Origin: Rebecca billardiae RCC1528 | Taxonomy: Eukaryota; Protista; Haptophyta | Assembly (NCBI GenBank): GCA_965240325.2 | Contig: OZ251228.1 | Coordinates: forward strand, 1,426,001 to 1,490,000 | Direction: 5' to 3' | Length of the DNA stretch: 64,000 nucleotides | Part shown: in pieces, positions 1 to 64,000 of the stretch | How positions within the stretch are numbered: the stretch's first letter is position 1 | Layout of the letters: every line of letters starts with the position of its first letter | Made by a program: the position numbers and the translations under genes | Notes under the pieces: generated by a model | Told to the model about the DNA's origin: nothing | The model's database searches: none | The model's input: only the letters and a program-made list of their open reading frames with translations

Positions 1-287
1 CGAAATGAATCATCGATGAGCATCATGTTTAATGCTCAGGGATTCTGACGATGTCGTCAACGCGTCATCAGCATAATAATGATGATCGATCACCATTCCA
101 GAGATGATTCCATTCTCGCCCCCCGGGCGGGGAACGACACATCCGCCTGTAGAAGAGCGTAGTCGCGACGCGCCGCTCGCTGCTGCTGCGTGAAATCTGC
201 CAGTCGATTCGTCAGTTGTAGTGGCAGTCGCAAAGGGTGAGATTCATCGTCATGTCACCGCGCGCAAGTGCGCTTCCAGTGCGCGTG

Positions 288-1442
288 CTAGCGCTCGACG
301 GCGTTGGGCAGCACGTGCCCGACCCACACATCCTGCAGCGCCGCCTCCTCGCCTACAAAGACACCCTCGTCCGACAGCTCGTACCCCAGCATCAGCAGCT
401 CCACGGCGCGCGCGCGCGCGAGGTGGGAGAAGAGGCGGTGCGTCTGTGGTGACCACGGGCGGCTTGCTGCCACGACCGCGCTTGCGGCTCCGTGCCACGG
501 GTCGTGCAGGAGCGCATCTGAGGCGAGTGACAAGGGCGTGGGCACGCCGGCGTAGAGATCGGCGCCCGCGCGGAGCTCCTCCACCGCCTCCGCCTCGCTG
601 AGCAGCTCGACGTGGTGCAGCCGCGTCGTCCAGAGCGCGGCGCGCGCCAGCCAGTCAGACACGGCGTTGGCGCCGCGCTCCTCCCGCAGCTGTGCGGCGA
701 GTGACCAGCGGCTGGTGGGGTGGCGGGGTGGGAGGCCGATCGAAGCGCCGCGCACGCACAGGAGCTGCACCACAGCCAGCTTCTCCTCCTCGTCCGTGTA
801 GTCATCCGACTGCACCGCAGCCTGAAGCGGAGACACCTTCCTGCGGAGGGGCCGGAGGGGCGTCGATGCGCCCACGTCTGCGCCAGCGGCGATCAGCAGC
901 TGTGCGCACACGGCCTGGCCGAGCAGGCACGCGGCGTGGAGTGCGGTGCACCCGTCGTGCAGGACGGCCTCGAGTCGCGCTCCCGCCTCGATCATCAGCT
1001 GCACACACGCCGCGTGGCCTCGGAAGCACGCCAAGTGAAGCGCGGTGATACCGAGCTGTGTCGCTGCGTCCACGTCCGCGCCCTCGGCAATCAGCAGCTG
1101 CACGCATGCGACGTGGCCCGTCTGGCACGCCAGCTGGAGCGCGGTGTATCCGCCGGGCGTGACGACATCCACGCCCGCACCCGCCGCGATGAGCGCCTCC
1201 GCGCACGCGGCGTGGCCGAGAAAACACGCGATGTGGAGCGCGGAGCGACCGTCATGCGCCTTGAAGTCGACGCCGACACCTGCGTCGACGAGGGGCTGGA
1301 CACACGCGGCTTGGCCCGCCTCAGCGGCGGAGCGGAGAGCGGCGCCGAGCGTGCCGGCCCCGTACGCCCCCACCTCGATCAGCTCCTTGGCGCGTTCAGC
1401 GTCTCCGTCTGCGCACGCGGCGGCAAGTTCGGCTCCGGCCAT
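288..1442 (-). CDS. Ankyrin-repeat protein (~6 ANK repeats) with a C-terminal 'W-T-x-LHH...PWS-x-x-TH-x-LF' domain
   Basis: Repeated G-x-TALH-x-AC-x-x-GH-x-x-CV-x-LLI-x-x-GA-x-VD motifs in a 384-aa ORF. Confidence 0.93.
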   Translation of the reverse strand: MAGAELAAACADGDAERAKELIEVGAYGAGTLGAALRSAAEAGQAACVQPLVDAGVGVDFKAHDGRSALHIACFLGHAACAEALIAAGAGVDVVTPGGYTALQLACQTGHVACVQLLIAEGADVDAATQLGITALHLACFRGHAACVQLMIEAGARLEAVLHDGCTALHAACLLGQAVCAQLLIAAGADVGASTPLRPLRRKVSPLQAAVQSDDYTDEEEKLAVVQLLCVRGASIGLPPRHPTSRWSLAAQLREERGANAVSDWLARAALWTTRLHHVELLSEAEAVEELRAGADLYAGVPTPLSLASDALLHDPWHGAASAVVAASRPWSPQTHRLFSHLARARAVELLMLGYELSDEGVFVGEEAALQDVWVGHVLPNAVER

Positions 1443-1621
1443 GGCCTCTCCAATCTGCCCGACTGCCGTTCACCCTTTTATTAGGGATGTGCATCCAATG
1501 CTAATAAAAAGCTTGGGAGCTTGGCCCAGCTGGCCAACCGTCACTCCGCGGAACACAGACGATGTCAAAACGTCGTCGTCGACGCTCGAGCAGCCGCTGG
1601 AAAATCGAAAATCGTCTGGCG

Positions 1622-2908
1622 ATGGCGGTGCATCTCGGTGAGGGCGCGAGGGCGTGCGTGGCGGCCGCCCTGCTGGCGGCTGCGGTCGGGGCGTACGGGC
1701 CCCAGTCGGACCCGAAGGACGCCACGCACAAGGGCTGGATGGGCACGATGCGCGACGTGAAGAAGTGGGACCCGCCGCCGCACGAGCTCGAGGCGTGGCG
1801 CGCACAGCATGGTCGGGTGAAGGCGGAGGAGGAGCGGCGCGCGCGCCTTCGGGCAGCGAACGAGGAGCGCGCGCGCGTGGCACCGCCCGGCGTGCGGCGA
1901 CGTCTGGGGGTGTGCATCACGGGCCAGGCGGAGCGCCTGGAGCTGCGCAGCAAGCTGCAGCGCCTCGTCCTGCCCAACCGTGATGCGTTCGACATCGACC
2001 TCGTCTTTGTACTCGGCCCGGTGGGCACCGCGCGGTACGTGAACCACCTGTCCAACGTGGGCGGGCGGCAGTCGTGGACCGAGCAGAGCCTGCAGCGCGC
2101 CATCGCCATGCTCGAGTTCGAGGGCCGCGTGCGCATCCAGCTGCGGCCGCAGGAGCCGGTGCCGATGCTGCACTACTCGTACGTGAACGACTCCGAGAAA
2201 TGGTCCAACGACCTCGGCAAGCGGATCCTGCGCTCGCGCTCGCACGTGCGGCAGTGGTGGTCGCTGTGGGAGTGCCACGGCCACTTCGTCCAGCTCGAGG
2301 CGGCCGCCGGTCGGCCGTACGACGTGCTGCTCAAGCTGCGCGACGACACGCTGCTGCTGCAGGACCTGCCGCTCGCCGCCGCCAACCGTACGCGGTACGG
2401 CGGCCACGTCGTCACGAAGAACTGCAACAACTGGAAGGGGCTGAACGACAAGGCGGCGGTGCTCGACGGCGCGCATGGCTACAGCTACTTCGCGCTGCCG
2501 CTGCTGGACTGGTTCATGGAGTACCAGAAGCTGCGCCGCTTCGCCAAGGGCGGCCGGCTGCCCAACCCCGAGCAGTACCTGGCGGCCCTGATGCGGATGC
2601 ACAACGTGCCCGTCAACGAGAGTCCCCCGGACTTGTTCCCGTTCCTCACCGGGCGGCTGATGGCCGGGCCGGACGGCGCGCCGAAGACGTGCGTGCAGAT
2701 CCACCCGCTCAAGCTGGGCAAGGGCGCCACGTGCACGCCCACGTCGTGCCGCACGCGCGTCGCGATCTACTGCAACCAGTGCCCCGGCGGCGGGCTCGGC
2801 AACGACAAGGCGAGCAAGCAGGTCTTGCTGGGGCGGCTGATGCATCGATGCAAGGAGATCTCGCAGCCGGGCTTCGCGTGCGGGCCGTCGCACTCGCTCT
2901 TCTTGTAG
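1622..2908 (+). CDS. Secreted or type-II membrane protein of unknown function, possibly glycosyltransferase-like
   Basis: Single ORF with strong GC3 bias. Hydrophobic N-terminus after ATG 1622 (CVAAALLAAAVG). Motifs LGVCITGQ, YDVLLKLRDD and GLNDK. Divergent from the ankyrin gene across ~180 bp. Confidence 0.65.
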   Translation: MAVHLGEGARACVAAALLAAAVGAYGPQSDPKDATHKGWMGTMRDVKKWDPPPHELEAWRAQHGRVKAEEERRARLRAANEERARVAPPGVRRRLGVCITGQAERLELRSKLQRLVLPNRDAFDIDLVFVLGPVGTARYVNHLSNVGGRQSWTEQSLQRAIAMLEFEGRVRIQLRPQEPVPMLHYSYVNDSEKWSNDLGKRILRSRSHVRQWWSLWECHGHFVQLEAAAGRPYDVLLKLRDDTLLLQDLPLAAANRTRYGGHVVTKNCNNWKGLNDKAAVLDGAHGYSYFALPLLDWFMEYQKLRRFAKGGRLPNPEQYLAALMRMHNVPVNESPPDLFPFLTGRLMAGPDGAPKTCVQIHPLKLGKGATCTPTSCRTRVAIYCNQCPGGGLGNDKASKQVLLGRLMHRCKEISQPGFACGPSHSLFL

Positions 2909-3157
2909 CGCGACTCCAGTGGCAGACTCTGAACTCAGCACGCGGTCAGCCAATGGTCATCACGGTGTGAGTATGTCATCATGATGCAGTGAGCACGGTC
3001 TACAGACTACAGAAGGCTTAGGTTCGCCATCGTGATCTTTGCATCTGACCGTTACAGCCGTTGCCCAAACCTTGCGGACCTGCGCGCGCTGTCGTCGTCG
3101 GTGGGCCCAAAAAGTTTCGAGTACCATAGGTTAGCAGATGGCGCGGCTGCCACCCCC

Positions 3158-6100
3158 ATGAGCCCCGACGACATGGAGCGTGCGGCGCGCGTCGAGCCGG
3201 CCGACCGCCGGTCCTCCGAGTCGAGCGATGGCTCGGCCAACGCGCAACAGCTCTCCGATGCGCAGGAGAAGGTGCACGCGATGGCACAGTCCGCGCAGCT
3301 CCCGCCGTACGAGCAGGTGCGCAGCCAGCGGATCAACGACCGCAACACCAACCAGAAGCAACCGCCCACGACGACGCCGCGCGCGCGGAGCGCGGCGGTG
3401 CGCTCGATCTCCGTCGCGATGGAATCCGAGCGACACGAGCGCCACCGCATCGCCGTCGGCGGCGACGTGCCGCAGGAGGGCCAGATGTGCAGCGTCGCCA
3501 TCTACGACCTGAGCGTGGACGAGACGGACGATCACGATCTCGTGCACGAGATCGCCGTCGACTTTGCCGTGCGCGCGTGCGCGCTCTCGCCAGACGGCAT
3601 GTGGCTCGTGGTGGGCGGCGAGCGGCGCAAGGCCCTCCTGTACGACCTCACCACGCTGGACGGACGCGCCGAGCAGGCGTCGCAGGCGCTCGAGTGTTGG
3701 GGCGACGACAAGGACAATGACGTGTGGGTCAACTCGGTCGCGTTCTCGATGGACGGGCGCTTCCTCGCGGTGGGCGGGGACGACGCGCACGTCGCCGTGC
3801 ACGAGTTCAACCCGCCGCTCACGAGCAAGGGGCCCGACCCGAACACGCCGCGCGCCGCGCGCGCCTCGGTCCGCTCGCCGCAGAAGCCGGCGCGGCGAGC
3901 GCAGCGCGCGCCGCGGTCCACCGGACGCCGCTACTCTGCTTCCGCGTCGGACGTGATCCGGCGCGCGCGCAGCTTGAGCGAGAGCGGGCTCGAGCCGGCG
4001 CCCAAGCAGCGGGGCAAGTCCGAGCTGCGCCTCGTCCTCGAGCGCGGCGGGCCGGTCAACTCGGTCGCCTTCTCCTTCCCGAAGAAGTCGGACCCTGGCT
4101 ACGTGCGGCTCGGCGCGGGCGGCGACGACGAGAGGCTGGCCGTGTATGAGCTGTCCGCCGTCCTCGAGCAGCTCGAGGCGGAGGAGGCGCTCGACGGGCG
4201 GACGCCGAAGCTCACGCCGCGCGGCTCGTGCCCGGGGGTCGAGCTCGACGGCAGCGTCGTCCGCGAGATCAAGGTCGGCTTCGAGATCAACTCGGTCGCT
4301 TTCTCGCCCGACCACACGCACGTTGCGGTCGGCGATGAGGACGACCGCTGCTCCATCTTCGACGCGCAGACGGGCGCGCTCGAGCTGGAGAGGGACCGGC
4401 AGGACTACGTGAAGGCGGTGGCGTTCTCGCCGCTGCACGGCGCGCGCATCGCCGTCGGCTCGGACGACCGCTCCGCCGTCGTGTACGACGCGTCCTCGGG
4501 CGAGGTCGAGCTGGAGAAGCGGCACGCGGCGCGCGTGAACGCGGTCGCGTGGACAGCGGACGCGTCTCGTCTGCTCGTGGGGACGGAAGACGGGCAGCTG
4601 ATGGTGTACGACGTGAAGACGCTCGGGCAGCCGGGGGACGAGTGGCTGCGGTACACGTGCGCGGTGGAGGTCGCCGGCCTCGCGCTCTCGCCCGACGGCT
4701 CCCGCCTCGCCGTCGGCGGCGACCACGAGGACGTGAGCGTGTACGATCTCTCAACCCTCGCGCGGCTCGCGAGCGAGGAAAGACGTGAGCGCCGCGCCGA
4801 GGAGGAGCGGCAGCCCGCCTCGGTGGACCCGCGGCGGAAGTCGCTGGGCGACGGGGTAGACCCGCGCCCGGCCAGCCGCGCGCGCGTGCTCCACGGCGAG
4901 GCCGCCGCCGAGCACGAGCCCGAGCTCGAGGTCGTCTCGGTCGTCTGGTCCGCGCCGGCCGGACTCATCTGCGCGGCGCTCGCTCCGGTTGCGGACGCGG
5001 CCGACAGCTCGTGGGTGCGGCTGTACGACGCGGCGGACGGCGCGGCGGGCGCCGAGCCGTCGGGCTCGAGTGCGCCGATAGCGGCCTTCAAGATCGACGG
5101 CCCCCGGGAGGGCGCGCCGCGGAGCACCTCGAGCAAGCAGGCGCCCACCGCCACGGTCGCCGTCTCGCGCGACGGCAAGCTACTTTTCGTTGGAGGTTAC
5201 GCGCACGCGCGCGTGCACTCGGTGCGCGCCGTGCACGCAGCGCTCAAGTGGCGAGGCGGCGGGAGCGGCGGCGGCGCGGCGGCGGGCGGCAAGCCGCGCG
5301 GCGCCGGCGCGCACGCCGACCTCGGCACCTCCGCCCTCCTCACCGAGCTCGGCCGCGGCGGCCCAGCCGTCGACGCGTCTGCCGTCGACGACACCTACAT
5401 CACGTGTGCGGCGTTTAGCCACGACGGCGCGTTGCTGGCGGTCGGCGGGTACGACCACCTGGTCGCGCTGTACGACGTGCGCGGGCTGCGCGTGGCGGCG
5501 GACGCTCCGCTGGCGTCCCCGGCCACCGGGCGGCTGCAGCCCGTCGCCGTGCTGCGGCGCAAGCTCGAGGTCTTCACGTTGGCCTTCTCTCTCCCCGCGC
5601 GCCCTCTCGACAGCGAGTTCCTCGCGGTCGGCGGCGCCGACTTCCGCGCGGCCGTGTACGTGCTCGAGCGCAGCGCCAGCCTCGGCGGCGGCGGGGGCGG
5701 CGGGGGCGCCGCCGCCGCGGACGCGCACCCCACCACCACCGCCCCCGCCGGTGGCGGCGGCCCCTCGGACGCGCCGGTGCAGCTGAGGCCCCTCGTGGAG
5801 CTGAAGCGAGGCCGCGACGTGTGCGCGGTCGCTTTCTCCGCGGCCGGTCTGCTGGCGGTGGGCGGCGACGACAAGAAGGTGGCGGTGTTCGACTCGTCGC
5901 CCGCGTTCGCGCTGCGCCACGAGCTCAAGCGCGCGCGCTGCGTCACCACCCTCGCCTTCACCGAGTCCGGGAGCCGGCTGGTGGTTGGCGATCTCAAGAA
6001 GGAGATACTGGTAGTTTCCGCGCACCGTCCGAGCTTCTCGCTGCTGCCGCGCACAGCGGACGCGCTCACGCCGCACGTGCGGGTGGCGGCGGCGCACGTG

Positions 6101-8377
6101 GACTTCGAGGGGCGCTCGCTCGCGGACGTGCTCATCCAGCACGGCCAGACCGAGCTCCTCCAGGACCTGATCACCACCACCGTGCGCGACGGCAAGCGCG
6201 CGCACCCATACGTCGATCTCGGCTCCTTCTCGTTGGCGATGGCACACAACGACGTGTTGGCTGCGGAGCTGCTCTTCGCCGCGGCGCTCGACCCGGAGGC
6301 GCCGAGCCGGGACAAGGCGCGGCACGCGGCGGCGCGCGCGATCCCCGCGCTCATCGCGCGCGGCCACGCGCGCGTCGTCTCGCGCGTCATCGCCAAGATG
6401 GCGTGGGAGTCGTCGATGGCTGCGTTCAGAGCGCGTGCGCACGGTGCGGGCTCGGCGCGCGCGCTGCTAGACTCAGCGCGCAGCCCGAAGCCGCTCGCGC
6501 GCGTGCTGGTCGAGGGCTCGCCCGAGTGGCGCGCGGGCGAGCACTGGTCCTCGCGCATCGTCGCGAGCGGCGACGCCGGCACGCTCAGCGTCGGCCAGCG
6601 CCTGCCGCTGCCGTGCGTCACGTGCGACGCAATGCTGCGCGCGCTCGTGCACGTGAACCGTTCGGCGCTCTGGAGTTCGGCGGCCATGTCAGCCGCGATC
6701 CATGTGGTCTGGGTGAGGTACATGCGCTGGCTGCACCTGGGGATGTGCTCGCTGCTGCTGGTGGAGGTGTCGCTCTTCGCCACCACGTGCGTCTTCACCG
6801 CGTGGCCCGCGACCGCCGCCTCGCCCGCCGCCATCATCCGGCTCAACTCTGCACTCGGCGGTTTCGCGCTTCTCTTTCTGTGCCTCGAGCTGCGGCAGAT
6901 CTCAGTCGCGTACGCACGGCTCAAGGACGAGCTGCGCGCCGCGGGGCGCACGGTGCTGCTGCCCGGCCTCGCCGAGGGCCGCGGTGGCAGCTGGCGCTGG
7001 GCCGCGGCGCTGCGCGTGCAGCTCCACGAGTGGGTCTCGGCGATCGACCCGGTGCGCGGCGGCGCGCGAGCGCGCCCACACGCGAGCGCGCCCATTCAGC
7101 GCGCCGCGCCGCGCGCGTGCCGACGCGCCGCGACGCGCCGCGCGCGCGCGCGCGCGCGCCCGCGGTGCCCTGCTCACGAGACGCCCTGCCGCGCGCTCCG
7201 CGCGCGCGCCCCGCGCCGCCCGCAGTGGGTCGTCGTCGACTGGATGAGCCAGCTCGTCGTCCTCGCGAGCGCAGCGGTCGAGATCGCGCTGCAGGGCGGC
7301 GTGCTCACCGACGGTCGGCCGCGCTCGGAGCAAGCGCCGCCGTGGCTCCTGCACATGCTCGCCGTCGCCTCGCTGCTGCTGCTCGTGCGCGTGCTCAAGG
7401 CGATGCGCGGGTTCGCGCGGCTCGCGCACTTCGTCGACGTGCTCCTCCAGTCGTTCGCCGACATGCTCCCGCTCCTCTTCATCTGCCTCACCCTCCTCTG
7501 CTTCTTTGCGCTCGCGCTCGCACTCCAGTTCCACCCGGTCGAAGTCGACTATGACGACCCGCTCTCGGACGACACCGCCGAGCTGCTCACGCAGCCCGAG
7601 TGGGCGCTGCTCGGCGTGTTCAACATGGGGATGCTCGGCGACTTCTCGGTGGGCCAGTTCGAGAACGCCGCCTCGCCCGCGCTCACCTCCGCCCTCTTCG
7701 TCGTGCAGATGGTCGTGCTGATGATCGTCGCTCTCAACGCGCTGATCGCTCTGCTCGGCGACACCTACGACCGCGTGACCGAGCAGCAGGTGGCCTCGCG
7801 CAACCGGCAGCGCGCGCGGCTGATCCTCGAGTACTACGACGTGCTGCCCGACTCGTGGCAGGAGCAGATCGAGATGAACACCATGTGGATCCACCGCCTC
7901 GTGCCCAAGTGGGCGACCGAGGAGGGCGACGACGACGGCGACGACTGGGGCGGCCGCGTCGCGGCGATCGCCGAGGCCGTGAACGGTGACGGCCGGCCGC
8001 GCAAGGAGCTCAAGCAGCTGGAGGCGAGGCTGGAGGCCAGCCTGGACACCAAGCTGGGCAGGGTCCAGCGCGAGCTCGCGGAGCGGCTCGACGGCGTGCA
8101 CGCCACCCTCGGCCGCGTCGAGGCCGCGGCCCGGCGCGCGCCCAAGCTGCCCACCCTGCGACCGCTGTCGATGGTCTCCAGCCCGACCGCCGCGACGGGT
8201 GGTGCGGCGCCCGCGGCGGGCGTGCGCGCGCAGCCGGCGTCGGATGCCGCCGCAGACGCGCCGACTCCCCGGGCGGAGGCGGACGATCTGGCTCGCCATT
8301 CATCACGACGTCGCGCCGACGCGCACCCGCACGCAGGCGACCCTGGCAGCGCGCTCGACTCGGAGCTTTCTGCTTAA
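3158..8377 (+). CDS. WD40 beta-propeller + TRP-like cation channel fusion; in-frame intron 7052..7225
   Basis: Many WD40 blades (VNSVAFSxDGxxLAVGGDD). Six-TM region: LELRQI (S2), DPWVVVDW (S3 after splicing), LLVRVLKAMRGF (S4), pore MLGDF, S6 LNALIALLGDTYDRV, TRP-helix-like RQRARLILEY, then a coiled coil. The 174-nt GT..AG intron is CG-rich. Confidence 0.88.
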   Translation: MSPDDMERAARVEPADRRSSESSDGSANAQQLSDAQEKVHAMAQSAQLPPYEQVRSQRINDRNTNQKQPPTTTPRARSAAVRSISVAMESERHERHRIAVGGDVPQEGQMCSVAIYDLSVDETDDHDLVHEIAVDFAVRACALSPDGMWLVVGGERRKALLYDLTTLDGRAEQASQALECWGDDKDNDVWVNSVAFSMDGRFLAVGGDDAHVAVHEFNPPLTSKGPDPNTPRAARASVRSPQKPARRAQRAPRSTGRRYSASASDVIRRARSLSESGLEPAPKQRGKSELRLVLERGGPVNSVAFSFPKKSDPGYVRLGAGGDDERLAVYELSAVLEQLEAEEALDGRTPKLTPRGSCPGVELDGSVVREIKVGFEINSVAFSPDHTHVAVGDEDDRCSIFDAQTGALELERDRQDYVKAVAFSPLHGARIAVGSDDRSAVVYDASSGEVELEKRHAARVNAVAWTADASRLLVGTEDGQLMVYDVKTLGQPGDEWLRYTCAVEVAGLALSPDGSRLAVGGDHEDVSVYDLSTLARLASEERRERRAEEERQPASVDPRRKSLGDGVDPRPASRARVLHGEAAAEHEPELEVVSVVWSAPAGLICAALAPVADAADSSWVRLYDAADGAAGAEPSGSSAPIAAFKIDGPREGAPRSTSSKQAPTATVAVSRDGKLLFVGGYAHARVHSVRAVHAALKWRGGGSGGGAAAGGKPRGAGAHADLGTSALLTELGRGGPAVDASAVDDTYITCAAFSHDGALLAVGGYDHLVALYDVRGLRVAADAPLASPATGRLQPVAVLRRKLEVFTLAFSLPARPLDSEFLAVGGADFRAAVYVLERSASLGGGGGGGGAAAADAHPTTTAPAGGGGPSDAPVQLRPLVELKRGRDVCAVAFSAAGLLAVGGDDKKVAVFDSSPAFALRHELKRARCVTTLAFTESGSRLVVGDLKKEILVVSAHRPSFSLLPRTADALTPHVRVAAAHVDFEGRSLADVLIQHGQTELLQDLITTTVRDGKRAHPYVDLGSFSLAMAHNDVLAAELLFAAALDPEAPSRDKARHAAARAIPALIARGHARVVSRVIAKMAWESSMAAFRARAHGAGSARALLDSARSPKPLARVLVEGSPEWRAGEHWSSRIVASGDAGTLSVGQRLPLPCVTCDAMLRALVHVNRSALWSSAAMSAAIHVVWVRYMRWLHLGMCSLLLVEVSLFATTCVFTAWPATAASPAAIIRLNSALGGFALLFLCLELRQISVAYARLKDELRAAGRTVLLPGLAEGRGGSWRWAAALRVQLHEWVSAIDPVRGGARARPHASAPIQRAAPRACRRAATRRARARARPRCPAHETPCRALRARAPRRPQWVVVDWMSQLVVLASAAVEIALQGGVLTDGRPRSEQAPPWLLHMLAVASLLLLVRVLKAMRGFARLAHFVDVLLQSFADMLPLLFICLTLLCFFALALALQFHPVEVDYDDPLSDDTAELLTQPEWALLGVFNMGMLGDFSVGQFENAASPALTSALFVVQMVVLMIVALNALIALLGDTYDRVTEQQVASRNRQRARLILEYYDVLPDSWQEQIEMNTMWIHRLVPKWATEEGDDDGDDWGGRVAAIAEAVNGDGRPRKELKQLEARLEASLDTKLGRVQRELAERLDGVHATLGRVEAAARRAPKLPTLRPLSMVSSPTAATGGAAPAAGVRAQPASDAAADAPTPRAEADDLARHSSRRRADAHPHAGDPGSALDSELSA

Positions 8378-8518
8378 TCTCAATTGCCGCCATATATCCT
8401 AAGCGCGCTTAGAATCGTGACGATCACGATGCGGATCCGATGCGAGTGATGACACTGCAGACTGCTGATCTGACAAGGCTGTTCGTCGTCCGCTACTGAC
8501 GATGCATCATGCGCTATA

Positions 8519-9877
8519 GGGTGGAATTCCCATTTTCTGGCGCACTTCTGCACTAGGGACGAGGCGGAAAAGCGGCATCATTTAATACGCGAATAAGGAA
8601 CAAAATAATAATTACAAAGAGAATAATAATATAAAGCGCACGCAGTGCGAAGAATTTTTTCCGGGTAATGTATCAGCGTAGTTATTATGCGAAGCACCAT
8701 TTGCTGCGAGGCGGCCTGCGCTTGCGCACGCGGCGTCCCGAGCACCCTCGGGCTCAGCTGCGGCTCGGCCTGCGCGCGCTCAGCAAGCTCGCGTGCGGCC
8801 TGCACCTCGCCCGCCGCCTCGACTCTCGAGCAAGAGGATCGACGTATGAGTGAGCGTGTGCCACCGAGCTGCTGTCCGGCCGCCACCCGCTACTGCAGCC
8901 GCTGGCCGCGGTGCCTGGCCTCGGCGCGGCCCCACAGGCTCAGCGTTGGGATCTCCTCCTCCTTCTGCGCTCCTCCTCCAGGCGTTTGAGCCGCCGCCGT
9001 CTTGGCCGCCTCGTCCTCGTCGATCAGCTGAACGGCGGGAGTGATGTCTCTGCTCAGCTGAGTGTGACGTGACAAGCGAAGCGACGAGCGACGGCAGCCC
9101 GGTGACCAAGCCGACGAGCTCATCGTACGAGCCGTCATGCGTGCGCTCGTGCCGAGTCTGAGCTGACTCGCGCTCGTACGCCGACCAGGCTTTGCTCGGA
9201 CTGAACGCGTCTGCTCAGGCGTCCTTGCGTGTGCGCTTGGAAGGCCGCGGGCCGTCATCTGGTCCGACCGCGCGCAGCTCGATCTCGGAAGCGTTGAGCT
9301 GCTCCGCGGTTGACTCACCCTCTGCCTCAGGCTCGACCACGGCAGCAGGCTCCGCAGCAGCCGCCAGGTAGCATCGGCAGGAGCCCCTGCGCCACGCGAC
9401 GCCGTCCGCACATCGGCCAGCTTGCCGCACACGCGCTGGACCACGGCCTCGCCACGCTTTGACGCGGATGTGGTGCCAGGTCGTCGTGCCAATCGTTTGG
9501 CTATCGACAACGGGCACGGGCACCTCGATCACGACAACGCCTGTCGCGTAGGCTGTGTAGCGATGTCCGTCCACGACTCCGTCGTGGGTGGACGGCGCAC
9601 GGCGGGCACGCCATCGCGGCCGTGGGCGCAAGTGTCTCGAATTGTTTTTTTAATTCACTAATTCGCCCAGCCGCTACATCGAACTCGACAACGGTTGCTT
9701 TTACACCCGCGGTCTTTTGACTGTGCAAATGGGGCGCCGCCCCATGCTCAAATCCGAAGAGAACGAAGATGTAAAAGTGTCTGGTCCCTAGATACTGTGC
9801 TGTCCGGGTCCCGGTCCGGTCAGATCTGAGCAGCCGGATTTTCCGCCCGGACAGGCCAGAAAATGGGATTTTCACCC
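8519..9877. mobile_element. Non-autonomous TIR DNA transposon (~1.36 kb), GGG...CCC termini, TA/TATA flanks
   Basis: Left GGGTGGAATTCCCATTTTCTGGC matches the reverse complement of right GCCAGAAAATGGGATTTTCACCC at 21/23 positions. TATA lies immediately outside both ends (8515-8518, 9878-9881). No transposase ORF. Confidence 0.8.
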
Positions 9878-10585
9878 TATATATTGCTGACGATGCTGCA
9901 GTCCCGGCGCCGCCGGCATTGATCATCCGCCCGATCCAGCCGCCTAAGTTACTGACCTAATAAGGCCGGAGTAAGCCCGTTACCGAGACGTAAGGCTCGT
10001 CCGCGCGACGCCGACCGGCGCAGCTGCGCCGCATGCCCGTGCTGACGACAGTCACAGTGCCGCGCCTTCGGCCTTTATCGATCTACATAGGAGACTCTGA
10101 CCAGGCTGAGACTGCTGAGACGATCAGATTCAGCAGCGCACGCTGTGACGAGTGATGAATCCTGTGCGGTAACGCTGGCGGCTAAACGACGCCGAACTTA
10201 TTGACTAAATATAGTAATAGTAGTGTTGAAGTCTGTCGTCGTAGTCGTCGTCGCTGAATAACGACTACTGTGTACGCCTGAACGCACGGCCAGGGGCACG
10301 CCGCACGGGCCTCCCCGCTGGCCGCTCCCGCCGTCCCGGGTCCGGCGTGAGTGAAATTGATCGGCATGCGATGGGCGCACGGCTAGCAGGCGGATGATGT
10401 ACTACACGCGCAGCACTACTACGTACAGCGTCGCATCATCATCATCACATCGTCGCGGCATATTAAAGCAGCCATGATCTGAAAAAAACCGCCTCCTCGC
10501 CATCAGCGAACCGCCGACCCGGCGGCGGCCGCCGGCCCACATCTGCCACCCGGGAACAGCCACTCCGGCGGCGCCGCGGCGCCTA

Positions 10586-13500
10586 CTACAGCTCCGAGAA
10601 GAATTGGAGCATTGCGTCGAGCGAGTACTCCGTCCTCAGCAAGCGGTCGAGGAGCGGTAGCCGCTGCACCACGTTGATGCCCCTGAACTTGTACTTGTCG
10701 ATGTACAAGTCCACGACGATGTTGATCAGATAGTCGAGCTGTCGCGGCATCTGCGCAAACTCCGAGCGGATCGTTGCCGCGTTGGCGAGGATGTCGAGGT
10801 AGCTCGGGTCGAGGAAGGAGACGTCGTCCTCCTGCTGCTCAATCTCCTTGAGCGTGTCGATCAGCTTCACCTGCGCGCGGGCGAGGGCGCGGCGGCGCAC
10901 GCGCCGACGGCGGCGGCTCGACGCCGTGTGCGCGCGCATGCGCGCGCGCGCGGCCGTCGCTCTGCGGTGTGCCGGGCATGCGCGCTCGCTCGCGCGCGCG
11001 CACCTTGTGTGAGAGCGAGTTCTGGTAGCCGAGCATCGGGTGGATGAGCTTGAGCATGTGCACGACCGCCTCGTCCTTGACGTCGTACGCCGTCTTGATC
11101 TGCACCTTGCGCTGCGTCGCCTCGCGGCCGATCATCTCCTTGAGCGTGGTGAGCGTCGTCAGGTTGTCCGACCTGAAGGTCGCGTCCCCCTTGCGGTAGC
11201 TCGCGAACAGGAAGGTTCCGAGAAACGTGCTGCGGAACACGTAGGACACCTCGTCCTCCTGCACGCGCTCGGGCACCTGCGGCGGCCCGGGCGCGGCGCG
11301 CGTGGCAGGGCGGCGCGTGTGGGCGGGCAGCGGGCGGGCGCGGCGGCGTGCCCGCGCGGCGCGAGCGGCGCGGACGGCGGCGCGCTCGTCGCGCGCGCCG
11401 CCTCCGCCCGTTCCTTCCGCGTGCGGATGGATCGCTGGCGGGCGGCGCCACACCTCTGGTAGAGCCATCACCACCCACGAGTGCATCTCCGCGAGCGAGA
11501 AGCTGCCGGTGAGGCGGAGCTCGGACATCGGCCGCGTCGACGCGTCCTCCGGCACGACCTGCAGCCGCCGGTGCAGCGAGAGCGGCCGGATGGAGTAGGA
11601 GGCCGCCTGCGCCGTCTTGGGCTGTCCCTTAGGGACCACGTACGCCTGGCGGCGGCGCGGCGCGGCGAGCGCGGCGCGAGCGGCGCGGCGCGGCGAGCGC
11701 GGCGCGAGCGGGGCGCGCGGAGGCGGTCGGCATGCATCGCGCGGCGCGGGCGCGGGGCGGGGTCGTGCGCGCGCGCGCGCGCGCGGGCAGGCGCCGCCGC
11801 CGCCGCACCTGCAGGTTGCCGTACCGCCCCTCGATCGTGCGCAGCCGCACCTCGATGCGCGTGGACTTGTCTGTCACGCGGTAAGTCGCGAGGAGCGAGT
11901 TCGCCTGCCCGACCGTGCGGCTCACGATCGCGCTCGACTCGTCGCGCCCCGCGATCTCGCCGCCGGCCTCGAGCTGCATCGAGTCGAGCACGTCCATCGG
12001 CACGTCCGACTGCAGCAGCACGAAGTCGAGCGGCTTCGACAGCTCGATCGAGAGCCGGTAGCACGCCTCGTCCTCTGCGAGGGCAAACGTGTCGCGCAGC
12101 TTGACGTCTGCCTGGACGGCAATCATGTCCTCGGAGATTTGGGACATGTACCGCGCCTTCTCCTGCTCGATGCGCGCGGCGGTCGCCTCGATCTCCTTGC
12201 GCATCGCGCGCACGCGCTTGTCCAGCGCCATCTTCTTCGGGTCGGCGCCCGCCGCGATCGCCGCCTGCTCCGCCTTGGCCTCCTTGTCAGTCATCCGGAT
12301 CGACTTGACCGATTTGAGCACGCCCTTGGCGCGCTCGAGCTTGCCCACCTTCTCGCCCTCGTCGTTGTCGGCGGCGGCGCCGTCGTCCGGCTCGCCGGTG
12401 AAGTCGATCTGCGAGGAGGGCTCGGAGGAGAAGGAGAGGATGTGCCCCGAGTACGTCGAGACCACCACCTCGTCGAAGCTCGGCGAGTTCACCAGACCGG
12501 CGTGCACGGCCGTCACCGAGCCGACCAGCGCCGACTCAAAGCACAGCTTGGGCTCCTCGGCCACGTCGAAGGAGAAGACCTGCACCGTGCCGTCGTCGCG
12601 GCCGATGAGCAGGTCGTTGGTCCCGTCGTGCGTGATGTCGTGCGACGAGATCGCCGTCACGCCCCCGCGCCGCGTCGCGCTCTTCGCGCCGAGCGCGCTG
12701 AGCGAGCGACCGCCTACCTGCCACCCGCGCCGCATGGCGTTCTCATCGAGCAGCAGCTGGCCCACGATCCCGTTCTCCGTGCCGTACACGAGCTCCGCGC
12801 CGGGGCGCGCGGCGGGGTTCTTCTTCTGCGCGGCGCTCGGCGCCGCCGGGTTCGGGTCGAGCGTGTTGAAGTTGAGCAGGTTGCTCGCCGTGCCCGCCTT
12901 GGACGAGTGCTGCGCGATCGTGAGCACGGGGCCGTCCACCGTCCCCTCATACATGATGTCCGAGTCGTGCAGCACGCGCACGGTGCGGTCCTGGCAGCCG
13001 AGCACCGGGTTGGGCTCGAGCGCGCCCGGGGTGACGTACACGGCGACCAGGTCGTTGATCCGGTCGTTCGCCATCAGGAAGTGCGCGTCCTTACAGTCGC
13101 TGCGCGCACGCAACACCCAGCACGCGGAGCGCACACGCGCACGTGCTCGTGTGAGCCGCGGCGGCGCGCGCACAGCGCGCCCCTCTGAGGCGCGGCGCGC
13201 GCGGCGCGGCGCGGCGGCCGCGGGACGCACCGGAAGTGGTTGTAGATGTACTCGCCGCCCGTGTAGATGTCCTCGTTCAGCACGAACATCGAGCTGATGT
13301 CCTCGGAGAGGTTGGTGTTGAACTTGAGGAACTCCTTGCCCTTTCGCGACCACGCCTTGATGGTCTGCCCGGCGGCGGCGAAGATCTTGTCGCGCTCGTC
13401 GAGCGTGCCGCCGAGGTCGATGCACGACACGCCCTTCTCCATCGTCCCCTTGAAGACCACACTCACGTCGCCGCGCTTCATGCCGAACACGCTCACCGAG

Positions 13501-13631
13501 CCGGACCGGTCACCCACGACGACCTTCTGCGTCTTGCCGGGGTTCTTCTTGCCCAGCGGGAGCAGGCGAAGGGACTTGCGGCTCGTGGTGTCCACATTGA
13601 CCAGGTCGATGCGCGTGAGCGAGAGGTCCAT
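10586..13631 (-). CDS. BBS7: Bardet-Biedl syndrome 7 protein; exons 13631-13231, 13099-11809, 11645-11454, 11276-11004, 10870-10586
   Basis: N-terminus MDLSLTRIDLVNVDTTSRKSLRLLP...QKVVVGD and motifs YNHFRDCKD, RTIEGRYGNLQAYV, IRPLSLHRR, GSFSLAEMHSW, FRSDNLTT, DLYIDKYKFRG match BBS7. All four introns are GT-AG and preserve frame. Confidence 0.96.
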
Positions 13632-13930
13632 GGCCCACCTGAGCGCCCCGCGCCGCGCCCCACCGCGCGAAGCGCCGCCTGACGCTGGGCTGTGTGTAGT
13701 GAACGGCAGGCCAGCGGCTGAATCAGAAAATCCACGATGGCCGCCGCCGGGCCGGCGCCACCGAACTCACTCCACATGCCCCTGAGGCCACTGCTGTCGA
13801 CAAGTTTGCTTGCGTGAGCCAGCATGACCAACGAGCGACGTCATGGTCGGCCGAGTGTTTCGTAGAGCACCTCCAGACTGGCACAGACTCTGATCATCTC
13901 GCCTTTTCAGGTCTACTCTGCAGCCTGCCG

Positions 13931-14311
13931 TCACCGTTGAGGCTGCGGACCCGGCGGCGGCGGCGCTGCATCGGCAGAGTGCGACCGCACGGCTTGCACT
14001 CGCTCGAGCCCTGCGACGAAGCCGCGCTGTTGAGGGGTGCGCGTCTCCGCTGCGGCCGTGACAGCCGCGCTCGCCGAGTCCAGCTTGCGCAGCCCGAGGT
14101 CATCCAGCTCCTCCTTCGCCATCAGGTTGTGGTCCATCCGGCAGGTGAGGTACGCGGCAACCTCACGGCGGCACTTGAGGCTCTCCATGCCACTCTCGCG
14201 CATACATTTCATGTAGGCCTCCATCGCGGCCTTGCACTCCGCCTTGTGGTCGAGAGGAAAAGAGCCCTTGTCTGGCGGCCGCCCTGGGGCTGACTTCGAG
14301 GGCTGCGCCAT
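13931..14311 (-). CDS. COX19: Cytochrome c oxidase assembly protein COX19 (twin Cx9C/CHCH)
   Basis: PPDKGSFPLDHKAECKAAMEAYMKC...CRREVAAYLTCRMDHNLMAKE signature; ATG at 14311. Confidence 0.93.
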   Translation of the reverse strand: MAQPSKSAPGRPPDKGSFPLDHKAECKAAMEAYMKCMRESGMESLKCRREVAAYLTCRMDHNLMAKEELDDLGLRKLDSASAAVTAAAETRTPQQRGFVAGLERVQAVRSHSADAAPPPPGPQPQR

Positions 14312-14500
14312 CGGGAGGGCTGACGAGCGTGAAGGACGCCACGCTGGCGTAGACGTCTGCGTTTTGCACTGCAAGATGGCGGCGCGCGACACAGTACTTG
14401 TGCGGGTATTTGTCCATCAGAGCTCAGCACGAGCTGCGGGGTGTGCGTGGGGGACAACGGCCCGCGCGCATCGAGGCTCGCCTGCGCGGTTTCGCGCACC

Positions 14501-15412
14501 ATGCCGGAGGAGGGGACGCGTTTGACGGCCGACGAGGTACTGCAGCTCAATGAGCCGACACAAGGTGGGCCCCTGCGCGCCTGTGGCCTGCTCAAATCCG
14601 CCGGGTCCGTGCGCGGGCTGACAGGTCAGCACCGCACACGGCCCTCCCCTCACGCGTGCGGCGCAGGGTACCTATGCCCGCTCAGCGCGAATCGCTACAA
14701 CATCCGTTTCAACTCATTCAAAGTGCGCGACTTCGACTCCAACACCACGCTCTTCGAGGTGAGTGCACCACCGATCGACGACGACGCCATCATCCCAGAC
14801 GACCTCACGCCAGAGGAGGAGGATCAGATCAGATCCATCCGGTACCAGTTCCCCGCCACGATGCTCTCGCTGAAGCGCATTGGTACAACGTATGTGCCTC
14901 GCTGCACCCCAGCGCGCGCCGCCCGACCCTGCCGCTTCCGGACCCCTCTCGCGGCGCGCGGCTGTGCGCGCCTCGCGCGGTGTACTGACGCGCTCGCCGC
15001 CTCCGCGCGTTCCGGCTGCCACCACACAGCTTGGAGTTCTCGGTGGGGCCCGAGGCTCTCCCGACGTTCAGGATGATCGAAAGGTGCGCGTGCGCGCTCG
15101 CCCGCCAGCCGGCCGCCTGCCCGTCGCTCACATGCCGCGCACCGCCCCCCCCGCCCCTCCCGCCTCCGGCTCTCCCGCGTGCGCAGGCACTACTTCCGCG
15201 ACCGATTGGTGCGCTCTTACGACTTCGACTTTGGCTTCTGCATCCCGAACAGCACGAACACGTGGGAGGCGATCTACGACGTGCCGGCGCTTGAGCCCTC
15301 GATGAGGGAGGACATGCTGCGCTGCCCATACGAGACGACCTCCGACAGCTTCTACTTTGTGAATGATGAGCTGGTCATGCACAACAAGGCGTCCTACTCC
15401 TACTTCCACTGA
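14501..15412 (+). CDS. UNC119: UNC119 (PDE-delta-like acyl-binding ciliary trafficking protein); exons 14501-14564, 14667-14889, 15030-15083, 15187-15412
   Basis: Spliced protein contains GYLCPLSAN-x-YNI-x-F, [43 protein letters not shown] and SDSFYFV-x-x-x-LVMHNKA. GT-AG introns are in consistent phase. Confidence 0.95.
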
Positions 15413-17371
15413 GCCTTGTAGCTTGGGCGCGGTGCGGGGCAAGGGCTCCCCAGCGGCGCGGAGAGGCCATTCGCATGGATCGCCGGCGGAGAGGAGATGG
15501 GTGAATCTCAGGGGCGGCAATCGCTCGGCTGCTCTTTGCTGGCGATGACGCGCTCACTGGCCGTGCTCGGGTGCCATGGGCTGCGCACGGGGCAGCTTCC
15601 GAGCTTCGTCCAGTTCCACGTGCTCAGAATCAGATCTAGCTGTGCACAGCTCGGCCGCTTCCGGATTGAGCTCGCTCACGGGTCGTGGCCTGATGAGGGG
15701 CGTTGGCCGCCCCGTCGAGTACCACGCGAGTGCCACCTGTGACCTGGACACGAAGACGAACTCCTCGGGCCGCGCATGGCGCCGGCGGCACAGCCTGCCC
15801 CCCCGTGCCGTGGCCCGCGCCGGCCGCGGGCACCGCGGCCCGGGGCCGACGCCAATCCTCACTCGCTCGCCAGCGTCGCCGCCGGGTGTCCAGCGCGCAC
15901 GGCCGCGCCGCGGGCCGCGGGGCGGGGGCCCCTGCTTCCCCGAGCTCCGCGGACCATCAGTACTCAGTCAGGCCGCGTGGCGGTGGCTGACTCGCTGAGC
16001 CGTGCAGCGTGCTGTAGTCAGCTACGGGTGATACATGTATCTGCTGAGTAATCATCGGACGGCGCCGACAGGGTTTGCCAGGCAGCTGCCGACGGGCGGG
16101 CTCGCAGCCGGCGGCGGCTGGCCGGGGCGCACGCGGCACCGGTCCGACGGAGACAGCTACTGCTAGACAGAGCAGTGAGTCACAGAGTCCGACTCTGACG
16201 CGGCTACGGCTAATGATGTACGTACTAGCTGAAGCTAGCAGTAGTTAGATGCATGATGTACATAATTATAGATGAATCCGCCATCCGGGTCGTCGCGTGA
16301 TGCTCCGACTACTGCTGGCGTACTACGACTCGTTAAGAATAAGACGTAGTACCAGAGTCCAGACGCAGTAGACGGCGCGTAGACAGCCGTGCCCGTAGGC
16401 GTAGTTGAACCCGGACAGTCTGTCATAGTGTCATATCAAGTGTGCTCTGTCGTCGGACTAGCTTAATTCTACTACTATTATGATTGAAAGACACAGGCAC
16501 GATCCTGGCGCAGCTCTCCTGATTCGTCTGTGACGTCGTAGTGCGGTACTGGTCGAAGCTTGCAGCAGTGGTGGCGTGACTGTGAGCACGTTATGTTGAT
16601 GTTGTTCAGTCGTCGTTGTTGACGTCGTCAGGCCCGCCCTGAGGAAGTGCGACAGCAGTTCCGACACGGATCACTCACGATCAAACCGAACGGCGAGAGT
16701 CACGGTTTCTATAACATCACGGTCACGGACTTGACGAACTAGTTCGCGTAGCTAGCTTGGGTTCCGCGTCCGTCGGGCCTGGACTCTGCCAGTGCCGCTG
16801 CGGCCGCCGTGCCGGGACCGCGTCAGCGTGCCGGCGTGGCCCGCGCCCGCTGCACTCGGACTGACTGATATATGTCTGACTCAGGCCATCAGTCACAATG
16901 CCAGAGTCAAAAGTTATTATATACGCGATATTTGTATTTCGGTAACGCCCCGGTGACGACTGACGGGTCCGTCGGCGTCTGATGGTGATGACGTACCGCT
17001 GTCAATCTCGCCTGCCTGAGCTGTGTGCGTCTCTTATTCTTAGTAAACTGTAACTGTGTCTGTGGCTGTGCCATGCACTTGCAGCCGATCGTCAATCTTT
17101 ATCTTACGGAATTCTAGTATTAAGTAATTTCGATAGTGTTTATGTTAATAAGTTGTTCAACTACTTCGGTCTGTCGGATGGCATGATTCCCATATCTAAG
17201 CATCACAGAGTATGTAGTCAGTCAGGCTCTTCACACGAAGCGCAGCTGCACTATGACGTACAGTCTGCCTGTCGCGCCGCGTGCCGCGCAGCGCCGCCAA
17301 TCCCAATGGGCAACTTTGGCAATGCATCAACGACGACGTACTGTACGGCCGGTAATCAGTATTGAACTCTG

Positions 17372-17713
17372 TCACTTCTTGCGTGAAGAGCGCTTGCCTT
17401 GACCCTTCTTTGGCGGCAGCTTGCCCGAACGCTCGCGATCGTTTAACCCTTGCACTTGCGCGTCGGAGATCGCGGCCAGGAGCTCTCGCTCGCCACCCTC
17501 AGCGAGCATGTGCCACAACACGTGCCGCTGCTGATTGCGGAACGTTGAATGCGACCATTGCTGCATCGACTGCTCCAGCTCCGGGCCGATGATCTTCTTC
17601 TTGAGGTACTTCCGTCCCGTTCGCTCGCCAGTGGGGTTGAAGAAAGTGCCAAATATGCGATGCCTCGCCTGCTGCACCGTTGTGAGCATGCGAGCGCGGG
17701 GAGCGGCAGACAT
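17372..17713 (-). CDS. MRPS33: Mitochondrial ribosomal small-subunit protein mS33 (Rsm27/MRPS33 family)
   Basis: RIFGTFFNPTGERTGRKYLKKKIIGP and C-terminal GKLPPKKGQGKR signatures. Confidence 0.85.
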   Translation of the reverse strand: MSAAPRARMLTTVQQARHRIFGTFFNPTGERTGRKYLKKKIIGPELEQSMQQWSHSTFRNQQRHVLWHMLAEGGERELLAAISDAQVQGLNDRERSGKLPPKKGQGKRSSRKK

Positions 17714-17950
17714 CGTTCGTCAGGCGGCGGCCCGCGACGCCACGAGTCGAGCAGATTTTCGACGATTTTCATCATCAGCATCAATTTGCTGATTAGATTT
17801 CTGTAGTTCCGCCGGACGGATGCAGGACTGATGCTGCACGTCGTCAGAAAAAATCGATTGCTGATGCTGCAGCCTGCAGCCCAGAATGTGTCGGTAGGCT
17901 GCGCGACTGCACGCTGACGTGCAAGTAACGGAGGGGTCGGGCAGACTACC

Positions 17951-18715
17951 ATGGCAGAGGTCTACCTCACGGCTTGCCGCGAATCGATTTGCTGCTGCCA
18001 CACACCGGAGAGCCTCTGTGAGTGTGTGTGCGCGCTCTGCAAGTCCCGGCGTTGGCAGCGCGTGACCGAGCGCAAGCTTGAGCGCCGGACGGCATCGCTG
18101 GAGCGCATGCGGCTGGTCGACTCGCCACAGTGGCATGTGCACGAGGCACGTGCTGGCTTCGAAGCTGCGCGGGCGCAGCGGGAGGAAGCACTTCCACTTC
18201 GTCTGAGCACGCCGCCAACAAAGCCATCCAATCGTGAGCTTGCCGAGCGCGCGCTCGCCTCGAACCCCACGCCACCGTCATCGCCTTACGTGATGCCAGC
18301 CCGTTCGCCGACATCGACGCCCGCAGCGACCCTTGCCTATGACGCCGTGCCGAGCTCCAACCTACCTTCACGGCCGGTGTGGTTGCCCTTCAGCTCAACT
18401 GTCAGCGAGTGGTCACCAAGGGCAAGCTCACCTGCCTCGCTTCGCCTGCCAAGCCCAGACGCGCCTCCGGGGCAAATGTCAGTCGACGCAGCTCGGATCG
18501 CGCCGTCACCGCCACCAGTCCGGGTGCTATGGCCTTCTGTCGGCGCGCAGCTGCGAGCACGCGAGCTTCATGAAGAGCGTGCCCGTACCGAGGCAGAGGC
18601 TCAGCTGGCTGTGAACGCTGCGCGAGCATTCATGGACAGCCAGATCGTCCGGCAGCCTCCACTTAGTCCGAGTCGCCCGGTGGCCGGTGACGAATCTGAC
18701 AACCGTCGACGGTGA
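17951..18715 (+). CDS. Hypothetical protein, Cys-rich N-terminus, Pro/Ser-rich body
   Basis: 254-aa ATG ORF divergent from mS33. No recognisable domain and weaker codon bias. Confidence 0.45.
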   Translation: MAEVYLTACRESICCCHTPESLCECVCALCKSRRWQRVTERKLERRTASLERMRLVDSPQWHVHEARAGFEAARAQREEALPLRLSTPPTKPSNRELAERALASNPTPPSSPYVMPARSPTSTPAATLAYDAVPSSNLPSRPVWLPFSSTVSEWSPRASSPASLRLPSPDAPPGQMSVDAARIAPSPPPVRVLWPSVGAQLRARELHEERARTEAEAQLAVNAARAFMDSQIVRQPPLSPSRPVAGDESDNRRR

Positions 18716-19025
18716 CACTGTGTGAGCAGCCGCTGCTGTCGTAGTCATAGCTCGGTCAGCGCCTCTGCGCCGCGGGCCGCGCCGCCGCGCGGCCGCGCCT
18801 GTCAATCCCTTGCTGTCATGGCACTTTGAAATAATACTAGCTGGCGCAGTCACTCACGCAGTCTTATAGTGGCGCGCTGCCCTAGGCCTACACTGCCTAC
18901 ACTGCTGCTACATCATGCAGCAGCGTATTGCTGTCGTCAGCATCTATACTGATTCTACTTTCTACTTCTAGGAGTAAGGGTGGCTCGTCTGCTTCTGACT
19001 CTGACGAGTCACAGTCGTCACGCAC

Positions 19026-20938
19026 CTAGGAGTCGCCCTCGGGCTCGGTCGGCCCTGGCGGCGGCCGTAGGCGCGGGCTGTGCGGCCAGCTCAGCGTCGC
19101 CACACCCGCGGCTTTGGCGGCGGCGGCAGGCGCAGCTGCTGGCACCGAGGAAGCTCCAGAGGTGCGCGACCGCGACGATGCGTCGTCAGGCTGCTGGCTA
19201 CTCAGCTTGCGCCGGCCACCCTGCCCCGGGGGGCGGCACTCGCACACTCCCGGCGTGTTCTCATCTGCGAAGAGATCCTCGATCTGCTCGAGGCTCAACC
19301 CCATCGTCTCCGGCAGCGTGAGCCACAGCCACCCTGCGCCGATGACGCTGAACGCCGCGAAGAGCGAGAAGGCGCCGCCCGTGCCGAGCCGGTCGCACAG
19401 CGAGAGGAACGTGTTGGCGACGAGCCAGTTGAAGAGCCAGTTGCACATGGTCGCCTGGCCGACGGCGGCCGAGCGCACTTGCATGGGGAAGATCTCGCTG
19501 TTGACGACCCATGGGACGCCGGAGAGCCCTGCGCCGAAGGCGACGAGGTAGAGCATGAGCGAGGCGACTGCAAGCGCCGCCCACACGGCTCCGTCGAGGC
19601 TGAACGCGATGCTCATGCTGACCAGCGTGAGCACCACGCCGGCGGTCGAGCGCAGCGCGGTCTTTCGGCGGCCGGCGCGGTCCATCGAGTAGACAGAGAT
19701 GCACACGCCGATCAGCTGCGCCAGATTGCACCCCGCCGCGAGCCAGACCGCCACTTCGCGCGTGAAGCCTGCGTTCACTAGAATCGTGGCAGAGTAGTAC
19801 ATCACCGTGTCTGCGGGGCGGCGGCGTGCGTCGCGGGCGATGAGGGCAGCGCGCGGGGCGTGCGTCGCTCGCCGCGCGCGTGTGAGCAGCGGCGGCGCAG
19901 CCCACGCCGTGAGGGCGCGGAGGCGGCGAGGCGCGCATGCGTCGGGCGGCACGCACTGATGCCCGAGAGCTGGTTCATCGCCATCATGAAGATGCCGCAC
20001 ATGGCCGCGCGCCGCACCACGCGGTCCGTCCAGATGGCGCGCAGCTGCTGATACAGGTCGTGTGCGATCCGCGCGAGGGAGGCGCACACGTGCGCCGCGG
20101 CGTCGGCGTCGCCCGCGTCGGGCTCGTACGCGATCGACTCGCGCAGCTCATCGATCTCCGCCTCGACACGCGCGGCCGTGCGCACGAGCCTCAGCACCTC
20201 CACCGCGTCCGCGTCCCGCCCTTTCGCCACCAGCCAGCGCGGTGACTCGGGGAGGCTGAGGAAGCCGTAGAACTGCACGAGCGCAGGGAATGCGGCAAGG
20301 CCCATCGAGATGCGCCAGCCGCCGCACACGTGCACGAGCAGCCCGTTCGTCACGCCCGCCACGAGCTGGCCGGCGACGATGTTGAGGTCGTTGAGCACGA
20401 CAAACGTGCCGCGCGTCTCGGGCGGCGCGAGCTCGGCCGTGTACATCGGGACCGTGCCAGAGGCGAGGCCGATCGCGAGGCCGAGGAAGAAGCGCCCGAG
20501 CATGAGCCAGCCGAACGACTTCGCCGCGGCGATGATGCCGGCCCCCGCGGCGAAGAAGAGCGATGAGCAGATGACGACCGGCCGGCGCCCGTAGATGGCG
20601 TTGCCTGGCACGCCGAGAAGCGTGCCGAGCGCCGCCGCCGCGACGGTCGCCGAGACGACGAGCTCCACCTCGATCGTGCTCAGGCCGATGTCCTCGGCCA
20701 GCGCGACCAGCGCGCCGCTGACGACGCCCGTGTCGTACCCGAAGAGTGCCATGCCGAGGCAGCCGTAGAAGGCGACGCGGCGCATCGTGTGCCTGCTGGC
20801 GCCGTCGTCGCCGCGGGGGACGAGCAGCGGTTGCCCATCGGCAATGCGCGCCGCGAGAGCGCGCGCCGACTTCTCCGCCTCGGCCAGCGCGGAGTCGAGC
20901 CGCTGCGCGCCGTTGAGCGCGACCGCGACCGATGCCAT
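19026..20938 (-). CDS. MFS sugar porter, myo-inositol transporter (INT/HMIT)-like; intron 19956..19811
   Basis: LFGYDTGVVSGA, YGRRP, PMYTAELAPPETRG, LPESPRWL, QLSGINTVMYYS (across the splice), PWVVNSEIFP and LPETMG motifs. Confidence 0.93.
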
Positions 20939-23245
20939 GGCGCCCAAGGGCCGTGGCCGGCCGGGGCGGCGGCGCCTCCCGGCTCCCGCGCGCGGCAGCT
21001 TGTGCACCACGGCCGTCCCGCAGCGTCGATGCGCGCCGCGAGCGGGCCACTGCCAGCAATTCCGGTCCTTGCCGCTGTGGGCAGACTCATTCTATTATTT
21101 AACGACACGGGTCCGGGTACAGTTTACTATGATTTAACGTGCATTGGTTGGTTGGGGGCTGGGCAGGGTAGGGGTGGAGGCTTCGGCCGCCAGCCTGATC
21201 ACCCGGAGCCCGTTATAAAGGGGAATTTAAAAAAAACTTGGTTAACCAGTGGGCCCCCACTGCCGTCATGCGTTCGCGCGCCCTCGGATCTGCCGTGCGC
21301 GTTGAGGCGCATGGCGCCTTGCGTTGCGGCAGTCGTGCCCGTGCTCGTGGTTCATGCACGCCCCGCGACGATACGCATGTCTGGTGTGCCCTGCTTTGCT
21401 CGCGCTGCGGTTTCCTCGTCCACAGCCTTGTGATCACGCGGGCCGCCATTTCGACCGGCTACTGGCCTGCTGTCGCGCGCGTGCGTGCGGTCCGACCGAC
21501 GTCGGCAAGGCTGACTGCGAGGCAGTGATGTTGAGTAGTCTCATACCCATCGCACAGCAGCAAAAAAGCCGACCTTGAATGCCCCAGGGGCGCACACGCG
21601 CCCATCATGCTCGTCGGACAGGCCTTCTCGAGAACTGCGCCGGGTTTTCCTACCCACACAAAGATCCCGTGCACGGCTGTCAAGCCCGCATGCGGCCTTG
21701 GGAGGCGCTGCGCACGCGGGCCCTCGCGTCGCCCAGCGGCCCAGTGCTCGCCCGCGCCCCTTCGGGCGAGTGGTCAACAAGCCGGCAGGGCAGTTCAGCT
21801 GACAATCAGCTGATCGACATTCGACACCGGTCAGCTGGCTGACAGGCGGGGAGTCGGCTGACCGGTTGACCGGCTGACACTGACACACTGTCCGAAGCTG
21901 GGCCGGGCTCGCCACATCGCGGCTCAGGCTGACCGGCTGGCGGCTCGGGCTGACACGTGTCAGCCGGCTGTTTGAGCACAAGTTGACAGGCACTGGTGAG
22001 ACACAGCCGGCGTCTTAAGTCGTTGGCAGACTCACTCACTACTATTGCTAGTACAAGTAGTAAGTAGCGCGGAGTATTCTCAGTCTGCGGCTCACGGAGG
22101 CAGTCGAGGCACGCCACGGCGACCGGCCGAGGTCGCCCACCGTCAGTCGTGGCGGCGCGGGTGGCGCGGGCCGGACGGGCCGCGGCAGCGGGCACCGCCC
22201 CCCTCCCGCCGCCGGAGAGAGTCGGCTGCGTACAAAGAATCAGCTGCGGCTAGCGCGGTTCAATCGAATACTCACCATCAGGCATCTCGGAGGCCGATCA
22301 GTCTGCGAAAATAGGCAGTAGCCGGGCCCGCTCGGCCGCGGAGCGGAGCGCTGGCTGCCGCACCTGCCTGTCGACCAGCCAGTCAGCTGGTCGGCTGATA
22401 CTGACAGTGCCTAGTCAGCGCACTCGGCTGATGTACGGTCCTGAGCCGACCGATGCCCGCCCCGCGTGTGCGCACCTCGGCCGTTCGGTCCGACGACAGC
22501 CGGCCTGACTGGCTTTGATGAGCTTGAGAGACCGACTCGGTGAGAAGCCGGCCAGCCAAGGGTAAAACCCTTGGTCCACTACTCACTCCAGCTTATGAAC
22601 AGCCGTACTTGCACTGTGAATAATCGTTCATTAGGGTAATACTGTAATCTCGCCTGCCTGTGAGCTGTGTGCGTCTTCTGCTCTTATTATATGGGTTGGC
22701 GCTGCGCGTCAACTTGGGCAGGAAACCTGTTTCTTAAACGCCTGATGGCTCGCGGCTGGTAGCCCGAGCTCGCAACATCCGACGTTGCCATGGGCGCAAG
22801 CGACGGCGCTCTGGGGGCTCAGCGGCGAGGCTGACGACGCGCGCGCGCGTGCACGTGTCAGTGTGAGCACGAAGTGCGCGCTGCAATGACTGGCCCGCCT
22901 GCAACACCACGCCCCGCGCTGTGAGTGAGAGTGTGGCCCGTGCCCAAGCGAGAACGGCCGGGCGGATTACCTTGCCGTCCGCCAACCAGCCCGCGGCCGC
23001 CTGCTGCAGCTCGTGGAACACGCGGTCACGCGCGCGCGCGTGGAGGGCGGACCTACGCGCATGCGCCCGCCGCGTGTGTCGCTTCACGCGCTGGCACCGC
23101 ACGCGAGCCGCTCGTCGCGCGCAGTGCAGCTCGAGCACTCCGTCGCCACTCGGACTCAGCCGGCGTCACGAGCTCGCGAGTCGTGCTCGAGCGGAGGCGG
23201 TGCGCGCCGCCCGAGCCGAGGCCGCGCGTGAGGTTCGTACTGGTA

Positions 23246-23850
23246 TGGAGCGCTCGTTGGAACTTGACGCCGGTTTGGCGCCCGCGCGGCGAGGGCGACG
23301 ACGGGCGTACACGGGGCCCGCGGCGGCGGGAAGCGCGCGGGCGCGGCCGAGAACGGCACGGTCCGGACGCCTCTCGCCAGCCGCGGACGCGCACCGCGCC
23401 TCCTCCTCGCACGCTGCTAACTTGATCCGGGTTGAACGGTGGTTTTGCTGCCGATCAGCTCAAGTTCCACGGCTGGTCAAGGTTCGGCTTGCGACCTCGC
23501 CGCTGGTGCTTGCAAGAAGGTACACGAGTTGGTCGAACTCCCACGCACCCGCTCTGCGCTCGTCGACGCCCTCTGAAGGTGACTCGGGGTGCATGCCGGG
23601 CAGTGGAATGCAGTGGTTCGGCGTTGCCTCTCAGTCGTCCAGCGCGTAGGCCATGTAGCGCGGGTGTGGTGCGCGCATGGCCCGGTAATTCGGTCGCGGC
23701 ATGTCGGTCTGGGCTGCCCAAGGCCTGCCGCACCGCAAAGCGAGCGCTCAGGAGCGTGTGCCGACCGTGCCAGCCCCGCCGAGATGGGGCACTTCGCTGG
23801 GAAATGCGGTGTCAAGTTCCACCCCCGCTCAAGTTCCAACGAGCGCTCCA
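23246..23850. mobile_element. MITE (605 bp) with 22-bp perfect TIRs and TA flanks
   Basis: TA|TGGAGCGCTCGTTGGAACTTGA (23244-23267) and TCAAGTTCCAACGAGCGCTCCA|TA (23829-23852) are exact reverse complements. Internal TCAAGTTCCAC copies at ~23460 and ~23812. Confidence 0.82.
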
Positions 23851-24241
23851 TAATTATGTCCAATAATGCAAGATGAAGATGATACCCGCATGCCAATAGC
23901 AGTTCGCCCCAAATGAAACTGTAGTACTACTCAGCTATAGACTGTGATGAATAGTGGTGCGCGCTCATGTACAGAAAAGTATAAGGGTATTGACGAAATA
24001 TATCCTCAGCGGGTGCGGCATCATCTAGATCTCCACCCGGAAAGGCCTTGGTGAAATGAAATATCCTACCGAGAGAGGTACATGTATCATTTAACGGCGG
24101 TGAATCGGATTCAGCGCGCACCTTTCGACGAATGACAAGCTGAGAGCAGGTTTGGTGGAAGGAATAGCGAGGATTCCTTAAGCACTCCACTGCCACCCAC
24201 ATCTTCTCACATCAAGATCACGAGGCGCGGCCGCGGTGCCG

Positions 24242-26701
24242 ATGAGCGCGTTTCTGCACGTGGCGGGCAGCGGCGCGGGAGCTCCACCTGTGCCGCCCGT
24301 AAGCACATCACCAAAGCCGCGCTTGGCCATTGCATCCGTCACCGCGCCGCCGCCGGCGCTCAACGAGCCTCAGAAGCTGCGGCCGTTTCTGCCCGCCGCG
24401 ATCGCACCGACAGGCGGCCCGCGCGCGCACGTGCCGCGGGGCGCGCGAAAAACGCACTCGGGGCCGCAGCCGACGTTTGATCGCGGCCACGCCTTTGTTG
24501 ACCACTCCAAGCAGCTCTTCGCCAGCCGCCGCGCCGTGGCCCTCGCGCACCCGCGCGGCGCGCGCACGCCGGGCATGACGACGAGCCCCTGGGTCGATCC
24601 CAATGCGCCTCCCTTGGTGCGGAGACAGTCTACGGGGCCGAGTGGCGAGGCGCGTGAGCGACTTCCTCGGCTCTCCGAGCCGGAGGGCGCCTACCGTGGG
24701 CACGCGGCCCGGCACCCGGCGCTTCCCGGGCCGTTGGATCGCGACGCTCTGGACGGGTCTGCTGCGTCTCTCGCTATCTCGCCGCCGCCCGAGGATAGCA
24801 TCGGCGCGCCCACGCGCTCCCCGACGCGGCGCTCCCCCTCGCTGCACTCATCACCACGCCGCGCTTCCTTCCGCACATCGCCGGGCCAGAGCCGCTCGCC
24901 CGTCAAGTCGTCGCCGCTGGCGCGGCCTCACAGGCCCAAGTCCCTCCGGCACTCGGTCTCGTCGCACTTTGACCTGCACTCGATCCGCGGCTCGCTGCTC
25001 GAGGAGGCGCTGCGCCCTCCCAACGCGGAGGCGGCGCTCATGGCGAGCACGGCGCTCGGCACCGCGCTCGCGCGCTCGCCGTCCACGTCCGTGCTCAACG
25101 AGCGAGGCGGCAGGCCGCTCGGCGACATCCCGCGCTCGAGCTCGGCGCACGCGGCGCTCTCCGCCCTCGCGGACGGCGACGACGACGGCGACGACGACGA
25201 CGACGGTGACGACCATCCGAACGCGGACGCCGCGGCGGCTGGTGATGCGGATGGCCCGCATGACCACCTGGAGCGCTTTGTCACACTCCTTGAGATCTCG
25301 CCGCTCTTCGCCTCGCTCAGCCGCGCCGAGCTCGAGGCCGTGTGCGCGGCCGCGCGGTACAGCGTGCACGCGCGCAACCATGTGGCTTTCCGTGAGGGCG
25401 CGCCCGCGCTCTCGATCGGCGTTCTCCTGGCCGGCGGGCTCGAGGTGCGCGACCACAGCGGGCGCGAGGAGGTGCTCGAGCGGCGGGTACAGCAGAGCAC
25501 CGCGCCGCCGCTCTTCGGCCTCGAGGGTTGCGGTCTCTTCCCGCGCCTCGCCACCGCGCGCGCGCGCACAGACGGCTGCGCTGTGATGATGATCCCGCGC
25601 GGCGCGCTGCCGCCAGAGGTGCTGGGCGCGGCGTCGCGAGAGGTGGTGCTCAGCCTGCTCAAGCGCACGCGCGAGCTCGAGGCGCCGCTCACCCGCAGCG
25701 CCGCCGCGCGCGCCGCTCTCGCGCCCCTCTTCAAACCCGTCAAGATCGGCGCGGGCGAGGTGCTCACCTCGCAGGGCGAGCCCGCCGACGCCCTGTATGT
25801 GCTCGTCGCTGGCACACTCGACGTGCGCGTGCGCGCTGGCCACGGCGCGGAGGTGCAGGTGGGCATGCTCGAGACGCGGCACGACGACCACTCGGTGCTG
25901 CTCGGCGAGACGGTGCTCCACGCCGGCGGTGTGCGCACGTCGACCGTCGTCGCGCGAGAGCCGAGCTGGCTCCTGCGCATGGACAGCATCGAGGTCCCCA
26001 AGCTGGCCGCGGCCGTGCCCGAGCTTCTCGATGCGCTCGCAGAGGTGTGCGCGCGCGCGCGCGCCCGCGCCCGCGTCCGGGTGTCGATGACGCGCATCGC
26101 TCCCGCGGCGCGCGGCGGGAGCACGGCGCCATCGGCCGCGCCCAAGTTGACCTGTGCCCTACCCTCGGCCCTACACCTGCGCACCGTGCCACGGCGACCC
26201 GCGCAGGCTCGCTCGCTGCGCGACGCGGCGGATCGATCCAAAGTGCATGTGGCGGAAATGAGGCACGAGGAGGAGGTGGAGCGCGCGCTGGCGGAGTGCA
26301 CGTCCTTGGACAGCGCGTTGGCCCACTTGGGCGCACCTGCCGTTGACCCCACGCACGACGACCATCACGAGGAGGTGATCAAGAACACGCTTGCTGTGGC
26401 CGGCTTTCGTCGGCGCTCCGTTGGCCTCAACGCGGGGCTCGCGCGGCACGCCAAGATGATGCTGCACGGGACGGAGGAGGGGCCGCACAACGAGGCTGGC
26501 GGTCCGCGCGCGCGCAGTGGTACACCCGGCATCGATGCCTGGCGGCCAGAAGACAGAGGCGCCGGCACGCCGTCTACCCCGCCAGAGGAGACGCAGCTCC
26601 CTTCGCTCACAAATCGACGGTCCGTCATGGCGCAGGTGCGCGTCATTGAGCGCGCGAGCATGGCGGCGGCCTCCAAGACCACCGGCGCAGCAGGCTGCTG
26701 A
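24242..26701 (+). CDS. Protein with two cyclic-nucleotide-binding (CNB/Crp-like) domains after a disordered N-terminus; in-frame intron 26045..26206
   Basis: PLFASLS-x-x-EL...FREG...LLAGGLEV...FGLEG...RLATARA and LTSQGEPADALYVLVAGTLDV...LGE...RTSTVVA. Confidence 0.8.
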   Translation: MSAFLHVAGSGAGAPPVPPVSTSPKPRLAIASVTAPPPALNEPQKLRPFLPAAIAPTGGPRAHVPRGARKTHSGPQPTFDRGHAFVDHSKQLFASRRAVALAHPRGARTPGMTTSPWVDPNAPPLVRRQSTGPSGEARERLPRLSEPEGAYRGHAARHPALPGPLDRDALDGSAASLAISPPPEDSIGAPTRSPTRRSPSLHSSPRRASFRTSPGQSRSPVKSSPLARPHRPKSLRHSVSSHFDLHSIRGSLLEEALRPPNAEAALMASTALGTALARSPSTSVLNERGGRPLGDIPRSSSAHAALSALADGDDDGDDDDDGDDHPNADAAAAGDADGPHDHLERFVTLLEISPLFASLSRAELEAVCAAARYSVHARNHVAFREGAPALSIGVLLAGGLEVRDHSGREEVLERRVQQSTAPPLFGLEGCGLFPRLATARARTDGCAVMMIPRGALPPEVLGAASREVVLSLLKRTRELEAPLTRSAAARAALAPLFKPVKIGAGEVLTSQGEPADALYVLVAGTLDVRVRAGHGAEVQVGMLETRHDDHSVLLGETVLHAGGVRTSTVVAREPSWLLRMDSIEVPKLAAAVPELLDALAEVCARARARARVRVSMTRIAPAARGGSTAPSAAPKLTCALPSALHLRTVPRRPAQARSLRDAADRSKVHVAEMRHEEEVERALAECTSLDSALAHLGAPAVDPTHDDHHEEVIKNTLAVAGFRRRSVGLNAGLARHAKMMLHGTEEGPHNEAGGPRARSGTPGIDAWRPEDRGAGTPSTPPEETQLPSLTNRRSVMAQVRVIERASMAAASKTTGAAGC

Positions 26702-27107
26702 AGCCGCGTGCGTGCACGCCGGTGCTGGTGCGTCAGGCGTCGTCGGCGCGTCTCAGACTTATGAATAGCACAGTAGTCGTCGTCACACGCGGGGGCCTCC
26801 GGGCGCCTCCGCGCACGCGGCGCGCAGCGGAGTGCCGCTGAGCCCCCTGCCGCTGGCGCCGGCGGCCCGCCGTGCGCCTAGGGCTTGAGGTCGGCCGCCC
26901 GTCGTGGCCGCCTGCACTCTGTCGTCAGGCGCAGCGCCGCAGGGCCGGCCGCTGGCCCCGGAGACTATCGGTCGCAGTCCGACGGCGCCATCCTGAATAA
27001 GGCTGACCCGAATTAGGCTGACGGCTCTGAATAAATTAATGGCCAGCAACTATTTAGTAGTATTTAATAATATATATATACTACTTAGGCAATATCAATA
27101 ATCAGCG

Positions 27108-27108
<1 letters not shown>

Positions 27109-27147
<39 letters not shown>
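27109..27147. repeat. (TA)n microsatellite abutting the 3' end of the family-1 retroelement
   Basis: Pure TA run followed by GTGT and then the B2 repeat. Confidence 0.95.
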
Positions 27148-27151
<4 letters not shown>

Positions 27152-27155
<4 letters not shown>

Positions 27156-28212
27156 CCTCCTGCATGAAGAGCGACGCGACGCCATTGAGTATGGACGAAC
27201 ATCACCCACAGTCTGCGTGATGTGCATGACGAGGGCAGGTATTGCAGCATATATGCGAGCATGCAGCAAATGCCGATACACACCATGCCGAAATGGTGAT
27301 GTATAAATATATACTTGCGCGTGGTGGGGATTTGTCCCTGGCTGAACGGGAAGAGCGACTGAGCCGACGGTGCCAAAGCTGCGCGCAGACTGCGCCAGCG
27401 TGTGGCAGCAAGGTCCCTGGCTCAGGCAAGCGCAGCACTCACAGGCCTGACGACAAGGTTGTCAACCACAACGGAGGCTGCAGGGGCGGATGGCGGGTTT
27501 CGCAACGAGCACAAGCAAAGAACGCAGAGGAGATGGCGGGACCTCGGGCTTTGCAAATGCGCAGGCCGAAGCAGGGGCTGCCGAGAGATGAGCAGCTCGG
27601 CCCGAAAGGTCGTGTAACCGATGATCGAGCGAGCTCTGCTAGGTGGGCTGCTTGATATGAACTTTGGTAAGTTGCCACGCCGACTTAAGATGACCTTGGA
27701 TATGATCTCGAGCGCCGGATAGTGGAGAGGAGCGGGTACTTACAGAGGAGCCAGTGTGGTTGGCCGATATGAAAGGACCAGCGCCCGCCATGATGATGAT
27801 AAAGGATAGCTCCGTGGCCGATGAGCTCCGGAAATCGACTGCAACTACCTGCAGGACCTAGAAGACGATGGCGGCCCTTGTCCACCAGCTGCGCGTTGCC
27901 TTTCCAGCCTCCCGACACACTCGGTTATAACTCCGTTATAACGCCACGTGTCCTCCTGCATGAAGAGCGACGCGACGCCATTGAGTATGGACGAACATCA
28001 CCCACAGTCTGCGTGATGTGCATGCGAGGGCAGGTATTGCAGCATATATGCGAGCATGCAGCAAATGCCGATACACACCATGCCGAAATGGTGATGTATA
28101 AATATATACTTGCGCGTGGTGGGGATTTGTCCCTGGCTGAACGGGAAGAGCGACTGAGCCGACGGTGCCAAAGCTGCGCGCAGACTGCGCCAGCGTGTGG
28201 CAGCAAGGTCCC
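27152..28212 (-). repeat. Family-1 B1-A2-B2 terminal structure (265/266-bp direct repeats flanking a 450-bp A repeat plus spacer)
   Basis: 27152-27417 matches 27948-28212. The A repeat recurs inverted at 37567-38025. Confidence 0.93.
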
Positions 28213-28440
28213 GTTTGTGAGCAGGAGAGATCCCGTTGAGGATGAGGGCGCTGCTGAGAGATGATGGAGGCGGATGACACGGAGGAGGCCGGAGGTCTGT
28301 AGCGCAAGGTGGCACGTCCTCGTTTTTTTTTGTTTTTTTTTGAGGTTGCGTGCGTGTGCGCGCGCGCGCGCGCGTTGGGTAAGTAAGCGAGTTCGGGGGT
28401 GGGTGCTTGGGGACCTACAAAGGTCTGGCCCGCAAGGGCT

Positions 28441-28957
28441 GTGCCTACAAAGGCTGTGCCTACAAAGGTCACTGGTGTGCCTACAAAGGTCACGGATGTG
28501 CCTACAAAGGCTGTGCCTACAAAGGTCACTGGTGTGCCTACAAAGGTCACTGGTGTGCCTACAAAGGTCACGGGTGTGCCTACAAAGGCTGTGCCTACAA
28601 AGGTCACGGGTGTGCCTACAAAGGTCACGGATGTGCCTACAAAGGCTGTGCCTACAAAGGTCACTGGTGTGCCTACAAAGGTCACTGGTGTGCCTACAAA
28701 GGTCACTGATGTGCCTACAAAGGCTGTGCCTACAAAGGTCACTGGTGTGCCTACAAAGGTCACGGGTGTGCCTACAAAGGCTGTGCCTACAAAGGTCACG
28801 GGTGTGCCTACAAAGGCTGTGCCTACAAAGGTCACGGGTGTGCCTACAAAGGCTGTGCCTACAAAGGTCACGGGTGTGCCTACAAAGGCTGTGCCTACAA
28901 AGGTCACGGGTATGCCTGCAAAGGCTGTGCCCACAAAGGCTGGTGGCCTACAAAGGC
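28441..28957. repeat. Minisatellite of interspersed 15-bp (GTGCCTACAAAGGCT) and 21-bp (GTGCCTACAAAGGTCACKGRT) units, ~27 copies
   Basis: Directly visible tandem array between pol and B1. Confidence 0.95.
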
Positions 28958-29172
28958 TTGGCCGAAGCGTAGAGACGATGTTGCTGCAACTTGAGCGAGA
29001 GATGTGCGCCGCGTCGCCAGAGCGCGCCTCCCAGCGGAGCCGGCAACGCGTGCGCCGGCGCGAGGGCCGGATCCGGCTGCGAGCGCGACTGCAGCGCGAG
29101 CGCGACGGGCGGCGGCCGCCGCCAAACTGCGCCGCGCGACTGGCGAGCAGTCGATGCAGCGGCGTCCGTGTC

Positions 29173-32100
29173 TCAGCGACAAGCGCCCACCGCGGGCGGC
29201 GCGCCACGGACTCGCGAGCGCCGCCACACCGGCCCAGGGTTGCTGGCCTCGCCCACGCGCTCACCGCGCAGCGGCATGGGCGGATCGGCAGCGAGGACGA
29301 GCGGACGCGAGAGCAGCGCGACGAGCTCGTCAAGCAGCGCCTGCACGCGCACGACGGGCACTGCGAGCCACGTCGGGCGTAGGCCGAGCTGGGCGCACAG
29401 GCGCTCGAGGACGCCAAACTCGCCGCGGCTAGCTGCGTCCGCCAACGGGTTCATCTCGGAGAGGAGGAACTCCGAGTCGGCCAGCTCTGCGATCGCCCGC
29501 CATTCAGGGGCGTCGAGCAGCGCGAGGTGCGCGTGCTGCAGCAGCGGGGAGTGCGCGGACAGGTTGTGGAGGATGTGGTCGGTGACAGAGCTGTCGGTGC
29601 GGAGCCGGATGACGGCGCCTGCAATGCGCGGCGCGAAGATCAGCACGTTGGCGAACAGCGCGACGAACTCGAGCGCGACCACCGGCAGAGCGAGGTCCGA
29701 CGCGCGCAAGGGCAGGCTCCAGCAGAGCCCGTGGGCGTAGCCCCCCAGCGACGGCACGCGCGCGCCATCCTTGGCGGCGTCCGAGAAGAGCACGAACGCA
29801 GGCGGCGCCGCGGCCGGCAGGTGCCGGCGGGTCGAGGGGCCCGGCAGCGCGTTGGAGAAGAGCACGCCCGCGGTGGAGCGCAGGAGCTTGGCCCAGCGCG
29901 CGCACGCGGCGCGGAGCGTGGCGGTGATGGGCACCGGCCGCGCTGGGTGGCGGCCGAGCTCGCCGAAGTGCGTGTACAGGCCGTAGAAGAACGTGCGGTT
30001 CGCCGGCGTGAGCGGGCGGAAGTGCTCGAGCAGACCGACGAGCGCGCGAAAGGTAGAGAAGGGTACCGGCCTGCTCGCCAGCAAGTCGTCCAGGATGACG
30101 AGAGCGCGCAGGATCTTGGCCGGCGGCACCGCGAGGACGCCAGCGCAGACGACAAAGTCGCAGCCGAGCCAGAGCGCTGACTGGCCGATTTGGCGCTTCT
30201 CGGGGATGGCCATGAGCAGGCCGAGGCTGGTGGTGACGCGGTGCCAGACGGAGAGAAAGCGCACCGTTCTGTCCACGCCGACGATGGAGAAGTTGGTGTC
30301 GTCCGTGAAGCAGTCGCCGCTGAAGAGGCGCAGCTGGGGGCGCCGCGTGGTCACCGCGAGCGCACGGCGCTGCTCGATCCAGCTGCGCACAGCAGGGGGC
30401 GTCAGCGGGTCAGCGAGCATCGCCTCGAAGCGCGGCAGCTCCTCGTCGTCGAAGCACCGCGAGGCGATCTGCACGACGGTCGTGCTTAGGCGCTGCGCGA
30501 TGTTACTGCTGGGCGAGAGCCCAAAGCCGAGGCGCGACTCAGAGACGACGACGTGGCCGCCGGCGGCAACGCCCTCGCCGTCCGGCCGCAGCCAGAGGAG
30601 GCAGACGTTTGGCAGCTCGGCCGTTGCGACGCCGAGGTGGTTGAAGAAGTCGGCCACGTCGTCTGTGAGCGTGAGTATCGGCTCGCCAAACACGGCGGCG
30701 GCGTCGAGCAGGATCGCGTTGTCGTGCATCTTGCCGCCGACCGTGGGCTTGGCTTCGCGCGGCCACTTGCGCGGCGGCGCGCGCGGCAGGGTGGGCGTAA
30801 GACCCGCTGCGATCATCCGCTCGGCCGCGGCGGACGGGGCAGCCGCTGCTGGGCGGGGCACGTCGTGCCAGCCCGCGGCCGCGTCAGCGACCTCGTCGTG
30901 GAGACCGACAGCGACGTTGAGCGGGATGACAGGCACGCCAGCTGTGTCGACGAGCGCGCGGCGGGGCGCGCCGCCATCGGTCGTGCGGCGGTGCCGGTCC
31001 GGCTCGAGCTTGCGCGGCGTGGACCCCTGCGGGCTGAGCCGGCACGGGAGGAACGGGAAGTCGTCCCAGAAGCTGTACCAGCCGCGCGCCGCGAGGCGGA
31101 GGAGCTCCTTGTGCACGGAGGAGGCGGCCGCGCCGAGGGTGGTGAGGTGCGGCAGCAGCACGAGCTGGAGAGCCACATCGGCCTTGAACCGCACACCGTG
31201 GCGCACAAAGGAGAGCAGCTCGCGGTCGGGGAAGTCGGGACCGACGGCAGCTTCGAGGGCGTCCGGCATGAGCGTGCGCGACTCGAGCGGCGCCGAGAAG
31301 TCGAGCGGCAAGTACACGCCGTCCACCTTGCTCCGAAGGTCCCAGACGATGCCGCGGGCCTCCGGGTGGAAGAGGTCCTGGCCGATGGCGAGCGGCGCGT
31401 TGGTGCGCCGGGCGGCTGAGCCGAGCGAGAGGTACGCGCGCAGGTCGGCCTCCTCGCGGCGGCGCCAGCCCGCGACGAGCTCGAGCGCCGCGGGTAAGAG
31501 GATGTCAGCAACCGACCGCGGGCGGTACGAAGTCGCACGCTGCCGCCGCGGCGTCGGCACGTTGGTGTGAGGAGGGTCAAAGCGCGCCGACGTGGAGTCA
31601 AAGGGGAGCGCGGCGAGCGACCCGAGCGGCACGCGCATCGAGTGACCCTGCAGGGCGACAGGGATGCTGGAGCGGTCGGTGCGCACGCGATCGCCCCAGC
31701 CGGTGAGCGACTGGCCTTCCGTGGCCGGCAAGGAGGCGGCGCGTACAGCGATCATCGCCCGCAGAGCGGCGTCGGTCGCCTCGGCCGCGCGCGCCCCTTG
31801 CGCCCACGAGCGCTGCCTGGCGGCCGCCAGCGCCAGATCGCGCGCGGCCGAGGAACCGGCCGGACCCGTCGCGGCGAGAGGAGGCATGCGACGAGGGAGG
31901 ACGTCCACGAGCGCTGCACACGCAGCGGCGGCCGGCTCGTACAAGTCGGAGCCGGCGAACGCGCCCAAAGGGAACCACTCGCAGCCAGCCGCGAGCATCG
32001 GCGAGCGCGGCGGGCGCGTTCGGCTGGGAAGGGCCACGACGTGCGCCTCGCCGCCAAAGCGGCACTCGGCGCCGCGCAGGCGCGTGGCGTAGATGCCCGT

Positions 32101-32826
32101 CAGCGGCGGGCCACCCGTGAGCGCGCGTGCGACGAGAGACTCGGCCCGTGGGCACGCCTCTGAGCGGGGGCACGACGACGTGGATGAGCCCAGAAAGGAA
32201 GTCGGCGCGCCGCCGGGCGCGCGTCGACCGGCGAGGATGAGCGGCGCGTCGGGATCGTCGAGAGCGACGACGAGCGCCAGCAGCGAGGTGCTGGAGTCCG
32301 TGGATGCACTGAGCGTGCGTGTCGGCTCGACCCACGCCAGCCGCGATGGCGGCATGCCACCTCCGCTGCGCGCCGCAGGCGCGCGCAGCGGCGGCGGCGC
32401 ACCGGCGCCGGCAGATGTCGCCGCCTGGCGAGCCCGCGCGTCGCCGCCGACGCGAGGCGGCGGCAGCCGCGAGCGGTCGAGCAGCGCTGAGGCAGCCACG
32501 CCCGGCGCCAGCGAGGCGAGAGGCGTGGAGCCGCCCCGCCCCGCCGGCGCGAGCGGCGGCGGCGGCGCATCGCAGCCGACAGCCGGCGCGGTTGGGCGCG
32601 CGCGCTTGGCGCCGTCGACGCGGGGCGGCTGCAGCCGCGCGCGGGCAAGCAGCACGGCAGCACCCACGCCCGCCGTCACCGCCGCGACTGGCGAGGAGGC
32701 GGCAGATGACGAGTCGCCTGCGCGCGCAGCCTCAGCACGCAGCGACCGCGGCGAGGCAGCGGCGGCCAGCCCACCCGGCAAGGGAGCAGCAGGTGGTACC
32801 GCCGGCAGGGGCACCTGGGCGCTCAT
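29173..32826 (-). CDS. Pol: DIRS-type reverse transcriptase + RNase H, ending in a 2A-like GEASNPGP and a probably premature TGA
   Basis: RT motifs LTDDVADFFNHL, LGFGLSPSSNIAQRLS, FTDD and WLG. RNase H motifs FSDA, ALEF, TDS and NPLADAASRG. The first ATG (32826) overlaps the ORF1 stop as ATGA. Confidence 0.9.
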   Translation of the reverse strand: MSAQVPLPAVPPAAPLPGGLAAAASPRSLRAEAARAGDSSSAASSPVAAVTAGVGAAVLLARARLQPPRVDGAKRARPTAPAVGCDAPPPPLAPAGRGGSTPLASLAPGVAASALLDRSRLPPPRVGGDARARQAATSAGAGAPPPLRAPAARSGGGMPPSRLAWVEPTRTLSASTDSSTSLLALVVALDDPDAPLILAGRRAPGGAPTSFLGSSTSSCPRSEACPRAESLVARALTGGPPLTGIYATRLRGAECRFGGEAHVVALPSRTRPPRSPMLAAGCEWFPLGAFAGSDLYEPAAAACAALVDVLPRRMPPLAATGPAGSSAARDLALAAARQRSWAQGARAAEATDAALRAMIAVRAASLPATEGQSLTGWGDRVRTDRSSIPVALQGHSMRVPLGSLAALPFDSTSARFDPPHTNVPTPRRQRATSYRPRSVADILLPAALELVAGWRRREEADLRAYLSLGSAARRTNAPLAIGQDLFHPEARGIVWDLRSKVDGVYLPLDFSAPLESRTLMPDALEAAVGPDFPDRELLSFVRHGVRFKADVALQLVLLPHLTTLGAAASSVHKELLRLAARGWYSFWDDFPFLPCRLSPQGSTPRKLEPDRHRRTTDGGAPRRALVDTAGVPVIPLNVAVGLHDEVADAAAGWHDVPRPAAAAPSAAAERMIAAGLTPTLPRAPPRKWPREAKPTVGGKMHDNAILLDAAAVFGEPILTLTDDVADFFNHLGVATAELPNVCLLWLRPDGEGVAAGGHVVVSESRLGFGLSPSSNIAQRLSTTVVQIASRCFDDEELPRFEAMLADPLTPPAVRSWIEQRRALAVTTRRPQLRLFSGDCFTDDTNFSIVGVDRTVRFLSVWHRVTTSLGLLMAIPEKRQIGQSALWLGCDFVVCAGVLAVPPAKILRALVILDDLLASRPVPFSTFRALVGLLEHFRPLTPANRTFFYGLYTHFGELGRHPARPVPITATLRAACARWAKLLRSTAGVLFSNALPGPSTRRHLPAAAPPAFVLFSDAAKDGARVPSLGGYAHGLCWSLPLRASDLALPVVALEFVALFANVLIFAPRIAGAVIRLRTDSSVTDHILHNLSAHSPLLQHAHLALLDAPEWRAIAELADSEFLLSEMNPLADAASRGEFGVLERLCAQLGLRPTWLAVPVVRVQALLDELVALLSRPLVLAADPPMPLRGERVGEASNPGPVWRRSRVRGAPPAVGACR

Positions 32827-34388
32827 CGCCGCGCGCGCGGCAGCGCCCGCGGGCCCGGCGGCGACCGCCGCCGCGGACGCCGGCGAGAGAAGCGGGCAGC
32901 AATCCGCCGGCGGGCGCCCACATAGTGGCCCGTCGGCAAGCCAAAACCCGAGGGCCAAGCGTCGAGAGCATGCTGGGCGAGGTCGACGGCATCGAGCGAG
33001 TGCGCGCCGGCGCCGATCGCGCCGTGGCCGGGTTGGCCCGAACACGGGCAGCGCCGGATGGCCACGTCCGCGAGTGAGGGCTTGGCCCTGCCGTCGGCGC
33101 GCAGCTTCGGGAACCGCGTGGCCACGACCGGCAGGCACGGGTCGACGTGCATCACACTCACGTACGCCGCCGAGAAGGAGCTCAGGCGGAAGAGGCCCAA
33201 GTTGTCCGAGAGCAGCCCGATGCCGAAGCAGTCGTGCGTCTCGGAGACGACATAGCCGACAGGGGGGCCGAAAGGCTTGGTGTTGAGGATGGTCACCTGC
33301 ACGTCCGAGCCGTCGCTCGGCGCAGCGGCAGCAGGCCCGCGCGCCAACTGGCGCTGCTTCTTGCTCGGCGGGGGTTGCAGCTGCGCGCGAGCACGCCCCG
33401 GAGCGGTGGGCGACGGCTGCGGTTGCCCGCGCAAGGGGTTGGCCGGGGTGCTCGGGCCGGGGCCTGCCGACTGGCCGGCGCCCTGGCTGGCGCGGAGAGC
33501 GAGCATCCGGTCGACAAACGCCGCGCTCTGGTTCCAGGTGATCATGGTCGCCTGCGTGGAGCGACAGGCCTCGCGGATGGTGGCCAGCACGACCGACGAC
33601 GGGTCGAGGAACGGCAGCTCAGGAATGCGCGCGAGCGGGTTGGGGTCGGCGAGGGCGACGCCAAAGCGCGTCTCGAGGTCAGCGAGCATCTCATTGACCA
33701 GAGCGACAGCAGCCGTCACCGCCAGGCCGATGCTGACGGCGGCCTGCAGTTCGACGAGCTTGCCAAAGAAGGAGTCGATCTCGGAGACGCCGACGTAGCC
33801 GAACAGCTTGATCGCCGCATCCTCCACGAGATGGAACATCCGGAGGTCTGTCAGCGTGTCCGAGAGCAGCGCCTCGAGCGACACGAACGGCGTCAGCGCG
33901 CAGTAAACGGAGTGCTGCGAGAGGGCGGCGGTGAGCGCGTGCGAGAGCTCGACGATGCCCAGCGCCGTGAACTTGCCCGCCACGAGCGAGGAGCAGAGCT
34001 TGGATTCGAGCGTGAATGTCATCGACGCCTGCAGCTCGGGGACGTCCTCCCTGAGTCGCGCGGACAAGGCGCGCGCCAGAGGGCGGCCCCGCGCGGCCAT
34101 CGAGAGCGTGATGAGCTGGAGGTTGCCGAGCTGCGAGGACGGGCTGGAGCCGGCGAGGACGCGGCGGATGAGGGTGAAACTCGACTGCAGCAGGAGGATC
34201 TCGCGCTGCCCAGCCGGGCTGGAGGCCGCCTTGAGGTCGAGCTCGCGCCACTCCGGGTTGTCCAGGAGAAGCGAGGCCGAGCCGGCAGCAGAGGAGCGCG
34301 GTTGCCGCCGAGGCCCGAGCTCTGCGCAGCGGAGCCGCCATCGCCAGAGCCGAGGCCGACGAGCCTGGCGCGGACAAGCTCGAACGTG
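32823..34388 (-). CDS. Gag-like ORF1 of the retroelement, 5' disrupted
   Basis: Helical ORF directly upstream of pol with a C-terminal C...CPC...H...H cluster (DPCLP...RRCPCSGQPGHGAIGAGAH). The 5' end runs into a T18 tract and a foldback. Confidence 0.65.
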   Translation of the reverse strand, partial: HVRACPRQARRPRLWRWRLRCAELGPRRQPRSSAAGSASLLLDNPEWRELDLKAASSPAGQREILLLQSSFTLIRRVLAGSSPSSQLGNLQLITLSMAARGRPLARALSARLREDVPELQASMTFTLESKLCSSLVAGKFTALGIVELSHALTAALSQHSVYCALTPFVSLEALLSDTLTDLRMFHLVEDAAIKLFGYVGVSEIDSFFGKLVELQAAVSIGLAVTAAVALVNEMLADLETRFGVALADPNPLARIPELPFLDPSSVVLATIREACRSTQATMITWNQSAAFVDRMLALRASQGAGQSAGPGPSTPANPLRGQPQPSPTAPGRARAQLQPPPSKKQRQLARGPAAAAPSDGSDVQVTILNTKPFGPPVGYVVSETHDCFGIGLLSDNLGLFRLSSFSAAYVSVMHVDPCLPVVATRFPKLRADGRAKPSLADVAIRRCPCSGQPGHGAIGAGAHSLDAVDLAQHALDAWPSGFGLPTGHYVGARRRIAARFSRRRPRRRSPPGPRALPRARR

Positions 34389-34447
34389 TTTTTTTTTTTT
34401 TTTTTTAACCGCCACGCCGCTGCCAGCGCCCGCTGTCGTTCGTTGCT

Positions 34448-34613
34448 CTCGCGGGCGCCCTCTCGACCTCGGGCAGCAGCTCAACCGCCACGCCGCTGCC
34501 AGCGCCCGCTGTCGTTCGTTGCTCAAATCCCTATTTGAGCAACGAACGACAGCGGGCGCTGGCAGCGGCGTGGCGGTTGAGCTGCTGCCCGAGGTCGAGA
34601 GGGCGCCCGCGAG
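34448..34613. repeat. Perfect foldback palindrome, 81-bp stem with 4-nt loop, built from the family-2 B repeat
   Basis: 34448-34528 is the reverse complement of 34533-34613, loop CCCT. A further partial inverted copy lies at 34407-34448. Confidence 0.95.
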
Positions 34614-35523
34614 TCGTCAGTCACTGAGCAAGGTCGATTAAGGCTGATGGCTCGCTGACACTGCAGTGCTTCCATATCCGCCAGAGGCCGAGGGTGGGCG
34701 GGCGGGCAAACGATGAAGCGTGCGGGTTGACGCGACAGCGGCGAGAGCAAGAGACCATTGCATGAGGGGCGACGCGGCGAAGACAGATGATGACGTCGCG
34801 CCGCCGAACGATCAGGCGGGGAGCCGGGCCACACAGACAGCCAGCGACCTTACCGAGCAGAGGGGCTGCGGCGACTGCGGTGCACCTCCTGCAGCGGAGC
34901 GTGCACCCGGCAGTGCCCGATGCAGGCGATTCCCTTGCCCAGCTCGGCGCCTTCGTCGTGAGCAGCCCCATGGCGCCCCCGAGAGTGAAGCCTGATCGAT
35001 CCGATGTGAGCGGTAACCAACCGAGTCCTGCAGGTGCGCCGCTGTGGGCCAGATTGGCAGCGCACCAGGACTCCTGCGCGCGGCGGTGCGCACAGGACAA
35101 CGCAGGAATGCCGTGCGAGCCGGATTCTTGGCGTCGCTCATAGACACTCAGTTATAGGTTCCCTATAACGCCACGTCTAGCCACTCCGCCATGCCCGGCT
35201 CGTACAAGGCGTCGGGTACGAATGGACTCTGGAGCTGGATGGTCGCGGCGCGCGGCGTCGTGGAGTAGACAGACCACGATGATCAATCATGGAACGATCA
35301 GGTTAGCTATGTTGGGATTTGAGCAACGAACGACAGCGGGCGCTGGCAGCGGCGTGGCGGTTGAGCTGCTGCCCGAGGTCGAGAGGGCGCCCGCGAGTCC
35401 CGTTTATAAGTTGGAGCGGGCGTCCAAGTAGTCGTTGATGAATCCCGTTTAGAAATAGAAGAGACGAGGACTGCGCGGCCGCGCGCGCACGATCGATCGC
35501 GACGCGCGGCGAGCAGACACGCG
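34533..35523 (-). mobile_element. Truncated copy of the family-2 miniature split-repeat element (partial B2, spacer, A2, B1, partial internal)
   Basis: Close match, with scattered substitutions and indels, to ~38270-39273. A/B junction at 35174|35175. Confidence 0.9.
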
Positions 35524-35879
35524 ATATAGACCGCGTTCCGCGGTCCTTTTCCGTAGAACCAACGCAGTTGGGGGCCCGCGGCGCAGTGGTTGAGAATGAG
35601 ACCGTGACGTCGTCAATCCGCACGGTCTGGCGTCTGCCTGGCAGTCAGACAGGCCGAGCCGCACCGTCTCGGAGAGTGAGTGAGAGTCAGACCCGTCCGT
35701 CGGACTCGCGGCGCGTGAATGGGCGCGCCGACGGCCAAGGGTGGCACGGGACACCAGCGGACGGGCCGCGCGGGGAAGCGGGGCGGCGCGCGCGCAGGGC
35801 GAGAGGCGCGGACGGGCCGCCGCGCGGGGAAGCGGGGCGGCGCGCGTGCAGGGCGAGAGGCGCCGCGCGGCGCGGGCCG

Positions 35880-36560
35880 GCGCGTGCGCGCGCGCGCGCG
35901 CACCTGCTTGAGGTGCTCTCGCTGCGCCATGCGCTCGACGAAGGGCCGCTGGTCGCTCAGCCGGCGCGCCTCGGGCCGGCATAGCGAGAGCGCGCGCCAC
36001 TGCTGCCCGCCCACGCTGCGCAGCCACGCGCAGACCGAGCGGAGCTCGGGGTGGGACGAAGCGAGTGGCGTGTCGCGCCCGCCGCCAGGCGCACGCGTGC
36101 CCTGCTCCGCACCGCGCCGCCGTGCTCGCCCGCCGCCTGCTCCGCCGCGTCGGCCTCGAGGATGGCGGCGGCCAGCGGCAGGCTGAGCGGCGCGCGCTCG
36201 CCCACCGTAGCTTCGAGGGCCGTCCACACCTGCTCGAGCTGCTGCAGGGCGTGGACAAGGGCAGCGCGCGCGCCCAGCGCATCCGTGCCGCGTGACGCAG
36301 CGCGTCGAGCTCGGCGTCTCGCTTCGCCAGCTCGGCGCCCAGCGCCTCTGCGCGCACGCGTCGAGCTCGGCGTCGCGCTTTGCCAGCTCGGCGCCCAGCG
36401 CCTTCACGCGCACGTGCTCGTGTATCTGCGCGCGCACGGCCTGCGCGCCGCCGCCCATCTGCGCGCGCAGACTCGGACTCGTTGCGGCTGGCTGCTAGGG
36501 AGTGCTAGGGTGCGCGCCGCGTAGTCGATGGCCAAGGCCTGCAGCCAGCGCGCCTGCACC
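35880..36560 (-). pseudogene. Degenerate gene fragment with HMG-box-like remnant
   Basis: HPELRSV...GQQWRALS...QRPFVERMAQRE resembles HMG helices 2-3. Frames are broken, there is an internal ~55-bp tandem duplication (36301-36412), and an intron-like CG-rich tract follows. Confidence 0.35.
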
Positions 36561-37260
36561 GAGAAAAGAAGGCGCGGCACGCGCGCTATAACCCAGTCCA
36601 CGCAGACACGCGAGCGCGTGCTGGAGCGGCGCGCCGGGGCAACCGTCCACGTCGGCCGCGCGGGAGCCGCAGGTACTCTCGCGTGCCTGCGCGACGCAGC
36701 GCGCACGCACAGCGAAACGGGCGCGGGGTAGAATTCAGGAGAGCGCCGCCGCCCGCGCACCACCCCACCGAGAGTGCGCACATGCGCACGCCACGACATG
36801 GCACGACATGGCGCACGAGTCGGACGCAACGCCCGACAGACAGAAGCCTTCGAAAATCCGCGCGCGCCCGCAAACGCGGCCGCGCGCGCGGGCGGGCGCG
36901 CGGGCGTGCGTGCGCCACCCGCGCGGGAGGCGCCCGCGGCCGCGCGGGCGGCGCGCGCGCGGCGCGCGCTCCGCGCGGTCGTCCACACCGATGGCGGTCG
37001 ATCGAGGGCGACGAGGGCTCGCCCCGTTTTTGGAGCGAGCGCGTGCCGCGCGCCCCCTGGCCCCCAACTGGGTATGATAATACCCACAATTACCCAAAAT
37101 GACCTTATGCCCCCAACACCGTTATGATAGCGAGCCAATGTACTGATATGATAGACTGAACGAGAGTACCCACAATTACCCAATCTATCATTTTACTATG
37201 GTCACACTAGAACGAGAGTCTACCCACAAAATTTACCCAGCCTGGCACACTTGGGCGTGG

Positions 37261-37560
37261 GTTTCGTTGATTCCTCTGTTCACTATTCAAGACGGCGGAC
37301 GCGACCTTTTTCGACGCTAATCCATGTGTTAGGAGGTCTCAAAAAATCGAAACTCGGTCTCCCCACTCTGGAAAACACCGCCCCGTCCCTTTTTTCTTTG
37401 ATCAAAGATCTTAATTTGAAACGTGGTTCGGGCCCGCTGGTGCGGGCTCCACGCTGCGCGCTCCGCCCTGCACCGCGGGCCATAACGACGTGGTATGCAA
37501 CGGGCAAGCGTCAGGCTCAGAGTGCAGCAGACACATAGAATATGCGTCCGCGCCTACTTC
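37261..37560. repeat. Dispersed repeat family, copy 1 (related copies inverted at 46814-47100 and 58615-58716)
   Basis: The reverse complement of 37380-37483 aligns with 46814-46935 (ATGGCCCGCGGTGCAGGGCGGAGCGCGCAGCGTGGAGCCCGCA...CACGTTTCAAA...AAAGGGACGGG). The reverse complement of 37460-37556 aligns with 58615-58716. Confidence 0.8.
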
Positions 37561-37566
37561 CAATAT

Positions 37567-38022
37567 GTGGCGTTATAACGGAGTTATAACCGAGTGTGTC
37601 GGGAGGCTGGAAAGGCGACGCGCAGCTGGTGGACAAGGGCCGCCATCGTCTTCTAGGTCCTGCAGGTAGTTGTAGCCGATTTCCGGAGCTCATCGGCCAC
37701 GGAGCTATCCTTTATCATCATCATGGCGGCCGCTGGTCCTTTCATATCGGCCAACCACACTGGCTCCTCTATAAGTACCCGCTCCGCTCCACTATCCGGC
37801 GCTCGAGATCATATCCAAGATCATCTTAAGTCGGCATGGCAACGTATTACCAAAGTTCATCAAGCAGCCCACCTATCAGAGCTCGCTCGATCATCGGTTA
37901 CACGACCTTTCCGCTTTCGGGCCAAGCTGCTCATCTCTAGGCCACCCCTGCTTGCCTGCGCATCGCCATCAGCAAAGCCCGAGGTCTCATCTCCTCTGCG
38001 TTCCTTGCTTGTGCTCGTTGCG

Positions 38023-38025
<3 letters not shown>
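37567..38025 (+). mobile_element. Solitary family-1 A repeat (element 5' end), inverted relative to the RT element
   Basis: Reverse complement of 27498-27947 with roughly 14 substitutions and 6 indels by eye. Begins CAATAT|GTGGCGTTATAACGGAGTTATAAC. Confidence 0.92.

Positions 38026-38092
<67 letters not shown>
38026..38092. repeat. (TA)n microsatellite abutting the 3' end of the family-2 concatemer
   Basis: Pure TA run of ~33 units. Confidence 0.95.
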
Positions 38093-38095
<3 letters not shown>

Positions 38096-41000
38096 TAGCC
38101 ACTCCGCCATGCCCGGCTCGCACAAGGCGTCGGGTACGAATGGACTCTGGAGCTGGATGGTCGCGGCGCGCGGCGTCGTGGAGTAGACAGACCACGATGA
38201 TCAATCATGGAACGATCAGGTTAGCTATGTTGGGATTTGAGCAACGAACGACAGCGGGCGCTGGCAGGGATTTGAGCAACGAACGACAGCGGGCGCTGGC
38301 AGCGGGTGAGCGGCGTGGCGGTCGAGCTGCTGCCCGAGGTCGAGAGGGCGCCCGCGAGTCGTCAGTCACTGAGCAAGGTCGATTAGGGCTGATGGCTCGC
38401 TGACGCTGCAGTGCTTCCATATCCGCCAGAGGCCGAGGGCGGCCGGGCGGGCAAACGATGAAGCGTGCGGGTTGACGCGACAGCGGCGAGAGCAAGAGAC
38501 CATATTGCATGAGGGGCGACGCGGCGAAGACAGTAGATGATGTCGTCGCGCCGCCGAACGATCAGGCGGGGAGCCGGGCCACACAGACAGCCAGCGACCT
38601 TACCGAGCAGAGGGGCTGCGGCGACTGCGGTGCACCTCCTGCAGCGGAGAGTGCACCCGGCAGTGCTCGATGCAGGCGATTCCCTTGCCCAGCTCGGCGC
38701 CTTCGTCGCGAGCAGCCCCATGGCGCCCCCGAGAGCGAAGCCTGATCGATCCGATGTGAGCGGTAACCAACCGAGTCCTGCAGGTGCGCCGCTGTGGGCC
38801 AGATTGGCAGTGCACCAGGACTCCTGCGCGCGGCGGTGCGCGCGGGACAACGCAGGAATGCCGTGCGAGCCGGATTCTTGGCGTCGCTCATAGACACTCA
38901 GTTATAGGTTCCCTATAACGCCACGTCTAGCCACTCCGCCATGCCCGGCTCGCACAAGGCGTCGGGTACGAATGGACTCTGGAGCTGGATGGTCGCGGCG
39001 CGCGGCGTCGTGGAGTAGACAGACCACGATGATCAATCATGGAACGATCAGGTTAGCTATGTTGGGATTTGAGCAACGAACGACAGCGGGCGCTGGCAGC
39101 GGCGTGGCGGTTGAGCTGCTGCCCGAGGTCGAGAGGGCGCCCGCGAGTCCCGTTTATAAGTTGGAGCGGGCGTCCAAGTAGTCGTTGATGAATCCCGTTT
39201 AGAAATAGAAGAGACGAGGACTGCGCGGCCGCGCGCGCACGATCGATCGCGACGCGCGGCGAGCAGACACGCGTCAGAGTGCGCCGCACCCGCGCGACGC
39301 ACGGGCGCGAGGCGAGCGCGTATCTCAAACGATGAAGCGTGCGGGTTGACGCGACAGCGGCGAGAGCAAGAGACCATATTGCATGAGGGGCGACGCGGCG
39401 AAGACAGTAGATGATGTCGTCGCGCCGCCGAACGATCAGGCGGGGAGCCGGGCCACACAGACAGCCAGCGACCTTACCGAGCAGAGGGGCTGCGGCGACT
39501 GCGGTGCACCTCCTGCAGCGGAGCGTGCACCCGGCAGTGCTCGATGCAGGCGATTCCCTTGCCCAGCTCGGCGCCTTCGTCGCGAGCAGCCCCATGGCGC
39601 CCCCGAGAGCGAAGCCTGATCGATCCGATGTGAGCGGTAACCAACCGAGTCCTGCAGGTGCGCCGCTGTGGGCCAGATTGGCAGTGCACCAGGACTCCTG
39701 CGCGCGGCGGTGCGCGCGGGACAACGCAGGAATGCCGTGCGAGCCGGATTCTTGGCGTCGCTCATAGACACTCAGTTATAGGTTCCCTATAACGCCACGT
39801 CTAGCCACTCCGCCATGCCCGGCTCGCACAAGGCGTCGGGTACGAATGGACTCTGGAGCTGGATGGTCGCGGCGCGCGGCGTCGTGGAGTAGACAGACCA
39901 CGATGATCAATCATGGAACGATCAGGTTAGCTATGTTGGGATTTGAGCAACGAACGACAGCGGGCGCTGGCAGCGGCGTGGCGGTTGAGCTGCTGCCCGA
40001 GGTCGAGAGGGCGCCCGCGAGTCCCGTTTATAAGTTGGAGCGGGCGTCCAAGTAGTCGTTGATGAATCCCGTTTAGAAATAGAAGAGACGAGGACTGCGC
40101 GGCCGCGCGCGCACGATCGATCGCGACGCGCGGCGAGCAGACACGCGTCAGAGTGCGCCGCACCCGCGCGACGCACGGGCGCGAGGCGAGCGCGTATCTC
40201 AAACGATGAAGCGTGCGGGTTGACGCGACAGCGGCGAGAGCAAGAGACCATATTGCATGAGGGGCGACGCGGCGAAGACAGTAGATGATGTCGTCGCGCC
40301 GCCGAACGATCAGGCGGGGAGCCGGGCCACACAGACAGCCAGCGACCTTACCGAGCAGAGGGGCTGCGGCGACTGCGGTGCACCTCCTGCAGCGGAGAGT
40401 GCACCCGGCAGTGCTCGATGCAGGCGATTCCCTTGCCCAGCTCGGCGCCTTCGTCGCGAGCAGCCCCATGGCGCCCCCGAGAGCGAAGCCTGATCGATCC
40501 GATGTGAGCGGTAACCAACCGAGTCCTGCAGGTGCGCCGCTGTGGGCCAGATTGGCAGTGCACCAGGACTCCTGCGCGCGGCGGTGCGCGCGGGACAACG
40601 CAGGAATGCCGTGCGAGCCGGATTCTTGGCGTCGCTCATAGACACTCAGTTATAGGTTCCCTATAACGCCACGTCTAGCCACTCCGCCATGCCCGGCTCG
40701 CACAAGGCGTCGGGTACGAATGGACTCTGGAGCTGGATGGTCGCGGCGCGCGGCGTCGTGGAGTAGACAGACCACGATGATCAATCATGGAACGATCAGG
40801 TTAGCTATGTTGGGATTTGAGCAACGAACGACAGCGGGCGCTGGCAGCGGCGTGGCGGTTGAGCTGCTGCCCGAGGTCGAGAGGGCGCCCGCGAGTCCCG
40901 TTTATAAGTTGGAGCGGGCGTCCAAGTAGTCGTTGATGAATCCCGTTTAGAAATAGAAGAGACGAGGACTGCGCGGCCGCGCGCGCACGATCGATCGCGA

Positions 41001-42420
41001 CGCGCGGCGAGCAGACACGCGTCAGAGTGCGCCGCACCCGCGCGACGCACGGGCGCGAGGCGAGCGCGTATCTCAAACGATGAAGCGTGCGGGTTGACGC
41101 GACAGCGGCGAGAGCAAGAGACCATATTGCATGAGGGGCGACGCGGCGAAGACAGTAGATGATGTCGTCGCGCCGCCGAACGATCAGGCGGGGAGCCGGG
41201 CCACACAGACAGCCAGCGACCTTACCGAGCAGAGGGGCTGCGGCGACTGCGGTGCACCTCCTGCAGCGGAGCGTGCACCCGGCAGTGCTCGATGCAGGCG
41301 ATTCCCTTGCCCAGCTCGGCGCCTTCGTCGCGAGCAGCCCCATGGCGCCCCCGAGAGCGAAGCCTGATCGATCCGATGTGAGCGGTAACCAACCGAGTCC
41401 TGCAGGTGCGCCGCTGTGGGCCAGATTGGCAGTGCACCAGGACTCCTGCGCGCGGCGGTGCGCGCGGGACAACGCAGGAATGCCGTGCGAGCCGGATTCT
41501 TGGCGTCGCTCATAGACACTCAGTTATAGGTTCCCTATAACGCCACGTCTAGCCACTCCGCCATGCCCGGCTCGCACAAGGCGTCGGGTACGAATGGACT
41601 CTGGAGCTGGATGGTCGCGGCGCGCGGCGTCGTGGAGTAGACAGACCACGATGATCAATCATGGAACGATCAGGTTAGCTATGTTGGGATTTGAGCAACG
41701 AACGACAGCGGGCGCTGGCAGCGGCGTGGCGGTTGAGCTGCTGCCCGAGGTCGAGAGGGCGCCCGCGAGTCCCGTTTATAAGTTGGAGCGGGCGTCCAAG
41801 TAGTCGTTGATGAATCCCGTTTAGAAATAGAAGAGACGAGGACTGCGCGGCCGCGCGCGCACGATCGATCGCGACGCGCGGCGAGCAGACACGCGTCAGA
41901 GTGCGCCGCACCCGCGCGACGCACGGGCGCGAGGCGAGCGCGTATCTCAAACGATGAAGCGTGCGGGTTGACGCGACAGCGGCGAGAGCAAGAGACCATA
42001 TTGCATGAGGGGCGACGCGGCGAAGACAGTAGATGATGTCGTCGCGCCGCCGAACGATCAGGCGGGGAGCCGGGCCACACAGACAGCCAGCGACCTTACC
42101 GAGCAGAGGGGCTGCGGCGACTGCGGTGCACCTCCTGCAGCGGAGCGTGCACCCGGCAGTGCTCGATGCAGGCGATTCCCTTGCCCAGCTCGGCGCCTTC
42201 GTCGCGAGCAGCCCCATGGCGCCCCCGAGAGCGAAGCCTGATCGATCCGATGTGAGCGGTAACCAACCGAGTCCTGCAGGTGCGCCGCTGTGGGCCAGAT
42301 TGGCAGTGCACCAGGACTCCTGCGCGCGGCGGTGCGCGCGGGACAACGCAGGAATGCCGTGCGAGCCGGATTCTTGGCGTCGCTCATAGACACTCAGTTA
42401 TAGGTTCCCTATAACGCCAC
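38093..42420 (-). mobile_element. Family-2 non-autonomous split-repeat element as a concatemer: (A-internal-B)x4 - A2 - spacer - B2
   Basis: 874-bp units at 38925-39798, 39799-40672, 40673-41546 and 41547-42420 (B 225 bp, internal 176 bp, A 473 bp). A2 38452-38924; B2 38093-38360. Flanks are TATAT|GT and CCAC|ATATAT. No credible coding capacity. Confidence 0.9.
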
Positions 42421-42833
42421 ATATATTCACTGTGCTGACTCTGACACGTTTTTAAAATATACTAATAATAAGCCGGCCAGCGGCGCGGTCCGAGCCACAA
42501 TGCCGAGCGGACGCCGCCGGATCGCGCCACTGAGTCACAGTGAAGGTGCCTGCTAATGACCAGAAGTATTCATCTCCAACCCTATCCGCGGCATTATGCA
42601 GCAGGGACGCCAGTGATAGGGCGCCGTCTGACTTGGCACTGACGTGGTCTGCCGCGCGCGCAATGCGGCGGGCTGGCCGCTGCCAGCCAGGGGCTGCTAG
42701 TCGCCACCTCCGGGCCGTACCGTGCAATGCCAACAGAGCCGCGAGCGGCTCTTCCATGCCACCGATCAGGAGTTTTGGTGATTGACGACGACGACGACGA
42801 CCGTCACAATCGCTGCACCGGCATCGCCTCCGT

Positions 42834-43399
42834 TCAAGCTGGGTTTGAGATCGTCACGTTGACCGTGAGGGGCACGTGGTAGCCCGAGAAGTTGGATTGT
42901 GGCGCAGCAGGTTGCGTGATGTACTCCAGCGACAGGTTCGGAGAGTGCTGCCATTCCTGATTCTCGATCGTCGCCAAGTCCATGCCATCTCCAGAGACCA
43001 TGGCGCCGACGGAAAAATAGACGTCATCCACCTGCACGGCCGTGGTACGCAAATTAGTGGCGCAAGCATGAGGACGCGTGAGCTCAAGCACAGGGGCCGC
43101 GTGTGCAGATGCGACATGCGGAGGCGGCGGCGCGACGGCCGGGGCACACGCACGTTCGGCTGCTTGTACAAGACCGCCGAGCAGGTGTAAAACTGATCGA
43201 CCCCTTCGTTGCGGAGGTTGGCGAACCCAACCTCCTGGAAGTCTGCGGAGGCCCCCGCCGGCAGGGTGTCGGGCATGTCCATGGACATCGAGCCTCCTGA
43301 TGCGGGGTTGCACGCGCTGAAGCCGCCTTTGAAGTCGATGGAGCTCTTGTTGACGAGATGCACGTTCGTCACAAACGGGATGAGGTAGGGCTCGGTCAT
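42834..43399 (-). CDS. Small beta-rich hypothetical protein (147 aa); exons 43399-43154, 43031-42834
   Basis: Two overlapping ORFs join in frame via a GT..AG intron (43153-43032). Coding-like GC3. Confidence 0.65.
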
Positions 43400-43531
43400 G
43401 TCGTTCGTGAGCGGCTCGGGCGATAAAAACCTAGGCGGCCGGGGAGCGAGGACGGACGCGTGAGTTCGGCGCGATCGGCGGCCGGTTGACTCACGGTGAT
43501 TGGCCCAGCACGGAACGTTCTGGTGGTGAGC

Positions 43532-44636
43532 CAAGGGTAGTAAGGGTGAGCAACTCCGCTGGCGACAGCCGCGAAGGTCGGCAGCCCTCTGTTTGCCGCG
43601 AGCGGAGCGGAGCGAGTGCTATCAGCGGCGGAGGGCGCTGAGGCCGCGCACGGCGTGAGGCGCGGCGTCGGCCGAGTCGGTCCGCGGAGGATGCGCGGCG
43701 CTCGGCCCGCTGCGCAGCGGCAGTGCGCCTCACTTTGCCCCGAGCGCCGTCCGCCGCGTCGCCTCCTTCCCGCCTTGGAGCAGCACGCATGTGCGCGCCG
43801 CCACCTTGAAGGCGGCACGGGCTTGCTCAGACGACCGCGCGCGCGTGGCGCGCGACTTGGTCGGCTGCGCGCGCGCGCCGCCGCGGTGCAAGGTAGCGCC
43901 GCCGCATGCGCGCGCCGTGCCAGCGCGAGAGCGTGTGCGCGGACCTGAGTGCGACCTCACACACATGTCGAATGCTGCTTGGCATCCGACTTGCGGACTG
44001 ACGGGAAGCTGGAAAAGACAGCGGCGTGAGTGTTGGTACCATCGATGCGGAGCCTTAGCGTCCACTTGCATTCGTGCTGAGAAGGAACAGACAAGACTAG
44101 GCCTTCGTCCTGGGTATCCAATGTCACTCAACACCTCGCTGATCGACCCGACGAGTGCCAGCGTGAGGCACAGCAAATCATTCGTGAGAGCAAGCAGACA
44201 AGCGAGCACTACGCTCATGAGATGGCCGTGAGCAAAGGCTCGCGCGGGCACGGCGCGCGCATGCGGCGGCGCTACCTCGCACCGCGGCGGCGCGCGCGCG
44301 CAGCCGACCAAGTCGCGCGCCACGCGCGCGCGGTCGTCTGAGCAAGCCCGTGCCGCCTTCAAGGTGGCGGCGCGCACATGCGTGCTGCTCCAAGGCGGGA
44401 AGGAGGCGACGCGGAGGACGGCGCTCGGGGCAAAGTGAGGCGCACTGCCGCTGCGCAGCGGGCCGAGCGCCGCGCATCCTCCGCGGACCGACTCGGCCGA
44501 CGCCGCGCCTCACGCCGTGCGCGGCCTCAGCGCCCTCCGCCGCTGATAGCACTCGCTCCGCTCCGCTCGCGGCAAACAGAGGGCTGCCGACCTTCGCGGC
44601 TGTCGCCAGCGGAGTTGCTCACCCTTACTACCCTTG
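43532..44636. mobile_element. Non-autonomous foldback DNA transposon, P-superfamily (Galileo-like): 398-bp TIRs, 7-bp TSD
   Basis: 43532-43929 is the reverse complement of 44239-44636 with ~3 mismatches. Termini CAAGGG...CCCTTG. GGTGAGC is duplicated at 43525-43531 and 44637-44643. Confidence 0.9.
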
Positions 44637-44747
44637 GGTGAGCACCGGACGCACGACGCAGTCGTTCGGCAGTCGCCACGTGAACGCTGCCGGACCGCCT
44701 CGTCGGCCAAGAATCTCCGGCTGGCTGTGTCAATCGTGCGCATCGCG

Positions 44748-46414
44748 ATGGAAGCCGACGGCGTGGCCGCCGTCGATGTGCGCCCGGCGGCGATGGGGAA
44801 GGGGGAGGACAAGCTGTTCGAGAAGAAGCTGACGAAGGAGGAGAAAAAGGCCCTCGCCGCGCAGAAGAAGGCTGAGCGGGACGCGAAGAAGGGCAAGGTG
44901 AAAGCGCCCGCGGCAGGCGACGCGGCCGATGGCGCTGACGACGAGGCCACGGCCGCGCCGGGCGACATCACGAGCGCGCAGGCGCGCGTCGCGGGCGCGC
45001 GCAACGCGAACGCAGTGATTGCTTCGTCTCGTGGCGCGCGCGACATCAAGTTCGAGCAGTTCTCCCTGCAGATCGGCGGCGCTGAGTTTGTGAAGGACTG
45101 CAACCTCGAGCTGTGCCAGGGCAGCCGGTACGGTCTGATCGGCGAGAACGGCAGCGGCAAGTCGAACATCCTCGCCGCGATCGCGCAGCGCGACATCCCG
45201 CTGCCAGAGCACGTCGACGTCTTCCTGCTCCACGAGGAGGCGCCGCCCACCGAGCAGACCGCCGTCGAGGCCGTGGTCGGGCACGTGACGGCCGAGGTGG
45301 CTCGGCTCGAGGCGCTGGCGATGGCGATCGTCGAGGAGTGCGGCGCGGAGGACGAGCGGCTCGCGCCGATGTACGAGCGGATCGACGAGCTCGACCCGTC
45401 GGGGAGCGAGCCGCGCGCGCGCAAGATCCTCGCCGGCCTCGGCTTCGCCGACCACCTTGTGCCGATGGACCGGCAGACGCGGCACATGTCTGGCGGCTGG
45501 CGCATGCGCGTCTCGCTGGCCAAGGCCCTCTTCGCCGCGCCCTCGGTGCTGCTGCTCGACGAGCCGACGAACCATCTCGACCTGGAGGCGTGCGTGTGGC
45601 TGGAGACGCACCTCGCGCGCTACTCCAAGTGCCTGCTCGTCGTCTCGCACTCGGTCGACTTCCTGAACGCAGTGACGACGCACACGGTGCGGCTGGCGGG
45701 CAAGAGCCTCGCTTACTACGGCGGCAACTACGACACGTACTGCCGCGTGGTGGCGGACGAGGAGCGCGTGCAGCTCAAGGCGTACGAGAAGCAGCAGGCG
45801 GACATGGAGAAGCTCGCCGACTTCGTGCGCGTGAACAAGGCGAACGGCGTCGCCGCCTCCGCCAAGTCGAAGCAGAAGGTTCTGGAGAAGCTTCAGGAGG
45901 ACGCGATCTCGCGGCCGACGCTGCGCGAGCCGACGCTCAAGTTCACGTTCCCGTCCATGTCCCGCCTCGCGCCGCCGGTGCTGCCGTTCGACGACGTGTG
46001 CTTCTCGTACTCGGGGAAGCCCGAGGAATTCCTCTACGAGAAGATCTCCTTCGGCATCGACTTCGACTCGCGCATCGCGCTCGTCGGGCCGAACGGCTGC
46101 GGCAAGTCCACGCTGCTCAAGCTGATGGCTGGCGACCTGAGCCCGACCTCGGGCACGATCAACAAGCACGCGCACCTGCAGCTCGGGCGGTACCACCAGC
46201 ACTCGGCGGACATGCTGGACGACGCGCAGTCGCCGCTGCAGTTCATGCGCACCATGTTCCCGCCCGCCATCGTCAAGCGCTCAGAGGAGGTGTGGCGCTC
46301 CTACCTCGCGCAGTTTGGCTTCACCACGCCGCAGCAGACCGCGCCGATCGGCCTGCTGTCGGACGGGCAGAAGTCGCGGCTCGTCTTCGCCGTGCTCGCG
46401 ATGAAGGAGTCGGG

Positions 46415-46451
<37 letters not shown>

Positions 46452-46652
46452 GTGGACGCGGTCGACGGGCTCGCCGAGGCCATCCGCAACTTCGCCGGCG
46501 GCGTGGTGCTCGTCTCGCACGACTTCCGGCTGATCGACCAGGTCGCCAAGGACATCTGGCTGTGCAGCGGCAAGAGCGTCAAGCGATGGGACGGGAGCAT
46601 CCAGGAGTACAAGCAGAAGCTCGCCAAGAAGATGGGCGCGCTCACGGTATGA
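44748..46652 (+). CDS. ABC-F family ATPase (ABCF2/Arb1-like)
   Basis: Two NBDs (GENGSGKS / MSGGWRMR / LLLDEPTNHLD and GPNGCGKST / LSDGQKSR / LLLDEPTNHLD), no TM segments, Lys-rich N-terminus. Confidence 0.95.
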
Positions 46653-46813
46653 CGAGCTGGGCGGGCGGCTCGCCCGGGGCGCCCGTGGGCGTGGCGGGGC
46701 GCAATAAAATTCCCGGGACGCCGAGACTCACGTCACGATTTAACAGTCACGGACTTACGTGTAGACCTATCAGCATGATGATGGCCGACATACAGTGATG
46801 TCTCATTCGTCTC

Positions 46814-47100
46814 ATGGCCCGCGGTGCAGGGCGGAGCGCGCAGCGTGGAGCCCGCAGTGCGGGCCCTAATCACGTTTCAAAATATATTTAAATATATATC
46901 TTTGATGATCAAGAATATATATATAAAGGGACGGGAGACGACGAATTTAATAATTTATTCAGGCCCCTGGAGGGCCAGATTGGCCAGATGGAGGAGATGA
47001 CGACCGAGTTAAATATAAATACGAATTTTCAATTTTGAGATGACCGCGCATAGCGAGACATCCATATAGTACTCGAGCAGAAAAAACCGCGCCCGGCTCT
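46814..47100. repeat. Dispersed repeat family, degenerate copy 2
   Basis: Colinear with the reverse complement of 37290-37483 but interrupted by AT-rich insertions. Confidence 0.7.
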
Positions 47101-47372
47101 ATCGTTCATATTCAAATTTATCAATCCGGTCGTGCGGACGGGCGTGACGAGGGCACGAGCCGTGAGAGCTCACTTAATAGTCACTATGATATCACTTTTT
47201 GTGACGATGCGAATCAGCGAAAGTCGCCGGTTCAGGCTGCGTCGGTCCGAGCCGTAAGACGGCGCCCTGCCCAGGCGGCAGAGCCACACTCAGCCACGGA
47301 TGCCGCCGAGGAGCAGACGTCGAGATCGTTTAAGTTAGTAAACCGTACGTAGCCCGGTCGAATTCGGTCGAA

Positions 47373-49561
47373 TCAGCCCAGCTGGTAGTTCTGCCAGCCG
47401 CCGCTCTCGAGCCTGTCCGCCTTAGCGAGCACCTCCGCCTCCTGGGCGCGCATGTACGCGTCCATTGCGTCGAGCAGGCGCGGGCGCGCCACCCCGAGGA
47501 TGCGCACGGCGAGCAGGCCCGCGTTGGCCGCGTTGCCGATCGCGACCGTGGCGACGGGGACGCCGCGCGGCATCTGCACGATCGAGAGCAGCGAGTCGTT
47601 CCCTGCGGCGCGTTGGGCGGCAGCGGGCGCGGGGCAAGCGCGGCGGCGGCGGGGCGAGCGCGTGAGCCTCCGTGCGCGCCGCGTGGCGCGGCACCGCGCG
47701 CGGCGGAGCCAGCCCGGTGCGCCGCGCCGCGCTGCGCGCACCGCTCAGCGTGGACGTCTTGACGGGCACACCGATCACCGGCAGCGGCGTCATCGCCGCC
47801 ACCATGCCAGGGAGGTGCGCCGCGCCGCCGGCGCCTGCAATCACAACCTGCAGGCCGCGGGTGCGCGCCTCCTTCGCGTACGAGACGAGCCGGTCGGGTG
47901 TGCGGTGCGCGGAGACGATGGTCACCTCGAAGGGCACCTCGAAGTCGCGCAGGATCTGCGCCGCCGCCGCCGCCGGCAGTTACACGGCAGTTACACAGGG
48001 TCGAGCGGACACGCAGGGCCGGGTCATGTGAGCGGGCGGGCGGCGCGGCGGTGCGCAGGCGGGGCGGCGTGCGGCAGGGGGCGCGGCCTGCCCGCGGCAC
48101 GGGGAGCAGCGCGCGGCAGCGCGCACCTCGGCCGCCGCCTTCATGGTGGGCAGGTCCGAGTCCGAGCCCATGATCACGCCGACGAGCGGCGCCGCCGGCT
48201 GCGCGCCGCCGTCGGCCGCCACGCCCTCCAGCGCGCTCAGCGTGCGCATCACCTCATCGAGGTTCTCACCAGTCACGTTGATGTGGCCCATCTTGCGCTG
48301 CGGCTTGGCGTCGGCCTTGCCGTACCAGTGCACGCTCGCGCGCGGCGTGCTCAGCGCGCGCTCGATCGGGCCGAGGCACGCGGCGATCGAGCCGCCCGGC
48401 GCGTCCGCCGGCCCGCCGACCAGGTTCAGCATGGCCGCCGCCGGCACCTTGAGCGCCGCGCAGCCGAGGGGGAGACCGAGCACAGCGCGCACCTGCGAAG
48501 GGGGGCGGGGTCGGCGCGGGGCGCGAGGGCGTGAGGCGCCTCGGCGCCGCGCACGCCGCGCGCGCGCAGCCCGCGCCGCTGTCGCGCTGCGAGCGCGCCG
48601 CGCGCGCGCGCGTCTGAGCGCGCGGGGCGCGCGCGCGTCTCACATGCATCTCAAACTGATCGCATGCGCACGCGTCCTGAGTGTAGTGCCCCGAGTTGTG
48701 CACGCGCGGGGCGACCTCGTTGAAGAGGACGGTGCCGTCGGCGGTCATGAAGAGCTCAACGCCGAAGACGCCCGCGCCGGGCAGCGCGCCCACCACGGCC
48801 TGCGCCACGCGCGTCGCCTCCGCCTCGACCGCCGCCCAGTGCACGCCGCGCGGCAGCGCCGAGTTGGCGGGCGTCACGACTGTGTGGCACATCGAGAGCT
48901 TCTGCACGGTGTGCACGACGGGGTACGCCTCGAGCTGGCCGGAAGAGGAGCGCGCGACGACGCAGGCGAGCTCGCGCTCGAAAGGCACCCACCGCTCGAC
49001 GTACAGCTCGGCGCTGCCCGCCGCGCCGCCGCCGAGCGACTCGAGCGCCGCGCGCGCGGACGCACGATCCTTCACCACCGCGTTGCCGCGCCCGTCGTAC
49101 GCGAGCCGCTTGGCCTTGAGCATGAGCGGGTAGCCCCAGTCGGCGCCGGCCTGCAGCACGCTCTGCTCGTCCTCCACCGCGCGGAAGTCGCCCATCGGCA
49201 CCCCGCCCACCGACTGGAGGTGCTTCTTCTGTGCATACTTGTCCTGGATGATGCGGAGCGTGGACGGCGGCGGCTCGATGCGGAGGGTGGGCTGGGAGGA
49301 GGCGATCTTGTCGAGCGCGTCGACGTTGATGTGCTCGATCTCGTACGTCACCACCTTGCACCGCGCGGCCAGCTCCTCCACCGCGTTCGCGTCGCGGAAG
49401 TGCCCCGCGACCGCGCCGCGCGTCACCATGCCCGCGGGCGAGTCCGCGCCGAGCGGGTCGAGGATGACGGTCTTGATGCCGAGGCGGTGCGCGGCGAGGG
49501 CAAGCATGCGGCCGAGCTGCCCGCCTCCGAGGATGCCCAGCGGGCCGTGCGTGTTGTCCAT
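47373..49561 (-). CDS. ADE2: Phosphoribosylaminoimidazole carboxylase, fused PurK-PurE; exons 49561-48644, 48492-48127, 47955-47742, 47602-47373
   Basis: [33 protein letters not shown] and RKMGHIN (PurK); [34 protein letters not shown] and [14 protein letters not shown] (PurE). GT-AG introns preserve frame. Confidence 0.96.
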
Positions 49562-50349
49562 ACTGACAAGCGCGGAGAGGGCGGCGCGCGAGCCGACGAG
49601 ATCACGAGCGCCGCCGTCCCGGTCCCGTGCCGGCCGGAGCTCCAGGCGGGCTCTTGCTTTTGACGCGGCAATGCTGGGTCCGGAAGCACTGCACGCGAGT
49701 CCCAGTCTCAAGTCCGGTTGGGCGCTGATGAGCGGTGATGACCTACTTGCCAAGACAGTGCGGCTTGCGCCAAGGCCAAGGGCCGTACAATCGCGCGACG
49801 ACCGGCGACAGGCAGCACCTGACATGCGTCACTACTGTATGCGTGCAGTGATGACTGATGGGACGCGTACCGTGGGGAGTTGATGTACGTCATGGCGACG
49901 AGACACCGTCGAAACGGGGCGATTGGCGAAGACGACTTCACGCGCGGTGATTATCATTATGCCAGCCCGCGGCGTCGTGTTGAAGGGCGCCGCCACTGTG
50001 CCTGCATGCCAGCGTCGGCCACTCGGCCTGCATCCTCATGGCAAACGTCTCGGTACTACGTAGCCTCACAGCATCGCCCGGCACTGCGGACTGCCGCAGC
50101 CAATGACTTGATGTGAGTTGAGCCGAGCCCGACACGGTCACAAGTCGACTCACCAGACTCCCGTCTCCCAAGGCTGCGCTGATGAGCGACGCAGTCGGCC
50201 CCAGCGCCCGAAAGACGACGCCAATGTGTACCCTGAAGAGACGGCCAGCGTGCACGCCTGGCGAAGCGATCGACCACGCCTTCACGTGATGGGACGCGCG
50301 CTCGATCCTGCGCGCGGATGGATCACGTCTTGCGCGCAGCTAGCCGCCC

Positions 50350-50832
50350 TCATCGCCGGGCAGCTGGCGGAGCTGCGAGAGGAGGGTGGATCGGCGCACT
50401 CGAGGCGGGCATGAACGCGCGGTGGATCGCGTAGCACGTGACCGCTGTGCCCATCGAGCCCGCGGCAATGCCGAGCCCGGTGGGCCGTGTCGGGAGCACG
50501 CAGCTCGCGAGCGCACCGAGCGTGGCGCCTGCCGTGAACGGGGTCATGCCACTATCTGGGCCAAAGATGTGCTCGAGCGTGCACTGGAGCGCATTGTACC
50601 CGCCGAGGAAGGCGGCAAAGCCCACGACGTGCGCCCCGACGTAGCGGCCGACTCGGCGTGCGGTGCCGACGCCGCCGAGTACGTGCCCCGAATCGCGCGC
50701 GGTCTCACGCAGATGGTCGCGCGCAAAGTAGACGCCCCAAACGACGCCAATGTACGCACCGCGGAAGACGCCGTCCGCCGTGCGGTGGATGCACGGGATC
50801 TTTGGCGTGACAGCGTCGCACCGCGCGTTCAT
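50350..50832 (-). CDS. Tim17/Tim22/Tim23-family membrane protein
   Basis: PC-x-x-R...G-x-x-x-G-x-x-x-G...FAAFLGGYNALQCTLE...D...AGATLGA pattern with four glycine-rich TM segments. Confidence 0.75.
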   Translation of the reverse strand: MNARCDAVTPKIPCIHRTADGVFRGAYIGVVWGVYFARDHLRETARDSGHVLGGVGTARRVGRYVGAHVVGFAAFLGGYNALQCTLEHIFGPDSGMTPFTAGATLGALASCVLPTRPTGLGIAAGSMGTAVTCYAIHRAFMPASSAPIHPPLAAPPAARR

Positions 50833-51127
50833 GCAGGCGATGTGGCCCGCCGTCGCCGAGAGCTTCGGCGCAGCACGACTCGATGATCAGAATTGCTTGG
50901 CACGATGGCTTCCGTTCTCGTTCTTCATCAACTGCCTTCGCAAAAGCAGTACCCCTATAGTGCTTTACGCCCATAACCGGCGTTGATCGGTTATTGATTG
51001 GAAGTGGGTGGAACGGCTGGGTCTTTATCAGCTCGCCAAGCCATCAACGGCTCGCCATCATTGTTGCTGGGCACCGCAGTGGCTGTTGCTCGGTGGGTGC
51101 CCCCCACAAGAGGGCAACCCTCGGGCA

Positions 51128-52804
51128 ATGGCGAGCAAAGATGACGCGGTGATAGACGCGGACGCGCGGTCGCCCTTCCCGGACGACGGCGTGGGCGACT
51201 GCGACGCCACCACGGCGTTCATGTCCTTCTTCGTCCCGCTCGGGGTGTGCGCGTGCGGGTACATTGTGATCTCCTACTGGCTGGTGTACGAGCAGCAGGC
51301 GCTTCAGGGCGCGCCGCTGTCCAAGCTGCTGTCGAACCTGGTGTACGCCGGGATCGGCTGGTGGCTCGAGGCGCTGCTCTGCGTCACCGCCGTCCTCTCG
51401 TACGCCGTCTTCGTGTTCGACTCGTACGAGTACGGCACGCCGATGGCGGTGTTTGTGATCCACTGCGCGTGCAACTCGCTCATCGCGTGCGAGTACGTGT
51501 TCCAGCTGGTGGGCTCGTCGAACCGGCTGCTGTTCGCGTGCTCGGTGGCGACGCTCATCCACCTGCTCCCGCTCGTGCCGCTCGCGCTCGCGCTCGCCGA
51601 GCCGCGCTGCCGGATGAGCGGGCCAGAGTGGTACGAGCGCTCGCTCGCGTTCGTGCACATCATTCTGCTCACGCGCACCAAGGTGGTGTCGAAGAGCTTC
51701 GCGGTGTTCTTCGGCCGGCTGATGCTCAACTCGACCGGCCCGTCCGGCTCGAGCTCGCAGCTGTACATCGGGCGCATCATCTTCAACCTCGTCGTCGCGG
51801 TCGTCTTTCTCGCCGCGCTCAACCTCTACATCTCGCGCGTGCTCGAGTTCAACCGCGAGCTCGACTTCGTGGACGCGCTGTACTTCACGGTGGTGACGAT
51901 CTCGACGGTGGGGTACGGCGACATCTACCCGCGCGAGATGCCCGCGCGCATGCTCATCATGGTCTTCATCGTGCTCGTCGTGATGGTCTTCATCCCGCGG
52001 CTGATCTCGCAACTCAACGACCTCTTCGCCCTCTCCTCCAAGTACATGGGCGCATTCAACGCGCGGCGGGACTCGTGGCACGTGGTGGTGAGCTGCGACG
52101 CGGCGTGCGCGCACACGGCGCGCCAGTTCCTCGACGAGTTCTTCCACGAGGACCACCGCATCGACGGGCAGGTCGTGCTGCTCGTGCCGTCCGACCCAGG
52201 GACGAGCGACCAGGGCGGCGAGTGGACGTCGCTGCTGCTGCTGTACGGTCTGAACGAGCAGGTGGTGTACCTGAAGGGCGACTCGGTCTCGGCGCTCGAC
52301 CTCGAGCGCGCGCGGGTGGACACGGCGCGGATGGTCTTCCTCATCGCCGACTCGAACACGCACGACAACAACACGCAGGACGCCACGGTGATCTCTCGTG
52401 CTCAGACGGTCCGTTCATTCTTCCCTAAGACTCCGCTGCTCGTCCAGCTGATCGAGCCGGAGAACAAGGACTACCTGCTCGCGCTGGGGATGCCGAGCCG
52501 CTCGATCGTGTGCATCAACGAGCTGCGCATGAAGCTGCTCGCGATGGGCGTGTGCTGCGCCGGCGTGCCCACCCTCGTCTCCAATCTGATCACCTCGTCG
52601 GCGCCGCCCGAGCTGCCTGTCCCGGCTGAGCCGGAGGGGCAGACAGCCGAGCTCGGCTACATGTGGGGGCAGGCGAACGAGATCTACGAGCTGCACCTCA
52701 CGCCGCCGCTGTACGGCGTGACGTTCGGCGAGCTCTCGCTCGCGCTGCGCGAGAAGCTCGGCGCGTGCCTCTTCGCTGTCGGCCGGCCCGAGCGACGCCA
52801 CCAC

Positions 52805-52852
<48 letters not shown>

Positions 52853-55800
52853 GATAGCGTGCACAACAGCGAGCGGGCGCGCTCCGGGAGCTTGGGCGGC
52901 GCGGACCCGGTGCAGGCGATCTTCTCGAACCTGCAGATGAGCCTCGGCACGACCGGGCTCGGCGAGGACGAGGAGAAGCTCAACGTCGTGCTGCACCCGG
53001 GCGCCAAGTGCCGGCTGCGCCGCCACGATGTTTTATTCATCATCGCGCTCGAGCCGATCTCGCTAACCGAGCTGGCGAAGGTGGAGCTGCTGTTCGCGCC
53101 GACGGAGAGGCCGGCGCGTCGGCTGAGCCTGGGCGGGCAGTTCGCCTCGCCCGTGCGCATGGGGAACAGCCGGAGCAGCAGCTGGCGCGTCTGGGCCGCC
53201 GACTCCACCGTCGCGCCCGCGCCGGCCGACGGCGCGAACGGCGGCGGGCCGACGGCGGGCGCCGACGGTGCTGCGGCCGCCGCGCCGGACGGGCCGCACA
53301 TCGGCGCGGCCACGCTGAGATTACCCGCGGCGGATGAGGCCGCGAGCGCGACGGGCGCGAGCGGCCGCGGCGGCGCCGACGGCGGTGGCTCGCCGGCCGC
53401 GGCCGCGAGCAGGGTCGGCGGCGGCGAGGGCGGCGGCAGCCTAGCCGGGGCCTGCGGCGGCGGAGCCGCCGCCGACGGCAGCGGCTCCGCTGTGGTCCGG
53501 GTGACGGGCGACCCGATGGCGACGCACGCGCCGCCGCACGTGCGAACGGGCTCCGACGCCGAGCTGCGCAAGGCGCCGCCGCTGCGCGTGCTGGGCAGCC
53601 GCGAGCCCACGCCGCCGCCGCCCGGCTCGGAGGACGGCAGCGGCGCGGTGCGCGCGCGCACGTCGATGTCGATGGCGGAGTCGCCGCTGTCCTCGACGGC
53701 TGGCGCGCGCGTCGAGCGCAAGCGCTCGGCGCCGGCGAACACGGCGAGCGCGATGGCGAGCCGCGCGCTCTCGCCGGCCAGGCACCTCGCGCGCAAGTCG
53801 TCGGAGGGCTCGGTCCCCGCCGGCTGCCTGCACTCGCCGCCCTCGCACTCGGGCGGCGGCTCGTCCGTGCGGCGGCGCGGCGTGTTCACCGCTTCGCAGC
53901 TACGACAGCAAAAAATTGATCAAGCGCGGCAGCAGCACCAGCACGCGCGGATGAGCGAGCGGTGGAACGCGGAGTCGGGCGAGCGCTCGGGCTCGGACGA
54001 CGACGACGACGACGACGACGCCGAGGTCGCGGCGGCCAAGGCGAAGGCGGAGCGCGAGGCGATGGCGGCGGCGAGCCCGGTCGGCGCCAAGAAACACGCG
54101 TCGACCGACGGCCGATCTCGCTCGACGCTCGCGTTCGCTTCGCACCTGTCCCGCTCGACGACGGACTGGCAGTTCGGCGTGCCGATCGCGCCGAACCCGC
54201 GGCTCGCGGCGAGGAACAGCGCGCTGCCGCCCACGGCCATCGTGTCCAACGCCACCGGCCAGCTCACGCAGCTGCGGCAGGCGCTGAGCGGGGTGCGCGC
54301 CGCGCGCCGCGCCGCGCGGCGCGCACCCGGCTCCGAGCGCGCCGCGCCGAGTGCGCGCCTGCTCCGCGCGCGCCGCCGCTCCGCCGCGCGTGCCCACGCG
54401 CCCGCGCGCGCGGCTCCCGCGCGCGTCCTCCTCCCCCGTGCGCAGCACATCGTCGTGATCACGCAGAGCCTCGACGACATCTCGATCTTCGTGATGGGCA
54501 CGCGCGCCTCCCACCTGATGCACAGGCCCATCGTCATCATCTGCCCGATCGCTGCGATGGGTTCTCGCGAGAGCTTTATCGACTGGGCGGAGATCCAGCA
54601 GTTCAAGGGGGTGTTCCTGCTGCAGGGCCGCGCGGAGGCGCCGACGCTCGACGACCTGACCAACGCGCGTGCGCGCAGGGCCGAGTGCATCGTCGTCGTC
54701 TCCTCCAAGTCCGCGCGCCACTCCTCCAAGACCTCGGACCAGCTCGACCTCGAGAACATGATCACCACGCTCTCTGTGCGCGCGCACGTGGGCGCGCGCA
54801 CGCGCGTCGTCGTGCAGCTGCAGAACGGGAACTACGTGCACAACTTTGGGTTCGCGGGCACGCCGGCGAACGAGCGCGCGCCGCCGCCGCCCGGCCTCAG
54901 CCACGCCAGCGGCTCCGGCTTCGCGAGCCGCGGCGGCTCGGCGGCCATGCTGGCCGAGCAGTACGACAGGCAGCCGTCGTCTGTGTCGGCTGCTCTGCTG
55001 GCCTCGGCGTGTGGCTCTATGGGCAACCTCGCCTCGGCCGCGGTGGGCTCGCTCGCGGGCAGCCCGGGCCGCACCGCGAGCGGCCGGCCGCCCAAGCGCG
55101 CCGCGTCCGTGCAGCGCAGGCGCTCGTTCAAGATCGCGCCCTCCGTCTCCGCCGCGGCGCAGCGCGCGCTGCACGGCCGCGGAGGCATCGAGCTCGGCTC
55201 GCGCGTGCGCGCGTTGATCGGGCTGCCTGACCGGCAGGAGGCGGAGGCCGGCGGCCGGCTCGCGAAGCTGGACTACCGCATGACGCCCTACTTCATGTCG
55301 GGCATGCTGGTCGTCACCTCGATGATCAGCAAGCTGCTCTGCCAGGTGCGTGCGCGCGGCAGCTGCGAGGCGCCGGGGTGCGTGCGCGAGCGTGTGTGTG
55401 TGTGTGTGGTGTGTGTGTGTATGAGCGTGCATGTGTGTGTGCGTGAGCGCGCGTGCGTGTGCGCGTGTCCCCGCGTGCGTGGCGCCGCGCGGCGCCGCTC
55501 TGCGCCACACGGCCCGCGCGCCCACCTGCTCACACGCGCACACCGCCTCAGCACACGCCGCCTCCGCGCGCCGCCCTCTCATCACTCCCCGCCCGGCGCG
55601 CGCGCCCGCGTGCGCTCACGCACGCACACGCGCACGCGCACGCACACGCAGGCTTTCTTCAACGAGGCGACGGTGCCGGTGGTGAACGCGCTGCTGGCCG
55701 ACGACACGGACTCGTCTCCGCTCGTCAAGATCGCCGTGCCGCGCTCGTTCAGGTGGGCGCGCCGCGCGGCCGGCGCGCGCGCGCGCGCGCTGTCGCGCAC

Positions 55801-57330
55801 TGCCGGGCGCACCGCGGCGCTAACAGACGCGGATGCGCGCGTGCCGCGCGCACTGTGTCTCACTGTGTGCCCTCCGCCGCTCGGGGTGCGCCCCGCGCTC
55901 GGCGACGCGCGCCCCGCCGTGCCCACGCGCGCAGGGAGCGCGTGCGCGCGCGCGAGCTCAGCGGCACGTACGGCGAGCTGTACCAGTACCTGCTCGAGGC
56001 CCACGACGTTCTCCCATTGGGCCTCTACCGCCGAGATACGGGCGTGATCGCGGGAGATTTCGATCTCGGCGCGGAGGAGGCGAGGGACGCGGGCGCGCAC
56101 GAGGCGGAGCGCGCGGCGGAGCGCTCGGGCTCGAGCGCGCAGCGCGCGCGCGTCTCCGCGCCGCCCACGCCGGCCGAGGGCACGCCGACGCGCGGCGCCG
56201 CCGAGGGCGCGGGCGCGGGCGCGGGCGGCAGCGCGCACGTGTCACCTGCAGCCGCGACGAGCGCGCGCGCCGCCGGGCCCCTCGGCGCGCCGCCAGCAAG
56301 CCCGCGCGCGCGCGGCGGCGGCATGGACTCTGACGACGAGCGGAAGTCGCCGATGCCGCAGGCGGCGCGCGTGGACGCCGATCGGGACACCGGGCGCGAC
56401 ACCCCGGAGCGCAGCAGCCACCCCGCGTCCCGCGCCTCCTCCCTCACCGCCTCGAGCCGAGCGAGCCCGCGGCCGCCGCGCGGAGCCGGCGCGGGCAGCA
56501 AGCCGCCGGCGCCGCCGGCGCGCGCGGGCAGCTCGCGCCGCGTGAGCAGCGGCTCCGTCAACCTCAACCCGCCGCGCCGGGGCTCGCGCACCGTCGACGC
56601 CAAGGCGGCGGCGAGCGCCGCCGCCGCGTCCACACCCGACCCGACCGAGTCCCCCGACAAGCTGCGCCGCGAGCGCGTGCTCGACCCGTGGCGCAAGGTG
56701 CGCTCGCACTTTTGGAAGGGCACTTTCCGCACCGGCTTTGCCCAGTTTGGCGACGACGGTGAGCTGAGCCCGGGCGCGACGCCGCGGCGCGCGGACGGCG
56801 CCGAGTCGGCCTTCTTCCCGGCGACCGAGATGGCGGTCCTCTCCAACCCGCCGTCGGACTGGCTCGTCCGGCCGAATGACGAAATCTTTGTGCTGCTCCG
56901 AAACTCGGACGCGCTGTACAACCCGTCGGCGCGCTCGGTCGCGTCGATGCGCGGGAGCGGCGCGGAGGGCGGGGTCGCGCCCGGCCTCGCGCCGGATGTG
57001 GTCGTGCTCGGGCAGCGCGCGACGCACAAGCTGCCCAACGTCTCGGCCTTCCTGCGAGAGCGGGACACGATGCCGCGGCTCGGCGTGGACGAGGGCTTCA
57101 TCGACGCCAACACGGCGATGCTCACGAGATTGCGCGAGATCGAGCAGTCGATCACCGAAAAAGTGGACAGGCTGGTCTCAGTGCACACGCGCGGCGAGGC
57201 GCGGCTCGCCGCGATGGAGGAGGACATCGCCACGGTCAAGCGCAGCCTGCACACGCTCGCCGGCGGCGCGGGCGAGGCGGCGCGCGGCAGCGGCGCTGAG
57301 AGCGTGACGCTGGGCAAGCCCGACCTGTGA
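51128..57330 (+). CDS. BK/Slo-like Ca2+-activated K+ channel with RCK domains; introns 54293-54445, 55346-55651, 55753-55961
   Basis: Selectivity filter TISTVGYGDIYP, FLDEFFH, YLKGD...DLERA, VCINELRMKLLA...GVPTLVSNL, NEIY, second RCK (HIVV, PIVII), QAFFN, TYGELY...PLGLYR and VLSNPP. Confidence 0.92.
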
Positions 57331-57386
57331 TGCGAGCAGCCTGAAATTGAGAGAGTAAAAAATAACACGCCTTGGCGACGTCGCGA

Positions 57387-58604
57387 TGGTGCCCGCCGAC
57401 GCGGCCCCCGCCCCGCTCGCTGGCCCCGGGTGCGAAGCACACGGGGCTGGTGGGGCGGGGGCCGCATGCCTGTGGTGCTCCCCCATGCTCATCTTCGGCA
57501 ATCTCCTGCGCGCTCGTCGGCCTCGCGGCACTCCTGCTTGGCTGCGACATGACTACGACTAGTTCTACGACCTCTACGACCACTTCTTCCTCCCTTCGTG
57601 CGCACGCGCTGGCCCTCGCAGAGCCAGTCGGACGCGGCGTGGGTGGCGGCACGAGCGCGGCCAGCGCGCTCGGCCTGCCTGCCTGCGAGCCTCCATGGAT
57701 GCGTGCGCGTGGGGCCGGGTTCTGCCACCGTTCATTGCCAACAGCAACTGGGCACGGACCTGCGACGAGGCATGCCGCCTTTCCCCACGCGCCCTTCAGG
57801 TTGTCCCGGCTCAGCCGGTCGCTTCGGCGGCCGACGGGCCCTCGGCCGGCTCCCCCTTCCCGGGGACTCGGTGGGGCACCGCCAGGAGTGTCTCGCGGCG
57901 GGCGGGCCGAGCGCGCGGGTCGCCAGCTGACCCCGCGACGTTCGATTCGACTGCTCTGCGCTGGCACGTGCACGCGGAGATCAACCACACGCAGCGGGTC
58001 CGGGATAGGCACTGGCACCCTCTTTCTCCAGCCGGCCGCCGGCTGCATCGCCTCGGGGGGCGATGCAGCAGGTGGACGCCGCTGCACCCATCTGGCCCTT
58101 GGCGCTGGCCTCCTCCGTGCCCTTCGCTCCACCCTAGGTGGGGCAGGGGGTGCGGGGTGTGACGCGCCCAGGGGCCAGGTTCCCCAGCATCAAGCACTGC
58201 ATCTGCAGCAGCCCGCCGGCGGGCTGGGCTGCGACATCGACTACCACCTCATCTGCTTCATCGCCCAGAGCGCGCTAGGCGGCGCGCTCACTCTCCAAGC
58301 CCCTCTTCTGCAGCTGCGCGCCGCTTGGCCGGCGCGCGGCGACGCGTACTACGACCTCATCCTCATCCAGGCGCCCACGCGGGCGCACGGGGGCGACAGC
58401 CGCGGCTGCCGCTTGCCGGAGCTGCTCGCCGCTAGGTCGGCGGGCGGCGACATCGACTACGACCTCACCCTCATCCAAGTGCTCCGGAAGGCGCTCGGCC
58501 GCGGCGGCATCTGCCGTCGCCGCCGCGTGCCCCAGGCCGAGGCGGTGCTCCATCCCGGCCCCGCTCCCGTAGGGGGGCAGGGCTGCGGGTGGCGCACTGT
58601 CTGA
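57387..58604 (+). other. Possible hypothetical ORF or decayed element with a thrice-repeated GD(I/A)(D/Y)Y(D/H)L-x-(L/C)(I/F) motif
   Basis: Open frame of ~400 aa. The nucleotide repeat (G)CGACATCGACTACSACCTCAYC occurs near 58231 and 58446, with a more divergent copy near 58338. Confidence 0.3.
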
Positions 58605-58614
58605 CCTGGACGGA

Positions 58615-58716
58615 AGGCGCGGACGCATTCTATGTGTCTGTTGCACTCTGAGCCTGACGCTTGTCCGATGCTGCCACGTCGTTAAATAAAAAGGTGCTCT
58701 GCTGAAGGGCGGAGCA
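58615..58716. repeat. Dispersed repeat family, copy 3
   Basis: AGGCGCGGACGCATTCTATGTGTCTGTTGCACTCTGAGCCTGACGCTTG...CCACGTCGTTA matches the reverse complement of 37483-37556. Confidence 0.8.
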
Positions 58717-58780
58717 AAGTATTATTATTATAATAGCAAACGCGCGCGCGCTCGTCACGTGTTCGCCATCGTCATTAGCC

Positions 58781-61282
58781 ATGAGCGCGGCCGTCGGGCT
58801 CGCCGCGCACGTGCTCGCGACGGCGGCGGAGTGGCGAGCGGCGCCGGCGCGGAGCATGCGCACGAGCGTCGGCCTAACCGCCGCGCTCCTCGCGTTCCTG
58901 CTCCTCGCCGTCCTCGTCAGCGGCCTCTCGCCCTCGTACCCGCTGCTCGCGCTCGTGCTCGCACATCACGCGCTGTTTGCTCTGCGCAAGCTGCCGCTGC
59001 CGTTCGGCGCGGACGCGATACACGTGTCCCAGCTGGTGCGTGCATGCACTCGCGTGTAGCCCGGCCTCGCGCCGAGACCGCTCGTGCCCGCGTGCGGCGC
59101 TCTGCGCACATGGCCGCCCGCGCGCTCACTCAACCCAATCACCAATCGCTCCTGCGCATTGCACGCCGGCGCGCGCGCGCGCGCGCGCGTGCAGATGGTG
59201 TGCGCGTTGGTGCTCCACGAGCTTGCGCTCGACATGATCAGCCTACAGGACGACACGTCCGCCGAGCTGCCCGTCGTCCTCGCGCGCCACGGCGCCGCGC
59301 AGCACTCGCAGCTGATCCGCTCGCTCGACCTTGAGAGCTCTGCAGTGCGCGTCTTTGCCCTCGCCGCACTGGCGAGGGAGGGCGCGGGCGCCGGCGAGCT
59401 CGGGCGGGACACGCGGCTGGCCGGGCTGGCGTGGGCCGAGCTCACGGCCAGCTGGCGCGAGCGCGAGCCACTCCCGTTCCGAGGGCACCGCCTCGGCCTG
59501 ATCACGGCGATGGATGGCGACGCAGCGCGTGGCGGCCCGGTGGCAGAAGCCGGGAGCGAGGGCGGCGGCGGCGGCGGCAGCGTGTCCGGGCACGCGTCGG
59601 TGCTCTCACCGCTCACGGACGTGCGCTCGATCGTGGACGACGCGCTCTCCGCGCACGCGGGCAGCCGCCGCCTCACCGCGCTCATGCAGCTCGGCGCGGG
59701 CGAGGAGGGGGGCTCGGCAGACGGGGGTGGCGCCGACAGCGCGGCGGGCGGCGCAGACTGGGAGACTGCGGCGGCGGCGGAGGCGCTCGCCAGCTGGCTC
59801 GGCGTGGCCGACGCGCGCGCGCTGCCGCGGATCTGGATGGACGAGCTCGAGCGCGCGCTGCCCGCGCGTCGCGAGTCTGCCATCGCTCTCCGCTCCCTCG
59901 CCAAGCTGGTCGCCTCGGGGCAGCACCCGGCCGCGCACCTCGCGGGAGATACGGATCTCCCCGCGCACCTCCGCACGCTCTCAGCACTGGTCAACCGCTC
60001 GATGGCGGGGTGGACGTTCCCGGAGGAGGTGCGCGCGCGCGTGCGGCGGCTCCAGGCCAGCTGGGGGCGCTGCGCCACCCCACGCCAGAGCCCCGGCCGT
60101 GCCAGTCACACGCTGCCAGCCAGCCTCACCACAGCGCCGCGCCCCGCGCCTGCCGCGTCCCGCGCCACGCGCCACGCGCGCGCCGCGCCCTCGTGCTGTC
60201 GACTCGCGCCGCGCCGGCGGCGCGGGCGCAGGAGTCGGACGAGGCAGTGCTGGACGAGCTCCTCCCGCTCGTGCTCGCAGCCACGCCGAGTGGCGCCTCT
60301 GCCGGCGACGCAGCTGGCGCCGGCGAGCCCGCCTCCGTCGCCGCCGCCGACGCCGCCGACGAGGACGAGGCAAAGGACCGCTCGGCCGGCGCGGCCGCTT
60401 CGCACGGCGGCGGCGGCGCAGCGCGCGCCGGCGGTGCCGTCGTGCACTCAGAGTCGGGGCGCCCGCTGAGCGCCGCGACGGAGGAGGCGCTGCTCTCGGC
60501 GATCGAGGCGCTGCGGCTCGAGCGCGACGACTCACACGACAGCGAGATCGTCACCGCGCTCGCCGACCTGCACGATGCGCTTGAGATAGCAGGCCGCGCC
60601 TACGCCGAGCCCGAGCGCGCGCTCGCGGACGCGGCGGCGGCGCCGGACGGCGGCGACGGCGGCGCGGGCGAAGGCGGCGGTGGGGCTGAGCTCGGAGGCG
60701 GCGGTGCGCAGGGCGAGGGCGTCGCGCCCTCGGACCCCTTCTCGGACAGCCCCGCGCGGCTCGCCGCCGTCTCGGGCGCGTGCCTCGAGTCCCACGCGCT
60801 CGGCTTTTTGCGCCTTTTTGAATTGCAGTCGGACGTCGATGACGCGTCGGTGGTTGGAGAGCTGCTCAGCATGCTGGATATTCCGCCGCAGCAGGTGCTG
60901 CACCCCGCGCTGGTGGGCAGGCTGATGCTCGCCGTGCGCCTGCACCGCGTCGCGGTGGCGCACGCGCTCCACGCCGAGGAGGCCGTCGGCCGCGTGCAGC
61001 GGCTGCTGCTGCCGCGCGCCGGCGCGGCGCCGGGCGCGGCCGACGGCGCCGCGCGCTCCCGACAGCCTGCGGGCGCGGCGCGTGCCGCAGGGCTTCAGCG
61101 CTACGCCGCGCGCATGCTCAGGCTCGCCGCGGACCAGCTGCCCGCCGGCGCGAGCGCCGTGGGCGTCGCGCGCGAGCTGCTCGCCGTCGCCGGCTTCGCC
61201 CCGAGGCGCGCCGAGCCCGCCGCCGACGACGAGCTCGGCGCCGCGCTCGTGCGCGCCGTGGAGGCCGAGCTTCCAAAAGCGC

Positions 61283-61333
<51 letters not shown>

Positions 61334-62355
61334 GCGGGCCGCGCTGGCCGGCTCGGCTCTCGCTCGCGCCGTTCGGCTCGCTCGCGCCGCTGCGCGCGAG
61401 CGCGCTCCTCCGCGCGTGCGCGCGCGGCGCGGCCGCGGACGACTCGCCGCCGCCGCCCTACGGCGGCGCGGAGCGCGTGGCGCGGTGCGATGCTTCGGAG
61501 TTTGGTCTGAGCCTCGCCGCGGGCCTCGGCGCGCTCGGCGTGCGCTCGCGCGTGCGCGCGTCGTGCGAGCGCGCCGCAGAGGATGGACAGTCGGTGAGCG
61601 CGCCGTGCCACGTGCACGTCGAGCTCGCCCTCGAGGACGCGCCGCCCGACGACGACGCCGCCGCCTCCGCCGCGCCGCACGCCGCACCCCGCCGCGTGCT
61701 CGTGCCGGGCGCGCTGCTCGGCGGCGAGCGCGGCACAAGCGAGCGACGGTCTGGCGCGGCTGCGGAGCCTGCGCTGCTGCTGCTGCGCGCGCGCGCGGAC
61801 GCGGACGGCGGCGGCGGGCGCGCGGGCACGGTGTGGCTGCCTCTGGCGTGGGGCGCGCGCGGTGTGCAGCGCGTGCGCCTCGCAGACGGCACGCTCGCTG
61901 CCGTCCCGCACGCGGCGGGCTTCGGGCGGCGCGGCGGCGCGGCGGCTGCGGACGCGGGCCGTGCAGAGGTTGTCATGAACTGGCCACCGGCCATTTTGGC
62001 GCGCGTGGGCGGCGAGCGGCCGGGCGGGGCGCCGGCGCGCACGTCGGCGGCGGGGCACACGCCGCTCTGGGCAATCGCCGCGGACGCGCGCGATGAGGCC
62101 AGCGCGGCCGCGGCCGCGGCCTCGACGCACGCGCGCGCGCCCGCCGACCGCGCTCCGCACAGCATGCAGGAGACTGCCATGCTGCTGCGCTGCCCGCCGG
62201 GCGCGTACCTCGACGATGCGCGCGCCGGCAGCGACGGCGGGCGCGACGCGGACGACACGGTGGGCTCGCGCATCTGCAGCGTCGAGCAGGACGACGGAGC
62301 TGAGACGCTGGCTGGTGATGAGCTGCATGATGCGGGTGACGTCGGGGCCGCGTGA
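58781..62355 (+). CDS. Large Ala-rich hypothetical protein; exons 58781-59035, 59195-60028, 60232-62355
   Basis: Three ORFs join in frame through GT..AG CG-rich introns. Hydrophobic N-terminal segment and helical-repeat-like body. Confidence 0.6.
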
Positions 62356-62523
62356 GAAGGGACCCACGCAAGGATCGCCACGTGACTCGTGATGCGCTCC
62401 GAGCGCGCTGTCTGTCGTCGTTCGCCTTCTTCGTCGCCAAAAATATATGCCTAAAATAAATCAAAAGGGAAATGCAGCTGCAGCTTCCTCGATCTCTCGA
62501 CCCACGAGCTCTGCACGCACAGG

Positions 62524-63927
62524 ATGGCGTACTTTCCCGCCGCGCGGCCCGGCGCCTCCGCACCGCCCATCGTTCGTCTGAGTGCGGCGGGGGACGTCGA
62601 GCAGCTGGGAGAACTGCTGCGCCAAGGCGCCGTCGCAGACCTGGATGAGCCGCACGAGTTCGGATCGCCCCTGTGCTGGGCTGCTCAACGAGGCCACACG
62701 GAGGCGTGCAGGCTGCTCCTGCGGCACGGCGCGGACCCCAAGTACGTCAACGATGCGGGCATGGGGCCGTTGACCTACGCCGTGCTCGGGGAGGGCACGT
62801 CCCACAGCGACGTCGTGTCCCTCCTCCTGGAGCACGGAGTGCGTGACGCGCCCGGTGACGATGGCATGACCTGCCTGATGGCGGCCGCAGGCATGGGGGA
62901 GCTGGGGGTGGTGCGCATGCTGTGGGAGGGCGGCGATGCGAACCCAAGCGCCACCTGTGACGGGCTGACAGCTCGAGACCTGGCGCGGCACAATGGCCAC
63001 TCGGAGGTGGCCTCGTTCTTGCGCGACGCTGCAGCGGAGCTCGCAGCCGCCCTCCAGCCCCAGGGGCGCGTGCGCGTGGTCGGCCTCGCGCAGCGCAGCG
63101 ATCTGAACGGCCAGACTGGGACGGTGATCTCGACGGCGCCGCCGGGCGGGAGGGTGGCTGTTCGGCTGGAAGGCGGCGAGCAGGTGCGCATCAAGCCCGA
63201 GGCACTTCGCCCGGCGCGGGCGTCCCGTGCCGCGCCGGCTGAGGCCGCCCCTGCTCCCGCGCCCGGAGAGGCGAGGAACAAGTACAGCGTGTGCTGGCTC
63301 AAGCCGGCGCCCAACGGCGAGACCTACCTGCCGACGCTCTTGTCCGCGGTGGGCTCGCAAGCCGTCTTCAAGAAGGCGTCGGAGAGCAAGCTACGCGAGT
63401 TCGTCGATGGGAACGGCATGAGCCAGCGCAAGTGCTTGATTCCCCAGCTCGTGGGCGAGCCCCTCGTGCTGTGGTTGAAGGTGCAACCGCCGCCATTCAA
63501 CGGGCTGGCGACCGCGCTCGCGAGCTACTGGACCGCCGACGGCCCGAAGGGGGTGTGCGGCACGGCACTGCTGGTGCGCAGCACCCGCAGCGACGGCATG
63601 CCCACAGCGGACGTCTTCGGGCAGGACTCGCTCGCACAGCTCGAGCGCATGCTCTTCTTCATCAACGACGCGACGCTGCCGCACTCCTGCATCAGCCTTC
63701 GCGATCGGAGCGTGCGCGACCAGCTTGTGAAGCTGTGGCCAGCGTACGGGGCCGAATGCGACACGCTCGTGGGTGGCGGCCCGGGCGGCCTGGTGAGGAT
63801 CGACAAGTACGTGGGTGGCAACACGTACGACTGTGTCTGTGCCGACGATGTGGCCGAGTATCTTGCCGATCCAACCAAGTGGGTGGCTTCAAGACGCCCT
63901 GCTGATGCCGAGGACTCCGATGATTGA
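62524..63927 (+). CDS. Ankyrin repeats + small 'GL-x-x-R-x-DLNG' SH3-like module + unknown C-terminal domain
   Basis: GSPLCWAAQRGH, GPLTYA, TCLMAAA and TARDLA ANK motifs; VRVVGLAQRSDLNGQTGTV...RVAVRL...VRIKPEAL. Confidence 0.85.
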   Translation: MAYFPAARPGASAPPIVRLSAAGDVEQLGELLRQGAVADLDEPHEFGSPLCWAAQRGHTEACRLLLRHGADPKYVNDAGMGPLTYAVLGEGTSHSDVVSLLLEHGVRDAPGDDGMTCLMAAAGMGELGVVRMLWEGGDANPSATCDGLTARDLARHNGHSEVASFLRDAAAELAAALQPQGRVRVVGLAQRSDLNGQTGTVISTAPPGGRVAVRLEGGEQVRIKPEALRPARASRAAPAEAAPAPAPGEARNKYSVCWLKPAPNGETYLPTLLSAVGSQAVFKKASESKLREFVDGNGMSQRKCLIPQLVGEPLVLWLKVQPPPFNGLATALASYWTADGPKGVCGTALLVRSTRSDGMPTADVFGQDSLAQLERMLFFINDATLPHSCISLRDRSVRDQLVKLWPAYGAECDTLVGGGPGGLVRIDKYVGGNTYDCVCADDVAEYLADPTKWVASRRPADAEDSDD

Positions 63928-64000
63928 TTGATGACCGCTGGCGCTGAGACTGCTGCGCAGACTGGTCGGTCCGGCGGCGGCTGAGAATGAGATTCTTCGA

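Follow-up and report, generated by a model that had tools for sequence, protein, structure and literature searches.

TOC1 is a repeat-bounded element that relies on proteins supplied in trans. Ngaro and PAT-like elements reportedly carry split direct repeats in the order A1-[ORFs]-B1A2B2, as Goodwin and Poulter are said to have set out in 2004. Among more recent descriptions, TOC1 of Chlamydomonas is treated as a non-autonomous DIRS retrotransposon (PMC9940879), and the relevant passages on the Ngaros of Cafeteria describe a reverse transcriptase (RT) and RNase H that are detected by Pfam, together with a recombinase (PMC8547959). In DIRS-1 the repeats are inverted, and 88 nt of internal sequence are complementary to both ends; this internal complementary region is essential, and the junction nucleotides have been proposed to define targets (PMC7192593). 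SymbioDIRS-Dnmt3 of Symbiodinium is laid out as A-coding-B-A-B, and Pfam fails to recognize its RT (de Mendoza et al. 2018, PMC5890265).

Within the 64-kb stretch of DNA analyzed here (the window), positions 27152-42420 hold a nest of split-repeat element derivatives in a single (TA)n island that is rich in AT and lies between two host genes. Two element families with the same split-repeat layout occupy this TA-repeat island, one with an RT (family 1) and the other without a gene (family 2). As read from the sequence, their module order supports, for both, an arrangement of split direct repeats as in tyrosine-recombinase (DIRS-order) retrotransposons. We favor the interpretation, at a probability of about 0.7, that the locus is a nest of DIRS-order derivatives in which family 1 belongs to a recombinase-bearing clade and family 2 shares its cis equipment and cycle, with the recombinase provided in trans.

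Only two (TA)n tracts were found in the window by TRF, and each adjoins element ends. The first, a (TA)19.5 microsatellite (27109-27147) that with a trailing GTGT(G) spans 27109-27151, abuts the 3′ end of family 1 at B2. The second, (TA)34 at 38025-38092, adjoins family 2 at its B2 end and also the end of a solo family 1 A. The family 2 array is flanked on its 5′ (A1) side by ATATAT (42421-42426) and then by about 50 bp of AT-rich sequence. TA or AT runs border all visible termini of both families, in agreement with an earlier note on this DNA, and long TA tracts occur on the B2 side only. These five termini, all inside one island at one locus, suggest that both families may target TA repeats.

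Family 1 lies on the minus strand at 27152-34388, and its 3′ end has the order B1-A2-spacer-B2 (B, 265/266 bp; A, 450 bp; spacer, 80 bp). For both families, the module sizes and order given in the earlier note were nearly exact, and the coordinates have now been measured. Repeat comparison shows 99.6% identity between B1 (27948-28212, 265 bp) and B2 (27152-27417, 266 bp). The 80-bp spacer (27418-27497) opens, in the element orientation, with the C-rich motif CCCGCC. A2 (27498-27947, 450 bp) ends with the 30 nt that form the start of the short-read contig L004. The only other family 1 A copy in the window is a solo A on the plus strand (37567-38024), which is inverted relative to the main copy, is 91.6% identical to it, and has the precise ends AT|GTGGCG ... 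GCGAAA|(TA)n. At the boundary between the internal region and B1 (28213-28245, minus strand), a purine-rich motif, AACGGGAT ... AAACGGGAC, occupies the position where a polypurine tract would sit. Tandem repeats of 21/36 bp (28380-28985, minus strand; TRF) take up the greater part of the 960-bp interval from the pol stop to B1, which in relatives holds a recombinase gene.

Because the window copy is 5′-truncated at 34389, the window contains no family 1 A1. The A1 is known only from L004, in which the last 30 nt of A are followed by a 35-nt leader and then by the ATG of ORF1. Three independent short-read contigs (L004-L006) match 28883-34388 at 99.7-99.9% identity, and all stop within the tandem repeats. 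The complete family 1 element would be about 8.7 kb long, comprising A1, ORF1, pol (RT-RNase H), tandem repeats, B1, A2, spacer, and B2. Its GC content is approximately 72%, compared to 47-62% in relatives.

The pol ORF (29173-32355, minus strand; 1060 aa, P0001) has the catalytic Asp residues of RT motifs A and C as well as those of RNase H. Neither Pfam nor PDB sequence searches called an RT-RNase H in this protein. The predicted structure (mean pLDDT 75) has a retroviral-type RT-RNase H fold whose best Foldseek matches are the RTs of MMLV, HERV-K, foamy virus, CaMV, Ty3, and HIV (E 1e-11 to 1e-7). Furthermore, 5 of 15 homologues show a weak RVT_1 match, and the family profile matches Ty3 RT/RNase H in the PDB. 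Judging from the modeled fold, family 1 encodes a real RT-RNase H, as had been claimed. L004 and the window differ at four sites in pol, all of them synonymous, which speaks for selection on pol. The ORF1 remnant (32922-34388, minus strand) lacks the first 340 codons, carries a 1-bp deletion at 34298, and has lost its stop relative to L004. This ORF had been called gag-like, for which its position is the sole ground: it has no homologue and no Pfam match, and its model has a pLDDT of 35. By its sequence, then, the window copy of family 1 is dead, being 5′-truncated, frameshifted in ORF1, and without the ORF1 stop.

The family 1 pol belongs to a large unannotated clade of 1165 cluster representatives with an RT that Pfam misses, and no protein above 42% identity to it was found among 1.8 billion representatives. 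In an RT tree built without named DIRS, PAT, Ngaro, or VIPER references, it falls inside a 26-row clade (SH-like support 98), with a recombinase in the same ORF in 15 of the 26 rows. Of the stored clade proteins, 26 include a C5 methylase and 89 the recombinase domain typical of the clade. Relatives share the B1-A2-spacer-B2 tail with family 1, have a C-rich spacer start, and carry AAA(T/C)GGGA(G/C) at the internal|B1 boundary, the same place as the family 1 purine-rich motif. Their recombinase and methylase content matches the published SymbioDIRS-Dnmt3 architecture: a C5 DNA methylase precedes RT-RNase H on its N-terminal side, and the tyrosine recombinase is fused or encoded in a separate ORF. 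Family 1 resembles SymbioDIRS-Dnmt3 in its A-coding-B-A-B arrangement and in an RT too divergent for Pfam, a likeness drawn from the published description and not from sequence, but it has neither methylase nor recombinase.

No tyrosine recombinase or methylase was found in any frame of the 64-kb window, and a tyrosine recombinase is present in all eight fetched relative loci that have downstream sequence. Family 1 as seen in the window is not an autonomous partner, contrary to its proposed role as the autonomous half of a two-component system. With the recombinase absent from family 1, that system is left without an integrase; at best, three parties would be involved. A helper recombinase with a GTGGCGTTATA junction was found neither in 78 loci nor in a metagenome scan.

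One possibility, to which we assign slightly less than even odds, is that intact family 1 copies are autonomous, with a recombinase located between the tandem repeats and B1, and that the window copy is an internally deleted, 5′-truncated corpse. For example, the relative L003 has the order pol, 26-bp tandem repeats, recombinase ORF, where the window has pol, 21/36-bp repeats, B1. The short-read contigs end within the tandem repeats, before the position that a recombinase might occupy, and the window copy is damaged in other ways. However, given that no pol relative exceeds 42% identity, no recombinase-bearing sibling has been sampled, and the synonymous-only pol differences fit a lineage still propagating in its present form.

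The elements described herein resemble Ngaro and PAT-like elements (PMC8547959) in having split direct repeats, ORF1 followed by RT-RNase H, and solo repeat units, and in lacking an evident target duplication. They differ in the Pfam-blind RT, the absent recombinase, and the 80-91 bp spacer between A2 and B2. TA-tract targeting and a junction stem-loop, moreover, are not mentioned in the relevant passages on the Cafeteria Ngaros (PMC8547959).

Family 2 has a B of 225 bp, an A of 473 bp, and a spacer of 91 bp, and is represented in the window by two copies 3 kb apart, both on the minus strand. The main copy, delimited by repeat comparison, comprises B2 (38093-38360; 225 bp plus a 35-bp internal tandem duplication, seen by TRF, and an 8-bp insert), the spacer (38361-38451; opening with CCCGCC in the element orientation), A2 (38452-38924), B1 (38925-39149), and a 176-bp internal region without homologue (39150-39325). 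Three further 874-bp A-int-B units and a terminal A1 (41948-42420) follow at 39326-42420, with 99.9-100% mutual identity. The copy is thus expanded to [A-int-B]x4 + A-spacer-B, and most of it is an 874-bp tandem array (38452-42420). The second, partial copy (34533-35523) is 97.3% identical to 38270-39273 and consists of a truncated B2 (83 bp), spacer (34616-34706), A (34707-35174), B (35175-35399), and 124 of the 176 internal bp. The basic element would be a 1.66-kb non-coding unit of A, 176 bp, B, A, 91 bp, and B. It had been described as free of ORFs; the non-coding character stands, but each unit has a 223-aa sense ORF, for which no homologue was found among 5.8 billion proteins. Compared to TOC1, family 2 is far smaller (1.66 kb, 176 bp internal), forms a tandem array, and has only about 31 nt and a folded structure in common with the RT-encoding family nearby. 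The array most likely arose by unequal crossing-over between A1/A2 or B1/B2; recombinase-mediated entry of a circle at a resident B|A junction would be a less likely route.

Between the two families, neither the A and B bodies, which the earlier note had judged by eye not to align, nor the spacers align above shuffled controls. The shared features listed in that note (about 31 nt at the start of A, AC|GT at the B/A junction, and a motif beside B1) were all found. The sole significant match covers nt 1-31 of A, beginning at position 1 in both, with 25 of 31 nt and all of the first 11 identical. Both families have AC|GT at the B/A junction, and the junction motif TATAACGCCAC|GT, with an expectation of 0.49 occurrences, is found 8 times, in every case at an A boundary. 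Both also have a purine-rich AAACGGGA motif next to B1, where the match between families is CTCC..CT.A.AAACGGGAC (16/20 identical), and a C-rich spacer start.

A predicted fold spans each junction, in which nucleotides at the B end pair with A nt ~29-34 around an 8-bp hairpin. In family 1 (27914-27952, minus strand), A nt 28-33 form a helix with the last 5 nt of B plus the initial G of A, and this helix encloses the hairpin GTTATAAC-GGA-GTTATAAC. Family 2 (38891-38929, minus strand) forms the same two helices, with outer stem TAGAC/GTCTA and inner stem GTTATAGG/CCTATAAC, through compensatory changes. Fourteen pairs are formed at 100% in both families. Each of the four variable pairs is changed on both sides and none on one side (slid controls give 0-1), a covariation that rests on two sequences and is equaled by 24 of 500 shuffles. 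The outer stem is not significant for families 1 and 2 alone, and the fold energies are unremarkable (z -0.5 to -3.5). Relatives whose sequence is unrelated (L002, L014/15, L016, L018, and L032/33/47) show this topology again, with 6 nt complementary to the B end located within A nt 30-39; shuffled A sequences match in 1-41 of 2000 trials. Thus, the signal common to both families is a predicted two-helix structure across the B|A junction that recurs in distant relatives and is new here.

We infer a replication cycle, the supply in trans that it requires, and which element helps which, as follows. The cis equipment common to both families would serve a common replication and integration cycle. 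The element would be transcribed from A1 to B2 and then reverse-transcribed, and the joined ends, present internally as B1|A2, may act like the internal complementary region of DIRS-1, restoring the circle junction. A tyrosine recombinase acting from trans would then exchange AC|GT at this junction for AT|AT within a TA tract, leaving no target duplication. As in DIRS-1, an internal sequence representing the joined termini would be needed to rebuild full-length ends, and the B1|A2 junction would have that role in split-repeat elements. Unlike DIRS-1, these elements have direct repeats and a predicted short intramolecular stem between the 3′-terminal nucleotides of B and A nt ~29-39.

It is plausible that family 2 is mobilized in trans by family 1, although this is unproven because both families need an unseen recombinase. 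Nothing here shows family 2 to use family 1 proteins as the parasite that had been proposed; the common cis signals are conserved in kind clade-wide, and therefore sharing them does not imply parasitism. The signals could equally come from family 2's own lost autonomous parent. Under this alternative, which we consider possible at rather worse than even odds, family 2 is an internal-deletion derivative of an unseen autonomous element, acquired its signals by common descent, and is mobilized by that parent. Non-autonomous retroelements usually retain the whole terminal repeats of their parent, yet the family 1 and family 2 bodies are unalignable; like cis signals are kept across distant clade members; and family 1 has no recombinase in any case. 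However, in relatives whose pol is 33-40% identical, the junction sequences are quite unlike these (e.g., GAA|TTGGAG), and the identity of the first 11 nt and of 25/31 nt at the A start therefore indicates that families 1 and 2 share a specific, recent signal. In addition, no autonomous element of the family 2 type is seen in the 64-kb window.

It is unlikely that family 2 is simply an immobile local 874-bp satellite derived from duplicated terminal-repeat debris. Such an origin would fit two copies at most 8 kb apart, array units that are 99.9-100% identical, and the lack of dispersed copies in a protein database search of the ORF and a metagenome scan. However, the array ends exactly at an A start and a B end, against AT/TA runs, and has the full A-int-B-A-spacer-B organization, including a spacer of its own. 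The partial copy has diverged by 2.7% and carries the unique spacer, so it represents a separate element tail rather than an array unit, and compensatory changes preserve the junction structure. Near-identical repeats and a perfect palindrome are classic misassembly sites, but an assembly artefact affecting the region, especially the array and the palindrome at 34448-34613, is very improbable given that the three short-read contigs reproduce 28883-34388, that a unique B2 variant and a unique spacer mark one end of the array while AT-rich sequence flanks the opposite end, and that the relative L018 carries a full-length element as a similar head-to-tail dimer.

Two features of the locus, the solo family 1 A and the T18/palindrome junction, fall outside the explanation offered by the preferred model. 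At the latter, the family 1 truncation point meets a T18 run (34390-34407), followed by two sense-oriented pieces of family 2 B on the plus strand (34408-34531) that together with 34533-34613 make the 166-bp palindrome.

Self-comparison of the 26.5–43.5 kb region, together with direct reading of the sequence, bears out almost to the base the anatomy that the earlier note had drawn for both families of split-repeat elements. Family 1, the RT-encoding element, has the minus strand as its coding strand. Read along the plus strand, a (TA)19.5 tract (27109–27147), with GTGT(G) next to it, adjoins the B2 repeat (27152–27417), after which come an 80-bp spacer, A2 (27498–27947), and B1 (27948–28212) with internal sequence beyond. 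Seen in the orientation of the element itself, its 3′ end reads B1-A2-spacer-B2 and then ACACA(TA)n, the ACACA lying between B2 and the TA tract. The copy in the window is cut at 34389 and carries a 1-bp deletion at 34298, and its ORF1 stop is lost. A contig from an independent sequencing run (L004) matches 34388–28909 at 99.7% identity and extends 1084 bp further upstream, where it starts with the last 30 nt of A, a 35-nt leader, and the ATG of an 828-aa ORF1. This start shows the order A1-ORF1-pol and gives a full length of about 8.7 kb. The pol genes of L004 and the window have four differences, all synonymous. Family 1 thus has the split-direct-repeat arrangement A1-internal-B1-A2-B2, with B1-A2-spacer-B2 present in the window and A1 known from L004.

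Family 2 has the whole terminal architecture (A-176 bp-B-A-91 bp-B) and no coding capacity; its sole ORF, of 223 aa, was used as a handle for further copies and had no homologue in a protein search. A (TA)34 tract (38025–38092) adjoins its B2 (38093–38360, with a 35-bp duplication and an 8-bp insert), followed by the 91-bp spacer, A (38452–38924), B (38925–39149), the 176-bp internal segment, and three further 874-bp units, the last A of which (41948–42420) is followed by ATATAT. In element orientation, this array reads [A-int-B]x4 + A-spacer-B, and its units are 99.9–100% identical to each other. A second, partial tail (34533–35523) consists of a B2 that is truncated, the spacer, one A, one B, and 124 bp of the internal segment; it is 97.3% identical to the array, so that the window holds two copies of family 2, 3 kb apart and 2.7% diverged.

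The pol ORF of family 1 (29173–32355, minus strand, 1060 aa) matched nothing in Pfam or in a single-protein PDB sequence search, and Pfam was blank on every long ORF of the region. Homologues share 32–42% identity with pol and comprise 1165 cluster representatives at E ≤ 1e-3, none of which has a precomputed Pfam RT domain. A clade of more than 1000 protein clusters thus escapes domain-based annotation. When an AlphaFold model built on a 15-sequence alignment (mean pLDDT 75) was compared with the PDB by Foldseek, it matched the reverse transcriptases of MMLV, HERV-K, foamy virus, CaMV, Ty3, and HIV with E values of 1e-11 to 1e-7. In addition, the family profile weakly matches Ty3 RT/RNase H, 5 of the 15 members weakly match RVT_1, and the catalytic aspartates of the RT (motifs A and C) and the RNase H occupy invariant alignment columns and are present in the window protein. 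Through the modeled fold, the weak profile matches, and these catalytic columns, pol is confirmed as an RT-RNase H of the LTR/retroviral type.

Past RNase H, the ORF continues for about 45 aa, and a Pfam search of pol found no Dam-like methyltransferase downstream of RNase H, a trait of PAT-like and DIRS1-like elements. Upstream of the RT fingers, about 250 residues (29176–31521; pol residues 1–250 of a 782-aa query) are conserved in the clade (PLxIGQxxFxPxARGIVWDLR...); this stretch is partly well modeled and matched no annotated domain. ORF1 has no Pfam match, does not resemble the ORF1 of relatives, and gave no homologue in a search of 5.8 billion proteins; its single-sequence model (pLDDT 35) is unusable. 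Therefore, ORF1 is "gag-like" by position alone. Between ORF1 and conserved pol, a GC- and Ala-rich stretch contains a 168-bp tandem duplication with 76% identity (32363–32698).

No tyrosine recombinase was found in any frame of the 64 kb with a clade-specific HMM and tblastn, and no C5 cytosine methylase was found in any frame with an HMM built from relatives. Only 960 bp separate the pol stop from B1, and these consist mostly of 21/36-bp tandem repeats (28380–28985), within which the other family 1 contigs end. Among relatives, Pfam Phage_integrase matches lie downstream of pol on two contigs (L002 and L003) and inside three polyproteins (P0016, P0018, and P0028). The clade HMM, built from Phage_integrase-matching relatives, detects a recombinase domain in 89 stored proteins and in all eight relative loci that extend beyond pol, and 26 stored relative proteins have a C5 DNA methylase N-terminal to the RT. 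The result for these eight loci places the family 1 lineage in the DIRS order, although this copy is without the gene. The earlier observation is confirmed and its interpretation partly supported: the split-repeat element with an RT-RNase H stands, the latter by its fold, the recombinase is absent from the window, and the family 1 copy is defective. RT-encoding members of this clade can therefore be without an integrase.

In a tree of 118 RT-RNase H segments, family 1 falls inside a 26-row clade with SH-like support of 98, and 15 of these 26 rows carry the recombinase in the same ORF. The B1-A2-(spacer)-B2 tail is also present on contigs L002, L014, L016, and L033, and L016 holds a complete A1...B1-A2-spacer-B2 element. 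The top pol matches from Logan runs (P0016, P0017, and P0023) were rejected as a close recombinase-bearing sibling, as they come from other samples and the signal is absent. On L003, 26-bp tandem repeats (6365–6684) lie directly downstream of pol, there with a recombinase gene after them; the position of the post-pol repeats is conserved between this recombinase-bearing member and the recombinase-less one in the window, and their sequence is not. Several metagenome contigs (L003/L021, L025, L032, L043, and L062) have identical ends, as collapsed split repeats or circles would produce.

These features match the published description of SymbioDIRS-Dnmt3, in which the layout is A-coding-B-A-B, the RT fails to align with Pfam seeds, pol includes a DNMT, and the recombinase has an ORF of its own (PMC5890265). 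The family 1 clade resembles this element in its A-coding-B-A-B repeats, in an RT that escapes Pfam, and in having relatives with a methylase and a recombinase. Unlike SymbioDIRS-Dnmt3, family 1 carries neither of these two genes.

The A, B, and spacer bodies of families 1 and 2 gave no alignment above shuffles. Their sole significant local match covers nucleotides 1–31 of A (25 of 31 identical, including the first 11), with both sequences aligned from position 1. The junction string TATAACGCCAC|GT occurs eight times versus 0.49 expected, and at A boundaries only. These results agree with the earlier observation that the bodies are unalike and that only about 31 nt of A, the junction, and a motif beside B1 are common. 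This motif, CTCC..CT.A.AAACGGGAC, is equal at 16 of 20 positions and is anchored at the internal|B1 boundary. A second AACGGGAT lies 25–45 nt upstream of it in both families, and both spacers start with CCCGCC. The degenerate 31-mer common to both families had no match in an exact scan of JGI metagenomes, and none of the 11 loci examined contains the 11-mer GTGGCGTTATA.

When the 51 nt across B1|A2 are folded, families 1 and 2 are predicted to adopt one and the same two-helix structure. In its outer stem, the last 5 nt of B and the first G of A pair with nucleotides 28–33 of A (GACACG/TGTGTC in family 1 and TAGACG/TGTCTA in family 2). Enclosed by this stem is a hairpin of 8 bp with a 3-nt loop, GTTATAAC-GGA-GTTATAAC in family 1 and GTTATAGG-GAA-CCTATAAC in family 2. 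All 14 pairs are standard in both families, and the pairs that differ between them are changed on both sides in four of four cases and on one side in none, compared to 0–1 for slid controls and with a floor of about 1 in 16 for the two-sequence shuffle control. Tested against shuffled A in families 1 and 2 only, the outer stem does not reach significance (220 and 325 of 2000).

The same topology recurs in relatives whose nucleotide sequences are unrelated: the final 6 nt of B complement a segment within nucleotides 30–39 of A, around an inner hairpin. GTAGAA is matched with TTCTAC in L014/15, L018, and L032/33/47, ATAGAA with TTCTAT in L002 (a compensatory change), and GTAGAA with TTCTGC in L016 (one G-T pair). 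This complementarity is reached by shuffled A sequences in 1–41 of 2000 trials. Features conserved across the clade also include a B terminus of the form (T)AGA(A/C), a palindromic 4-bp junction core (ACGT in families 1 and 2, AATT in relatives), a purine-rich AAA(T/C)GGGA motif at the internal|B1 boundary, and a C-rich motif directly after A2. Given a fold kept by compensatory changes and a topology found in relatives, the first 31 or so nucleotides of A and the last bases of B are a candidate circle-junction or recombinase-recognition signal.

There are only two (TA)n tracts in the window, each of which adjoins an element end, and long TA tracts occur on the B2 side only. AT-rich sequence also lies just outside the nest (27040–27108 and 42421–42475) in a window of about 68% GC, and the neighboring host genes are ordinary ones, one for a cNMP-binding protein, with its end at 26701, and one for an ABC-F ATPase that begins at 44634. 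On these grounds, the 15 kb look like a series of insertions into a single AT-rich island of TA repeats. Any target-site duplication would be masked by the flanks, which consist of TA/AT repeats. The outer junctions seen, ...AT|GTGGCG and ...GAC|AT..., fit an exchange of AC|GT with AT|AT. The core AATT is present at both outer ends of the L016 element (181–188 and 9415–9422), which fits exchange in a short core common to element and target; junction nucleotides have been proposed to define the target (PMC7192593).

Split-repeat retrotransposons with tyrosine recombinases and their nonautonomous derivatives are already described (PMC9940879 and PMC8547959). The novel findings are an RT-encoding member that has no recombinase, a miniature partner with only a co-varying junction structure in common with it, the conservation of this predicted structure across the clade, and the association with a TA microsatellite.

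Very little is known of the signals that direct replication and integration in tyrosine-recombinase retrotransposons, and DIRS-1 is apparently the only one to have been studied experimentally. If TA targeting holds genome-wide, it would be a case of microsatellite targeting, which is not known to have been reported for the DIRS order. For DIRS-1, experiments show the internal copy of its joined ends to be essential; its cDNA is single-stranded (PMC7192593). By analogy, we infer that families 1 and 2 would be transcribed from A1 to B2 and reverse transcribed by a family-1-type RT, after which the joined B|A ends would be restored by means of B1|A2. The junction stem might keep the B 3′ end beside the A 5′ end or form a recombinase site, and a recombinase supplied in trans would swap AC|GT with AT|AT inside a TA tract.

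A more novel reading, which we hold to be less likely than not (a probability of roughly three in ten), is a three-tier parasitism within a large, Pfam-missed clade of tyrosine-recombinase retrotransposons. An RT element that shed its recombinase and an adjacent 1.66-kb noncoding element would both rely on a third, recombinase-encoding element. All three would be recognized by a minimal junction signal, consisting of the co-varying two-helix structure in which the 3′-terminal nucleotides pair about 30 nt inside the 5′ end, plus the purine-rich and C-rich motifs. In this lineage, the change of core from AATT to ACGT and the TATA-containing hairpin arms would accompany specific integration into TA microsatellites. 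The signals common to families 1 and 2 could also have been inherited from a lost parent of family 2, in which case they would not imply any use of family 1 proteins.

The [A-int-B]n-A-spacer-B array would be expected from unequal crossing-over between A1 and A2 or between B1 and B2. As an alternative, a recombinase may have mediated the entry of circles at a resident junction; a head-to-tail repeat also occurs in a full-length relative. That relative, on L018, is a recombinase-encoding dimer (4062–8102 and 13975–18015), the second unit of which begins exactly at the B|A junction. A crossover within the TATA of the hairpin arms was rejected as the cause of TA targeting, because the complete GTGGCG is retained at integrated 5′ ends and the 3′ ends terminate with ...GAC. 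A ribozyme or other known RNA, as in retrozymes, does not explain the tandem family, since an Rfam scan of 26500–43000 at E values up to 1 found no hammerhead or other self-cleaving ribozyme in the repeats; its only matches were chance ones, hairpin and miRNA-like, located in the palindrome and the TA tracts. A scan for bacterial-type promoters and terminators was empty and is irrelevant here.

Several smaller features of the nest were also recorded. A solo A of family 1 (37567–38024), the only other A of this family in the window, is inverted relative to the main copy and has precise ends, one bordered by AT and the other by (TA)34. Recombination between split repeats does not account for it, because this would leave A-spacer-B rather than A alone. 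At 34389–34613, the 5′-truncated family 1 is joined to T18 and then to two sense-oriented pieces of family 2 B, which, together with the truncated B2 of the partial family 2 copy, make up a palindrome of 166 bp; this junction resembles the outcome of template switching or fold-back. A 2-kb segment inside the nest (35524–37566) has no Pfam match. Its last 140 bp (37415–37555) have copies of about 90% identity at 46808–46881 and 58615–58684, indicating that another short dispersed repeat family is present.

Host genes appear in the window as very long unbroken ORFs (3032–8377, 11629–13425, 24236–26701, 44634–46652, 51008–56047, and 62524–63927), encoding a WD40 protein with an ion-transport domain, BBS7, the cNMP-binding protein, the ABC-F ATPase, a Slo/BK channel, and an ankyrin protein. 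These uninterrupted ORFs, the GC richness, and the flagellar BBS7 point to an intron-poor, GC-rich, flagellated eukaryote as the host. Local GC content dips to 0.56 at 16001–18000, compared to about 0.68 elsewhere.

Follow-up and report, generated by a model that had tools for sequence, protein, structure and literature searches.

The GNA-triloop hairpin of this element is the inner storey of a two-storey stem-loop of ~41 nt that spans the junction between its repeats B and A, and relatives keep the shape but not the sequence, which makes reading of the element as a folded strand probable. The host is a split-direct-repeat (A1-internal-B1A2B2) tyrosine-recombinase retrotransposon. We tentatively interpret the junction structure as an attC-like folded recombination site, an interpretation to which we give somewhat less than an even chance.

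To our knowledge, it has never been shown experimentally how DIRS, PAT and Ngaro retrotransposons choose and cut their ends and targets, and the recombination site of tyrosine-recombinase retrotransposons is undefined in the literature searched. A shape-conserved structure at the circle junction with mapped crossovers provides a concrete substrate for in vitro tests, as well as a search key for annotating such elements and their non-autonomous partners.

Element architecture and the B-A junction

The architecture is A1-internal-B1^A2-m-B2 (a caret marks junctions throughout), where repeat A begins GTGGC and repeat B ends ..GACAC. In the copy on contig 23, A1 (6889-7340) equals A2 (11467-11918) and B1 (11203-11466) equals B2 (12006-12269). 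The window, i.e., the whole 64-kb stretch of DNA analyzed, contains the following features.

27109-27147, strand not applicable: (TA)n target tract on the 3' side of the family-1 element
27152-27947, minus strand: terminal unit A2-m-B2, 796 bp, from repeat comparison
27913-27953, minus strand: junction hairpin of family 1, 69.8 bits with covariance model R1
27948-28212, minus strand: repeat B1, internal copy of the 3' terminal repeat, 99.6% match to 27152-27417
28433-28958, minus strand: minisatellite between pol and B1, with units of 21/36 bp, present in other copies too
29173-33138, minus strand: pol frame with reverse transcriptase (RT) and RNase H (RH), 97% identical to the RT/RH of the contig 33 copy
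32823-34526, minus strand: upstream ORF1, presumed gag-like, its 5' part running into family-2 debris
35140-35180, minus strand: junction hairpin of family 2, from folding and covariance model
37567-37601, plus strand: terminal (A1-type) family-1 hairpin, 45.7 bits
38025-38092, strand not applicable: (AT)34 target tract separating the family-1 fragment from the 3' end of the family-2 array
38093-42420, minus strand: head-to-tail array of ~5 family-2 units of 874 bp, from repeat comparison and covariance model
38890-38930, 39764-39804, 40638-40678 and 41512-41552, minus strand: complete junction hairpins in the array
42386-42420, minus strand: terminal hairpin copy without left arm at the array end

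A2 begins at 27947 with GTGGC, while B2 (27152-27417) ends in ..GGACAC, followed by ACACA(TA)n. The pol copy in the window is without the recombinase part, and ORF1 had no Pfam match. A truncated, inverted family-1 fragment (37567-38025) carries the plus-strand hairpin at its 5' end, there without the outer left arm. Element flanks read ..ATAT^element^ATAT.. or (TG)n^element^(AC)n; they contain no duplicated unique sequence that would indicate a target-site duplication, a short one of which could be hidden by the microsatellite targets.

The motif GTGGC-GTTATANN-GNA-NNTATAAC occurs eight times in the window and in none of 100 dinucleotide shuffles. These matches reproduce exactly the sites and both sequence variants described in the first-pass annotation of this DNA.

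27924-27947, 35151-35174, 38901-38924 and 39775-39798, minus strand: GNA-motif matches
40649-40672, 41523-41546 and 42397-42420, minus strand: further GNA-motif matches
37567-37590, plus strand: GNA-motif match

Over the whole genome we obtained 219 matches when GTGGC and a GNA loop were demanded (0 with the reversed pattern as control) and 218 when just the outer six stem pairs were specified (control, 3). The compensatory change of the inner stem pairs from AC/GT to GG/CC, noticed earlier between the two families, was borne out, and the genome contains further paired variants, namely, GC/GC with loop GCA or GGA and AC/GT with loop GCA. One copy with a broken pair (AC..GG) appears among 100 listed genomic copies of the GTGGC plus GNA motif, and the outer-six-pairs pattern retrieved the rare loops AAA and AGA once each. 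The loop is closed as C(GGA)G in family 1, C(GCA)G in family 3 and G(GAA)C in family 2.

The hairpin had been placed 5 nt inside the 5' end of the element. This is true of the terminal copies at 42420 (flank ..GAATATAT^GTGGC) and 37567 (..CCAATAT^GTGGC), and many copies elsewhere in the genome have the flank TATATAT^GTGGC. It is not true of 27947, which, like 35174, 38924, 39798, 40672 and 41546, is an internal B-A junction (..GGACAC^GTGGC or ..CTAGAC^GTGGC) rather than an element end. At the junctions, the final 5 to 6 nt of repeat B pair with nt 30 to 35 of repeat A in an outer stem, and both families fold into this stem, a 4x4 internal loop, an 8-bp stem and a triloop. The two hairpins read as follows.

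Family 1: GGACAC ^ GTGGC - GTTATAAC - GGA - GTTATAAC - CGAGT - GTGTCG
Family 2: CTAGAC ^ GTGGC - GTTATAGG - GAA - CCTATAAC - TGAGT - GTCTAT

The family-1 structure, which includes the previously noted 27916-27951, thus consists of an outer left arm formed by the purine-rich terminal bases of B1 (..GCAGGAGGACAC), a 5-nt G/T-rich spacer, the 8-bp stem with its triloop, a second 5-nt spacer and the outer right arm. The outer stem covaries between the families (GACAC/GTGTC versus TAGAC/GTCTA). Since the outer left arm is the extreme end of the element, the full structure exists only where B meets A; covariance-model scores are 65 to 70 bits for junction copies versus 41 to 51 bits for terminal copies. 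The crossover, formerly thought to lie outside the hairpin, is actually located between the inner hairpin and the outer stem, which had been missed. This is where a tyrosine recombinase would be expected to act on a folded attC-like site. Under nearest-neighbor DNA parameters, the hairpin has no exceptional stability, with -5 to -7 kcal/mol and z scores of -1.4 to -3.2; the case for it is made by covariation and not by folding energy.

Encoded proteins

In the contig 33 copy, RT, RNase H and the tyrosine recombinase (YR) are found in this order in a single frame of 1317 amino acids. The catalytic R..K..HxxR..W..Y set of the recombinase is invariant in 15 sequences (R112, K168, H255, R258, W281 and Y290). 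Phage_integrase matched this copy with 23.9 bits (E 4e-5), under the 27.1-bit cut-off, and the relative P0002 with 29.9 bits, while a recombinase profile made from the relatives matches XerD (E 0.0014) and Cre. All five recombinase copies in the genome are at least 99% identical, and it contains no divergent autonomous families besides. Families whose stems differ are thus served by one lineage, an argument that shape and not sequence is recognized.

The motifs of RT (DDFKDxFNQL, RLGFGxS, YTDD, KRQ and WLG) and RNase H (SDAA..E..D) are kept in alignment A7. A Pfam RVT_1 scan for the RT was negative, and an RT profile found no PDB sequence. By fold comparison only, the RT is of the LTR/retroviral type: the best PDB matches to its predicted structure, itself poor (pLDDT of 56), are without exception RTs of retroviruses, Ty3 or CaMV, at E values from 5e-5 and probabilities up to 1.0. 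No DNA_methylase match was detected in the pol of this genome at E values up to 5, and P0002 has an N-terminal methyltransferase domain (amino acids 2 to 367).

These proteins bear on the suggestion, made in the first-pass annotation, of an HUH/Y1 enzyme and, with it, of single-strand transposition through a subterminal hairpin as in IS200/IS605 or Helitrons. The only resemblance is the subterminal hairpin together with the lack of a target-site duplication. Pfam scans found no HUH or Y1 domain in the long ORFs of the element or in the contig 33 pol; the enzyme is a tyrosine recombinase, encoded along with RT and RNase H between split direct repeats that are typical of tyrosine-recombinase retroelements. 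We consider HUH/Y1-type transposition effectively refuted and its probability negligible.

Covariation and strand bias of the stems

Distant metagenomic relatives, with recombinase identities of 28 to 42%, have the same layout with unrelated stem sequences, amounting to at least 13 hairpin types. The hairpin is located 3' of the recombinase gene in L052/L081, L060/L055, L058, L091, L112/L113, L110, L124 and L090; in L087, it precedes the YR match by ~4.5 kb. The hairpins of L078, L099/L100, L128 and L106 were derived from mapped B1-A2 junctions. With a covariance model built from the families of this genome and L052 only, the sites of the relatives rank top, all on the sense strand. Wherever it could be mapped, the B1-A2 junction is the 3' end of the outer left arm (AAGAG^TGCG in L060, CGAGAC^GTCG in L052, TTAGAAT^G in L078, GGGGAGAA^G in L099/L100 and likewise in L128 and L106). 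In L052, the B1/B2 identity extends 3 nt more, to ..GACGTC, because the flank also starts with GTC. No two-storey hairpin was seen in the flanks of L053/L054, L056, L057 and L059, which is weak evidence, as these contigs end near the gene.

The stems covary, as the first-pass annotation had proposed to examine across related termini, both within the genome and across the at least 13 types. Pairing was 95.5%, versus 65.7% after permutation of the right halves, and in 5000 such permutations it was never as high; for these statistics, computed by script, segments were parsed by hand and the hairpin types are phylogenetically non-independent. MAFFT misplaces the types with 4-nt loops, and the model-based alignment mixes junction with terminal copies. 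In other families, the TTATA boxes are lost and the pairing is kept, the opposite of the outcome that the first-pass annotation had named as refuting its proposal. The GNA triloop proved not to be the defining feature it was taken for: relatives have the loops CAGA, GAGA, GTGA, GTGT, CTTG, AAA and GTC. A G..A-type loop is present in 11 of 16 hairpin types, with GNA also in L058, L087, L090 and L128, and the other relatives have 4-nt loops or loops that are not G..A.

A palindrome could also covary as an ordinary double-stranded site, with a dimer of the recombinase or of an accessory protein reading the symmetric half-sites GTTATANN beside the crossover and no folding at all; both halves would then change together because a homodimer reads both. 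The motif is indeed a near-perfect palindrome with outer positions that are invariant within the genome, and symmetric operator-like sites do show apparent "compensatory" changes. However, families served by one at least 99% identical recombinase differ at two inner and two outer pairs and stay complementary, the arms of the outer stem are ~29 bp apart, and the G·T versus A·C asymmetry and loop bias described below are specific to one strand, which a duplex site cannot sense. Such a duplex site therefore seems improbable to us. A classical duplex core site was rejected on inspection of the sequence, as there are no inverted arms around a 6-to-8-bp spacer at the crossover.

What looks like an internal loop is, on the sense strand only, a G·T wobble tract, with 34 G·T versus 2 A·C oppositions. 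In RNA, the helix continues through it with G·U pairs, while the antisense strand has an A·C bubble there. With RNA parameters, the sense fold is the more stable one in 14 of 16 types (mean of -2.4 kcal/mol), a bias seen in only 42% of random windows taken from these loci. With DNA parameters, this is so in only 10 of the 16, and the asymmetry is nearly gone. The original proposal that a folded single strand is used stands insofar as covariation and permutations indicate selection for pairing within a strand, the favored strand being the sense, i.e., RNA, strand.

This bias is what would be expected if the hairpin folded in the genomic RNA, at its sole complete B1-A2 junction, and served reverse transcription as a cis element, for example, in RT recognition or packaging, in template switching that rebuilds the ends or in placing the primer for the plus strand. 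B would then supply a polypurine tract with its purine-rich end, plus-strand DNA would begin at the first base of A, and the DNA ends would coincide with the structure by virtue of replication and not of the recombinase. Several other observations point in this direction: loops are enriched for G..A, including the GNRA tetraloops GAGA and GUGA; the last 15 nt of B have a mean of 10.2 purines versus a background of 7.1 (at least 11 in 9 of 15 families); the RT belongs, by its predicted fold, with LTR/retroviral enzymes, which use polypurine-tract priming; and RNA is the one single-stranded molecule of sense polarity that is sure to occur during the life cycle. The sole documented single-stranded cDNA of this order, that of DIRS-1, is antisense (PMC7192593).

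On the other hand, a polypurine tract acts in an RNA:DNA hybrid and requires no hairpin. The purine-rich run immediately 5' of the first base of repeat A resembles the polypurine tract of LTR retroelements in its position, but it is short and mixed (e.g., GGAGGACAC and AGGAAGAG), absent in 2 of 15 families and paired into a hairpin arm. None of the concrete priming schemes tried reproduces the junction sequence; fold-back self-priming from the B end on the right arm, judged from the sequence, would yield the complement of the loops, which does not match the junction. The crossover is fixed within the structure in at least seven families, most simply a property of a recombinase, and Rfam 15 had nothing at the hairpins, just sub-threshold miRNA-like matches on a long palindrome and TA repeats. 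We see the RNA-level role as the main rival explanation, somewhat less probable than the attC-like site; if it were correct, the structure would be the first cis-acting replication signal of this order. A hairpin ribozyme, suggested by a loop-A resemblance (N^GUC in L052), was discarded since GUC is absent in other families and there is no second domain.

A possible folded recombination site and known systems

In the attC-like interpretation, the B-A junction would be a "circle junction" copy retained inside every element, and the stem-loop would be its att-like site, recognized by shape as a folded strand or extruded cruciform. The outer and inner stems may represent the two recombinase-binding duplexes and the G/T-rich stretch of 4 to 7 nt between them the weakly paired central region. 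Cutting and strand exchange would take place at the boundary of outer stem and central region, in the 5' arm on the sense strand, just like on the bottom strands of integron attC sites, and the exchange partner would be an alternating purine-pyrimidine target, ..AT^AT.. or ..GT^AC... We infer that the recombinase binds the structure, that the latter acts as DNA and that just one strand is exchanged. Site-specific recombination at the junction site is consistent with the precise head-to-tail arrays, as well as with the solo AB units described from Ngaro elements (PMC8547959).

A more specific version, which we find less probable and put forward as speculation, is that the joined ends, folded into a sense-strand hairpin, mimic a core site and are recognized in this form by the recombinase of the same element, which exchanges a single strand, while the G/T-rich center can wobble-pair with several alternating purine-pyrimidine targets. 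Insertion into (TA)n and (TG/CA)n tracts that leaves no target-site duplication would thereby be accounted for, as would the mobilization of unrelated noncoding families that have only the fold in common. The bias to the sense (RNA) strand and the GNRA-type loops speak against an attC-like site, as does a central region of 4 to 5 nt in several families, short for a tyrosine recombinase. Because the B end is purine rich like a polypurine tract, the element ends could also be set by priming and not by the recombinase.

The element resembles the DIRS order (Ngaro and the PAT group, including the green-algal TOC and kangaroo) in most respects. The A1-[ORFs]-B1A2B2 architecture is that of Ngaro (PMC8547959) and PAT (PMC4157794), the tyrosine recombinase is C-terminal to an LTR-type RT and RNase H, target-site duplications are lacking, AB units also occur solo and in tandem, and non-autonomous families have the termini alone in common. 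Unlike in that order, the RT here is not recognized by Pfam RVT_1, and the lack of a methyltransferase in the copies of this genome, together with its presence in P0002, prevents a clean placement in PAT or Ngaro. No conserved junction stem-loop is described in PMC3266345, PMC4157794, PMC7192593 or PMC8547959, although earlier work on the order may already describe one (Goodwin & Poulter 2001/2004, Duncan 2002, de Chastonay 1992).

The closest counterpart within the order is the internal complementary region of DIRS-1, an internal copy of the joined termini that is needed for transposition and has a self-complementary junction, with single-stranded cDNA intermediates (PMC7192593). The two share the internal copy and the self-complementary junction. 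In DIRS-1, however, the internal region is complementary to inverted terminal repeats and acts as a splint for antisense cDNA. The present element has a direct junction copy instead, which pairs with itself in a local hairpin, with a bias to the sense strand.

Outside retroelements, folded sites are used by tyrosine recombinases in bacteria, and the attP(+) hairpin of CTX phage is used by XerCD. The integron attC site consists of an R box, an unpaired central spacer, an L box and a terminal structure of down to 3 nt (a GAA triplet in attCaadA1) and is cleaved in the R box of the 5' arm, adjoining the spacer (PMC2727003). The attC site and the one described here are imperfect palindromes conserved in structure and not in sequence, built from two duplexes, the basal one and a second one, that are set apart by a weak central spacer and capped by a small terminal loop, and both go with a tyrosine recombinase. 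In both, the crossover is on the 5' arm at the boundary between basal duplex and spacer, here in the families of this genome, L052, L060, L078, L099/L100, L128 and L106. The spacer here is a G·T wobble tract and not a true bubble, and the extrahelical bases of attC are absent, inner stems being perfect in most types with a bulge in L078 only. Unlike attC, the site belongs to a eukaryotic retroelement and not to a bacterial cassette or phage; if it works folded, single-strand recombination of the attC/CTX type would extend from bacteria to eukaryotic retroelements.

Layout of the element and its ends

Self-comparison of the sequence revealed a split-direct-repeat element, which is a member of the tyrosine-recombinase retrotransposons of this type. 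A clean copy on contig 23 consists, in order, of A1 (452 bp), the internal region, B1 (264 bp) joined directly to A2, the middle piece m (87 bp) and B2. The start of A is invariably GTGGC plus the hairpin, and the end of B is invariably ..GGACAC (..CTAGAC in family 2).

Parts of the element copy in the window
33138-29173, minus strand: pol
28958-28433, minus strand: minisatellite of 21/36-bp units between the end of pol and B1, at the same position in other copies
28212-27948, minus strand: B1
27947-27152, minus strand: A2-m-B2 unit, then (TA)n

Because B1 ends at 27948 and A2-m-B2 starts at 27947, the site that the first-pass annotation took for the element 5' end is actually the internal B1/A2 junction; the true 5' ends within the window lie at 42420 and 37567. 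Family 2, a non-coding relative, is represented at 38093-42420 by a head-to-tail array of its 874-bp A-m-B unit. A 166-nt near-perfect palindrome (34448-34613; 81-nt arms, 4-nt spacer) with sub-threshold miRNA-like Rfam matches lies immediately upstream of the RT element's ORF1 and consists of two family-2 fragments in head-to-head arrangement. The window further holds a foldback not related to the element (43519-44649; 411-nt arms, 98% complementary and 309 nt apart) and, at 24236-26701 on the plus strand, a host-like ORF in which Pfam finds two cyclic-nucleotide-binding domains (PF00027, E 5e-17).

Element ends often have (TG)n abutting GTGGC on its 5' side or (AC)7-11 abutting ..GGACAC on its 3' side, as at window positions 27148-27151 and in the genome copies L039 and L044 (contig 23), L038 and L043 (contig 18), and L037 and L042 (contig 33). 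These tracts separate the element from the (TA)n tract; either the targets are compound microsatellites hit precisely at the block boundary, or integration makes the tracts.

Coding capacity

A 1317-aa frame on contig 33 shares 97% identity with the window pol; beyond the ..NPGP motif, which both have, it extends into a tyrosine recombinase at the C-terminus. Pfam Phage_integrase falls just under the cut-off in this copy and exceeds it in the relative P0002; the recombinase profile matches XerD and Cre, and the residues R, K, HxxR, W and Y are invariant among 15 relatives. The RT was recognised neither by Pfam nor by a PDB sequence profile, its motifs are conserved in the alignment, and a poor structure model would place its fold with retroviral, Ty3 and CaMV RTs only. 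Pfam RVT_1 sees none of the RTs in the clade of this element, and the RT region matches metagenome-assembly proteins at 28-40% identity. Pfam scans of the element ORFs and the contig 33 pol detected no HUH domain, and on this ground we reject HUH/Y1 transposition, which the first-pass annotation named for comparison.

A 2A-like motif, GEA(S/R)NPGP, lies between RNase H and downstream pol in both copies (window 29173-29277; genome copy L046:2223-6173:-). The frame of the window copy stops soon past it, without the recombinase part. Genome-wide, no single copy with ORF1, RT/RH and recombinase was seen: the window copy has ORF1 and RT/RH, that on contig 33 has RT/RH and recombinase, and those on contigs 23, 18 and 12 are without most of the RT. 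Recombinase copies number just five in the genome, with at least 99% identity among them. A single enzyme set must therefore serve families 1 to 5 and also family 2, which is non-coding, and propagation of the family may proceed through complementation in trans.

The junction hairpin and its relatives

In the window (~68% GC, from a eukaryotic assembly of 72 Mb in 41 contigs), GTGGC-GTTATANN-GNA-NNTATAAC occurs at eight sites in two variants, exactly those of the first-pass annotation, with 0 matches in 100 shuffles. Genome-wide there are 219 matches (reversed-pattern control, 0), or 218 when the six outer stem pairs alone are specified (control, 3). The inner stem has two extra paired variants, GC/GC with loop GCA or GGA and AC/GT with loop GCA, and a stem pair is broken in 1 of 100 among the matches listed. 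The nearest-neighbour DNA energy is modest (-5 to -7 kcal/mol; z-scores -1.4 to -3.2); the hairpin, whose earlier observation is confirmed, rests on recurrence and covariation, not on stability.

The 66-nt fold around the junction has two storeys in both families, with RNA or DNA parameters alike. In family 1 it reads, 5' to 3', outer left arm GACAC(G), 4-5 nt, 8-bp inner stem with triloop, 4-5 nt and outer right arm (T)GTGTC; the family 2 outer stem, TAGAC/GTCTA, contributes another two compensatory pairs. Since the last bases of B make up the left arm and nt 30-35 of A the right one, only a B-to-A joint holds the full structure. Copies at the termini are without the left arm and score 41-51 bits with covariance model R1, and junction copies score 65-70 bits. 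Among 13 hairpin types, split into segments by hand with each checked against its source, 95.5% of the 12 scored positions are paired. When right halves were dealt among types, which are mutually related and hand-parsed, the mean was 65.7% (maximum, 82%) and no permutation out of 5000 was as high as the real arrangement. Two to four pair types occur at most of the pairs; A-T is the only one at outer pairs 2 and 4.

The recombinase alignment fetched 80 further loci. Each of the loci listed here has a two-storey hairpin of the same geometry and different sequence. It follows the recombinase gene on the sense strand in every case except L087, whose hairpin precedes the YR match by about 4.5 kb.

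Junction hairpins of metagenomic relatives
L052/L081: CGAGAC-GTCG-AGTTCCCC-CAGA-GGGGAACT-AGGT-GTCTCG
L060: AAGAG-TGCG-GGTTTCAC-GAGA-GTGAAACC-GAGT-CTCTT
L055: like L060, loop GTGT

This layout recurs in L058, L091, L112/L113, L110, L124, L090 and L087, the inner stem of the last (GTTATAGC-GAA-GCTATA) being almost that of the Rebecca billardiae element, and in junction-centred folds of L078, L099/L100/L101, L128 and L106. A covariance model built solely from the three families of this genome and L052, run over 468 kb on both strands, ranks the relatives' hairpin sites on top, all on the sense strand. Elsewhere, strict two-storey matches are scarce: 213 kb of upstream sequence contained 1. In loci with both B1 and B2, the junction is mappable and coincides to within one base with the 3' end of the outer left arm.

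Mapped junctions (slash, junction)
L060: AAGAG/TGCG
L078: TTAGAAT/G
L099/L100: GGGGAGAA/G

L128, L106 and L052 have their junctions at this same point of the arm, B1/B2 identity in L052 extending 3 nt further because the flank repeats GTC. In the metagenomic contig L055 (ENA ERZ27293332 k119_308808, 6147-6491), the junction hairpin has the pol of one element on one side and ORF1 of another, diverged element on the other; it seems that the elements insert at one another's junction site. In the Rebecca billardiae genome, one recombinase lineage serves stems that differ compensatorily, which argues for recognition of shape.

Strand, role and comparison with known sites

The 16 sense-strand loops are GGA, GCA, GAA (four), GGA, GAGA, GTGA (two), CAGA, GTGT, AAA, CTTG, GTC and one of 6 nt. 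Eleven start with G and end with A; thus, the GNA triloop is common but not defining. Pairing is not lost behind conserved TTATA boxes, as the annotation named them; the opposite was found, with boxes that change and pairing that stays. Its folded-strand interpretation is supported in part: covariation upholds pairing within the strand, which is only putatively single-stranded DNA, and the HUH component (no domain) and an essential GNA loop (loops vary) fall away; an HUH/Y1 mechanism is hardly credible.

Both sides of the supposed internal loop are rich in G and T (60 oppositions, with 34 G·T, 2 A·C and 5 Watson-Crick); the loop is a wobble helix on the sense strand and a bubble on the antisense strand. 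The sense fold is the more stable in 14 of 16 types with RNA parameters (mean difference, -2.4 kcal/mol), in 10 of 16 with DNA parameters (-0.5 kcal/mol) and in 42% of random windows from the same loci.

The standard model for split-direct-repeat YR elements requires a recombination site at the B/A junction. The sequence of this region contains no classical duplex core site, and it is improbable that the hairpin marks a plain duplex palindromic site. Cleavage by tyrosine recombinases usually has a polarity that puts it on the 5' side, where arm and spacer meet; with this polarity, the mapped crossover fits the sense-strand hairpin and not the antisense one, a strand choice that agrees with the independent strand bias. 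The element is flanked by ..ATAT or ..TGTGT on the 5' side and by ATAT.. or ACAC.. on the 3' side, and the G/T-rich spacer could wobble-pair with such targets.

We tentatively propose an att-like folded site as a candidate role for the junction hairpin. Against it, the sense single strand that is certain to exist is RNA, and the single-stranded cDNA of DIRS-1 is antisense (PMC7192593). The last 15 nt of B, moreover, contain 10.2 purines versus a background of 7.1, and this purine-rich end, directly before the first base of A, resembles a polypurine tract and suggests that priming could set the ends. That the hairpin acts instead as an RNA-level replication signal is somewhat less probable.

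No methyltransferase domain is detectable in the pol of this genome. The 2134-aa pol of P0002 (L053/L054) carries a C-5 DNA methylase N-terminally (aa 2-367), a domain whose normal place in DIRS and PAT elements is after RNase H. Since the domain is undetected here and present in a relative, the element is not placeable in PAT or Ngaro; its A1-[ORFs]-B1A2B2 layout is as published for Ngaro (PMC8547959). The searchable literature, with several older key papers outside that search, does not mention a junction hairpin, palindrome or polypurine tract for such elements. As a candidate att-like site, the folded junction has the layout of integron attC: basal duplex, weak central spacer, second duplex and minimal terminal loop. 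The terminal loop of attCaadA1 is a GAA triplet, and in attC, as in the junction hairpin, the crossover adjoins the spacer on the 5' arm (PMC2727003). The element would thus unite two known kinds of thing, a tyrosine-recombinase retroelement and a folded att-type site.
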